DNA of 64,000 nt from Tubiluchus corallicola. Its lineage: Eukaryota; Animalia; Priapulida. The stretch covers positions 124,001-188,000 of the forward strand of contig JAQGDQ010000436.1 of the NCBI GenBank assembly GCA_030141605.1. Direction: 5' to 3'. Shown here one piece after another: positions 1 through 64,000 of this stretch (positions are counted from its first letter, which is position 1; every line of letters starts with the position of its first letter). A program made the translations under genes and the position numbers. Under the pieces are notes generated by a model, which saw nothing but the letters and a program-made list of their open reading frames with translations, was not told the DNA's origin and did not search any database.

Positions 1-2154
1 TCATTCAATCAAGGTAACTTTTTAAGCGAGCTTCAAGTTAATATAAGTAACCTAACACTGAATGATGGCGAAGCAGACATACACTCTTACTGCTCACAAT
101 TCATGGACTCGTTTAAAACATTACTTGATAAACATGCCCCACTCAAAACGTTATCAAGGAAAAACTCAAAAACTATAGCTAAACCATGGATCACTCCCGG
201 CATTCTTAATTCTATTAAAACAAGAAGCCGTATGTATACAACACACAAGTTATCCAACTCGCTGTATAAGCAAAATTTATATAAAACATATTCTAACAAA
301 CTTAATCACATCAAACATGCATCCAAAAAGAAGTATTACTCCCAGATCTTGGTTGCAAACAAAAATAACATGAAACAAACTTGGAGCACTATCAATGAAC
401 TTCTCAAAATTAAAAAAAGGACAGCTAGTATAATGCCAACTAAAGTTCGTTACCAAGGCACAACCTCGTGTGACCCGCACCATAAAGCTAATGCTTTTAA
501 CAGTTTTTTTGCAAACATTGGTATATCACTGGCATCACGCATAACACAACCCGAAAACTGTAAGTATACAGACTATTTAATGCATCCCCAAGAAAATTCT
601 TTCTATATCACACCAGTTAGCGAAATCGAGATTTCCCAAGCTATTGATAGACTAGATCCCAATAAAGCAAAAGGCCCTTATGACATCCCAATTACATATT
701 TTAAAATGTCCAAAAACATAATTTTAGCTCCGCTTACAAATCTGTTTAATGCGTCAATTCTGACTGGGACATTCCCCGACACTTTAAAACTGGCAAAAGT
801 AATCCCCATATATAAAAAAGATGATCCAAATGAGCTGAACAACTACCGACCTATCTCACTCATATCACCCATTGCCAAAATTTTTGAGTCAATTTTATAT
901 AAACGCCTGATGACATATTTAATCAAAAATGATACAATATCATGTTTTCACTTCGGTTTCCGCAAAAATCATTCCACAATATTAGCAACTGCTGAAATCA
1001 TAGACAATCTTCTGACAAACCTAGACAATAAATTACTTACCTGCGGCATTTTTCTTGATTTAACAAAAGCTTTTGACACCGTTCAACACGACATTTTACT
1101 CAACAAAATGGACTATTATGGTATCCGTGGAATCACGCAAAAACTATTCCAGTCATATCTTACAAACAGACACCAGTTTACGGTTGTTGACAATTTTGCC
1201 TCTGACCGATGCTCAATTCAGTGTGGTGTACCCCAAGGATCCACCTTGGGTCCACTTCTTTTCCTGATATATATAAATGACCTCCCTCTTTGTACTAACA
1301 TGCAAACACGACTTTTTGCTGATGACACTAACCTCTTCTTAGCAGACAACGATACGCAAAATCTTGAGCTTAGAAGTAATGAAGAATTGATCAAAATTAA
1401 CACATGGATGCGTACAAATAAGTTAACAGTAAACTATAATAAAACAAAATTTATGATCATAAGAAATAAATTTGAAAACAATGAAAACTCCATTATAACA
1501 GTATCCATGCAAGACTGTTTATTAGAACAAGTATCAGACATAAAATATCTGGGCGTCTACATAGATGACACCCTTAATTGGTCAACACACATAAAAAATA
1601 TTACCTACAAAGTAAGCAAAGTTACAGGTATATTTTTTAAATTGGGGCATTACTTGAGCACGGATATACTAAAAATGATTTACTTTGCCATTGTGTACCC
1701 ACACATTAACTATTGTATCTTATCGTGGGGCACAGCAAAAAAATCTGTTTTGAAACCTCTTACATCAGCACATAACAAAATTATCAAAACAATGACTTTT
1801 GCTGGGTTCCGAGATCATGCTACCCCTTCCTATTATGCTTTGCAATTATTAAAAATTAATGAAATTTATAAGCTTGAGTTAGCGAAATTCATGTTCAAGT
1901 ATAAAAAGTGCATTCTACCTAAATTATATGGCAATTATTTCAAAAAGATTAGTGACGTTCACCAGTATTCTACGAGAGCAGCTACCAAACAAAACTATTT
2001 TCAGGAAAGATTTAACACAACAAAAGGTCTACAAACTTTAAAACATAATGGTACAATTCTCTGGAATACTCTTTCAGATGATCTTAAGCAATCGACTAGT
2101 ATCTATCAGTTAAGTAAATTATATAAATGTCAACTCTTGCAAACTTATTATTGA
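1..2154 (+). CDS. Non-LTR retrotransposon (CR1/L2 group) ORF2, reverse transcriptase region; 5' end lies outside the window
   Basis: Frame open from base 1 to TGA at 2154 (683 aa from Met103). RT motifs: KAKGPYDI, AKVIPIYKK, NYRPISL, FGFRKNHST, FLDLTKAFDTV, GVPQGSTLGPLLFLIYINDL, LFADDT, KYLGVYID; C-terminal LWNTL typical of CR1/L2-group elements. Confidence 0.95.
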   Translation, partial: SFNQGNFLSELQVNISNLTLNDGEADIHSYCSQFMDSFKTLLDKHAPLKTLSRKNSKTIAKPWITPGILNSIKTRSRMYTTHKLSNSLYKQNLYKTYSNKLNHIKHASKKKYYSQILVANKNNMKQTWSTINELLKIKKRTASIMPTKVRYQGTTSCDPHHKANAFNSFFANIGISLASRITQPENCKYTDYLMHPQENSFYITPVSEIEISQAIDRLDPNKAKGPYDIPITYFKMSKNIILAPLTNLFNASILTGTFPDTLKLAKVIPIYKKDDPNELNNYRPISLISPIAKIFESILYKRLMTYLIKNDTISCFHFGFRKNHSTILATAEIIDNLLTNLDNKLLTCGIFLDLTKAFDTVQHDILLNKMDYYGIRGITQKLFQSYLTNRHQFTVVDNFASDRCSIQCGVPQGSTLGPLLFLIYINDLPLCTNMQTRLFADDTNLFLADNDTQNLELRSNEELIKINTWMRTNKLTVNYNKTKFMIIRNKFENNENSIITVSMQDCLLEQVSDIKYLGVYIDDTLNWSTHIKNITYKVSKVTGIFFKLGHYLSTDILKMIYFAIVYPHINYCILSWGTAKKSVLKPLTSAHNKIIKTMTFAGFRDHATPSYYALQLLKINEIYKLELAKFMFKYKKCILPKLYGNYFKKISDVHQYSTRAATKQNYFQERFNTTKGLQTLKHNGTILWNTLSDDLKQSTSIYQLSKLYKCQLLQTYY

Positions 2155-2657
2155 GATAAGCGTACAGTATTTTGCCTATCTATCTGCCTCTTCATTTTAC
2201 ATCAGATCATCAAAACTCGCTCTGTATTTATTTATTTTTTTTTACATTATGCTTGTGTTATAAAGTAAATTTCAGTTACCATTGTTATTATGTTTCTGAT
2301 GTCAGATTTTTATTTCAGTTCTTGTTTCAGTCCTTATTTCAGTTATGTTCAGTTTGATTTTTTTTTATTATTATTATGCACTTATTATTACTGTGTATGA
2401 ATTGTACTAACACATTATAAGCATATCATTATCAATTTTATGTCATTCGTAACACTTTATTTATTATAAGCAGTACTAACACTAATACACTAGCATAGCG
2501 CCTATAAAAAATGTTCATCACTAACCAAAGGGCAGCTGACTAGATGACCAATTGGTCTTTCGCTGCCCTTTCTTCACATTTTTGTTGCTAAATTAATTGT
2601 ATTGAAATTGTGCGTGTGTTAAAAGATAAATAAAAGATTATTATTATTATTATTATT
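1..2657 (+). mobile_element. CR1/L2-group LINE, 3' portion with 3' UTR, terminal stem-loop and (TTA)n tail
   Basis: ORF2 followed by T-rich UTR, stem-loop AAAGGGCAGC...GCTGCCCTTT (2527-2571), AATAAA and a (TTA)n tail ending about 2657. Confidence 0.88.
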
Positions 2658-3689
2658 TACAATTATTTTGAATCAACTATAACTAGCTTTCTGAATGCAT
2701 GCTTGTCACCATGCCAGAAAAGTTGTCACTATGTAGAGCGTGACAGGAACATTACTTTCGTCTTAACAGGATTGCCTTGCCATTCACATCATATAAGGTG
2801 AATAGCTGAGCGGTCATGGCCCTTTGCCAGTCATTTTTAGGCAACCTCAAGGGCTGGCCAGATCCACGGCCTGGGTTTCATACTCATTCTTAGTGTTTTC
2901 ATTCTAGATACCGATTGTTGCTGTTTACCTTGCTGAGAGAGGATGCATTCATGTCCGATTGTGGTTAAGTTCCCTTTGCTGGTCCAGATTCTCATTTTAC
3001 CTTGATAAAGCCGCAGTTTTCGGTCTTGTCACATATAACGTTAAACAGGTCCAGCTTTTATATCCTGCATTCCAGCTTGTAGTGTGGTGAATTCTATAAA
3101 AAGAGTGAAGCGAACAATCTTCTAATGTTCTACAACTCCAGATATATGATTCAGAAGAACCAGTTGTGGGAAACAACGTAATGTGACATAAAGGGCAAAT
3201 TTCAATCCGTTTCTTATCTGTTTAAAACACAGCGTTCTGATCATTAAACATATTGACGAGAAGAAATGGTTGCCTATATATATATATATATAACTATTTG
3301 TAAACTTTTCTAATCAGGTGATATAAATATTATTACAAGTAATACAAACCTGAGATAATAGTAATAGTAATCTACTATTTTTCGTGAACAATTTTTTTCA
3401 ATAAGTACAATTTTTATTTACAATTTTAGTAAATTTGTGTGTAGTGTGTAACTGATTACATGGTTTACTATGTTCACTTGACACCATTTTACTCGCACAG
3501 ACGCACACTGAGATTTTAGAACAAAAATTGATACATTGCACTACTAATGTTGATTAGCTGATACCTGTGAATTTTCATTTCAATCAATGGCAGACTGAAT
3601 GTGGCTAGAAGCGATAGGCGTGAAAAAAGTAAGCATGTAGCTTCTGGTGCGTTGCATTTGCGCTAAATGAACAAAAGTCAAACGAAAAG

Positions 3690-6600
3690 ATGGCGCGCTC
3701 CGTTGAAAGTGTGTGGGCCGACAATGTTGATGAGAGGCATCAAATTTCGAAAGAAAAAGAGCAAGCCGAAGACACCACGTTTAGTTCGCTGGTTCGTTGA
3801 CTTATGTCTTTTCTCTAGGTTCTTCTAAAGCTGTGGTTGAGCTTCTCTTAGACGGTGATCTAGAGTAGAGTGCACATGGTTCTCATTTCATGCTAGGCCT
3901 CTTGTCTCTTTTGTCAGACATTAACAGCTTAGGCCAAACTGCCAGTATTGGTTCATTTGCTGTTGCCTTTAGAAACTGCTTTTTAGTTTTGCGAAAACGG
4001 CATGAAACATAACATATGAGTTTCATCACTTGGTTACTGTTTCGGAGAAATAAATGCGAAAAGACTTGAGGTTGCACAGATTGGCTTAAACTGGCAACAT
4101 TTATGCTACTATACTGTAACTTTCGTAAATTCACATATTAAGAAAGAACGCTGCCACGAAAGGTATTCGGTTTTAAATAAAAAATGCACAGAATTCATTT
4201 TAAGTGATTCTCCACATCATTATAATTTAATATTTTGACTAAAATTTATATGAAATTACAAAATGAATTTATGAAGTGTAGTACATTCAAAACCGGTTAT
4301 TAGTTTCTCAAGCATCAGCTTGCTTAGTGGTTTTTAATACTAATATTATCCAGCATTTTATTTATTGCCAGTGTTGAGTAGTAACACATTACTGCAACAA
4401 GATTACTTTTTAATAACAAGTAATATAACGCAATCACACTTGCTATCAGATTACTAGTTAGTTCGGCAGTAATGCCACCAAACCTGCCTTATTTATCTGT
4501 CCATGAATAACATTTTAAACTTCAGTTGTTTTAATGGTTTAGCTGCCTTTTGGTTTGTCTTTGCCAGACTGCCATGCAATGCCTGTATGCACACAGGCTG
4601 TTTACTACCTTGCTCAAATAATTACTTCATTTGACATTCAAATTGACTTCATGATAAGAAGAACTTCTACAACTGTAGCTCTTGATTGTTTTGTGTACTC
4701 AATGCTTGGTCACGTGCAAGGTTGGAGACTGTAATATCTGGAAAGGTACACATAATATGGGACATAAGCTCAGTAAAGCCAGGCCCAGTCAGGGACTACC
4801 ACACTGTTCTGTGCATATTATATAGCCCTGGTTTAGTAAAGTAACACAGCTGAATGCCATTGTGTGTGTACAGTTGTTTGTAACATGGGTGACAAAGATC
4901 AGGCTTTGTCTTCAGCTCAGTATGCAGGGGCCATGATTTTAATTTTGTAAATGCATAAAAACTAAATATAATAGTGCAGTGCACTTTGTGTGCAGGGAAA
5001 GAACTGTTATCTACATCTAAAAACTCAATGTTGCAGTGAATTTTGCTAAAAAAATGTGGAGTGAATTAACCTAATTAGTGATTTAGGTAAGTTGCAGAAT
5101 CAATGCTTTAATTTCTCTAAGCCAAACAGAATGCACATTATTTGCTAAAGCATTACTCAAACGAACACACAAAACTAATCAGTAAACGGTAAGCAATTAC
5201 CCTTGCTAAAAGTAATCAGCAATGAATAATTAGATTACAATTATTCTGAATTAATTAGTAATCATGTCGGATTACTTGTCAAAAAAATGAACCCAATACT
5301 GTTTATTACAGGGTGTTTGTGATGTTTTATGCGAAGCGTGTGAGCAACTTAAATGGGAGCATCCGACTAAAATACAAGTGGAGGCTCTACCAGTTGCCTT
5401 TCAAGGTACATTTTTTTGTTGAAACTTTGCAGCAATTTGTAGTGTACAAAATACAAGTGCAACATATAATAGGATTACCTTGTAAAAGATTTGTTGAGAG
5501 ACGCAATATAGCCAGGATGAGATACACACCAAGACAAATGATTTAGGATCCGTGTCTAAAAGAGGAACTGCTGGATTGAACTGCGGGACAATTATTGATA
5601 GCCCTAGATATGTGTATCTTTTACAAGAAAGCCATATGCACTTTCACTTTCCATTATTTTTATGTATGAACATGCACATGTCGTCGGTCAAAAGCAGTGC
5701 AGAATTGTTTATCTAAGGCAAAGGTGACAGCAGTGGAGTGGCCCGAAACAATCTATCTCATAGGCATATTCAGGAGGGGGTGCTGCCACCCCATCTTTGC
5801 CATGCGAAAATTATTTTATTTCAATAATTGTAATTATTTTAATAAGTGTGCAGAAGGCGTATATTCCATGCACACTCTTGTAGTCTACTCTTGTAATGCT
5901 AAACTAGTCGATTGCGCACTTTTTAGTTATGTGAAAGGGAAATCCCCACCCCTCGAGGAAGCTAAGTGTGACTGATTGAGAGTGCAGCTGACTGTCCATT
6001 CGCTGGAATTGAATTTGTTACTTTTTTGGGCAAGTCCACGAACAACCTGTGTGGGGTGAAAGAAAGTAATTTTCATCTTCATTCAATCTGTAGTGTATGA
6101 AGTAAATTAGTGTCACAGCAAATCGAATATTTACTTCACCATATTGTGACACTTAAAGTCGATTTGGAAATTGAAAAGATCTCTGAATGAGGAAATTCCA
6201 GACGATGGGTGAAGAAATCTCAAAATATGGTGGAAGCACCGACTGGCTGGGTCAGTAGTATGGTTGCTACGAACTCACTTCTTAGTACGAAGAATGAACT
6301 CGCCCCCTGTCTGTAAATCCTGGATTTGCCGTGCATGTTGTAATCTTATCAAAATTTTGCGGAAGGCTGTAAAAATGTGAAGAATAAGGTTAGTACAGAG
6401 AGACTGTCATCAAATGCTGTATCATTAAGTAAGTCGTTAAGGTTGTCTGGGTGAAGGAAGTTTCCACAGAGCACTGCCACAACATGATCAACAGCATGCT
6501 TGAGTCCACATGTACATGTGTAGGCAGTTATCAAAAGCAAAGGACTCAAATTTTGTGATATTTAAATGAGTTTGCAAAAAAAAAATTTTATTGCAGATGT

Positions 6601-9600
6601 GTAGTTTAGAAGTTGTTTAAGCTAAGAATGTATTTTTTTCTTTCTAAAAAGCAAAAAATTGTAGGGTGGTCTTAAGTTTTTGTTTAATATTGTACATTCT
6701 CACTATTCAAAATGAATCCCATGTTGTTGTTGTTGTTGTTGTTGCTGCTGTTGCTGTTTCTGTTATTGTTGTTGTTGTTGCTGTTGCTGCTGTTACTATG
6801 TTGCTGTTGCTGCTGCTGTTGTTATTGCTGTGATTGTAGTCACTGCTACTGTCATTGTCATTGTCATCACTGTTGCCACCACTGCTGTTGTTGTCATTGT
6901 AACTCCATTTTTTGCAGGAAAAGATGTTATTGGTTTAGCTGAGACTGGTTCAGGGAAGACTGCCGCCTTTGCTCTGCCCATACTGCAGGCATTATTGGAA
7001 TCACCACAGAGATTGTTTGCTTTGGTGCTGACACCTACCCGTGAGCTGGCTTTTCAGATCTCTGAACAGTTTGAAGCTCTTGGTTCATCAATCGGTGTAA
7101 CTTGTGGTAAATTTTTAATTTTTATCATTTGTGGAATAAAAAATTTGCACATAATATCATCTGTTCATTTATGGACACTATTAGTATTTCTTAAAGTTTT
7201 TTTTATTTATTCTATTGTCTCATTCCCGAAGCATTTGGTGGTGTTATAAAGTGTTTGAAATATTTTAATTTTTAAAACTCATACAAGTTTCTTTATGTAC
7301 TTGAATAAATGTGAAATTAAGACAACACTACTAAAGTGGAACGTATGTTTCAGATAATAAAAATATAAAACATGTTCCACTTGTTTATTATTGTCGAATG
7401 ATAGTTACAGTCCTAGTTGTTCAAATACAGAAACTTACATTATCACAGATTTGTCAGTTGACATTAATATTAAACAAATGAAGGAATTTTTGCCAAAATA
7501 TTGAATTTCGTGAGTTATACTTTCACTGCTTTTCTTACTTAGCTTACATGTGGCTTACTGCAGAATAGCAGTTTATAATCCTATTTTCTATGGTTCAAAT
7601 TAATGACGATGTAATTTTTTCGTGATCTGACATGTGACTACTTCAGATTTTCTATGAGCAAAGCAGCAATGTTCATTAGCATATCACATTATAATACCTT
7701 ATATAACATAATATATGAAGGAGTAAGTTGTTACTGTTAATGTTCTTTTACATTGTGCAATTTTTTTTAAACAGTTATTCAGTATAGGCATTTTGTCATT
7801 AACAGTTATGTTGACTGCTCTTGTTTAAATATGAAAAAATGTGTGTTGCAGTACTATAATAGCTATATAAGTGCATCTCTTAACTCCCTACCTTTCAGAG
7901 GGCTGGTTGCTCATCAGGGGAGTGGTCAATCTTTGTTGTACTGTTGGGGGACCTGGATCTGACCAGCCTGGTTGTGTTCAACCTACTGGCTTGTATCAGA
8001 TTTTTTTGGACAAAGGCTAAGAGATGGAAGACTCAAAATTCAAACGACTTCACTGCCTCGGAGGGAATTCTTTTGATGGAAAGAATAATTTCATCATTGA
8101 TAATGATGGTTGGCTACTAGCAAGAGAATATTGTCACTAAAATATCTGCAAGATTTAATAAATAAATGAATGATTATATAAGAGGGAAAATGTGTTGTGA
8201 AATGAAGATGGTGACGTTAACAAGTGCGTGAATGTCGTATTATTTATTGAAATGCAGCAAATTGTTCCAACTTAGATTGTTTAAATAAAACTTTAAATTT
8301 GTTTTTTATGCTCAGTCGGATAAACAGAAAGTTTGAATATTTTTCAGCTGTGATCGTTGGAGGTATTGACATGGTGTCACAAGCCATGCAACTTGGGAAG
8401 AAACCTCACATCGTCATAGCGACGCCCGGTCGTTTAGTGGATCACTTAGAAAACACAAAAGGGTTTAGCCTTCGTGCACTCAAGTACTTGGTACATATAG
8501 CCGTTTGGCCATTATATGTGACACTATGTCTGCGCCTAATTAGTTGAACTATAACAGCTTGTTTGTCTGCTTGGAAAAACATTTGCAATGATTCGAATAC
8601 CTGCATATTTTTGTTGGTTGCAATTCTTTTAAATACACTAGGTACAGTTTGAAGTCAGGACACTTTTAATATTTTTCTGTAGGCAGTGAAACTCAAATTC
8701 TTTGTGCTTGCAACATTGACTACATAAACAGTAGTCAGTTTTGGAACCACTAAAGCTTCGTTTAATTGCTTTTTCTTTCAAATTTATAACTTTCCATCCA
8801 GCATTATTATCAACATAAGTGTCTTTCTTGAGAAGGAGATATTTGCATGAACTTACTTTTAAATATTCACTTCTCAACCAGTATTGAACTTGAAACCTTC
8901 TGCGTAAAGCACAGAAAATTGTGCTACCAAGAAATGATTGGAGAGCTACTATGATAGTGCATTTTTATAGCTTAATTGCTCTTCTGTAGTAACTAATTTT
9001 CTAATTATTCTTCATTAGCATGTGCATATTTTTAGGTAATGGACGAAGCGGATCGTATTCTCAACATGGATTTTGAAGTGGAGGTGGATAAGATTCTCAA
9101 AGTTGTGCCAAGGGAACGCAGAACTTATCTTTTCTCCGCGACGATGACTAAGAAAGTTGGTATTTGTTGTAATAACAATCACGTTGTTTTCTTTACCATA
9201 GCAACCCACAAGCTTGGATATTCTGTTCCTCAAATTTTTTACACACAATTTGAAATTTGAAAATTATTGTTTTTATGGCACTCATTCGTGACGAGAAACT
9301 TAAAACTTTGCTATCTGAACTGTATTTTTAAAAGTTTCTAAATTGAAATGGTGCGAAATATTCAAGTCTAGTCAGTTACTTTGCTATTGTGTTGTGTTAT
9401 CGTGCACATTCTGTACCTGGTTTTGCAGTGGAATAAATGCTAACTAATCCATCTCGTGTGACTTATAAGTCCCCTACAAAAAGAGTAATTATAATAATTA
9501 ATATAGATCGTCATTGATGAGAAAGGTTCATGTCTAATTTCTCCCATATTTGTATGCATTCAGCATCCAATCTTTGCCTGCTTTTCATCAATAAGTAAAA

Positions 9601-12600
9601 TCCATAACTGAAATACAGTAGGTGTCACTTAATAGACTTACGGTTAATGGACTCAATCTCTTAATGCCTGGAATGGGCCGCTTCTATTCAAATATACATA
9701 AAAACTGTCGGTAATTGATTCAATATTTTTCCTTCATTTGCGTAAAATAAGATATTTGTATTTGCCCAAACAGCCTTTCCTACTTCTATGTCATCTTTAC
9801 TTCCCTTTTGTGCATTATATGTGTAGAAACAGTCATGTTAAGTACCGTTTTGTTTGTAAGCAGGTACGTTTATCATGCGCTAATACGCTAGCGTGGCTAG
9901 GTTTTGCTTTGACTCTGTTACCCGCTCGCCCACTGTTACCCAAAGAATTTCTGGGAGCTAAACATTTAATCACTTGCCTATCGGTTTCCTTTTGATGCTC
10001 TAGTTGCAAATCGCGCTTTCATGCAGGTACAGTAATCAGCTGGTATTCCTCGTGACTTACAAGAGTAAATATCATGCAGCAAATAAGAGCAATGTAAGTG
10101 AGCAGACGATTCAGAATTGCTTTAGTCATGCACAACAGCAGATTTTTATAATTACGAGAATTTTGTGGGTCAACTTCTTCGCAAGAAAATGAAGCAGTCG
10201 ACTTTGAAGGAATTTCTGTAATTTTTGCAAATAAACAGACTTAGAAAAGTCTGTGATTTAGAAAAGTATACTTTTCAATTTATTGCTAATTCACTTATAT
10301 AAATTAGTATTTTAAAATATTTTTTCTAATTTTTAACTGCACAAAGGAATTTAGGTATTACTTCGTTTCTAAAATTCATTAAAAACCGTTGCAAGGCATA
10401 GTAAGCTGATGATTCATACTTCTACACCTGTGATACTACACCCATCAGTTAATAGGTTCACTCGATTAATTGGGTCAAAACATGTCGGTGCCAAAGTGAG
10501 TCTATTAAATAGCATCTATTGTATTTCATAAAAAGGTTGTGGGTCTCTATGCAGTAAGATTCACTAGACTCGTGATGTGCTCTTCTTTTATGATAGTTTC
10601 AACGAGACACTTCACGTTACTCTGTCAATCTACAAAGTTTAATGACAAGTGTGCTGTGATCTCGAACCTTGTTGTAGTGTTCGTGAGCTGCATGATTTAC
10701 GTTAATTTGGGTTTTCTAGGTACAAAAGCTACAGAGGGCAGCACTGAGAGATCCAGTAAAAGTTGAAGTTTCGACAAAATACCAAACAGTTGAGAAATTG
10801 CAGCAGTTCTATATTTTCATTCCCACTAAATTTAAGGTTAGTTTATGTAAATCTATTTGCAGAAGTGTGTTTTATTGATTTTTGCTGGTTCATTGTTAAA
10901 AATAGAATGCCGTACCCATTGTTTACAGGTTAGTAATTGTTAAGATCATTATTTTTGTTTTGACATTACTAATGACTTTCATTAGATTTCATTCAACACT
11001 TTCGGGATTTCATTTTCATGGTATTGTTCACTGTGTAGCACTTATGTGCACATGTAGTTTCCAGTTTTCAAAGACGTAAATTGACAATTAAACTTGGGGT
11101 TTAACGGTTACCCAAGAAAAGTAGATTGACACATTTCATAGAAGTCTTATTAGGAAAGCTTTAAATATAAGATGGCCATACATAACCAAAAATGAAGATT
11201 TACACACTAGAACGAAAGAAATTTATTGGCGTTCAAAAGTTAAGATCCGAAGATTGAGATGGCTAGGACATCTTCTAAGATTACCAAATGAAGCACCAGT
11301 AAGAATCGCCTTAAGGGAAGCGTTAAAACCTTGCAAATGCCACCTGGTAAACCTAAAACAACTTGGATAGATAAGATAAATAAAGATGTTCAACAACTTC
11401 AACTAAATCTATCTTTAGGAGTAGAAGAACTCCCGTTGTTCGCTGCAGATAAAAGAGGGTGGAATACTCTGATAAGTGTTGATACCTCAATACCTACATT
11501 AGGTGGAATGAGACTTTGAGAAACTGATGATTTTCATATCTCTAAAATTGTTTACATTAAAAATAAACCTACGGATAATTTATTGCTTATATGCTCAGGC
11601 AATAAATAGCCGGTGAAAGCTGCAATTGTTTCATTGTAGCGAAATTCTAACCAAGAGTTAGATGCTTCAGATAAAGCTTTGTTTAATTATGAATAAACCC
11701 AGCAATTTTCTGTTCTGCGTCATGTTAGGTCTCCCAAATTAAGCATTATTTGCAAGAAATCTTTGAACTCATCGCTTATCATCAGTAAAGAGAAAGAAGT
11801 AGCATAAAGCTATTAAAATTTTTTTTGTGAAAAGAATTGGCACGAGCTGTCAGTTCTCTTTAATAGTAGTAGGTCTTGTTCTAATATCAGAAGATGTTGA
11901 GGCATTAGCAGCAAAGTGCCCTTAAACAGATCCCAATTTTGTCTAGAAATCCTAGTCTGGAAGTGTTTTTTTTCTGATGTAGGATCTTTGAAACAACTAC
12001 ACCTACATATGTACCATCAAGACATGGCTTCTAATATTTTAATTAATTCCTTGTTTACTTTTCTTTTAGGATTGCTATTTGGTTTCCATTTTGAATGATT
12101 TGGCAGGCAACTCTTTCATGATTTTCTGCAGTACGTGTAACAACACGCTGCGGACCGCCCTGTTGCTGCGGAACCTCGGTTTCAACGCCGTTCCGCTGCA
12201 TGGACAAATGGGACAGAACAAACGTTTGGGAGCCTTGAACAAATTCAAGAGCAAAAGTCGCTCAATTTTGATAGCGACAGACGTGGCAAGCAGGTACTTG
12301 GCCTCTGTCTCTATTCACACCTTTGCAAATTCGCAGAATTTTCACTGAGAATTTTCTGATGGTGTTTACTTTTCTTGAATTTAAGACCTGCTCTATACTA
12401 GTCGAAGAGGAACTAGCTAAATTTGTTATCTCTTACTGCCATCTGGTGGTAACATTTGATCAAACTGGAAATAAGAAAGATTTTCCCCACAGAAGGAATA
12501 ACAAATGCCCAGTGATGATGAAATTTCTAGATATTTCTGATGTTAAGCTAGGCACTGATTGGTTGGAAAAATTTGGAACGAACAAGTTTTAGGATTGATA

Positions 12601-14674
12601 GATAGTCTGATAGAAAGTGTGAATGTTTTCTGTGGAGTTTATTTGTTTTAAAAATTTCACTTACTTAACGTTAAACTTTGTCGTTGTTAATTGATTTCTT
12701 GAAGATTAGTCTGTTTTGAGTTTGTTTCTTGCAGCATTAGAAGTAGTAGATACATCCATGTAGGATTTACCGTCCTACATATTATTCAAATATTGCTACA
12801 TTTGGTGGACAGAGAAACAGCAAATTCTGGCTGTAGTCTTCAATAATATATAATAGATTATTGAAAGCACTTGTTGACCATTACTAATGATTGTCTTTTC
12901 TATTTTTACCTGTTTGTATTAATTGATTTTATCACTGCCAGATTAGACTTATAGAATTCAGTTTTTGTCCGTTGCTAATATCAGTTTTATTGTTTTCAGA
13001 GGTCTGGATATTCCTCATGTCGATGTCGTTGTTAATTTTGACATTCCAACCCATTCTAAAGACTACATTCATCGAGTTGGTCGTACGGCTCGTGCGGGAC
13101 GTAGTGGAAAGTCCATCACGTTTGTTACACAGTACGTTTTCATGCTAAACTGCCTTTTAGGCTCATACAGAGAAAAAACCGAAGAGTAAACTAGATTTCT
13201 AGTAGCTCAGTTTGTTCAATGTAAAATTTCTTTTCATTTCTTGAAATTCAGTCAAATTCAGTCAAGTTTTGGGAAGTTTATTTTTTGCTAAAGTGTGCCT
13301 TCATTGCATAATCAATGCTTGCTATTGTTAACTTTTGGCAAAACAGTTGCTGTGATAGATTGTGTTTAAACTGTGTATTTAAATTGTGTTTGTGTTCTGT
13401 TAATGAGCTTGTATACCGTTTCATTGAAGGCAGGTTTATAGCTGTTCTTGTGACTGTGTTTAAATATCTAATGAGTGCTTAGTGGGGACGGCTTTGTTGA
13501 GGTCGAATGTTGTCTCATTGTCAAGGATATTACTCAAAGATGAGTTGCTAAACTGCTTACATTGTCTAGCCATGTCTGCATGCATCTAAATCAGCAAAAC
13601 TTTTTCTGTTAGGCACCAATTCAGTTATTGAGTGTTGCCTAACTTTAGTTGCTAGGTACATGAGGATGTAAAATGTGACGATATGGATGCAATCATTTAT
13701 CATTTGATTTGGTTGCTGTGCAGATATGATGTGGAACTGTACCAAAGGATAGAGTATCTCATTGGAAAGAAACTACCGCTTTATAAAACGGAAGAACCCG
13801 AAGTGATGGTATTGATGGAGCGAGTGACGGAGGCCCAGAGAATAGCAAAAATGGTAATAATTGTAACAGACTTTTACAACTTCATGAATTAAAATTAAGT
13901 AAACTGTTCAATGTCTTTTTTTGCAAATCATATATTTGTTTTCATGTGTTTTGGTTATGCTTATAAAAGCCACTGATATGGTAGTTCATCCAGAAATATT
14001 TGTGTGTGTAAAACCACCATCTCAATTACAAACGAGATTCTATATTCAATCTTAGCTATGGTGTTAGCTCTCTTAATATATCTGAATATTTATTATATAT
14101 TGTGCTGTACAACTGCTGAAATAGTTTTTTTTTTGTTGTAATGGATATGCTCAGTGTTTGACATTTAGCGATAAAATTCCAGAACATTTGTTTTATGTAA
14201 ATTTCAAGCCGAACAGCTTTACACCGAGATTTCGGAAGGGCCCAAGAAAACCATACGTGTGCTTGCATAGCAAAATCGTCAATAAGTCGCAATTAAGCTT
14301 TTCTACTTATTCACATACCCTGAATCTTCATTTCATGAGAATAATTTCGATACCAAGTTCATCACTCTATGTTATTTCTAAGCCTCGATCTTTCATGATC
14401 CGTGCATCTGTCAAAACCTGTTTGTATTTTCATTTTACCATGTTTTTGTTATTGTTATTTGGCACAAATGAGCCTTTTACTAATTTGTCTTGTCTGTAAT
14501 TTCTTGTAGGAAATGAGAGATATGGAGGAAAAGAAAAAGACGCCTGGTAATCGACACAAAGGTGTTGATGATGATAACGACGACACAGAGGAAGCTTTTG
14601 GAGTGCGGAAAAATTTGAAGAGATCTAAACAGCACAAACATGGCGGCAAATTGAAAAAGAGGAAACAGTTTTGA
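3690..14674 (+). CDS. DDX47: DEAD-box RNA helicase DDX47/Rrp3, 10 coding exons, about 471 aa
   Basis: Exons 3690-3791, 5312-5405, 6918-7106, 8348-8490, 9036-9155, 10720-10836, 12070-12293, 13000-13131, 13724-13853, 14510-14674; all GT-AG with compatible phases (1416 nt). Motifs: PTKIQ (Q motif), [38 protein letters not shown]; DDX47-specific [16 protein letters not shown] and [13 protein letters not shown]; basic C-terminal tail. Confidence 0.97.
4369..5301. mobile_element. hAT-like non-autonomous DNA transposon in DDX47 intron 1
   Basis: Termini CAGTGTTGAGT / ACCCAATACTG (imperfect TIR), 8-bp TSD TTTATTGC / TTTATTAC, subterminal GTAAT/ATTAC-like motifs. Confidence 0.72.
6722..6900. repeat. 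Degenerate (TGT/TGC)n trinucleotide microsatellite just upstream of DDX47 exon 3
   Basis: Direct reading; explains the poly-Leu/Cys/Val ORFs. Confidence 0.9.
9616..10521. mobile_element. Degenerate pogo/Tigger-like MITE in DDX47 intron 5
   Basis: TA-CAGTAGGTGTCACTTAATAGAC ... GTCTATTAAATAGCATCTATTG-TA: imperfect TIRs with TA flanks. Confidence 0.5.
11095..11525 (+). mobile_element. 5'-truncated RTE-clade LINE fragment (ORF C-terminus)
   Basis: Translates to [27 protein letters not shown]...[19 protein letters not shown] and PPGKPKTTW, the RTE C-terminal signature; related decayed copy at 48285-48600. Confidence 0.8.
14264..14382 (+). repeat. Dispersed repeat (unclassified), second copy at about 52605-52724
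   Basis: Both loci share AATAAGTCG(G)CAATTAAGCTTTTCTA..TTATTCA...CCTGAATCT..ATTTCATGAG...GATACCAAGTTCAT.ACTCTATGTTATTTCTAAGC. Confidence 0.8.
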
Positions 14675-14724
14675 TGATGCGCATATTTGTAATTTTTAGT
14701 AATCTTGTACAGTTTCAGATTTAC

Positions 14725-14730
14725 AATAAA
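14725..14730 (+). terminator. Probable polyadenylation signal of DDX47
   Basis: AATAAA 50 nt after the stop codon followed by T/GT-rich sequence. Confidence 0.6.
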
Positions 14731-15216
14731 GTTTTTATTTGTGACATATTTTTTTGCTTTTCGATATTTTTAAACAGCTGTCATGAACAGAGATAAAGCT
14801 ATTGAAATTAAACTCTAGGTAATGTTATGTTGGGTGGAAACGGCATAATATTGTCAGTTCAACCTGTGTCAAAGTACTAGAAAAATTATTGTTGAAATAT
14901 TTACTAAAACTTTTATGTGTTCTACATTAAGCGTGCATACAAGAATATAATAATGTTAAGATAAAACGCATTTTACACAAAATTGCTTGTGTTTGACATT
15001 AATAATTGTTCAGTTTGTTAAAAAGTGACCTTCAAAGCTCTTTTTAATTTATAATCACTTCTCTTTCAAAGAGGTAAAATTTCAGTTCGTTTGTTGGGTT
15101 TTAAAGCATATTTTTAAAAAGTTTTGTGAAATGCATTAATTTTATTGAAAGAATTTATGTAGTAGCAGTAAATGATACATGGCTCTGCCAGAAATTATTT
15201 CCACTAGCAAAAGCTG

Positions 15217-17940
15217 GTGAAACGGCTATCTATCCATGACCAGGACCACCATCAGCCCCGTTCCCGTTCTCTAGAAATAAGAGGTATAAGTTTTGCAAAA
15301 AACGGCCGAAAAATGGCCCTTTTTGGAGGTTTTTCGCCCCCGTTCCTCCCGATTCGAAAAATAAACCCCAATGACATGACACTAGATCGAGATCTTTCGT
15401 TTGTTATATAGATCGCCGCAAATGGTGCCACCGTCGAAGCTGTAGCCTCGAATTTTATATATACACCAGCAAAATTAATATATAGAGTAGCAAAGGCCCC
15501 GCACAAAATTTTGCACATGAATACACTTATAATTGACAATGCGCGAACTTCTACCTAGTGTTCGTTTATTTTCCTAACGCAAAGCCAGTAGCAGCAGCTT
15601 TTACTGAATTAAAGTTATAAGGTTACAGACAGAATATAATGGATGACGTCAGAACAATGGCTTTGCGTCAGCAGTTTTCCAAACGAAAATTGCTAAAAAT
15701 AGAACATCTAATTAACTCGTCCGCACTCTTTTTGGTAGATGTGTCCTACAATATAGCCCACATCATCGTGTAGCCCTGACCTTGCTCTTTCTAAAGAGCT
15801 ATATATCTCCTTTCGAGAGTCCCACCAGGCGCCGCTAGAACGTTTTTTCTGCAGGCTGTTTGGTCAAAATTTCGAAAAAATCGCGCGTTGGGTCCGGGAA
15901 AACGCGAATTCTAAATACACCTACCGCCGAACGGGCTATCTAAGCATTATTGACACTGCTCTCGGCACATTCCCATTCTCTAGAAATAAGAGGTATAAGT
16001 TTTGCAATTTTTTGCAAAAAATGGCCATTTTTGGAGCTTTTTCGCCCTCTGTTTTTTCGGGTTGGCACGATTAGAAATAAACCCCTAATGGCACGATACT
16101 AGATCGAGACCTTTCGTTTGATAAATAGATCGCTGCAAATGGTGCCGCCGTCGAAGCTGTAGCCTCGAGTCTTATATATATATATAAATATATAAATAAA
16201 TATATATATATACCAGTAGAATTAATATATACTAGCAAAGGTCCCGCAAAAAATTTTGCTTATAAACCCACGTATAATCAAAAATACGCAAACATCCTAC
16301 CTAGTCCTCATTTATAACGCAAAGCTAGTGGTGTGTTTTGTTTCTCTCGGAAGGCTCGTAGATCAAAACACTTCATCAAATTAAACTAGTTTATTATGCG
16401 AGAATTCTACAACAGAAAAGTATGAAGGAAAGCGAAATGTTTACAGTTAAACGTTTAAGCGTATCTGCAGATACAAGAATACAAGAGAATGTGAGAGAAT
16501 CAGAGAATGTGCGTGTATGCCAATGAACTTCAGCGGCCAGCTTCGCCTTATATAGCTGTGCCAGGGAATAATCTAGAAAGAAACTTCTAGAAAATTCTAC
16601 AAGGTAAGACTATTGTTCTACTATACAATGGAACGTTCTACAATGTTCTATTTAATTCTAATAGATGCCAGCGATCTCCACAGCAGCGAGCAGCAGTTTG
16701 TACTGAATTAAAGTTATAAGGTTATAGACAGAGTATAATGGTGACGTCAAAACAATAACATCAGCAGTTTTTCAAGCAAAAATTGAGAAAAATAGAACAT
16801 CTAATTAAGTCGCCGGCACTCCTCTTGGTAGACGTGTACTAAAATACGGCCCACATCATCGTGTAGCGCTCTTCTTGCTCTTTCTAAAGAGCTATATATC
16901 TTCTTCCGAGAGTTCCACCAGGCACCGCTGGAACGTTTTTTCTGCAGGCTGCTTGGTCAAAATTTCGAAAAGATCGGGAATTGGGGCCGAAAAATGTCTG
17001 TTACGGGACACCGAGGCCCTCTCGCGAATTCTAAATACATCTACTACACCCACCACTGAACGGCTATCTATCCATGACCAGGACCACCATCAGCCCCGTT
17101 CCCGTTCTCTAGAAATAAGAGGTATAAGTTTTGCAAAAAACGGCCGAAAATGGCCATTTTTGTAGGTTTTTCGCCCCCGTTCCTCCCGGCAGGCCCGATT
17201 CGAAAAATAAACCCTCAATAACACTACACCAGATCGAGACCTTTTGTTTGATATATAGATCGCCGCAAATGGTGCCGCCGTCGAAGCTGTAGCCTCGAAT
17301 CTTATATATACACCAGCAAAATTAATATATAGAGCAGCAAAGGCCCCGCAAAAAATTTTGCTTATAAGCCCACTTATAATCAACAATGCGCGCACATTCT
17401 ACATAGTGTTCATTTATTTATCTAAAGCAAAGCGAGCAGCAGCTTTTACTGAATTAAAGTTTTAAGTTTATAGGCAGAGTATAATGGATGACGTCAGAAC
17501 AATGGTTTTGCGTCAGCAGTTTTCCAAGCGAAAATTGCCGAAAATAGAACATCTAAGTAACTCGTCGGCACTCCTTTTATTGGACGTGTTCTAAAGCATG
17601 GCAAACACAAGATCGGGAATTGGGGCCGAAAAATGTCTGTTGCGGGACACCGAGGCCCTCTCGCGAATTCTAAATACATCTACTACACCCAGCACTGAAC
17701 GGGCTATCTATCCATAGCCAGCACCACCATCGGCCCTTTCCCGTTCTCCAGAAATAAGAGGTATAAATTTCGCAAAAAACGGCGAAAAACGGCAATTTTT
17801 GGAGGTTTTTCGCCCCCGTTTGTCTCGGTTTGCCCGATTCGAAAAATAAGCCCCCAATGGCACGACATTAGATCGAGACCTTTTGTTTGATTTATTGATC
17901 GCCGTAAATGGTGCTGTAGCTCTGGCCTGTAGCCTCGAAT

Positions 17941-17976
<36 letters not shown>

Positions 17977-17993
17977 AGCGAAATTATTATATA
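15217..17993 (-). mobile_element. Head-to-tail tandem array of non-autonomous Helitron copies (about 3 full units plus one partial)
   Basis: Units homologous to the solo copy at 20950-21827; junctions near 15486, 16231 and 17333 join the 3' end (hairpin plus CTAG-like) of one unit to the TCTATATATTAAT 5' start of the next on the minus strand. Confidence 0.8.
16326..16682 (-). mobile_element. Possible solo LTR inserted in one Helitron unit
   Basis: About 357-bp insertion absent from other units; minus strand begins TGTGG, contains TATATAAG and then AATAAA, ends CCACTA (short imperfect terminal inverted repeat). No clean TSD. Confidence 0.5.
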
Positions 17994-17998
17994 CGACT

Positions 17999-18108
17999 AG
18001 GATTCTGGTTTTAAGTGTTGGGAGGAACCTGACCAGGATTCTGGTTTCAAGTGCCGGAAGGAACCTGACCAGGATTCTGGTTTCAAGCGTCGGGAGGAAC
18101 CTGACCAG
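17999..18108. repeat. 36-bp tandem repeat, 3 copies
   Basis: AGGATTCTGGTTTYAAGYGYYGGRAGGAACCTGACC x3 abutting the Helitron array. Confidence 0.85.
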
Positions 18109-18495
18109 CAATGTAGGAAGAATTAACAAAACTTACAAAAGGAAAATTATAAGCATCACTGAACTCTCCCAAGACTAACTACGAGAATACACATTGTAAT
18201 CTGTACAATAATGACATCACAAAATCGTTTAAAACATTTTAGACGGTTTTAATTATATTTATTTCGAACATTAAAGCATACAAGCGAAAATTCTATAATA
18301 TAAAAATTTAAATTTCTTAAACACAAGTAGTAAGTCAATATAATTCGAATAGTAGAATACGTTATGGACTTTACACGACTGATTTGTAATATAAACAACA
18401 ACGGACAAAATTAATGGTTTTTGTAAAAAACAAACAATTTTTCCTAAGAATAAAACAACAAATAAAAAGGGTCACCAAAATTAAAACAAAATTTT

Positions 18496-20535
18496 TTAGC
18501 CTAATCTTTTTGTGCATAACTCAAGCATTTTGCATGCTGAAGTTGTAAATTCTTTTCCAATAACACGCTTAGGATTCCGCGAACCACAGTACAAGCGTAT
18601 GTACCTCCACTCATCCTCCAGAGACCAGATAAGACGATTGTCGCAGACCAACCACATACCTAGAAAATAAAATCCTTGTTAGCCATAGGCGTACGATGCT
18701 TGGGGTTAAGGGGGGAGGGGGCGATTGCCTTCCCACAGCAAAAGAATTGTATTTCAGGGCAAAAGCTAATTATTTTGAGAAGCCAATAATTACGTTTTAA
18801 AATTTTGAAATTTAAGATTTCAGTGTTCAAAAATTGCTTGCGTACTGCCTTACGCGCCTCTCTCTCTCTTCACTGCCTGCAACTAAAGATTTCTTTGTGT
18901 GACGAATTGTTTATAAACTTTAATAATTATAAAGCTATAATAATGCCTGCTATAGTTCACTAAACCTCATAAGTCCATTTTTCACTTGTTAAGCACATGC
19001 TCCTCAATGTGCTGGCAAAGTTATAGACGTGTTTGCAAAAGGAAAAACATAATCTGGGTCACCATTATTTCTTTAATTTGAATTTGTCAAACGTTAGAAA
19101 AACTATTGTGAAAGTATTTGCATGTTTGTTCAGTGAAAATGCAAATCTTTGACTTGTGTCTTGTTAGACTAGTGATTTCTTAGTAAAGGATATTTATTAT
19201 AATTTGGTGTTCTTGCATTTATTTATTATTACTATTGCAATTGCTATATGGTGTGATGTCAGGAGCTGATTGTCTCCCCCCCTCAAATTAGAGCAACTTG
19301 GAAAATTTTCAGAGCAAATTTATTGTACCTCCCCCTTGTGAAACTTCCTCCCGTACGCCTATGTTGCTAGCATTTCTGTAATGAGTAATTTTAATAAAAC
19401 ATTCTGCCACGTGAAACATTTTGAAACCTTGTTCAGGACAAAAAATTGCGGAATTTGGTTTTAGTAATTTCTTTGAATTTTTGCTTAGTCACATCCTGTT
19501 AGCTGGAGCTTTGTTGTTCACCCACTGAATTAAGCAGTAAAATACATGCATAAATTTACAAACATTTATTAGTTTTAGATTTACCCTGAGTAAATAAAGC
19601 AAAAATTACAATCTGCAAATCACGAAGCCTTCTGGTAATGCACGTTATACAAGTTATACCAGCACACCAGGAAGGGGGGCTAGCTGTTTCAAACCTCCCC
19701 CGCACGAATTCTGGCTAAATAAACCTGAGGCCCGTAACGACTGTTTACCAACCTAATAACAGATTTCGTTTTTATGATTTCTAAAGGCAAGGATCTTTTT
19801 ATAAAGGAGATTTTCCAATGTTTACTAGGGATTTTTTCGATATTTTGTCACTTCTGTTTGCCAAAGGTGAAACTTACCTCTAACCATTATACTAACTTCA
19901 GAAGTGGAACGACTTGGGTGTAGCTCAGGCTTCTCTATGCTTTCCACCCCCTGTACATGTAAGAAAGAAAAGTCTGGATGTTGAGTCAGATCCAAGGCAG
20001 GAATTTTCAAATCTCGACTGCCAAAGAAAATGATCAGTACTCGTAGACCAGTTACTTCAGCAAAAGCTTGTGGGTGTATGTGCAAGAGCTCAGCATTATA
20101 AGCGAATGTAAGCCGTTCAACGGTACCTACAATAGCATTAGCATGCAAGGTAGTGAATTTACTTAAGTCTATAGATAATGTACGCACTGATTTGCCGGTA
20201 AAATTCATTCTGAAAGGATCTCCACCTGCTGATTCGTCGGTTATGAAATGTTCGATATCCAGCTTACGTATAGGTTGAGGAAGCTTATCAGCTATATTCT
20301 GAATATCTTCAGGTTTCAAGCAATAACCTTCATATGGTGTTCCCCGGTAGCACTTTCGTTCTTGAACGTTTGGCCTGCAGACTATTGTACAATTGTCTCC
20401 ACTGTAATAGCGTGTGATATGAAAGCATAAGTGGTGGTCAATCATTTCACAAAAGTCTGAAAACCCTGGCTGAATGCACATGACAACAATAATAAATGCA
20501 CCACAAAGGATTATAGAAACTTTAGGTGCCTCCAT
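18496..20535 (-). CDS. Putative secreted divergent leucine-rich-repeat protein, 2 coding exons, about 273 aa
   Basis: Exon 1 20535-19878 (ATG to G|GTAAG), exon 2 18659-18496 (TTTTCTAG|GT to TAA), phases match. Hydrophobic N-terminus (VSIILCGAFIIVVMCIQPGFS), Cys-rich N-cap ending LPQPIRKLDI, LRR-like segments (FTTLHANAIVG, LLHIHPQAFAEVTGLRVLII), LRRCT-like WLVCDNRLIW...YCGSRNPKRVIGK...C; no transmembrane segment. Confidence 0.78.
18684..19363. mobile_element. hAT-like MITE in the LRR gene intron
   Basis: Perfect 12-bp TIR CATAGGCGTACG / CGTACGCCTATG; 8-bp TSD TTGTTAGC / TTGCTAGC. Confidence 0.85.
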
Positions 20536-20949
20536 CTTAGGTGCAAACAAGTCAACAAGTTAAGTTGGTACGCTTGACTGACTTCGAAAGGGATATTGAA
20601 GGTAGGAGACAAAAGTTTCAACTGAGCAAGAATTAGAATGTTTATGATGAATGTCAGCCATCACTAACAATAGACAATGCTGCACCGTAACTATGACAAC
20701 ATGACGTAATAATGTCTCTCGGTAACTTATTAGAATTATTATATGTACAGCAAAAACATTTCTTGAATATTCGGAAAAACTAAACCTAAACTATGCTATA
20801 ATTGCAAAATGTTCAGGTTTACTTTCTTAAAATAACATTCGTTCATTTTTATCAGCGGCAATGATTTCTATTGAGTTTCTTTAAAAATTGAAAGTTTGGG
20901 ATCGAGATTTTGGTGTCTGGATCATAATGACTGCAATCCATAATGACGA

Positions 20950-21827
20950 CTAGCAAAGGCCCGCAAAAAATTTTGCTTATAAACCCACTTATAATCAACA
21001 ATGCCCGAACATTCTACATAGTGTTCATTTATTTACCTAAGCCTAAGGCAAAGCCAACAGGAGCAGCTTTTACTGAATTAAAGTTATAAGATTATAGGCA
21101 GAACATAATGGATGACGTCAGAACAATGGTTTTGCGTCAGCTGTTTTCCAAGCGAAAATTGCCAAAAATAGAACATCTAATTTACTCGTTGGCACTCCTG
21201 GTTGACGTTTCCTACAACATAGCCTACATCATCGTGTAGCCCTGTTCTTGCTCTTTCTAAAGGGCCATATATCTCCTTTCGAAAGTCCCACCAGGCGCCA
21301 CTAGAGCTGTTTTCTGCAGGCCATTTGGTCAAAATTTCGAAAAAATCGCGAGTTGGGTCCGGAAAAACGCCCTTTACGGGACGCCGTGACCCTCTCGCAA
21401 ATTCTAAATACGCCTATTACACCCACCGTTAAACGGGCGATCTATTCATAGCCAGCACCAGCCATGGCCAGTTCCGTTCTTCAGAAATAAGACGTATAAA
21501 TTTTGCAAAAAACGGCAGAAAAACTGGCCATTTTTGGAGGTTTTTTGCCACCCGTTCCTCCCAGTGGGCCCGATTAGAAAAATAGACCATGAATGGCACG
21601 ACGCTAGATCGAGACCTTTCGTTTGATGTGTAGATCGCCGCAAATGGTGCCATCGAAGCTGTAGCCTCGAATCTTATATATATATATAAGATTCGAGGCT
21701 GCAGCTCTGACGACGGCACCATTTGCGGCGATCCATACATCAGCCGCATCTATATATATCACGTATATGTATCACATATACCATATCACATATATATATA
21801 TATATACCAGCGAAATTAATATATAGA
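20950..21827 (-). mobile_element. Complete non-autonomous Helitron (about 878 bp)
   Basis: Minus strand: A^TCTATATATTAAT... start, end ...GCAAAATTTTTTGC (hairpin) GGGCCTTTG CTAG^T; inserted between A and T with no TSD, the canonical Helitron signature. Confidence 0.85.
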
Positions 21828-22599
21828 TATACCAAGAATATTAATATAATAGATGACAATAATTTATCAATTCAATTCAATTTTATTTGCACGAATACAT
21901 ACAATGTACATTGGCAGAGCAATACACGTTAAATACTGGCTGTGTGCAAAGTTATTTTCATAACAAATGTTAGGATATGGTATACTGTTACTAACATCAC
22001 AGTTACATAAAAATTGTATAATTTAGCAATGGAAAAAGAAAAATGACCTAAAAGTAGTAAGTATCTGTACAAGCTTTTTAAGTGAAAGATTATTAAAATA
22101 AAATAATGAGAGTTACAAAAAAATTAGTTAGAGTCTGCTGCCAAAGTGCTGATTTCTTCTTCCCTAGGAATCGGAGTTGTTGCCAAAAGTTTCTTGCATT
22201 GATGTCGTAGATGTATAGATAGATGAACTGATGCGGATTACGATCCAAACTTATAAATACATAACGCACAAAGCCTATAAAAATAAAATAAAAAACGATT
22301 AATAAAATGTACTTTATGCAATGTACAATTATACAGAAATGCTTAAAATTCTTAACTCTTAAGCACTTGAATAGTTCAGAGATTTCCATTCAATTAAATT
22401 CAGTTTATTCACTCAAATATGTGATAAAAAAATCTTGGAAAATGGGCTATGATTTATTATAACTATTACACAAAGTACTTTCAGTAAATTAACAGATAAA
22501 ACCAAACAGAGAATTTTAATTAATAATTAACTAAGACTAATAATAGTAAAAGCTTACAGATATTTACATTAGACAAAATAATATTATGTGAAACCAGCA

Positions 22600-23055
22600 T
22601 TCCTCATTATTGTTTGTGTGTGGTATAGGGAGTTTTGTTTGATCTACAGAGCATGCATTCACTGATAAAGCTACCAAAATTGTTAAGGTCAGACTTATTG
22701 TTGGAGCAAAATAACCAAAATATGGAAAAAACCGAGCCCTTTAAAAAAGTAAAATTATAAAAATTATAATTGTTGTCTGATTTCTTTATATGCGGGGCAT
22801 TCAAACACAAAGTGGTGCTCATCCTCTATTGGGTTTTGTATGTTATCTCTACTACTGATGCAGAAGGAACAGAGTCTTTCATTTTCTTTTTGGTTTATAT
22901 ATCTGCCTTTTTCAATTTGTAGGTCATGATCGCTTATTCTGAGGTTCGTTACCTTACATCTGTGTTGCTTATTAGTTATGGTTTGAAGGTATGGCTCTAC
23001 ATGGTATGTGTATTTCATGCTTCTGTAAAACCTTAACTTGTTCTTTCCTCTAGTT
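22600..23055 (-). mobile_element. 5'-truncated LINE fragment (ORF2 C-terminal CCHC region)
   Basis: KNKLRFYRSMKYTYHVEPYL...LRISDHDLQIEKGRY...RLCSFC...IEDEHHFVFECPAY; the 3' UTR probably continues toward about 21870. Confidence 0.82.
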
Positions 23056-23226
23056 TTCTGTTGTCATTAAATAGTCAACAGATGGCGCTACGGGCAGTTG
23101 TATTGATTTTGCAAGCGTGTGGTGGTGGCAGGCAGTTTCCTCTGTCAGTCAGTTACTATCAATGTTGTTGTTTCCTCTTACCGTGCGTAGATTATTTATG
23201 TAAACATATTGTTGTGTTTTAAAAGT

Positions 23227-26200
23227 ATGGGCAATACGGACACAAAATTGAATTTTCGAAAAGCAGTTATTCAGTTAACAACTAAAACACAGGTAAATCT
23301 CTGTTTCATGTCATGTTTGGAGTCACTGATCTGTCTCTACTCTACTAGAATCAGAATGAAATTGAATACATAAAAGGCTTCACATTTTTCATAGCTCCAG
23401 CTGTGTGATATAAAATCAGATGTTTTTATAAAACCTAAAAACCGCTACTAAAATAAGCAAGTACAAGGTTAGTTAAGTACCAACATTCAATTTTATTTTC
23501 TCAATGGCAGTTCGTCATAATTATTTTTACATTTCATTGCAGCTGAGAAGGAGCAGCGAAAGACCTATTGGTCACTTGGTCAGCTGCCCTTATTAAAAAT
23601 ACAAGTTTACTCACAGGCTCATGACATTTTTTAGGTGTTTGTGTATGTATAAAAGGCAAAAGCAACAAAAATCAACTCAAAGGAGAAATGCAATTCAAAG
23701 CATAACAAGACATAACATCAAGCAAAAAATTAATGAAATTCAATGTAGAGCAAAAAATTCTACTCAAAGCAAAAATGCAATTTCACTCAAAATAAAAGGA
23801 AGTTATCACAAGCAATGCAAAACGGAATTTAACTTATAGCAAAAAATTATATCAAACAAAATGAAACTCATAGCGAAAATTTTATAAAGCAAAAGCAATT
23901 CAACTGAAGGTAAAAGAATTTGTTAAAACCAAAGCAAAACAGAATTCAGCTTAGTTTTTTTTTCAATTACTAGTAGGCCTATAAATGATTGCATTTCATT
24001 GGTATAGTGGATTTGAAAAGCGTTTTGATCTCTTTTGTTAAGTTATCTGAAAACTTATCATTCAAACTGTAAATATGCATTCAATTTTTCATGATTAATA
24101 ACTATGTTATTGTTTGTTAGCCTGTTGAGGCGAGTGACGATCAGTTTTGGGACCAGTTCTTTGCTGAGACGCTTGTTGGCGTGCAGGACTTTTTCACTCT
24201 CATACCAGCAGCGGAGATACGAGCATTGCGTGAAGAATCTCCATCCAACCTTGCTACGCTATGCTATAAAGCCGTGGAAAAACTTGTTCATGCTTCCGAG
24301 TCAGCATGTGGAACGCAGCTTGAGCAGCAAATTGGTAATTCATTTAGTAACTAGTCATTAACAGAAGACTGAAAATGCCCATATACAGTAAGTCCTTGCT
24401 TAACGATCTCCACTTAACGACGTTTTGTTTTTGTGAGCAATTTTGCGTGCAACGTGTTGCTGTAGCAACCAGACTAAGTATGTAGGTAAAATTCCCAAGG
24501 TCGTCCCAGGGCTTGGTTTTGACTCTGCAGTGTTTCTTGTTCAACAGCTGTCTAGTCTTAAACATTAACCAAACAGAAACCGCTATAGCTAGGCATTGGT
24601 AAGTAAAATATCTAAGTGGTTTCAGGCAAACAGGAAGATATTAATCGTACAAATATGAATAAAACTCATAGAATTTTAACTTATATGATTTAAGCAGTAC
24701 TGAATTTTGTCTCTGAAATGTATCTGAATTCTTTTACATTGCTGCCTGTAGAAGTCTTGGCTTCGTTTAACAACGTTTCACTTAACGTCGCATTTTGTTG
24801 GAATCCATTATCGTTAAGCGAAGACTTGCTGTACTGTAGTTATTTTACCTTATAGGAACATTTAGTTTATCTTTTTTTTTACTGCAACAAACCACTAAAC
24901 CAGATATCAAAATACTTTTAATCAATGATAATAAAATTTCTTCCTTTAGTTTTAAACTGTGTGAGGCTTCTCACCAGGATCATGCCGTACATTTTTGAAG
25001 ATCCGGAGTGGAGAGGATTTTTCTGGTCAACTCTTCCGGGACAGCAGGAAGACGAAAATGGCGAGGTGATTGAAGGTTTTATTGCCAAGTGTCGCTGTTT
25101 TGCTCGTGAACTATTCATTTGTAAGCTGTAGGCATGGTCCAAAATCGACATTCGTCTTGCAATTCATTTAACACCAATTACATGCTTTGTTGAAGTTTAC
25201 ATGTATGTAGAAATAAAAGTAATAGCTCTGTATCCTTGTCACCAAGAAAGTCACAAGAAAGTCACAGCTAAGAAATTGTATTGATTTTTTTATTTGTTTT
25301 TAATTTTCCCTATCAAGTTTGCTGACTTCCATTTTTCTACATACTGCATATCTATCTAATATTGACGTATATATTTGAATAGTTTACTGAGTATTGTATT
25401 TTTGTTTTTAGGCAATACCCTTGGCGCAGTCTCTAGTTAATGCATGCTGTGTAAGTAAACATTTTCTACATATCTTATTAAGCCATAAACATTTGCTTTT
25501 GTTGGCATATGTAGTCCAGTAATCAGTATCAATAAAGAAATTTAAAATATTACTAGTTAAAACCATAATCAAAATTTGTAATCAGTAAGTATTTGTGTGT
25601 AAGCTATAACTGATTTTTCTCAAATTTTCTTAAACATTTGTTTGTAAACTTGTTACTTGTTCAACAATAACTGTTTCTCTTTGTTTAAAATGTTTGTGAG
25701 ATCTTTTATTTTGCTTTTAGGACTTGCTGTTTTGTCCGGATTTTACCGTAAGCACGTCTAAGAAGGTTGGACCCGTACGTATATACATATACATATTTGC
25801 ATAAATTTGTTGTTATCAGCAAGCGAATTATTCTTGGAGATATCACACAAAAAAATTTCTTTTTTGATGGTGCCATATCAGTGCTGCAATAATTCTCACA
25901 TTAATACCAAGATGTCATTTTTTGTCTAAAAAAATCCTCTAAACGCTCTTTATCAGTTTTAAGACCACAAATTTTCTGGTCAATGGTGACGTTCAAGTCC
26001 ATTAAGTACGAAAACTACGGATGATGTTACCATTTCACTTAGTTGTTGTTATGCTTAGGATGTGGCAGAGGACCTTCAGTCTATTGATTCATGCGAATAC
26101 ATCTGGGAGGCGGGTGTGGGTTTTGCTCATTCCCCTGCAAAACACCCCCAGCACCTGTCGAATCGCACTGACATTCTCAAGCTCATACTCACCTGTTTCT

Positions 26201-29200
26201 CAGAAAGCATGTACATTTGTTCAGGTAAAAAACATTAATTGTATTCGTCTATGCTTTGTGCAGCCAGGATTGCTTTTGATTAACTCACTGAATATATATT
26301 GTTTATTTCTAAGATTGCAAGTAACCTCTTTTGATTAATTTAATGTAAAAATTGTCACTATTGAAATTAAAGTATACATTTTATAGGAGTTTTAAATTAA
26401 TTTAGTTTTTTTGACAAATTTTGCATTTACAAAGAAGCAAGCTTTTACTTTAAAAGAGTTTTACATAATTTTTGCTAAGATATTTAAAAATTGTCAAATT
26501 TAAAATCAATGTTAAATTTTTATCTAGATACTCAGTCACAGTCCAATAAGTGGATTCTCTACTTCACCTCTGCAGAGAATCGTCACGCGTTGCCTCTCTT
26601 CACCTCCCTTCTGAACACGGTGAGCGCGTACGATCCGATTGGCTACGGCATTCCCTATAATCATCTCATGTTCACCGACTACGTAGAACCCCTGGTGGAG
26701 ACCGCGTTACAAGTGCTTGTGGTCACGCTTGATCATGATTACTCTGGAAATGATGAGGAGTTTTCTAATGAGGTGAGCCGGGTTGTTTTCATTAATTTGT
26801 GGCACTTCTGGTTATACTGAATTCACGCTTTTGGAGAAACATTAGTGTCAGTTATGTATTTGATGAATGGCAAAGATCAAAATTTCAAAATTTGCATTAT
26901 GTTTATTATCTTATTATTATGATTTTGAATTATTGTTATTATTTTTAATCTATTCAAGTTCATAAGAAGAAACGCCAAACTAACCCAATAAATCACTGGG
27001 TGTAGCAAGTGGTCATCAATAGTTAAATAATTACTATGCTTCATCAGGTTTCGGGGCTTAACTGGATCTCCAATCGGCTTTAGTGGAATATGCTGTTATC
27101 TGTATGGGATATGGCAATATAGTGCAACAGCCAACTAACACCTTGGTTTTTAGTGAGCTGTGTGGAAGGTCTAGTTAACTGCAAAACCTGATGAAGCATA
27201 GTAACTGTTTCTTGGCAATTAGCCTTTTCTTGGGCTGATGCATCTTCATCTGTGTCATTTGACTTGTTGTGAGAGTTAAAATTGTAAACAATAATAATAA
27301 TAATAGCTTAATAAGTAGTATAATCTTACGGGAAGGTTACATACGTAACAAAGAGATTTTGTTCAATTATTTACATGTTGCATTTCAGAACAACGATAAC
27401 CTTTTCATCAACTATCTGTCTCGGATACATCGTGAGGAAGATTTCAGGTTTATCCTGCGTGGACTCAGCCGTCTTCTGACCAACCCTCTGGTGCAGACGT
27501 ATCTTCCCGGTTCCTGTAAGAAAGTGAATTTCCATCAGGAACTGCTCATCCTTTTCTGGAAAATGTGTGATGCCAATAAGGTAAAGATCATTTATGTTAA
27601 AAATTAATTAACTTGTGGCTTCGTTTCAGTGGCTTCATTTTGTTTCGTAACAGAGATTTCTAAAGAATTTCTTGTCCCTCTAAAATTTAAATCAGTTCTT
27701 GAGTCGTATGGGCCTAATTAGTCAATTTCTTTAATTGAAAATAACATATCTTTATGTTTTTTATAGTTCGATATATAGTTTAACACAACTTTCGTAACAC
27801 TGCAAAAATGGCTAACTTGGTTTATATCATCGAACCTAGCGCATTATCACCATTAGCATCAATTCATTATCATTGTCATCAGCATTGATATCACCATCGT
27901 TGTCATCATCATCATCATCGTTATCAACATCTTCTTTATCGTTTTCTCGCTTCTGTTTACTTCGCTCCATTTAACATATTTTTTGTTGTTGTTGTTTATA
28001 TAATTAATTTAGTCTTATCCACATTGAGCATAACTCATAAGTTAATTTTGTTTGCTGCACTCATAGCACTGTAATGCACTGTTAATTTGTAATTGTATAA
28101 CTACTTGTATTTTTGTATTGTGCTAAATGGATGAATAAAGAAATCTAAAACTAAGATCAACTTGGAAATAAAGAAAATGCACAAATGATAGATATTATAA
28201 GTCGCCTTTACAACATTTAATCAGATTATTGAACTGTAAAGAGGAAATCAAATGAAACATTTTGAGAAATTTAGTTGTTTTGTTTTAATGGTCGGTTTGC
28301 ATAACTCGTGTTTGCTTTTCATGGCTGACTAGTTTTTTGATACGCATATTTTTATGTAAATTGCTAAGTAATTTATTAATACTAAAGTAATTATTAATAC
28401 TAAGTAATTATTAATGAATTAAGTGCTAACTAAATTAATATAGCTTAGTTAGTTATTGTGACTTGAATTATCCTTTTACCATTTATATATTTTGCTGTTT
28501 TTAACTGTCATATGTTGTCTTAATAAACTAAGTGACTTAATGTATCGTGACGGAAACACATCAAGGCTTGAATGCATTCTTTACAAACATGTTAACGGTG
28601 TTGTTCATTGACCGACCAGGTTTTGCTACAGCTCAAAATTTAAAAAGTAAAGGTTTGATAATCTCAATTCTGACGTCTTATCAGGAACTTTTTTATCCCG
28701 GGGGAGTATTTTTAATTTTTGAGTAACGAAGGGATATATGCGAATTAGATTAAAATAATTATGTAGGAAACGTTTAGTAGAATTCACCTGAGCCATAAGA
28801 AGCCAGTTTACCATACAGCCATACAGCAAAGCCTTCGTGCATGATTTTATGTTTAACGTGGCAGAATTAGTTCCCAATTTCCATTGCATGATCAGAATTT
28901 ATGCAACTATTAAGAGTATAAGAGTGTTTATCCAAAATGTCTTTACTTAGCCAATTTCCTGGGTAAGTTTGAGAGCACAAAACTGTCGGGTAGTGATGTT
29001 AAGCTCTAGGGTTTCATTGTTGTAATTTTACGAATTTTATTGTTTTTTGCAGAAGTTCCTTTTTTACGTTTTGAAAAGTTCCGATGTTCTCGAGGTTCTC
29101 GTCCCGATTCTGTACCACATCAACGACGCTCGAGCTGACCAGTGTAAGTAAGGTTGTTAAATCAGGTTTTGATGAACATTTTATACAGAACGAGAAATTC

Positions 29201-32200
29201 ATCTGTGGGCGTGGTTTACTACAATGTTAATCATAGAATCCAAGCTTCTCTAATGAGGCAACTTTATGGTGGGTACACCAAATCCTACACGTGTGTGTCG
29301 TAAGAATGACATGTCATGTCACGGAAAATTTCATAAGAATGTTTTTAAAGTGTTTGCTTCATACCACGCATTGGTGCAACTAAGTTAACAATCTCCAAAT
29401 GTACAATGAGACCGGTTTTTTAATCCTAGTCTAGTTCTTGACATTCGGTTTCCATGTTACTGCCTTGGTTTTGTGTTCGGCCTCACGTTAAACTAACACC
29501 CTGTGTGAATTCTTAGTATTATTTATGTTGTTCGCCTTCCGGTTTCTTTTTGTACGTTTGCGCAAAACAGATGGGGTTTGTTACAGTTACAGTTTACAGT
29601 TCACAGTTATAGTTTACAGTTACAGGTTACAGTTACAGTTTACAGTTACAGTTCACAGTTACAGTTTACAGTTACAGTTTATTTTATTTAACATCAGTTA
29701 TTAGTCTATAAAGACTGTTTTCTGCCATAAATAAAAACATTGCCTAATTAAAATACATAGAATCTCTGTAGCCAAGAGAATACTATAAGATTAAGAGAGA
29801 GATGGTTAAGAGACAGAAAAAACTAGCACCCTAAGTGGAAAAAGCATATTTAGGTACAGTGGACTCTCGTTATAAGAATCACCTCGGGAGAAGGCAAAGT
29901 GATTCTTATAACGAGCGATTCTTATAACGAGCATGGCACAGAATTGGTTTAAAAAAATTTTATGCACATAAAAATTATTTATTTCCCGAAATTACGCTAG
30001 AAACGACATGAAACAGCATAATGTTTTTCTGGCCTAAAAAGGACCTAAAAATTCCTAGACTAATGTTTTTATTTCATGGTTGGGTAAATATTTCATGATG
30101 CCAGAATTGCCTTAAAATTTTTTTAATGCACATAATTTTTTTCCCGAAATTGTGCTGGAGACGACAGAAAACTCTACATCTACTGCTTGAAAAATATCGA
30201 TAGCTTGCTTTGCTTCATTTCTCCTCTGGTGAGGCGGTCAATTTCGGCCCCCAACCGTTTCAATTGAAGGTTGTCCTCGAAGACTCGTGCCACCTTCTCG
30301 CTGGCCAACCCTCGGAAGCGCGTCATAAGCGGCGATGATTTTCACCTTTTCACTCACACTTCTGCTTTTCCGTTTGGATGCCATTTTTCAACTGACTGAC
30401 ACGCAAACAAACAAATTTGAAATCTCTGACAATGGAGTTGGCGCCAAAATTGCTTCTACTATCGAAAGAAGGGTGATTCTTATACGAGCGGATTTTCACT
30501 AGGAAAATGCCGATTCAATTCGGGAAACGCGATTTTGATTCTTATATCGAGCTGATTCTTATACGTGTGATTCTTGTAACGAGAGTCCACTGTAATTAAA
30601 AATACATAATACATATATAATAGAATACAAATATAATATGAAATATAATATAATAACTGCATACATAATATGACATATAATTACAGAAAGAAATTGACTA
30701 TAAGTACAAGGATCTTAAATGAAACATATTTACTTGATCAAAGTACTTATTTTCACATTCCTATAATTATCAGAAATTTCATATAGAAGACACAAGATTA
30801 AATTTATAAAACGTACGAAGTTTAAAATTAAAGCTATTTGCAATTAAGTTTTTACAATAAAATATACACAATGATAAAATATGGGATTTGAATGCGGTAT
30901 CTAAATGAGGTTGTGGTGAGTTTGATTCTCTCCTGGGGCACAATATCGGCAGTGACAGATTATACCGTCCCATTTGTTTATTAGACTTACAAAAGATGTT
31001 AAGTTGGGGGCATCACGATAGGTATTCATCGGGTAGGTTATTCCATAATTTGGCTCCTGTGTAGCGGAAAGAATTTAGACCGTAGTTAGTGGTTCTGCAA
31101 TGTGCGATAACAAGTTCTAGGTTATCAGATCCTTCTGATGCTTGAAAAAGATCATTAGGGTCAGAACATTTATTTTATATATATATAATTTATTTTGCAT
31201 ACCTATGTAGCTGTTTCCCTTAACCTACATAAAGCGAGGTTTGGGCATTTGACTGACTATAATAAGCCGTCATAATCTGCTTCGAAATCATTAAGAACAA
31301 ATGGATATCTCTTTTTTGTATTTTTTCAAGCGTCATAGTGTTCGTTTCACCTGTTGAATGGCCTTAAACATTGTGGGTTTTGGTTTTAGCTTTGACTATC
31401 TCATTTTTTTATTTTCTGTTGTTTTTTCTGGTCTCTGACACGTTTCTGAATATTGCAGTAGGGTGTGTTGACCGGCTCTCTTTTGCTGCTGCATAGACGA
31501 CTATGTGCAAATTTTATTCGAAGCATTGAATCTTGACACTTTAGTTCATTTTCTATTTAGTGATGCTGTTATTTGTTAGTTACAGCATGCATTGCCCTAA
31601 TGTAATAGCTGATTAGGTTTTTATCGCTAATGTTATTCACTTGTTAAAAATATCTGTAGTACCATGCTATCATTTCCTGTCATTCAGTTGTCCACTACGT
31701 TTACATAGGTGTCCAGTGGCAGCTCGTGTATAGGTACTGTGGAACTGCAGCACCCCCTATTTTCACTCAATATTATCGATAATATTCAATATAATAAGTA
31801 TTTTTGTTTAATTCTTTCTTTATACTTGTACGGAACCAAAGCACGTGAGGGTAGTACTGTTTGCTTCACAACCCAGCCCAGTGTTGTGTTTGGCTGTTGT
31901 GTGCATTCGGCCATGCACACATGTCTGAGATAACATGCTGTACGCTGCACTGTTAGCATCTGCTGTTAGGCAGAGAAAGTACTGTTTCTCACACAGTTTG
32001 TTGTCAGTTCTCACATGCTCAAAAACCGTGTACCGGCATATTCTTGAACTGTGGCAATTTAGGCTATTCGTAAGCAAGAAAGTTTGTTGTTTAGAATTTT
32101 ATGAAGTTTATGTATAAATTTTCGTATGTCTGTTTGTTTAAAATTACAATTACAAATTACAACCTTAAAATTACATTGTTTGTTTCGTTTTACACAGTAC

Positions 32201-35200
32201 TAAAAATTTTCTGAAGCAGCAACCCCAGTAATTTTAACTACAGGCTGCTACTGGAGGAGTCATACTTGCATTCTGTTGATGTATGAAGGTTCTTGTTGTA
32301 TTTCAGCTCGTGTTGGACTCATGCATATTGGAGTGTTCATTTTGTTGTTACTCAGCGGGGAACGGAACTTTGGTGTTCGATTGAACAAGCCGTATACAGT
32401 GAGAGTGCCAATGGACATACCCATGTTCACTGGAACGCATGCTGATCTTCTTATCATTGTACGTACACGAGTGTTACAAATTACTGAGGAGGCCTGTAAA
32501 GTACATTCTTTTATGAAATTGCTTCAAAAAATGTGTAAAACCATCAGCAATCTTCAAAACCAGTGAAAAATTTGTGCAGACATTTTTGAGAGCAAACGGG
32601 CAAAAAATATTTAAATGTCAGCGAAGGTTGTGCAAAAACTTTTTAAGCTTAACTTGAGGATTAAATTAAAATTATAATCAAGAATGCGCAAACATTCCAC
32701 ATAGGAGAGTGTTATTTGCTGTGCTTTTCCTGGTTAATGATTCCAACAAATTAGTAGAGATGTTGATATTGTGTGTCTTCAAAGGCTGAGCTGCTCAATC
32801 TAATCAGTAATATAGCAACAAAGTGTATGTTCTGTATAAGCTGCTGATCAACAGTTCGCCAGTATGAAACTTGAAACTACACAGTCACCATTCTCCCTTC
32901 GTAGGTCCATTCTTCTTTCAAAACAGATATAGAACTGTTCGCTATAATCCTTGCGGAACGCCATGTGAAGTATTTTTGTAAGCTCACTTTCTAATAATTT
33001 TTTTGAAAAAAATCTCATGGTTTGGGTCAAGAAAGAGCTGATCATTGACCACAAAATCTAAGTATGCACATTGCACACACACAGTTAAGTGGACAATTCT
33101 GGGCTGGATCTTAGTCACGTTCCTGTTCATTTGAACAAATTATGTAAATATTGGGCCAAAGATACTTGAAATTTCTTTTCTATCCTTTCTACCTTCCTGT
33201 TATTCCCACTTTTGGTCCTAATTTGAAAAATATATCATCTATAAAAGGTCGTTAAATTGAGACCACTCATTCGATGTGTGAGTAATCCATGTAGACATTG
33301 GAACTTTCATTTATATACATTATATGCATGTAAATTACATTATATGTGTATAACAGTATGCCAGCACTGCCTGACATTTCAAAACTTTTTTCATTGTGTA
33401 GTTTATCTAAACTATTTTGTTTTTCGGAAACGTATCCAAAAAATGTTCAGCCGAGGTTTCTATACTGAGTAGTAATGCGTTTATATATAATTTTAATAAT
33501 ATACGTTTTGTCTTCTTGTAGGTATTCCACAAGATTATCACTACAGGTCACACTCGTCTTCAACCTTTGTTCGATTGCCTGCTTACAATTATTGTCAACA
33601 GTAAGTACTAAGTTGACAACGTGCATGATTGAATTGTTGGTGTCAATATGAAAATGTTTCAAGTCAAGAATGTGTCATACTGCAACAAATTCAGGGCTTG
33701 TGGAAGAATGAATTTTAAAAAGTGAAGTACACAAAGAAATGCTAAGGAAAATTCAGTTTGACTAATCGTAATAACAGTTTATTGGTTATTGCAATCAACT
33801 TAAAGCAATGTAATGCTGTTGTGATAATTGTTCATGTTCTATCGTGGTTGAGTAGTCTGTATAGATGATATTATGTGGTTTGATTCATTAATACCAGTTT
33901 AGTACAAAGGTGACAATATAGAGGGTGCAAAAGTTTCAAACTCATGCGTGCGTCAAAATTGAAATTCTGTCAGTCCAATCAAAAAGTTTTGCTCAAATGA
34001 ACTTCTGCAAGACTGTCTAGACTTTCAGGTTTGCGAGTCAGTGAACTTGCATAGAAGCATTCCTGTCTTTGTGCAGAGTTCAGGTACTAATCGTTTACAA
34101 CTTTTAACATATAGAGCTTTGCTGGCTGTGTTACCGTAGCGGCTGATGGAAAGTGCAGTGTGTGCTATTCCCAAGTCAAATCACAATCATTTTTACGTTA
34201 CTTTGCAGTTTCACCGTATCTGAAGACTCTTTCAATGGTCGCCAGCACCAAGTTGCTCCACCTATTAGAGGCTTTCAGTACTCCGTGGTTTCTCTTTTCC
34301 AGTCCGACGAATCACCACTTGGTGTTCTTCTTGTTGGAGGTGTTCAACAACATCATACAGTATCAGTTCGACGGTAAGTAGTACATTCACGATAGGTGTT
34401 GTGTTAGTCACCTTCACTCCTGAGTTCATTGGTCATGGATACAAGTCATGTGGTTTCAAATACTTTGTTTCCTATGTGTTACTCATTGTTTGTGTACTAT
34501 TGTTTCCTATGTGTTACTCATTGTTTGTGTACTATTGTTTCCTATGTGTTACTCATTGTTTATGTACTATTGTTTCCTGTGTGTTGCTCATTGTTTGTGT
34601 ACTATTGTTTCCTATGTGTTACTCATTGTTTGTATGTTATGTCTTGTATCTATATTATTTAACTGTAAGGTGTTAAATAGACACCTGTGCTAATGTTGTT
34701 CGTTGACTGAGCAAGATAAATAAATGTTAAGTGTTTTTAGCTTGTAAGTTTGATTATATAGTGTTTTGTTCTTCGAGAAACTGATTCTGTCATTGCATAA
34801 TGGTAGAATGTACTCATAATGGTAGAAGGTACGCGTTGAATAATTCAATTTTTGTGACAAAATTGGTCAGTAGAAGAGAAACATGAAAAAACGTGACTGA
34901 AGTTGAATTTGAACCTAGGACCTTTGGATTACAAGTGCATGCTTTTACTAACAATTGTTGATCAAATCTCCTGTGGACCTTAAATACGTTTTCTTTATCA
35001 GGTAATTCCAATCTGGTGTACACAATCATTCGCAAACGAAATGTTTTTCATCAGTTGGCTAACCTGCCAACGGATGGTGTCACGATCGCCAAGACGCTGG
35101 CAAAGAAGGGCAAGCGGACATCGTCACAAGTCAGTGCCGATAAAAGTACGGAAGAGGTGGAGGGAAGGATGGAAGGAGCAATTCCAGCAAAAGAAGCTGA

Positions 35201-38200
35201 GCCTGGCACGCTGAATGCTTCATTATGTGCAACACCTGGTACTTGGTTTTAATTGTTTTTTATTGTTCCTGATAGAGAAATGCACAAAGATTTCTGGCCA
35301 CTCTTAAGAAGTTGTTTGTATTTTTGTGTTTGTCCCTCCCTAAAGCTTTTGCGAGTTTCTTTCGCTGTTACGCTGAGTGATGTAGTCAGTTACAAAGTCA
35401 GAAGACATGGATTTATGCTGAATATTTGTCCAATGGTCTTTTTTCTTTCAGTTTGATATCTTTATTTTTCATCTTCTGGTTTGTCTTGCAAGTTGCAGAG
35501 AAAGTGGAGATACTTTTAATTGCACTCACTAATATTATTCATAAATGGTAGCTGAGTTGTAGGAAAGCCTGATAAGCTTTCGTAAAGGTTAAATTTTGCT
35601 AGGCGTAATTTAAAGTCAGTCATGTGATGATTTAATTACGTACTCGTAAAGGCAGTTGCAATAAAGAGAATTGATCTTATGTTATTCAACTTGTTTGAAG
35701 AGTGGTGATTTGAAGTTATGCTCTGGTTGCATGACTTACGGCACATCAAGCTAGTAAGTTTTCTTTCAGACAGCAAACTCACAAGCTTTGCAAGTTTTTG
35801 TTGGCAGACTATTGCAAATTCTCAGTCAGTTCCTGCAAGTTGATATCTTGCTAGTTACTGTCTAGTGTGGATGTCTTGGCGAGTTACTGTTGACACTTCT
35901 CTCGCAGTGAATAGAGAAGTGAGTGTCAGCTATAGTGGAGTCACTCGCAGTAAGTTTTGCTCTCTAGTCTGAACACGCTTGCAAGTTACTGTCTAGTGTG
36001 GATGCCTTGGCGAGTTACTCTCGACAGTTCTCGTGCAGTGAATAGAGAAGTGAGTGTCAGCTGTAGTGGAGTCACTCGCAGTAAGTTTTGCTCTCTAGTC
36101 TGAACACGCTTGCAAGTTACTTAGCGAATTTACATGGCCAGAAAACTCACTAGTCTGAACGTGCCATTAGAGTCTGAATTGGGGTTAGAGTTAGAGTTAG
36201 GCTTAACTCCATAAGGTTCAAGTGTAAAATATGATGATTTCCCTCGGTAGTTCTGCTTTAGTTGCTAAGTTCTGCTAAGTTCTGCATTGTTAGTGTAAAT
36301 GTTATAGTTAGTTTGGGTTTGGATTAAAGATAGATTTAGTGCTTACTGTTTCATTAATGTACTGTCTGAAAACACACTATAAGCACAGCAGGTAATAGTG
36401 CGAGAAACATTAGCTGTGTTCAATATTTGCGGTTTGATTTGCCGTGCTGATTTAATCTGTTGTGGAAGCAGCATCCAAACATGGCTAAAATACTTCTGCT
36501 GGTTCAGTGGCTCAACTTAGAGGGTGATTTTTGATAGTAGTCTAGGTTCCTGTTTTGCCACAAGCATCAGCATTGAGTAGGCCATGCCTTTGAATGCATA
36601 TGAATGCAGCATTCTAGATTGCAGTGTGTAAAATTGTATAAAGAAGTACACAAATAACAGTAAAATAAGATTTCTGCTATTGACATTGTAGCTATTGGTA
36701 AGATGACAGAAGAGTCTCGACCATCCACATCGATGCCGACGTTAAAGGAAATAGCTGAAGATTCTCGCTCCGCAGCGGAAACCGTGCAACCTGCCGGGGA
36801 GAATGTGGTTGATGTGGGAGCAGGCGGCGATGCTCGTGCCACAGAAGGCACAGAGTCTGCCCCGGAAGAGGAACAGGAAGAGAAGAAGCGAGGTCAACTG
36901 GAGAAGAGTCACAGTCTGGTAGGTTTGTTGTAGTGTTGCATGATATGTTCTTTGTTACTTGTGTTTTTCGCAAGACAGCTACAAATGTACGTTATTATTG
37001 TATATACATTATACATATGTGTATGTCTAGCTGGCTTGTGAAAATGCTCTGATGACGATACTGCATTGAAACGTAAGCAGTAAAGAGATGCCATGTTGTT
37101 ATCAACAATAGTCGTTGTTTTGATTTGATTATTGAGATTATTGAAACGAATAAGTTGCCGTGTTAATGTATGCTGTTAGATTTGTGTATGTGTTTCTTAA
37201 TGACTTTAATTCACATGTTTGTTTACTGTTGTAAGAAATCCTTGCACTTTACAGATGGTCCACTGAAGCCGGTAGTTAAATATTCTGTTTAACATGTAGT
37301 AGCATGTGATTTTTATGTATAAACTTCTCCGCTTGAAACAACCCTTTCATCGTCACCGTGGATGTTTTGTCTCCGACATGTTTCATGGACATCGTTTTCT
37401 TGCAGCCAACACCCCCTGTCAGTCCGACTCAGTCATTGCATTCCACGAAATCAGAGAAACTGAAGATGAGTCGATCAGAAAACATTGCGCTGAATTCACA
37501 AGCTTGGACACCGACTCCGGAGTGGGTGAGTACTGTTTTTGTCACACCTAGTGCTATGGTGGGACCGTCTGAAAAATTAAATTGCCATTTTATTTTTTGC
37601 AAAATTCTTGAAATTTGTTTTGGTTTGTGATATGATATTTTTACTTTATTTATGTTAGTGATCCTTGCTCATTCCTCAATGGCTGTTTGCACAAGTATTT
37701 GTTGTTATTTACAGTGTTAATTGCTTATAAAGTTAATAAGTATTTTATTTATGAATGAAAGGAAAAATCTAGAATTATTGAAGTTTTTAAATCAAACTTT
37801 ACTGTAAGAAATAGTCTAGTTTTGAATTCGTTCTTTGGTAAATAATCTTTAAATTATTGCTGTCATAGAGTTACTCCATGAATGTGGAATTTAGAACGTC
37901 ATTTACCATTGCTATAGAATCCATTTGGTTGTAAAAATTTACACTACGGAGTAACTCTATCATGACGTGATGATATAAAAACAAACAGTCTGTTTATAGA
38001 GTTACATCGCAAATGACGAACCCAAAAATGAATTCAATTGGTTGTTGATTACTCTAGCACACGTAAACTAGCATTTGGAAATGCTTGATTGGTCGTTGAG
38101 CTATAAAGCTTGAACAAAGATCTGTCATCATCATCATCATCATCACCAAGGGGGTTGTGTTGTCTAATGGTCATAGTGTTGGCCTTGTAAACAAAGATCC

Positions 38201-40942
38201 CCGGCTATGATCATATTCAGTCTCGAGCTTCGACTTTTCACATTTCCTACTTTTCAGTTAAATTCGGTTTTCAAATTTGAATAATTGTGGTTCAGATTCT
38301 TTCGTGTATGTTGTTTGTTTGAAAAAATTGCACTCTGCTAAAATTATTGATTTTTTGTACGCTGACACTTGCAGGTGATATCCTGGAAGCAGAAGTTACC
38401 CCTGCAGACGATAATGAGAATGTTGCAAGTTTTAGTGCCACAAGTTGAGAAGATTTGCATTGATAAGTGAGTTTAATTTCTGCATTTAAGCAAATTAATA
38501 GTGGTGTTCTTTGTGTTTTTTACATATCACCCTAAGTAAGGCCAGAGACCAGTTTAAGTAGGGGCTACTGTAGAAAAGGGAAGGCATGAGTGCGTGTCCT
38601 GAGAAATGGAATCCTTTAATTTACTAGCAATGAGAAGTATCTACTAATGTTCTTCATGTTATAGTTAACAGCTTCCTGATAAAGAATTCCACACATAAGC
38701 AGCTCAAGTGAAGAAAATGGATTTATTAGCAGCTGTTTTCCATCTCGAAGTGTCCAGGGCAAGAATATAAGAAGCAGCACTAAAACGAGTTCACTACACC
38801 TTGCAAAACTGTTCGTCATTCCGCAATGTTACAAGACTTGTTTGAGTCTGACTGGTTGTGGTCGTTGTTGCGCAATTTCCTGTTGTGTGGTTCCTAATTA
38901 GTTCCATATGTAGGATATTTATGAAAATATACTAGAAATTTTGATAATTGCTAATTAGTAAATAAGTTCTTATAGTTAAAACAAATTATTCGATAAAACA
39001 TTTATGCTACGTTATAATGTTCACTGGAAAATTAAATTTGCTCTTACGCCTGGTTTACGCTGAGACATTTGACATCGGACAAAATCGATTTTTTGAGGGC
39101 TAAATGTCTAGAGAAAATGCAAAAAGTTTCTGATTTTGTCCATTATGACGAACTGAAACAGCAAACGAGGAATTGTGAAATTGCAACTCTGACTGTAGAA
39201 TGTTTGATTGTACAGGGGATTGACAGATGAAAGCGAGATATTGAAATTTCTACAACACGGCACTCTAGTCGGACTGCTTCCTGTACCACATCCGATACTA
39301 ATCCGGAAGTACCAAGCTAACCAGGGAACCAGCATGTGGTTCCGTACATACATGTGGGGAGTCATCTACCTGCGGTGAGTTGTTTCCACATAGAGATTAG
39401 TGAGGTTGTAAAAAAAGTTGTTTTTTAATGCATGTGTCACATACGGAACGCCAACAGTGTTGTGAGTATAATAACACGATTTGATAACACAATCGACTGT
39501 CCTAGCAGCTGTCTTCAGCCATTTTGACGTAAAAATAACAAAATGGAGTGGAGCGAATGCTTACAAAGCACATAAGTAAACAAACTGACAAAAAGTTACA
39601 CAGTGAATCCAAAGATGAAAAATACCCACCGTGAACGATGATGATCAAATAGCAATCACAGAGCAATAAATAGTCAGAAAATCACCTATGACTTACAAAA
39701 CAAGAATGTGCTAGAAACAGGAATTTTCCTACTCGACAAGATGTATTGGGAATGACCAGGAACTGGTACCTTATTAATGATACCGCTCTAAGACTGTAAG
39801 ATGAGCCACTGTACCATCAGAGGTGTCCTGGCCATGCTTGGGTATATGTTTACTGGATGAAACAGAAAAAATGTGCCGTAGTTTAGAGTGCAAAATGATT
39901 AGAAGCAAGCATTTTGCATTAACATTTCAAAGCGTGACACTACAATACATTAACTTTTGGCTGTGGAAGTTAACACTTCATACTTTTAGGAGTTTTTAAG
40001 TTACGGCTGAAAAACTTCTGCACGTTAAAAAATTAAACGTTTGAACAGTAGCTAATCATTAATTGAAAAATGGCCATATTTCACCGTCGACATGCTTAAA
40101 ACATTCAGTAGTCAATACATGACAACTGAACAACACAAAAATCAACCAGCTTGCATCTTGGTCATCACCAGAGAAAACAAAGTACTGGTAAAAATTTGTT
40201 GTCAAAAGAAAATGGAATTTAATCCTACAAACTAGGGATTGCTGGAATTCCTAACAACAGCTGAAAAGAGTTGTTTGATGTGAAGGACCCAAGGCAAAAA
40301 TTATTGAGTAGTGGAACCAAGTACCACTTAAAGAAGTGAGAAACTGTGTAAACTGTTAGAAGAAACGCCGTGAAAATGCACTTGCTAGTTTGCTTTGGGG
40401 GACACGTAGAGCGTTTGCGGTAAATTTTAGCAGTAGCCATCCATGAAAATTACTCCTGCATTTTACTCTTTTGACTTGTTGTTTTAAGACTTCTGTATCT
40501 GTGGAAAAATCCAAAGAATGACTTAAAATTTTTTGGAGTTTACACACAAGCGTCTGTAACGCCACTGTGATAATTTTCAAGAGTTTCCATTATTTTCTTC
40601 CTGTATTATCATGATCTTGGCACATTTTTTTGGACATCTCGTATATCGTACCTGTATGAGACAAACACTAAAATGATCAGAATCAGTATGTTGAATGAAA
40701 CCACTCAGAGAGAGTAATGAACCTGCTTACATAGAGCACAAGTGCTTACCGCTTGGTCATGAACACATTTTAATTTTTTTATACATTTAGTTTAACTTTT
40801 TTCGTTAGTTTATTTTGCTGTCTAGGGTCGTCTAAAATCAATGGTATTTCATGCCATTCGTTTCATTTGTGTTTATAGGAATGTAGACCCACCGATATGG
40901 TATGACACAGACGTGAAATTATTCGAGATTCAGCGAATCTAA
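23227..40942 (+). CDS. HID1: HID1 (Golgi/dense-core vesicle protein, dymeclin-related), 18 coding exons, about 825 aa
   Basis: Exons 23227-23292, 24121-24334, 24950-25065, 25412-25450, 25721-25774, 26059-26224, 26528-26772, 27389-27580, 29053-29143, 32307-32458, 33522-33600, 34209-34373, 35002-35238, 36692-36918, 37406-37525, 38375-38466, 39216-39374, 40879-40942; GT-AG, phases consistent (2478 nt). Recognised HID1 peptides: MGNTDTKLNFRKAVIQLTTKTQ, ENRHALPLFTSLLN, NYLSRIHREEDF, LLLLSGERNFGVRLNKPY, WFRTYMWGVIYLRNVDPPIWYDTDVKLFEIQRI. Confidence 0.97.
23485..23950 (-). mobile_element. LINE 3' UTR fragment related to the element at 1-2657
   Basis: Reverse complement of 23548-23591 matches the terminal stem-loop at 2527-2571; flanked by T-rich (minus strand) UTR-like sequence. 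Confidence 0.65.
24386..24831. mobile_element. pogo/Tigger-like MITE in HID1 intron 2
   Basis: TA-CAGTAAGTCCTTGCTTAACGAT ... ATCGTTAAGCGAAGACTTGCTG-TA; internal CACTTAACG repeats. Confidence 0.75.
29575..31135 (-). mobile_element. 5'-truncated CR1/L2-group LINE 3' end with (GTAACT)n-like tail, interrupted by a pogo-type element
   Basis: Minus-strand peptide NLELVIAHCRTTNYGLNSFRYTGAKLWNNLPDEY at about 31130-31020; AATAAA then a hexamer tail seen on plus as (TTACAG)n at 29578-29680. Confidence 0.72.
29857..30592 (-). mobile_element. Internally deleted pogo/Tigger-type DNA transposon retaining the transposase N-terminus
   Basis: 26-bp TIR CAGTGGACTCTCGTTATAAGAATCAC (1 mismatch), TA TSD; minus-strand ATG at 30384 gives MASKRKSRSVSEKVKIIAAYD, resembling the CENP-B/psq HTH start. 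Confidence 0.85.
34466..34635. repeat. 35-bp minisatellite, about 5 copies
   Basis: TGTTTCCTATGTGTTACTCATTGTTTGTGTACTAT repeated. Confidence 0.9.
35853..36120. repeat. About 131-bp tandem duplication
   Basis: AGTTACTGTCTAGTGTGGATG...CTCTCTAGTCTGAACACGCTTGCAAG occurs twice in tandem with few substitutions. Confidence 0.85.
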
Positions 40943-43900
40943 ATATAAGACTTGATTTTTTCCACACCTTTCATCTTTGCATTCCTTAACAATGGTACGC
41001 TAGTGACATCTGCCAAATAGAAGCCTAACAAACTTTCAGTTTGTATCTTGGTCGAGAGAGCATCTCTTTAAGTTTTCATTGCTGCATTGCAATATTTGAA
41101 TCAGTGTTTATATGTCGTGAATGATGTTTTGACTTGATTTTAGCAAACTCTTCGAAATCACAAGGCATTGTGGCCAGATTCCTGAGTATTACAGGGACAT
41201 TTAATGAAGAAATTATTCATTTAGCCCAGTATCATTACGCAACTAATTAAAGTGGAACAAATGTGCACTAAAACGTTTTTAAATGACAATTTTCAATTTT
41301 TTACTTTCCTCGTTTTAGAGTTTTTTGTGTCCTCTTCAAAGATCCTCATGTTCTAAAAACTGTATGTCATCCTGCATGTAGGGGCATTTTAACCAATAGG
41401 CTAACTAGGCTACTGCCTAGGGTGCCAAAGCTTGAGGGTGTCACATTTTAGAAAAAAATCTGATTATCCTCGGAAAATGTGTATACTTTCATATTCATGT
41501 AAAGTGCACATCTTATAACTCACCACAGGCAGTTACTGAGGGCAGCTTTTATATAAGTGCCACGTAACGGACAGGTGCAAGGTATTACACAACAAGTAGT
41601 TGCGCAACCTGCTTGAATATAAACCCTATGAAAATACATGTAATTAATAATAACCGTGTGTAAACTACGTTGATAGTGTTTCTAATACACCACAAGTAAT
41701 TGTTTGATCTGATCTTTATATAAACGACCATAAATTAACAATAGAGATGGATTGGACAGAACGATTATTCTAGGGCGTCGTAAAGTCCCTGCCTGCAAAT
41801 GCTGATAATAATGCAGCACATGCATTAAAGTGTTTAACTAAGAAACAACTTTCTACGAGTTAAAGTAATAGTCATTAACGACAAGTATTAAGCCTGACTT
41901 GCTCAGTAATACGATATTTTCTAAATCGCTTTTGATTTATGAGCTAGATTTTCTTCATACATGTAAACTGGCATCTTAAAAGTAAGTCCTGTTTAATTTA
42001 CGTGACTTGTGTCAGGACCACAATGTAGCTGTTTATCAAGTACAATCCTCTGACATGAGACGCTAAACCTGTAGAGAATATTCTAGATGCACATATATAT
42101 TTGAAGACCTTCTCTTTAAATGAGAACACTAGAGGCAGTATGATAAGCCTGTCGAGAAGAAATTTTTCTTATAGTCACCTATTCATTTTTTGTCCAGGGC
42201 TAGCATTATTTAACTTTACCGTCAAACATTATGATCTCTCAGCATACCTATTGAATTTAGGCTTATTTTGGCTAATACTAATCAATCTTAAAACTTCAGT
42301 GTGACCTGATTGGCTCAATTTTTTGGCTGCACAATTTAATCATTCATAGACAATTATATTAATTATACCTATTTCTCTATCCTACTAATCACATTCATGT
42401 TCCGCAAAAATGATTCAGAAAAATTGAAGCCGTATTTACTGTTATGCACTCTCTCTATTAAAATTTTAAAATGACATTAAAATAAGTTTTCTTTGTTAGC
42501 TAGTATGGATGTGTTCCCTGGTAGTTACAAATATGCTGTACATTTTCCAGTTAGTAAACAGTATTGTCATTGTTTTGTAAAATTTTGTTGATACCTCCTT
42601 GTCTGTTACTCTCTGTCCAGTTGAATTTTTGTTTATATTCGTATTATACAGCTGCTTGAAGAAAATAAGGTGTTAAAATCACATGAAATATCATACTTTT
42701 AACAAGCGATTTTTCCTATATAGTACTTTTCAAACTGTAGTGAACTAAATGTGAATGTAAGTTGAGTGGATTTCAGCGGTTTTTGTAGATAATAGTTTTC
42801 TGACGCATTCCAGTAACTGTAGACATAATATACGGGGAAGGGGAATAGTAAAGGAATAATTTCATGTAATTTTACAGGTTCGTCCAGCAAAAATGTTCCC
42901 TCAAATTAGCTCATAATCCTACATTTTGGTAGAGGTGTGTAGAAGAGATCGACATCAACTCGTAGCCCGGTTTCTCCTCTTTTTCCAATGAACTGTAAAT
43001 TTCGGCTTTAAAGAAAAACAGCTATTTTTCAAGCATCTGCCACTCCCAGGATAGCGGGACTAGAAGTTATTTTGTGGGAATGTTTTTTTAGACGACCCTG
43101 CATATGTGGCACATGTATAATGGACAAACAGTCAGTTTTTGTTTTGCCAATTACAGGACATAGATGTCTCAGATACCTCGTAATAAATACTTTTTACCAC
43201 ATGCCTGTAACACTCAAATTTTGAATAATTATTATCAATACATGTATGTGCTTTCAAATTGTCCCCATTGTGGAATGAATTATTTATTATCCTAATTTTA
43301 AGATTATTGATTATTAGAATAAACACAGAATTATTGAATTTTTGAAACCTTTCCTATACTTCCGTTAAGTTTAGTTTCAAAAAATCAATAATTGCGGTTC
43401 GTTTGTTCTTATCTTTAAAACTGTCTTAGCGTTATTTTTTTGAAGTTATAGAACTTGATTTCCTGGCACAATAAGTGCAAGCGATTTTGTTTTATTATGG
43501 AATTATCAGTATCTTCAGTTTGATCAAACGTTTTCCTTATGTGGTCAAATCAAATTATGCAAAACCTCCTTACAATTTGTGCTGTGCCATTTTGAATGAA
43601 TTCTTTCTTTTTTTTGATATTTAATGCACAACACTATGTATTATACATATTGTAGTTGTATAAATGTATTATATATACAGTAAATATTGTATTTATTTAT
43701 TTGAATGTATTTTTAAAGAATATCTTAAAGAAAGACAGCATTGTGTATACATTGATGTATAGGTTGTTGTTTCGTGTAATAGACGTAAGCATTGGATAAA
43801 CTAGTTCGATTGTTTATGTGATATTTCTGGACAAAAAGTACGCAAAAGTGTTTGCTGCTGATTACGCCATCATTCAGAGGGTATAATTTGTGTAGTAATG

Positions 43901-44468
43901 ACTGCAAATTCTGTATTGCGTAGTCTTTTTTGAATCCTGATGTTTAGAAGGTAAAAGCTAAGTTGCTTCATCTAAGCATATCTAGAAGACAATTACTTCT
44001 GTTAGTTCAATAACTGATTCTAGGGGCTTTGAAGTTGTGGTATTGATCTCAGGAACTAATTTTGCTTTGTTAAATTCATGGTGTATTCACCCTCAGATCA
44101 CTTTGCACTGGTGAGTAGGGATAAAAAATATCCAATACTGTGACTCCAATATTGGCCACATGCTGTGGTTCGTGGTCATCTTGTGCCCATAGATGTTACT
44201 GAGTTACTGGTTTTTCTACTCACGTATAACCAGTAATTAGGGAAGCCCTGTAGATTCAAGGGTTGTAATGAGGTGAATACCTGTAAGTTTAATTGCAAGT
44301 GTTAGCAAGTCATGTGACACAGCGGCCAGGCAGTGCAGACATTTGAGTTTGTGGCCAGTGATGGAGTGACAAACAGTTTGTGTTTCATTGATGTAGTCTC
44401 GTTTGCGAGCGTACCTGATTGCATACACCTGAGGTAAAGAGTCACACTTCTTGCCTGTCATCTAAACA

Positions 44469-47449
44469 ATGCCAAATCGTGCACCAATGAAAAGTGGTAA
44501 GTTGTTATGATTATTTTTTCATTGCTGAAATTTTTTACGTATCAATTTGAAAATGCCTACAAAAAGATAACTAAATAAAAGTTATGATGTGAAACATGCA
44601 TGTATCATCGCAGTCAGGAAGCAGAAGAAAGGACTTTGTTAGGTGCCTGATGCACAGTGGAATTCCAAATAGTCAAAGAAAAATGATTAAAAAGCAATGG
44701 ATTATTGGACAATTTAAAAAAAGAAATCAGTATAGCAAACTGGGATAGAAATGATGGGTAACAGAATGTTTAAGAAAGGAAGTTTGGGAAAATTCTACTT
44801 AATGAGTTAAGAGTTTACATCAGTATGTGACAACACAACTGTTTAATGTTAATCACATTGTCCATTGTATTGATACTTTGTCGTTAATCATCCAGTTGCA
44901 GACAAACCACTCAAATCACACGTTTCTCCTAGTCCTTTAATTGCTTACGTATCCTGCTAGCCTATGGTCTGCCATTTTTTAGATATTTTGTATAGTGAGT
45001 TGTTAACAATATTAGTTGTTTGGCACAAATTTTGTTGTAAAATTGAATTGTTGTCAATTTTTAGAGGTCTTCGCATCCAGCTCGAATCTTTCAACATAAT
45101 AAGTAGATTTTTCTCAAATGTTACACAAAGGTCCTTGCACAAGTACAACAGTTTATACAATTTTTTGCTAAAGAACTAGGCTTCGTGTAATATATGCTCA
45201 TAACAGATTCAAATAGGTGTAATAATAGGGCTATTCTATTGCTTTAGGTACTTATCAACTCAATCAGCTTGGTAGAAGGTTCAAAAACGGAAGACCATTA
45301 CCGACGGAGCTGCGTCGCGAGATTATTGCCATGTTCCTGCGTGGCGTGAAACCTTGCGTAATAAGCCGTCATCTCCGAGTATCACATGGTTGTGTGAGCA
45401 AGATACTTAGCAAGCACCAGGTATGTTCCATTAGACTGCGCGGAAAAGCATTCAGAAATTGGCAATTATGAAATTACTGATGCATAGGTCACTGCATTTG
45501 CAAAAGGACAATGTGAGAGAGTCTCACTTGCAAAATATGAATTCCTCAAATTTGGGCGTCATTTGTCCCGGCTTGTACTTGGATAGTGATATTCTATATT
45601 GACCAGGGGACGGTTTCGCAAAGCCGTCACTAAGTTAACGATGTCGTTATTACATTCAATTCACTATTAATAATGATGTCGTTAAGTCAGTGACGGCTTT
45701 GTGAAACTGGACCCAGGGTATCTTTATTGAAATGAACCCTTACTTTGTCGGGGGTTGCGTTCTCTAAACTTAACTTTTGTTCCATTATATGCATGTTTGT
45801 TCAGATAAACTTCTTCAAGAATTATTATGATCCTTTTTTAGTTTAGAGACTTACTTCCAGGAAAGCCTAATAAGCAACTCCTGCTTCGTATGAAATGAAT
45901 ATTAGTAAAAATATGTGAGCGCATTAAAACAATGGGAGAAGTAGTATAATGCTTTTGATGTATTGTGTTAATTTAGTTTGACTGTGACTGTGAGAAAATA
46001 TTTTTTTTTGCTTAAAGTTACAAATGTTGTTGAGAAATGAATACGGGCTACATAATTCTTACACTTTTTTATTGTAGGAGTGTAGTAGCAGTAATCAGTC
46101 GCTGGTTAACAGTGATGATTGCGTTACAACCCTGGCATCATCCACAGAAAGTGGCAATCTCGTTGGGTCAGTGACTGGAACTTATCAAGGTTTCCTTTCT
46201 GCTTCTGTTATAAAGCAGAACTTTATACTTGATTATCACTCTTTATGATTTTGTGCATAATTCTGAGTGACACATGTTCTGCTGTAGTCTGAAGCTTAGC
46301 CTCACATCAGTGCAGTTTCGTTTGACCTGGGTGCTCTGTTGACTTTTAAAATTTCGCTGAACAGCTATATGATTTTATTTTAAAATGCCCTATTTTTCAA
46401 AATCTTAGCTTAACTGTCATATTACAAAATTGTTACGTTTGATTCAGTTTTGTAAAGTTTTATCAAATTGACGCATTGCGAGTCGTTATGGGTGTAACTA
46501 TAGTTAAGCGTGTGTGCTATAACTTCTAGTATGTGTCTGTACGGCATTTTATCGCTTTCTACATAGCTAATAGACACCTCATTTATGCCATCTGTAGGTG
46601 TAAATCACATATTGCGCAACAGAGAAAAACTTTTTTTGGAAAACAAACATAGACGAAAACGACTATCATTCACATTGCAACAGCTGAGCAGTTTAGAAGC
46701 AGCATTCAAACAAACGCCGTATCCGGACATCGCTATAAGAGAAGCACTTTCTCAACACCTGAATCTTACCGATACGAGAGTTCAGGTATTATGGTATAAT
46801 TAGCAGTAAATTACTACTGCAGTTTAGCATGTGGTGTTATAATCCTGTTGCAAGCTGTCTGTTGAAAGCATGATCTAGCTTTCTCGTACAGTTGACAGAA
46901 TTAGTTCCCAAAATTCACAAGTTAGTAAGCTAGAAGCAATTTCACGAATTTTGTTCTTGAGCCAATGTATAAAGCTAAGTTTCTGAGACAGTCAGTTTGT
47001 CAACAGATAAACAAATATTGGTTACAACATTAGATCAATTGCTGTTGTCTATCTGTGTACTAATTAGAGGTAGTAATGCTTAACTTTGGCAGTTTGGTTC
47101 TGAGATATACCACTTGCACGGTGTATACAAGTGGTTTTTTTAGAAATGGAGAGTGCATTGTGCAGACTGAATATCATTTCTTTTTATGGACAAGCTGAAG
47201 ACTGAAGGGGGGTTACAGTTGTTGGGAGGTTTAGAAAGTTAGACTGCATATCAAATTTTAAGCGCATGCCTGAATTCCACGAGTGTATTTCAATAAAGTT
47301 AAGACATTTATTTTTAGATCTGGTTTAGTAATAGGAGAGCAAAGTGGCGAAAGCAAATGAGAGTGACATCTGTTATGGGAATGGAAAATTACACAGGAAC
47401 CTCTGATTCTCCTCTCATAGCAGGTATGCTGAAATCAGTGCTTTTATAA
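44469..47449 (+). CDS. Divergent Pax-family transcription factor: PAI subdomain only plus paired-type (S50) homeodomain, about 205-210 aa
   Basis: Exons 44469-44496, 45248-45420 ([58 protein letters not shown]), 46078-46189 (boundaries less certain), 46598-46785 ([45 protein letters not shown]), 47318-47423 ([13 protein letters not shown]); typical PRD-class intron between VQ and IWF. 3' end uncertain: read-through TAA at 47449 or donor at 47423. Confidence 0.85.
45603..45717. mobile_element. Short palindromic MITE in Pax intron 2
   Basis: Arms GGTTTCGCAAAGCCGTCACTAAGTTAACGATGTCGTTATTA and TAATAATGATGTCGTTAAGTCAGTGACGGCTTTGTGAAACT are near reverse complements. Confidence 0.7.
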
Positions 47450-47610
47450 AGTTACTATAACTTAAACCGAAATTTGGTATTAATTGACAGTTTAAAGCTT
47501 GTTATTATGAGATGTCATGAAAGTAGTGCTAATATAGTTCTGTTTTTATGCTTTTGTACATGTAGCACTCTTACAGTGTTAATTTAGTGTCTAAAGCTTT
47601 TCTCTAATGG

Positions 47611-47765
47611 ATAATAATAATAATCTTTATTTAAAGTCGGCTTTTGGGTCAACAATTAACATTAGCTCAAAGAGCTATTATCGCCGACACTATATAACAA
47701 TCTACAACTACATAACAGAGACTATTATTACCCCACTTTTACCCTAAATACCATGCAAGGCAATT
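47611..47765 (-). mobile_element. 3' fragment of the SINE found at 59315-59642
   Basis: Reverse complement matches 59440-59590 (GTCGGCGATAATAGCTCTTTGAGCTAATGTTAATTGTTGACCC..AAAAGCCGAC...AATAAAGATTATTATT). Confidence 0.85.
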
Positions 47766-47794
47766 AACGTTATTAGCATATTTATGTACAACAC

Positions 47795-48277
47795 CAGGGA
47801 TGAGAATTTTCCGCGGATACGCGGAATTCTGAGTTTTTGGAAGACCAGTAGTGCCATTTTTGTAAATTGCGTAAATTCGTTGAGAAAATTTTTTATGGAC
47901 CCGGTACATTATTTCACAAGTTGACCGCTAGGTTGCAGGCCGTCACTTTGTTTACATCACGTACATCAGTGTAACCACGTGTATATCTCTATGTATAAAA
48001 ATATAGAATCAATTGTGCGGAGTTATTTGAGTCAATTACAGACAGTTTTTATATACTTTTGCATAGGGGAGCGGCCAGTACTTAGACATTTTTGAGACAA
48101 TTAGGTATCATGTATCCTTGATAGTTGAGTATTTTAAATTATGCATGAAACAAGGTAATTGATATTTTAAGTCCACTTAGAGGTTCTCTATGGTCACAAA
48201 ATTGCAATTTGTTGCTGCCTACGCAGCCTCCAAATGCCTGTTTCAGAGTTTTTTGCAATTTGTCATTCTCATCCCTG
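47795..48277. mobile_element. MITE with 6-bp TSD (hAT6-like), copy 1
   Basis: TIR CAGGGATGAGAA / TTCTCATCCCTG; TSD CAACAC; highly similar to 59969-60462. Confidence 0.88.
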
Positions 48278-48284
48278 CAACACT

Positions 48285-48600
48285 GAAACATGGGGTTTAA
48301 CGACTTTACTCAATAAGGACAGATTGCCGCATTTCATAGAAGTTTTCTATGGAAAGTTTGAAAGACAAGATGACCATATGTAGTCAAAAATAAAGATTTG
48401 TTCACTAGAACGAAAGAGTTCAAAAGTCAAGCACTGAAGATTAAGAGGGCTAGGTAAGATCAACTTTAACCATATTTAGCTTTAGGAGTGGAAGAACTTG
48501 TGCTGTTTGCTGCAGATAGGTGCAGTGCTGTAATGAATGTTATAGCCTTGATGTCTGCAGTAAGTGAGACTTTCAAGAAGAAGAAGAAGAAGAAGAAGAA
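48285..48600 (+). mobile_element. Decayed RTE LINE 3' fragment with (AAG)n tail
   Basis: Similar to 11095-11525 (GGGGTTTAACG, CATTTCATAGAAGT, CACTAGAACGAAAGA, TTTAGGAGT.GAAGAACT) and ends in (AAG)n. Confidence 0.7.
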
Positions 48601-48764
48601 GAGTATTGTAATATATATTACAATATGTAATATAGAAAGATATACCATACCGTTGAACCCTATGATTTCAAAATGATTCTTCAATTTAATGATAATGAAA
48701 AAATATCAAATAAATGATAAGAGCAGAATAATTAGATAACTTTATTTGGTTTGTTTCTATACAG

Positions 48765-51700
48765 GTGCTTGAAGAATTGTTTGCGTAAAGTTAATCCGGA
48801 CGAGACACTAGCGCTAAGAGCCGTGTGCACAACTTGCAAGAACGACAGCGAACCATTTCACTTCATTTGGACCGTTTATTCGGTAACTGAAAGTAAAGAT
48901 GTCTCCGATGATTTTTCTACGAGAGTCAGCAGCGATACGGACATCTTCATCGTCGGAAGGAATGTTTTAATCGAAGATTTTGTTTACAAGGTTAAAGCTG
49001 AAGGTAATAAAGTTTTGTTCACACACCTGTTGTCGTGACGCTAAAGTTGTCGCTGGGTTGTTTTGGGGAGAGCCAACAACCGACATTGGCAGGTTTGTCA
49101 GACTGTTTTTGAAGTTGCGATGTTCGTGTTAAACAGATGAAATCAATGGATGAAAACATGGTTTAACTTTGCGATCTGTGTTTTACTCAAAATCATAGTC
49201 TCATAGTCAATCCACATTGGTTTAACTTTGCAATCTGCATTTTACTCGAAATCATAGTCTCATAGTCAATCCACATTGGTTTAACTTTGCTATCTGTATT
49301 TTACACAAAATCATAATCTCATAGTCAATCCACATATACACAAAAATGGTAAACAAAATCAACAGTAGTAAACAAGGTCAAAGTAAATACATCAGCCAAT
49401 GTATCATGGCATCTAAGTCAAAACATTGTTAGAACCGCACAACTGTTTAAGCCTATTTCTAATCTAAATGTCTGTTTGCTTTCTAATCTTGCTACCAAGT
49501 GTGCAAAACTACTACATTCACAGAGAAGCCAAGTGACCCAGTTCCATACAAACATATAGCAGTAGCAAGTACATTTATTGGAAACTTCAAAGTGTACAAA
49601 CAGATGTCAGCACTGACTTAGTGGTAATGAAAAACAAAAGTTTAAAACTACAAATCAAAATTAATAATAAACTGTAAATTAAATGCTCGCACTGCGACAC
49701 TTGTGCCCAATAATTCTCGGTGATTTTCACTGTCTATGCTGAGAATAAAAGCAAGAGATTGTCTTCTCCAATTATTCAGTTTAAGAGTAAATAAAATATG
49801 CAATTTTTTTCAACACTGACGATGTAGCTATAGTTATACTAACTGTAATAATCTGTTAATAATGATGATAATATTTATTGATCTTTTCAGCGCTACACTA
49901 CTTCTAAGTATGGCTGACAAGTAGAATTAATTAATGTATAAAAATACAAAGCAAAATATAAAGGCACAACAGTGAATTACATGTTTTAATGTAGAAAAAC
50001 GTTCACTGAGCCACAAGTCAAAACAGTGATAATACAGTCAACCTCGGGTATAAGATACTCGCTTGTAAGGGACCACCAACACCGGTCCTGATTTTTAGTA
50101 ACGTTTTTCCTATTTAAAAATCTTCGTATATAAGATATTTGGATATACGGGACTTATGGTTATAAGGGACGATATCTTCAGGTCCCACATAATAGAAACC
50201 CAGGTAAATTACCTCGCATATAAAGGACCCTATGATCAAAGCGAAATTGATCGATTTGTAACCTAAATTTTTCGCAAACTCGGTCTTCGAACGGCTCGGT
50301 TTCCGCAGTCACATACATCTCGCATCACTGAAGGAGCTTCCTACGTACCGTTTGCACTGAATGTGTAGCAATAATCCGTAAAAATATGGGTAAAAGTACA
50401 GAAAAGTACAGGTCTAGATACACCCTCGGTCTGACTCAACTTCGGCTATAAGGGACTTCGGCTATAAGGGACGATTTTTTCCGGTTTGGAAGTGTCCCTT
50501 ATATCGGAGGTTGACTAAGTGAAATTCGTTAAAATTAGGCTGTTTAGGTGAAATAGATATTAAAACGGCAGGCATGTCGTTAATTGAGTTTTAAAAGTCG
50601 CTGCATTACTACTACTGGAATTTATTCCATGAGGCTGGAGTAGCTACGGACAAATCTCTGTTGCTTTAACGCTTCATTGTGTTTACTGAGCAGGAAAAAA
50701 CTTTGTATTTGGACCAGCCCATCTAAGACTACAGTGTGAGACCAGCCCATCTAAGACTACAATGTGAGACCAGCCCATCTAAGACTACAATGTGAGACCA
50801 GCCCATCTAAGACTACAATGTGAGGCCAGCCCATCTAAGACTACAATGGGGGATATATGTGCTAATCATTTCTAAGATAAACAAGTGTTTCGTGATTGTT
50901 GTTAATTGAAGTTTATTTAATTATTTTATTTTAATGCATAAAGTGTGGTATTGAAATAATCTAGATTTGACGACACAGAATGTGATTTTTCTGTCCATAC
51001 ATAAATTTCATTTTTTATTTTTGTACATACAAGCACAAAAGTGGCATTTGTTTGATTCATTTTTTATTTTTTTATTTTATTTATTTCATTTTATTTTACT
51101 TTATTCACACCCAATAGTAAAAAGGGTGTATAATAATAGCAAATATTGTTTTATTTATTTTGTTTTATTTTACTTTATTCACACCCAATAGTAAAAAGGG
51201 TGTATAATAAAAGCAAATATTGTTTTATTTATTTTGTTTTATTTTACTTTATTCACACCCAATAGTAAAAAGGGTGTATAATAAAAGCAAATATTGTTTT
51301 ATTTATTTTGTTTTATTTTACTTTATTCACACCCAATAGTAAAAAGGGTGTATAATAAAAGCAAACATTGTTTTATTTATTTTGTTTTATTTTACTTTAT
51401 TCACACCCAATAGTAAAAAGGGTGTATAATAAAAGCAAACATTGTTTTATTTATTTTGTTTTAATTTACTTTATTCACACCCAATAGTAAAAAGGGTCTA
51501 TAATAAAAGCAAATATTGTTTTATTTATTTTGTTTTATTTTACTTTATTCACACCCAATAGCAAAAAGGGTGTATAATAAAACCAATATTGTTTTATCTA
51601 TTTATATTTTACTTTATTCACACCCAATAGTAAAAAGGGTGTATAATAAAAGCAAACATTGTTTTATTTATTTTGTTTTAATTTACTTTATTCACACCCA

Positions 51701-54700
51701 ATAGTAAAAAGGGTCTATAATAAAAGCAAATATTGTTTTATTTATTTTGTTTTAATTTACTTTATTCACACCCAATAGTAAAAAGGGTGTATAATAAAAG
51801 CAAACATTGTTTTATTTATTTTGTTTTAATTTACTTTATTCACACCCAATAGTAAAAAGGGTGTATAATAAAAGCAAACATTGTTTTATTTATTTTGTTT
51901 TAATTTACTTTATTCACACCCAATAGTAAAAAGGGTCTATAATAAAAGCAAATATTGTTTTATTTATTTTGTTTTATTTTACTTTATTCACACCCAATAG
52001 CAAAAAGGGTGTATAATAAAACCAATATAATTAGAACACATTGGCAAAAAGCGTTCAAATAGAATGTTTGAAAGAGAACTGTAGAGACACGAAGAGATGA
52101 ACTGCTTGAACGTGTTCATTATGTATAATAAATTTATGTAAATTTTCTTTATCTAAGCAGCTTTTAAATAATTTAATATTTTGTGCAGTTACGATGGACG
52201 GTCTAGACCTGAATGTTTTAGTATTAATAAATTTCCAGGAACAAGACTTGATGTGAGTGGAGTGTTTACAGTTTACAAGTTTACTGTAAATAATGCTCCC
52301 ATTAGAGGCACCTGTGATGTAAGTCCATCCAAAGGTGAGTTCTCATGTACGACATTCACAGTATACTAGTAAATATTAACTGTTTGTGGTCTGTTATGTA
52401 TGTATATTGTGTGTGTGTGTGTGTGTGTGCGTGTATGTGTGTGTGTGTGTGTGCGCGAGCATGTGTGTGTGTGTGCGCGTGAGCATTGTGTGCGTTTGTG
52501 TGTATGTGCGCGCGTGCGTGTGTGTGTGTGTGCGCATTAGCATTGTGTGTGTGACCGTGCGATGGGGGTGCGGGAGCAATGGTTTTGGTGGGTGTGGGTG
52601 TGTTGCATATCAGAATTGTCCATAAGTCGGCAATTAAGCTTTTCTAGTTATTCAAATATCCTGAATCTCCATTTCATGAGGATCATTTTGATACCAAGTT
52701 CATTACTCTATGTTATTTCTAAGCTGAGACAATCCAGTTGAGATGCAGGCTGCACACTGGAAAACATAATCTTGAGAAAATCACTGTTAAAGTCAGCCAT
52801 TGTTTTTTGTCGTGTTTCTACAAAACTTAGCAACCGCACAAATGTTGGTTGCTATGGACTTTGCAAGAACACGTTGAAGTTATGTTTAAATCCAACAGCT
52901 GACCTTTCCTGACGAAAATATGGGCTTTGCAACAGAAAAAATGCAAAACAAAATGACTGCTTCCATGAGCTACTTACGGAAGGTTGAAAATAAAAGTTTT
53001 TTACAATTGCTGTACTTGTTTCTAGCCATAAAAGTGGGTAAGGAGTTATAAAATAAAATTTTTAGTGTTTGAGCACTTTCTTGATAATCTGATGCTAGAA
53101 TAAAAAAGTCCAATATATTTAGCTTTTGTTTTCATAAAAAATAAAAAATTAACATTAGACCAAGTTTTTGGTGGATTCTACTTGGAAGTATCATAATGTA
53201 GTTTTAACTATACCGACTTATGGACAGTTTTGGTTTTGCAAGCACATACACACGTACATATATATATATTTTATTTACAAATTCAACCACAACATATAAA
53301 CTAATTTGTCCAGTTATAGGCAAGATGCACCGTTACGTGAAATATAAAATGAGTGCGATATTAATTACAATCGAAAATATTTTCAAGAGTTGAGTTACTT
53401 ATAAATTAGTATTTCCGCAAGATTTATTAAGTTTATACCAAAATATTTGGCTTTATTTACATGTAAAGTGAGTCAGCTGATTTATTTACTTTGTTACGAA
53501 TTTGGTCAGTTGAGAATTGAATTTGGTGCAAAAGAAAGTTGAACATGTTTTACGAATTTGGTCAGTTGAGAATTGAATTTGGTGCAAAAGAGAGTTGAAC
53601 ATGTTTTACGAATTTGGTCATTTGAGAATTGAATTTGGTGCAAAAGAGAGTTGAACATGTTTTACGAATTTGGTCAGTTGAGAATTGAATTTGGTGCAAA
53701 AGAAAGTTGAACATGTTTTACGAATTTGGTCAGTTGAGAATTGAATTTGGTGCAAAAGAAAGTTGAACATGTTTTACGAATTTGGTCAGTTGAGAATTGA
53801 ATTTGGTGCAAAAGAAAGTTGAACATGTTTTACGAATTTGGTCAGTTGAGAATTGAATTTGGTGCAAAAGAGAGTTGAACATGTCTTACTAATTTGGTCA
53901 GTTGAGAATTGAATTTGGTGCAAAAGAGAGTTGAACATGTTTTACGAATTTGGTCAGTTGAGAATTGAATTTAGTGCAAAAGAGAGTTGAACATGTTTTA
54001 CGAATTTGGTCAGTTGAGAATTGAATTTGGTGCAAAAGAGAGTTGAACATGTTTTACGAATTTGGTCAGTTGAGAATTGAATTTGGTGCAAAAGAGAGTT
54101 GAACATGTTTTACGAATTTGGTCAGTTGAGAATTGAATTTGGTGCAAAAGAGAGTTGAACATGTTTTACGAATTTGGTCAGTTGAGAATTGAATTTGGTG
54201 CAAAAGAGAGTTGAACGTGTTTTACGAATTTGGTCAGTTGAGAATTGAATTTAGTGCAAAAGAGAGTTGAACATGTTTTACGAATTTGGTGTCAGTTGAG
54301 AATTGAATTTGGTGCAAAAGAGAGTTGAACATGTTTTACGAATTTGGTCAGTTGAGAATTGAATTTGGTGCAAAAGAGAGTTGAACATGTTTTACGAATT
54401 TGGTCAGTTGAGAATTGAATTTGGTGCAAAAGAGAGTTGAGCATGTTTTACGAATTTGGTCAGTTGAGAATTGAATTTGGTGCAAAAGAGAGTTGAACAT
54501 GTTTTACGAATTTGGTCAGTTGAGAATTGAATTTTTGTGCAAAAGAGAGTTGAACATGTTTTACGAATTTGGTCAGTTGAGAATTGAATTTGGTGCAAAA
54601 GAGAGTTGAACATGTTTTACGAATTTGGTCAGTTGAGAATTGAATTTGGTGCAAAAGAGAGTTGAACATGTCTTACGAATTTGGTCAGTTGAGAATTGAA

Positions 54701-57700
54701 TTTGGTGCAAAAGAGATTAAACATGTTTTACGAATTTGGTCAGTTGAGAATTGAATTTGGTGCAAAAGAGAGTTGAACATGTTTTACAAATTTGGTCAGT
54801 TGAGAATTGAATTTGGTGCAAAAGAGAGTTGAACATGTTGCTACAAAAACCCTTGAAGTATTTCAAGCAGAAATTGTTTTGCCTTGTATTCTTCGCTGGC
54901 ATTTATGTACATTGGTTGTTTGTGTCAAGGAATTGCTCTGCAAACCGAATTCAAAATAAGATGTGAAAGATTTGAAGACGAAGATGCACCGCTGACGTAC
55001 ACGTTTTACTACAAAACCGGAGCCGAAAAATTGGCAAACATCAGCGACACCGGAAGCATTAAAGGTAACGAACATTATTGAGTTTACCTGAGATTATTAT
55101 GAATAACTAATTCTTTTGCAATCCACTTACCATTCCTTGTGTTAATTCAATTATTTATTATATATTTATTCAACATATATTATATTATTATATTTATTTT
55201 ATCTATTTATTACATTTATATTATATCATATCATATTATATTACATTACATTACATTACATTACATTACATTACATTACATTACATTACATTACATTACA
55301 TTACATTACATTACATTACATTACACCACACCACACCACACCACACCACACCACACCACACTACACTATATATATACTCATACATATTTTGAACTCCTTT
55401 CTATTTCTCTTTTTCTCTATCTTTGTTTGTTATTTTATCTTAACTATCTATCTATCTTTTATATCATCTCATAGATGAGCTTCATTCATTACACCATTCC
55501 ATTTTAAGCACTTATGTTTTCTTTATCACGCGATTCACTTTAAATATTCAGATTATTTCCATTACTTTTTTTTCTTTCACAGTGTGGGACAATCTAACAA
55601 GCCCTGCTTTTTCATTGCCCGCAACACATTTACATTTATATATGTAGCAAACCTAAACTATGGTATATCTAAACTAGTTATGTGCTCAATGTAAACTGTA
55701 TATGAATTTACTAAGCAACATACAACAGCGATAATTCTCTTGTTTATCTTTCAACCCCACTGTGTTTTGAGAGTCAAGTTAGTATATTTGTAATGATGCT
55801 GTACATAACATTGTTTAGACACCAGTATTAAAGGAAGTAGCGATATCACTATCTTTGTTTACCATAGGTCGACCTACGTCTAAAGACAGTTTAAATCATT
55901 TGTTCCAAAATTTGCTTGCTATTATGTATCTTACTCTTTGTTATTCATCGAATTATTGATAACTTTTTGTTTCTTTTAATGTATTAATTGTGTATTTGTG
56001 TTGATATGAAATAAATAAACAAAATAAACAATAATATCTTTATTTTGCAGGAATGTTGCTGCACTACAGTATAAACCCTATTTTACCTCCGTGTATGCTT
56101 CCTCCTGGGTTACAAGAGAGAAATTATAGTGCACAAATTTTCGTCATTGTCTCTGATACTTTCAAAAGTGCTACTTTAACAGAGTTGACAATAAAGGTAC
56201 TGTATCGTAAGTGTATGATAAAGGTACTGTATCGTAAGTGTATGATAAAGGTACTGTATCGTAAGTGTATGATAAAGGTACTGTATCGTAAGTGTACGAT
56301 AAAGGTACTGTATCGTAAGTGTATGATAAAGGACTGTATCGTAAGTGTACGATAAAGGTACTGTATCGTAAGTGTATGATAAAGGTACTGTATTGTAAGT
56401 GTATGATAAAGGTACTGTATCGTAAGTGTATGATAAAGGTACTGTATCATAAGTGCATGATAAAGGTACTGTATCGTAAGTGTATGATAAAGGTACTGTA
56501 TCGTAAGTGTATGATAAAGGTACTGTATCGTAAGTGTATGATAAAGGTACTGTTTCGTAAGTGTATGATAAAGGTACTGTATCGTAAGTGTGTGATAAAG
56601 GTACTGTATCGTAAGTGTATGATAAAGGTACTGTATCGTAAGTGTATGACAAATGTACTGTATCGTAAGTGTATGATAAAGGTACTGTATCGTAAGTGTG
56701 TGATAAAGGTACTGTATCGTAAGTGTATGATAAAGGTACTGTATCGTAAGTGTATGACAAATGTACTGTATCGTAAGTGTATGATAAACGTACTGTATCG
56801 TAAGTGTATGACAAAGGTACTGTATCGTAAGTGTATGATAAAGGTACTGTATCGTAAGTGCATGATAAAGGTACTGTATCGTAAATGCATGATAAAGGTA
56901 CTGTATCGTAAGTGTATTAGCTTGTAATTTTTTCATACACGTATTTTCTACATCAAATTTGATTTAGAACATTTTCGATATGGCATAAAATTCGATTCAC
57001 AGTATAGACTAGCGTGTCGATTTATCGATAGCACAGATACAGTAAGACTTGATTTATGCAAAAACGAGTTATGTTTAAAAAAATGGTTTTTGCCACCATA
57101 ATGGTTAGTCATTGAACAGCATTTTTACTGCTGGATTTTTTTAATAAATGATTTTTTAATTTCTTTTATTCAGAATGTTTATTATTATTGTCAACATGAA
57201 TTATTTTCGATCACATAAGTACGGTAAAGTTACATACAAATAACTGATTTAATTGAAAGAAATTCTTAGACTACAGTCAACCTCGGGTACTCGCTTATAA
57301 GGGACATTCTCTTGTAAGCGATCACTAACACCGGTCCGGATATTTCGTAAAGTTTTTCCTTATAAAAATCTTAGTATGTAAGGTGCTCGGATATAAGGGA
57401 CTTTCGATTATAAGGGACAATATCTTCAAGTCCCGTGCAACAGAAACCCAAGTAAATTACCTCTCAAGTAAGGGACTCTATGATCAAAGCGAAATTGATC
57501 GATTTTTAACCCCATTTTTTCGCAAACTCGGCCTTTGAACAGCTCGGTTTCCACAGTCACATACATCTCTCATTACTGAAGGAGCTTCCTACATACCGTT
57601 TGCACTGAATGTGTCGCAATAATCCATAAAAATATGGGTAAAAGTGCAGAAATATACAGGTCATACGTGGGTTTCCCAAGTAGGACTCGTGGTACTTGAC

Positions 57701-59569
57701 TAGCTCTAATAGGACGCGTCGTACGTGGGCTTCCCAAAGAGGACGCGTCGTTCGTGGGCTTCCCAAAGAGGACGTGTCGTACGTGGGCTTTCCAAGTAGG
57801 ACGCATCGTACGTGGGCTTCCTAAGTAGGACGTGTCGTTCGTGGGGTTCCTAAGTAGGACGTGTCATTCGTGGGCTTCCTAAGTAGGACGCGTCATTCGT
57901 GGGCTTCCTAAGTAGGATGCATCGTAGGTGGGTTTCCCAAGTAGGATGTGTCGTAGGTGGGCTTCCTAAGTAGGATGCATCGTACGTGGGTTTCCCAAGT
58001 AGGACGTGTCGTACGTGGGTTTCCCAAGTAGGACGTGTCATACGTGGGCTTCCCAAGTAGGACGTGTCGTACGTGGGCTTCCAGAGTAGGACGCATCGTA
58101 CGTGGGCTTCCCAAGTAGGACGCATCGTACGTGGGCTTCCCATGTAGGACGCATCGTACGTGGGCTTCCTAAGTAGGACGACGCGTCGTTCGTGACTGGC
58201 CAAAGTAAGACACTAGAAACAGGTAACTATTTGAGTCGTTAGCCGTACTGACAGCGTCCATTGTCCTTGTTTATTTAATAATAATAATTGGAAATGTCAA
58301 TACACCTTGAATAATTTATTATACATCTGACAAAATAAAAACTCTTACTCTGAGCTAGTAGAACGGCCATTATTAAATTTGGCTTCGATATTAATAATAA
58401 TAATTTATAGTAATAATTGAAGTGAAATAATCCAGCTTTTTATTCGATTCCAACACTTGCTTAAGGTATATCATTTTTTATTTTGTCTCACTTCACAAAC
58501 AGGTGATCTAGTAGACATAGTAGAATAACTGTTCTCTAGTAAGTAAAGAGGTTAGGGAGCTATGTGTCCTACATAGTTTCTCTCTTTAAAGGTTTAAATA
58601 CTTAGTTGAATGTTATGATGATATTAATGGAGCTAATAATAATGATGATATTGTTGTAAAAAATACATTTGTAAATTGTCAAGGAATATCCATCATTATT
58701 ATAAAGTTTCTTTTCTCTAAATTTAGTTTTACATTTTATCATGTCATTATTCTCGATTCTCGACAGAAATCGCCAGTGCCCTACTTGGGCTGCCCATGTA
58801 CGACACTGCTTTTGCGCATGTTTGGCACATGCGCTTTAGCTAAAGCGTCCTACTTCGGCTGGTGGCGTGCTTCGGGCCCTACTATGCCGCCTAGTTTGTT
58901 TGCAAGCAATACCAGAAATCTTCACGCAGTGTTTCCTTGCAGCAAATAATGTGCAAAGATAGCGTTATTGCTGTAAAAATGTCCGTTAAAAGTGTAGAAG
59001 CGCTTACTTCCGGTAGAAGCATAGTTTGGCGTTTTTTTTTTTTTGGTTTAAACGAAGTGCAGATCAAGCGTTCATAATGACGGTACATATTTTTGCAACG
59101 TTTCAGCTTCGCATTATTCAGTAACGCTGAAAATTGACAAATGACGCAACCCCATGAACAAAAGACTAAACGAATAAAATATCATTTATATGAATTTGTA
59201 GAACATCACGTACAGATCCGACTCGGATAAGGAACTGGCAAAAGTGGATCTCCGTGCATCCCTAATTTGCACGCTGAACTGAAATATGTTCCCTAAAAGG
59301 AAATAATAATAGCAGACTTAGACAGTTTAGTCTTGTTGTAACGCGTCCGCTTTCGGTCTGGGAGGTCGTGAGTTCGATAGAGCGGTCGGGTAATACCAAA
59401 GACTTTAAAATGTTACCTGCTGTTGCCCTGCCTGGCGCGTGGTATTTAGGCTAAAGGTGGGGTAATAATAGTCTCTGTTATGTAGTTGTAGGTTGTTATT
59501 TACAGTCGGCGATAATAGCTCTTTGAGCTAATGTTAATTGTTGACCCCAAAAGCCGACATTAAATAAAG

Positions 59570-59643
<74 letters not shown>

Positions 59644-61950
59644 GCTGCTATACATGAGTAAAAATAATCTCTAATGCGAATCTCAGAAAAAAACAAAGAC
59701 ATTTTTTGAATTTTTAGGTTTATCCGGTAGGTCATAAACCAGACGCAGCAAACAAAACTTCAGACTTTGACCAAGCTGTCCAAGTTGCCAACACATTAAA
59801 AAGTCTAACAGTTTCTAGTCACGCTGCGGGACCCAGTAAGTTAGAAACGTTTTTGAACGCTGGCGATGTCCAAGGTGAGTCTGACTTTTTAGAACAAGTT
59901 TTTCTCTGTAGAACAAAAGTTTGTCTTCATTGGTTTTTTTTGCACTGATATTTCTTTGTCTCCGTTATCAGGGGTGAGAATTTTCCGCGAATACGCGGAA
60001 TTCCGAGTTTTTGGAAGACCAGTAGTGCCATTTTTGTAAATCGCGTAAATTCGTTGAGAAAATTTTTACGAACCCAGTACATTATTTCACAAGCTGACCG
60101 CTAGTTGGCAGGCCGTCACTTTGTTTACATCACGTACATCAGTGTAACCACGTGTATATCTCTATGTATAAAAATATAGAATCAATTGTGGGGAGTTATT
60201 TGAGTCAATTGCAGACAATTTTGCATAGAAGTGGCCAGTACTTAGGCGTTTTTGAGACAATTAGGTATCATGTATCCTTGATAGTTGGGTAATTAAATTA
60301 TGCATTAAATAAGGTAATTGATATTTTAAGTCCACTTGGAGGCTCTCTGTGGTCACACAATTGCAATTTGCTGCTGCCTACGCAGCCCCCAAACCCCCGG
60401 CCTGTTTCTTGCAAGTTGCGAGTTTCTTGCGAGTTTTTTGCAATTTGTCATTCTCATCCCTGCGTTATGCATTTTTTATGTTTCGTTTCTTTCGACTTTT
60501 TGTTAAGACACATTTTCCTTATTCCACATAGGACTTGCAATAATCAGTTCAAATTTTACTTAATTTTAATTTTAACTTTTCTTCTATATGAAGTGAAATT
60601 AAATGTATACGTGACAGTCATATTTGATGTTGTTGTTCAGTCACTTTGTTATGATTGAGTTTAGACACAGAGAAGTATGAATAGGAACCAAAAATCTATA
60701 ATTAATATTTGCACTGCACACAACAGAAAAGTGTTTATTGAACTACAGAAAACACGAGTAGCAAAACTGCTGCACTGAACATTGAGCAAAAACTAGAAAA
60801 GCAAAAAACAGTCAGTAAAACCTGTTTCACAGCCGGTATACAGGTATAGAACTTGACCTATGCAGAGTTGCACAGGCTTCACAACAGCCATTAATTTTAG
60901 ATAGGGAGAGGACCAGTGTGTATGTAGTCACTGGACCATACAATTATACTGAAGGTAAGTCAGCTGGTAGAATGTAACAAGATTAGCACATAGATGGCAG
61001 CACCTAACTACAATTTACATTTCCAACTTCCATAGTATAAATGTAATTAATTTACAGACTTTTGTTGACTTTCAGACACACATGTAAACTTGCCAGCATA
61101 CAGTAACTACCGGGTGGGTTACTTAGTTTATAGAGTTCGCTCTATAAGTCAAAAAAAGATTGTTGAAGCACTTGGCAGACTAACTGTTTATATCGCACGG
61201 TAACTAGATAGCGCCATTTTTCACCAAAATGAGAGCGCCCGAGCGTGAAGAGATCGCGATTTTTAATTGCAATTATTAATTACACGAGGCGCTTATCATA
61301 ATTTCATTGCTGAAACTTTCTAACATTTTTCTCAAATATTAGAATAAGCTCAGCTTCCCAAGAGACTTTGCTTTTGTTTTAATTTCGATGTCTATAGTTA
61401 AAAATAAATCATTTGTCACCAATATAAATAATTTGAAGTGATTAAAGACCACTATCTCTCACAGTCATTAGGCAACAGAGTTACATAAGTATTGTGATAT
61501 ACAGTTGCTTGTAAATACAGATTTTATTTTATGTTATTATGTTATGTTTTTGTATGTTATTATATAACATATTAACTGTACTTAATTAACTTGCAAATTA
61601 ATTCAGCAACTTGATAATAAAAAGCTCAGGAGAGGATGTTATGTTAACCCCATTCATTTTCAATCATAATGTTTTCTGTAATGAAGAAACAGTGTTTTTT
61701 TTACAATTTGATGTGTGCAGTCTTTTGAAAATTAAAAACTTTATGCAGTGTTTTTTATTTCGAAATAAGTCTGATTTTTATTTAAAATTTACAAAAAATT
61801 TATAAGCATTTGTTTGCCTTTTTAGCTATTGCAAAGCTTGTGGGAACTGCTAATGCTTTGCTGAATGATAACAGAACGAAGCATACTGAACCAACAGACA
61901 ATGAAAAAGAAAAGAAGGAACGTAAAGCTCTGTTAAATGTAAAAGCAGAG
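48765..61950 (+). CDS. Polycystin-1-like (PKD1L/REJ family) gene, internal exons covering part of the REJ domain; incomplete at both ends in this window
   Basis: Exons 48765-49003 (CLKNCLRKVNPDETLALRAVCTTC...FIWTVY), 52239-52334 (FTVNNAPIRGTCDVSPSKG), 54930-55064 (IALQTEFKIRCERFEDEDAPLTYTFYY), 56051-56196 (LPPGLQERNYSAQIFVIVSDTF), 59718-59874, 61826-61950; all GT-AG, phases compatible, no stops. Motif order matches the REJ module as recalled. Confidence 0.82.
49159..49335. repeat. 59-bp tandem repeat, 3 copies
   Basis: TGGTTTAACTTTGC.ATCTG..TTTTAC.C.AAATCATA.TCTCATAGTCAATCCACAT x3. Confidence 0.9.
50035..50516. mobile_element. pogo/Tigger-like MITE, copy 1
   Basis: TA-CAGTCAACCTCGGGTATAAG ... 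CTTATATCGGAGGTTGACT; internal TATAAGGGAC repeats; second, truncated copy at 57274-57662. Confidence 0.82.
50712..50848. repeat. 28-bp minisatellite, 5 copies
   Basis: GACCAGCCCATCTAAGACTACAATGTGA repeated. Confidence 0.92.
51070..52028. repeat. 74-bp minisatellite, about 13 copies
   Basis: TTATTCACACCCAATAGTAAAAAGGGTGTATAATAAAAGCAAA.ATTGTTTTATTTATTTTG... with 74-nt period. Confidence 0.95.
52405..52555. repeat. Degenerate (TG)n microsatellite
   Basis: Direct reading. Confidence 0.9.
53494..54838. repeat. 56-bp minisatellite, about 24 nearly identical copies
   Basis: TTACGAATTTGGTCAGTTGAGAATTGAATTTGGTGCAAAAGAGAGTTGAACATGTT repeated. Confidence 0.97.
55241..55368. repeat. Compound pentanucleotide microsatellite (TTACA)n(CCACA)n
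   Basis: Direct reading. Confidence 0.92.
56190..56915. repeat. 27-bp minisatellite, about 27 copies, beginning at an exon 3' boundary
   Basis: ATAAAGGTACTGTATCGTAAGTGTATG repeated; the first unit spans the donor of exon 56051-56196. Confidence 0.97.
57274..57662. mobile_element. pogo/Tigger-like MITE, copy 2, right end missing
   Basis: Colinear with 50035-50413, then replaced by the 29-bp array. Confidence 0.8.
57663..58195. repeat. 29-bp GC-rich minisatellite, about 18 copies
   Basis: GTACGTGGGCTTCCCAAGTAGGACGTGTC with variants. Confidence 0.93.
59315..59642 (+). mobile_element. tRNA-derived SINE with (TTA)n tail
   Basis: tRNA-like head with B box (GGAGGTCGTGAGTTCGAT), central ATACCAAAGACTTTAAAATGTTACCTGCTGTTGCCCTGCCTGGCGC, AATAAA and a long (TTA)n tail; partial second copy at 47611-47765. 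Confidence 0.8.
59969..60462. mobile_element. MITE with 6-bp TSD (hAT6-like), copy 2
   Basis: TIR CAGGGGTGAGAA / TTCTCATCCCTG; perfect TSD CGTTAT. Confidence 0.88.
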
Positions 61951-62069
61951 GTATGTTGCACTTTTATTAACATAATAATAATAAAGTTGTCGTTGTTTAT
62001 TCATAGCTTTCAGTTTTTATTGTTTTGCTATTATGTGTTACGATAGCACACACCTGTTGTTTTATTAAT

Positions 62070-62420
62070 AAGACCCCGTTTGAAACTACTACATATAATA
62101 ATCCTAATTACTGAATAATTGCATTGTTTTGTTTAGATTTAGTTATCTAGCTTTATTATTTTTTGTTTTCAGTTCTTTTTTGGATAATTTGTATCATTTA
62201 TACTGTTTTTGTTATTATTTTTTCTTATTTGTTTTTGTTTTTGACATCTGTAGCATCACTGTTAATTTTTAATATACTAATCTATTTATAAGAAAGGGCA
62301 GGAGACTAGATGACCCTATGGTCCTTCCCTGCCCTGCTCCATGATTATAATTAGTTAATATTTAACAAACTTTTGATGTTAAACTAATTGGAGAAAATAA
62401 ATGTTCTATGTCTATGTCTT
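62070..62420 (+). mobile_element. LINE 3' UTR fragment with terminal stem-loop
   Basis: T-rich tract, then AGGGCAGG..GACTAGATGACC..GGTC..CCTGCCCT (62295-62335) similar to 2527-2571, AATAAA and a short (TCTATG)n tail. Confidence 0.65.
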
Positions 62421-63119
62421 ATATAGATGCCATGTATGCCGTGTAGCTAATAAGTAATTTGATACCTGGATATTATAAGAAGTGAATGTACACCAGAGCT
62501 TTTACCAAGCAAAAATCAATCTCCTTTTTGAATTTGCATAAAACAAACGTACGAACTGCATCCATTTTAGTCGAAGAGATTTGTGTTTGGCAGGTTGTCA
62601 TTTGTGGTGTTGCCTGTTTAAAATCGCGTAAGATTTCACACAACGGCTTCAATTGTGCCAACACTCTGTTCTGTTACATCCTACTTGTGACGTAGGCATT
62701 AGTACTTAGTTGTTAGCCTCCGCCCAAGCTGTGCTTCCCTGTTGTAAGCAGCTGTAACATTATCACCTTTAGCTGATGAGTCTGTTGCTATGAAACTTCT
62801 TTACTGTTTTAAATAAAATTGTTTATTTTGCCTAAATCGGTACAGTTTGGTGTTTTCTGTTAGTGACTTTGTAATCTTTTGTTTGGTACACGAGTAAGCC
62901 TAGTGGCACAAAGCCAGCGAGAACGTCATTAACATGGCGGCTTCCTCGTAGTAACATGCGAGTGAAAACTGTTTGTAATGTGGCACTTAGATGCTTCTCT
63001 GACAATGAAATTAATTTCAAGTACACTGTAAACAATTATTATTTTGTGTAAGCGTGCCATCTGTGATTGCGTACGTTGGCTTCGGAAAGACAAGGTTTCG
63101 TAACATGGAGATGTAGTAA

Positions 63120-63822
63120 ATGTGGGTGTTTGGGTGTTGCTGTATGGGTGTTTGCATGCTGCTGTATGGGTGTTTGTGTTTGCTGTATGGGTGTTTGTGT
63201 TTGCTGTATGGGTGTTTCGGTTTGCCGCATGGGTGTTTGGGTTTGCTGTATAGGTGTTTGGGTTTGCTGTACGGATGTTGCTGTATGGGTGTTTGCATGC
63301 TGCTGTATGGGTGTTTGTGTTTGCTGTATAGGTGTTTCGGTTTGCCGCATGGGTGTTTGCATGCTGCTGTATGGGTGTTTGCGTTTGCTGTATAGGTGTT
63401 TCGGTTTGCCGCATGGGTGTTTGCGTTTGCTGTATGGGTGTTTGCGTTTGCTGTATGGGTGTTTGGGTTTGCTGTATGGATGTTGCTGTATGGATGTTTG
63501 TATGCTGCTGTATGGGTGTTTGCGTTTGCTGTATGGGTGTTTGGGTTTGCTGTATGGATGCTGCTGTATGGGTGTTTGTATGCTGCTGTATGGGTGTTTG
63601 CATGCTGCTGTATGGGTGTTTGTGTTTGCTGTATGGGTGTTTGTGTTTGCTGTATGGGTGTTTGCGTTTGCTGTATAGGTGTTTCGGTTTTCCGCATGGG
63701 TGTTTCGGTTTTCCGCATGGGTGTTTGCGTTTGCTGTATGGGTGTTTGGGTTTGCTGTATAGGTGTTTGGGTTTGCTGTATGGATGTTGCTGTATGAGTG
63801 TTTGGGTTTGCTGTATGAGTGT
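63120..63822. repeat. Complex GT-rich minisatellite (21-24 bp variant units with higher-order repeats)
   Basis: TGCTGTATGGGTGTTTG(T/C/G)GTT and variants; gives spurious ORFs in all six frames. Confidence 0.93.
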
Positions 63823-64000
63823 TTATTGTCTTTCGACACAAAATCTTATAGTTTATTCTGCGGTGTATATGCAGAGGTACTACAGTCTCAATTGTATAGA
63901 TGAGAATTCATAATCGTAACAATTTTGCATTGACGTGCATTTGTTAATCTAACCACAGTTCGGGGATGAAACTTTTGCGCTGATTCAGTGATAACTTCAT

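What the first reader, a model, noticed from the sequence alone, without database searches (positions are those of the whole stretch)
44318..52334. Pax/homeobox gene entangled with a polycystin-1-like REJ gene: nested gene, chimeric transcript or in-frame fusion
Seen: the last Pax exon ends in a good phase-1 donor (GCAG|GTATG, 47423). Only about 1.3 kb, mostly transposon fragments, separates it from a REJ-domain exon at 48765 on the same strand. That exon begins mid-domain (phase 2), and no signal-peptide or other N-terminal polycystin exons are evident after HID1. Splicing 47423 to 48765 reads G-A-stop (TGA 48770-48772), so the REJ exons would become 3' UTR. Splicing 47423 to 52239 (phase 1 to phase 1) is in frame and would give a PAI-homeodomain-REJ fusion. 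All six REJ-region exons remain open and phase-compatible. Established: PKD1-family proteins are large membrane receptors with REJ then GAIN/GPS and transmembrane segments; I know of no Pax-polycystin fusion. Inference: a rearrangement has coupled a transcription factor to a truncated polycystin, or the Pax gene sits inside a polycystin intron.
Basis: partly seen in the sequence, partly recalled or inferred. Interest (0 to 1): 0.8.

Follow-up and report, generated by a model that had tools for sequence, protein, structure and literature searches.

The report
Pax gene nested inside polycystin-like gene
In an invertebrate genome, a five-exon Pax3/7-like gene that lacks half of its paired DNA-binding domain lies just in front of the exons of a polycystin-1-like receptor gene and likely sits inside one of its introns on the same strand, so the two are likely separate products of one locus rather than a fused protein; no RNA has been seen to confirm this.

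Summary
The coordinates hold. Pax exons (PAI Pfam E 2e-20, homeodomain E 7e-13) precede six open REJ exons; 47423>48765 stops after two codons and 47423>52239 is open. The fusion is weak: 4 of 6 REJ acceptors are phase 1, so in-frame joining is cheap; it skips the exon encoding most of an FN3-like domain; and the Pax frame closes by itself at TAA 47447 (210 aa).

Better reading: nesting. Only 2 of 101 candidate donors upstream of 48765 are both strong and open in the REJ frame (44110, 44433). Both lie upstream of the Pax ATG (44469) and chain in frame into 48765. The 44433 exon folds as three beta-strands with Ig-like atlas leads, but has no Pfam match and only weak acceptors, and no host start or signal peptide was found. 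The Pax first donor (44496) lies 63 nt after 44433, so one exon would serve both genes through two donors, as with ChAT/VAChT. The Pax protein keeps PAI and homeodomain but lacks RED. No transcript was available. Nesting 0.5, tandem neighbours 0.27, misjoin 0.1, fusion 0.08.

The parts
23227..40942 (+). HID1 gene, upstream neighbour; stop TAA at 40940-40942
   Evidence: Pfam Hid1 on three exons; spliced frame open
43986..44110 (+). Y0: candidate upstream host exon (acceptor 43986 or 44053, strong phase-2 donor 44110); uncertain
   Evidence: Donor 9.3 bits; 41 open codons; joins 44323 then 48765 in frame; 2 of 2 listed X1 differences synonymous, but coding score -14; no Pfam match
44323..44433 (+). 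X0: candidate upstream REJ exon (phase-2 donor 44433), likely also 5' UTR of the Pax message
   Evidence: Donor 6.0 bits, acceptors 0.1 or less, coding score +6.1 in frame vs -15.9/-8.9; three strands, pLDDT 70; Ig/cadherin-like atlas leads below 0.9; no Pfam match
44469..44496 (+). Pax first coding stretch: ATG 44469 (second in-frame ATG 44487), phase-1 donor 44496
   Evidence: Best of 12 phase-1 donors with an in-frame Met feeding 45248: 9.9 bits, next 6.3; frame open
45248..45420 (+). Pax exon 2: PAI subdomain
   Evidence: Pfam PAX profile 4-58 of 125, E 1.8e-20; best PDB match Drosophila Paired 68.3 bits, then Pax8 62.7, Pax5 61.6, Pax6 52.9
46078..46189 (+). Pax exon 3: Ser/Thr-rich 37-aa stretch in place of RED; strong acceptor, poor donor
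   Evidence: No Pfam match, no PDB match at E 10; acceptor 10.0, donor -3.0 bits; needed for the frame
46598..46785 (+). Pax exon 4: short linker and homeodomain residues 1-46
   Evidence: Pfam Homeodomain E 7.2e-13; PRD-class PDB matches
47318..47449 (+). Pax exon 5: homeodomain helix 3 with Ser50; internal donor 47423; read-through stop TAA 47447-47449
   Evidence: donor 4.5 bits
47611..48454 (.). Repeat fragments between Pax and the first sure REJ exon; AATAAA at 48389 (and at 48709, beyond this stretch)
   Evidence: Copies at 59437-59583, 59969-60463, 11084-11267; depth above 17,000 in X1; signals
48765..49003 (+). R1: REJ exon, phase 2 to phase 1, most of one FN3-like domain
   Evidence: Pfam REJ 210-289, E 8.7e-7; acceptor 11.7 bits; low-confidence model (pLDDT 54) aligns to FN3-type domains, best Z 7.6, rmsd 2.5, 77 residues; 2 of 2 listed exonic X1 differences synonymous
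52239..52334 (+). R2: REJ exon (phase 1)
   Evidence: Pfam REJ 302-324, E 0.062
54930..55064 (+). R3: REJ exon (phase 1)
   Evidence: Pfam REJ 327-359, E 9.8e-7
56051..56196 (+). R4: REJ exon (phase 1 to 0)
   Evidence: Pfam REJ 365-411, E 1.7e-4
59718..59874 (+). R5: exon after the REJ match, open and phase-compatible
   Evidence: Splice scores 8.8/9.3; no Pfam match
61826..61950 (+). R6: last host exon found in the window; the gene runs on beyond it
   Evidence: Splice scores 7.5/6.5; frame open; no Pfam match

Best explanation
A five-exon Pax3/7-like gene likely sits inside the 4.3-kb intron (44434-48764) of a polycystin-1-like REJ gene on the same strand, and the two would be alternative products of one locus rather than one fused protein. 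Shown by sequence: an open 210-aa Pax frame (PAI, no RED, Ser50 homeodomain) from ATG 44469 to TAA 47447; six open REJ exons from 48765; an open join 44433>48765. Inferred: the 44323-44433 exon is the REJ exon that precedes 48765, and a Pax copy landed just behind its donor. Because the Pax ATG is only 36 nt past that donor, the Pax message would use this exon as 5' UTR. A transcript crossing it would then choose donor 44496 (stronger, nearer acceptor; gives Pax and ends before 48765) or donor 44433 (skips all Pax exons; gives the REJ message). Pax transcripts that run on into 48765 would give a 204-aa Pax with a stop upstream of five junctions and would likely be degraded. The host's 5' half was not found, so the host is likely N-terminally shortened or decaying at its 5' end. 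The Pax protein would bind DNA through PAI and homeodomain only.
For: Of 101 GT sites scoring 2.5 bits or more between the HID1 stop and 48765, 8 have 30 or more open codons in the frame that feeds 48765. Only 2 of those 8 (44110, 44433) score within the range of the 23 training donors, both lie upstream of the Pax ATG, and they chain in frame 44110>44323..44433>48765. X0 has frame-specific coding signal like the true REJ exons (+6.1 vs -15.9/-8.9) and 46% GC. Its peptide folds alone as a hairpin plus a third strand after a proline (pLDDT 70), the layout expected for the end of one FN3-like domain and the start of the next (REJ as FN3 repeats: PMC3677617). Atlas recognition is 2323, with 9 of the 10 best family hits in one family or clan, Ig/cadherin-like by name (lead only). 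X1 contigs differ at 1 of 168 nt over 44243-44410, against 5 of 183 and 6 of 186 in two Pax-intron pieces, and both listed differences in Y0 and both in R1 are synonymous. The strand-and-cysteine pattern across the X0-R1 join resembles PKD1-like proteins as I recall them (recalled, from no call). Pax has its own stop and two AATAAA signals before 48765.
Against: X0 has no Pfam REJ match even at E 10. All four X0 acceptors score 0.1 bits or less against a training minimum of 3.0. X0's coding score is reached by 10% of 381 intron windows and its frame asymmetry by 6% of 536. X0 and Y0+X0 show no significant likeness to the downstream REJ repeat or to homologue P0005. Y0's coding score is -14. 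The X0>R1 frame has no Met until residue 192, and no convincing exon or signal peptide was found in 40943-43985. All atlas scores are below 0.9, and the fold had no shuffled control. X1 carries C>A at position -3 of the 48765 acceptor. Multi-exon same-strand nesting is selected against in Drosophila (PMC3814207). For the Pax side: the 46189 donor is poor (-3.0 bits) and 3 of 4 listed exonic X1 differences change the residue, so the Pax copy may be under weak constraint.
Confidence: 0.5

Rival explanations
1. Tandem neighbours. The Pax gene is a free-standing gene whose GC-rich first exon merely looks coding, and the REJ gene behind it is a 5'-truncated duplicate that starts at or near 48765 and is either a young pseudogene or starts from an unrecognised exon.
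For: No Pfam match, weak acceptors and borderline coding statistics for X0; no signal-peptide exon found; partial REJ domains occur in real family members such as SpREJ8, SpREJ9 and hPKD1L2 (PMC1934368); 60% repeat DNA at the Pax-REJ boundary could mark a rearrangement.
Against: R1 keeps a very strong phase-2 acceptor (11.7 bits, top 0.2% of AG sites) and all six exons are open, which asks for an upstream phase-2 donor; the only strong open candidates lie upstream of Pax; X0 folds as beta-strands.
Confidence: 0.27
2. Assembly artefact. A misjoin or haplotype switch in the repeat block at 47.6-48.5 kb brings a Pax gene next to the middle of an unrelated REJ gene.
For: High-copy repeats fill most of the gap, and one of them recurs in a REJ intron at 59969-60463.
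Against: A phase-compatible, beta-strand-like open exon upstream of Pax (X0) fits R1; if it is real, an artefact would need two breaks. X1 contigs match single-copy sequence on both sides of the block with few differences (48253-48567, 48670-49081, 47015-47199).
Confidence: 0.1
3. True fusion. The main product splices 47423>52239 and makes a PAI-homeodomain protein joined to the C-terminal part of a polycystin-1-like receptor.
For: The join is open for 422 aa to the end of the window; Pax supplies a start codon that the REJ exons otherwise lack; the Pax tail after the homeodomain is short, with no EH1-like or OAR-like motif found in the Pax exons by a recalled pattern search.
Against: 4 of 6 REJ acceptors are phase 1, so any phase-1 donor joins in frame. 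The splice must skip the second-strongest host acceptor (48765, 11.7 bits) and R1, which holds most of an FN3-like domain and shows only synonymous differences in X1. The donor is below the training range. A nuclear DNA-binding head with no signal peptide on what is normally an ectodomain is topologically awkward (established family knowledge, inference).
Confidence: 0.08

Closest known systems
Cholinergic gene locus ChAT/VAChT (Ixodes; PMC7524744, passages read)
   Same: Two unrelated proteins from one strand of one locus; one gene inside an intron of the other; an exon shared by both messages.
   Different: There the shared exon is exon 1 and the nested ORF is a single exon, shown by RT-PCR. 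Here the nested gene has four more exons, the shared exon would be coding for the host and UTR for the guest through two donors 63 nt apart, the two proteins have no known common pathway, and nothing is shown on RNA.
Same-strand nested genes (Drosophila survey PMC3814207; OMP in CAPN5, PMC6549253; passages read)
   Same: A gene inside an intron of another in the same orientation.
   Different: In Drosophila 71% of nested genes are on the opposite strand, 73% of same-strand ones are single-exon, and multi-exon ones have a median of one intron. This guest has four introns and overlaps a host exon.
Pax3/7 (Paired, Gooseberry) family
   Same: PAI closest to Drosophila Paired among four solved paired domains; PRD-class homeodomain with Ser50; Paired and Pax3 are the best single-homeodomain PDB matches after DUX4.
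   Different: RED replaced by a Ser/Thr-rich exon with no Pfam or PDB match. The mirror image of Eyegone (RED plus homeodomain) and unlike nematode NPAX (PAI only), as described in PMC4901127 (passages); nearest described case is a predicted Vcar-Gsb isoform lacking 43 aa of RED (PMC12486386, passages).
Polycystin-1/REJ family (PKD1, PKD1L1-3, PKDREJ, SpREJ1-10; PMC1934368 part 1 of 4 read)
   Same: Four exons match Pfam REJ in order; R1 models as an FN3-like sandwich; partial REJ domains are known in SpREJ8, SpREJ9 and hPKD1L2.
   Different: Profile positions 1-209, a signal peptide and N-terminal domains were not found; GPS, PLAT and membrane segments would lie beyond the window and could not be checked.

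Membership tests
Pax (PRD class) | PAI subdomain of the paired domain | tested here: met
   Pfam PAX profile 4-58, E 1.8e-20; PDB
Pax (PRD class) | RED subdomain (complete 128-aa paired domain) | tested here: not met
   Exon 46078-46189 has no Pfam or PDB match; six-frame search with recalled RED motifs found no hidden RED exon on the + strand of 40943-48765
Pax (PRD class) | PRD-class homeodomain with Ser50 | tested here: met
   Pfam Homeodomain E 7.2e-13; helix 3 reads Trp-Phe-Ser-Asn
Pax3/7 family | Groups with Pax3/7 in a tree of paired domains and homeodomains | tested here: inconclusive
   Only best-match ranks against solved structures; no Pax sequences could be fetched for a tree
Pax3/7 family | EH1/octapeptide between paired domain and homeodomain; OAR motif in Pax7 and some invertebrates | tested here: inconclusive
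   A recalled pattern found nothing in the Pax exons and one intronic near-match at 49739; both motifs are optional in the family
Polycystin-1/REJ family | REJ domain (PF02010) | tested here: met
   Two exons above the curated cut-off and two below, in order, covering profile 210-411 of 452; first half not found
Polycystin-1/REJ family | Signal peptide and N-terminal ectodomain | tested here: inconclusive
   No convincing exon in 40943-43985 by a low-power scan; a distant or unusual first exon is not excluded
Polycystin-1/REJ family | GAIN/GPS, PLAT and transmembrane segments after REJ | not testable with these tools
   The gene runs past the window end and no genome is held
Same-strand nested gene with shared exon (ChAT/VAChT type) | Host exons on both sides of the guest, spliced across it | tested here: inconclusive
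   Join open and phase-compatible; identity of X0 as a REJ exon rests on leads and failed sequence tests
Same-strand nested gene with shared exon (ChAT/VAChT type) | Both messages contain the shared exon | not testable with these tools
   Needs transcript reads

The most novel reading that the evidence does not exclude
The locus is a splice switch that makes, besides or instead of a free Pax protein, a PAI-homeodomain transcription factor fused in frame (47423>52239) to the C-terminal REJ and presumably GAIN/GPS and membrane part of a polycystin-1-like receptor: a membrane-tethered Pax that GPS self-cleavage could release. My searches found no such fusion in print.
Probability: 0.08. Interest if true: 0.75.

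Novelty: new variant of a known kind. Interest (0 to 1): 0.33.

Why it matters
If the nested reading holds, one exon is coding for a receptor and 5' UTR for a transcription factor, and two donors 63 nt apart choose between them. That is a compact natural test of how a multi-exon gene survives inside a same-strand host, an arrangement selected against in Drosophila. The guest is also an uncommon Pax layout (PAI plus homeodomain, no RED), the mirror of Eyegone, useful for asking what RED adds. It is most likely a lineage-specific arrangement in an unstudied invertebrate, with signs of weak constraint on the Pax copy and of 5' loss in the host, so its general reach is modest. The fusion would matter much more but is unlikely.

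Tried and rejected
Whole genome: none held, so paralogues, the host's 3' half and synteny could not be examined.

RNA: no RNA holder listed. X1 behaves as DNA contigs of another individual or haplotype; X2 laid only 10 short pieces and no splice joint. No listed X1 contig spans the 47.6-48.5 kb repeat block, which proves nothing either way. Only 39100-50700 and 44040-47480 were laid, so the 52239 acceptor was never covered; difference tables were cut (40 of 243 rows shown) and omit differences near contig ends.

Homologue searches: homeodomain exon, R1 and the R1+P0005 alignment against longer proteins gave nothing. The representative search gave 5 hits, of which 4 are repeats or prokaryote-like Ig arrays and were dropped; only P0005, a single-exon fragment, was kept. 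Metagenome locus L001 is a bacterial off-frame chance match and was dropped. So no full-length REJ protein was available to test the X0-R1 join.

PDB sequence searches with R1, X0, R3 and the RED-position exon found nothing relevant. Foldseek with the R1 and X0 models had no match at E 0.001. The R1 VIA match (Z 7.6) is below 8 and may be only a common arrangement. Atlas on R1: first hit an unrelated bacterial family at 0.90, REJ clusters at 0.89. Complex prediction of R1, R2 and X0 fragments gave no verdict (score 0.02).

Internal-repeat test of X0 or Y0+X0 against R1-R6 and P0005 was negative. The codon model has low power: only 2 of the 10 Pax and REJ test exons beat 95% of the null. Acceptor 52189 was rejected for R2: it gives stops from both R1 and Pax. 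A HID1-REJ read-through (39374>48765) is also open but was set aside as one more one-in-three phase match. Rfam found nothing in 38000-64000. The bacterial promoter scan is irrelevant here.

Literature: ten searches; some searches were empty; one search listed one paper, on PAX expression in kidney cysts (listing only). PMC2747821 was not held. Supplements of PMC1934368, which may hold REJ alignments bearing on X0, could not be read. PMC5318412 passages added only domain layouts.
Full report
Setting. The window is AT-rich (30-40% GC), intron-rich animal DNA. No whole genome is held. An earlier, unreviewed note on another piece of the same genome calls the animal an invertebrate that is likely not an arthropod; I did not test that. 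On the + strand lie a DEAD-box helicase gene, HID1 (Pfam Hid1; open frame to a stop at 40942), then the region in question.

The Pax gene. Splice-site matrices trained on 24 acceptors and 23 donors of HID1 and the helicase gene pick out five coding exons: 44469-44496, 45248-45420, 46078-46189, 46598-46785 and 47318 onward. The first donor, 44496, is the best of 12 phase-1 donors with an in-frame Met that could feed 45248 (9.9 bits, next 6.3). The spliced frame is open and, read through the 47423 donor, ends at TAA 47447-47449 after 210 aa. Exon 2 is a PAI subdomain (Pfam PAX 4-58 of 125, E 1.8e-20), closest to Drosophila Paired among four solved paired domains. Exons 4-5 give a PRD-class homeodomain with Ser50. 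The exon where RED should be is Ser/Thr-rich and matches nothing in Pfam or PDB, and no hidden RED exon turned up. So this is a Pax3/7-like protein with PAI and homeodomain but no RED; membership of Pax3/7 proper was not settled by a tree. Two signs of weak constraint: the 46189 donor needed for the frame scores -3.0 bits, and 3 of 4 listed exonic differences in DNA run X1 change the residue (small numbers, contig depth 5-9).

The REJ gene. Six exons from 48765 to 61950 splice without a stop. Four match Pfam REJ in order from profile position 210 to 411. A single-exon homologue, P0005, aligns over the same stretch at about 33% identity. A low-confidence model of R1 (pLDDT 54) aligns over 77 of 79 residues to FN3-type domains (best Z 7.6, rmsd 2.5), in line with REJ being built of FN3-like domains (PMC3677617, passages and section 3.1). 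Both listed exonic X1 differences in R1 are synonymous, though X1 also changes position -3 of its acceptor. GPS, PLAT and membrane exons would lie beyond the window.

Testing the fusion. But 4 of 6 REJ acceptors are phase 1, and the Pax first donor also joins 52239 in frame, so the property is cheap. The fusion needs a donor weaker than all 23 training donors, must skip an 11.7-bit acceptor, drops most of one FN3-like domain, and puts a DNA-binding head without a signal peptide on an ectodomain. I give it 0.08.

Testing nesting. R1 has a strong phase-2 acceptor and no start codon, so it needs an upstream phase-2 donor. Of 101 GT sites scoring 2.5 or more between the HID1 stop and R1, 8 have at least 30 open codons in the right frame, and only 44110 and 44433 among them score in the training range. 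Both are upstream of the Pax ATG, and 44110>44323..44433>48765 is open throughout. X0 (44323-44433) has 46% GC and frame-specific coding signal, folds alone as a hairpin plus a third strand (pLDDT 70, no shuffled control), draws Ig/cadherin-like atlas leads below 0.9, and is nearly invariant in X1 (1 of 168 nt). The pattern across the join resembles PKD1-like proteins as I recall them; that comes from no call. Against this, X0 has no Pfam match, its four possible acceptors score 0.1 or less, its coding statistics are borderline (10% of 381 and 6% of 536 null windows), internal-repeat tests failed, and no host start or signal peptide was found upstream. Y0 is weaker still: strong donor and two synonymous differences, but a poor coding score.

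Mechanism. If X0 is a host exon, the Pax ATG is 36 nt and the Pax first donor 63 nt behind its donor, so the Pax message must begin in or upstream of X0 (inference). One exon would then end at either of two donors: 44496 leads into the Pax exons and to a stop and polyadenylation before 48765 (AATAAA at 48389 and 48709); 44433 skips all of Pax and leads to R1. The stronger, nearer path favours Pax. Run-on Pax messages that splice to 48765 would stop upstream of five junctions and likely be degraded (inference). The weak X0 acceptor and missing first half of REJ suggest the host has lost or is losing its 5' end.

Comparison with what is known. The layout works like the cholinergic locus, where ChAT and VAChT share exon 1 and VAChT lies in the first ChAT intron (PMC7524744, passages), but here the guest has four introns and the shared exon would be coding for only one partner. 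Same-strand nested genes are a minority and mostly single-exon in Drosophila (PMC3814207, passages); OMP in CAPN5 is a single-exon case (PMC6549253, passages). Loss of Pax subdomains is well known: Eyegone lost PAI, NPAX kept only PAI (PMC4901127, passages), and a predicted butterfly Gsb isoform lacks part of RED (PMC12486386, passages). [quoted passage not shown] Two searches found no Pax-polycystin fusion or nesting (open-access library only), and the scan's own notes held none.

Verdict. The likeliest reading is a same-strand nested Pax gene overlapping a host exon (0.5), then tandem neighbours with a truncated REJ gene (0.27), misjoin (0.1) and fusion (0.08). It is a new variant of a known kind, unproven without transcripts. 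Interest 0.33.

Noticed in passing
window 56191-56917: The donor of REJ exon R4 (56196) is the first unit of a 27-bp tandem array of 27 copies. The units repeat the donor in frame and the frame stays open to 56355, so later donors could add 9-residue units to the protein.
   Followed up: no
window 19825-20559 (- strand): 244-codon open frame with a hydrophobic N-terminus and a weak LRR_8 match (E 0.0059); probably the first exon of a secreted or surface leucine-rich-repeat protein, head to head with HID1.
   Followed up: partly
window 36692-38466: HID1 carries extra acidic, low-complexity exons (36692-36918, 37406-37525, 38375-38418); one path through them keeps the frame, with no Pfam match for the two ORFs tested.
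   Followed up: partly
window 5312-14700: Intact multi-exon DEAD-box helicase gene, DDX47-like by recall; used only for training splice and codon models.
   Followed up: partly
window 1-2154: 717-codon open frame running off the window start, with reverse-transcriptase-like motifs of a LINE element by recall.
   Followed up: no
window 45603-45717: Short inverted repeat (50-nt arms, 80% complementary) of MITE type in the Pax intron after the PAI exon; repeated elsewhere in the genome by X1 depth.
   Followed up: no
window 51075-52025, 53494-54839, 57660-58180, 63123-63788: REJ introns are filled with minisatellites of 74, 56, 29 and 21 bp, more than the HID1 introns.
   Followed up: no
window 49739: A short stretch in the intron after R1 resembles the OAR motif of Pax7 as I recall it, six codons after a stop and with no acceptor seen; probably chance.
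   Followed up: partly
window 44312, 44361, 44392: Three upstream ATGs in the presumed Pax 5' UTR are each followed by a stop within two codons.
   Followed up: no
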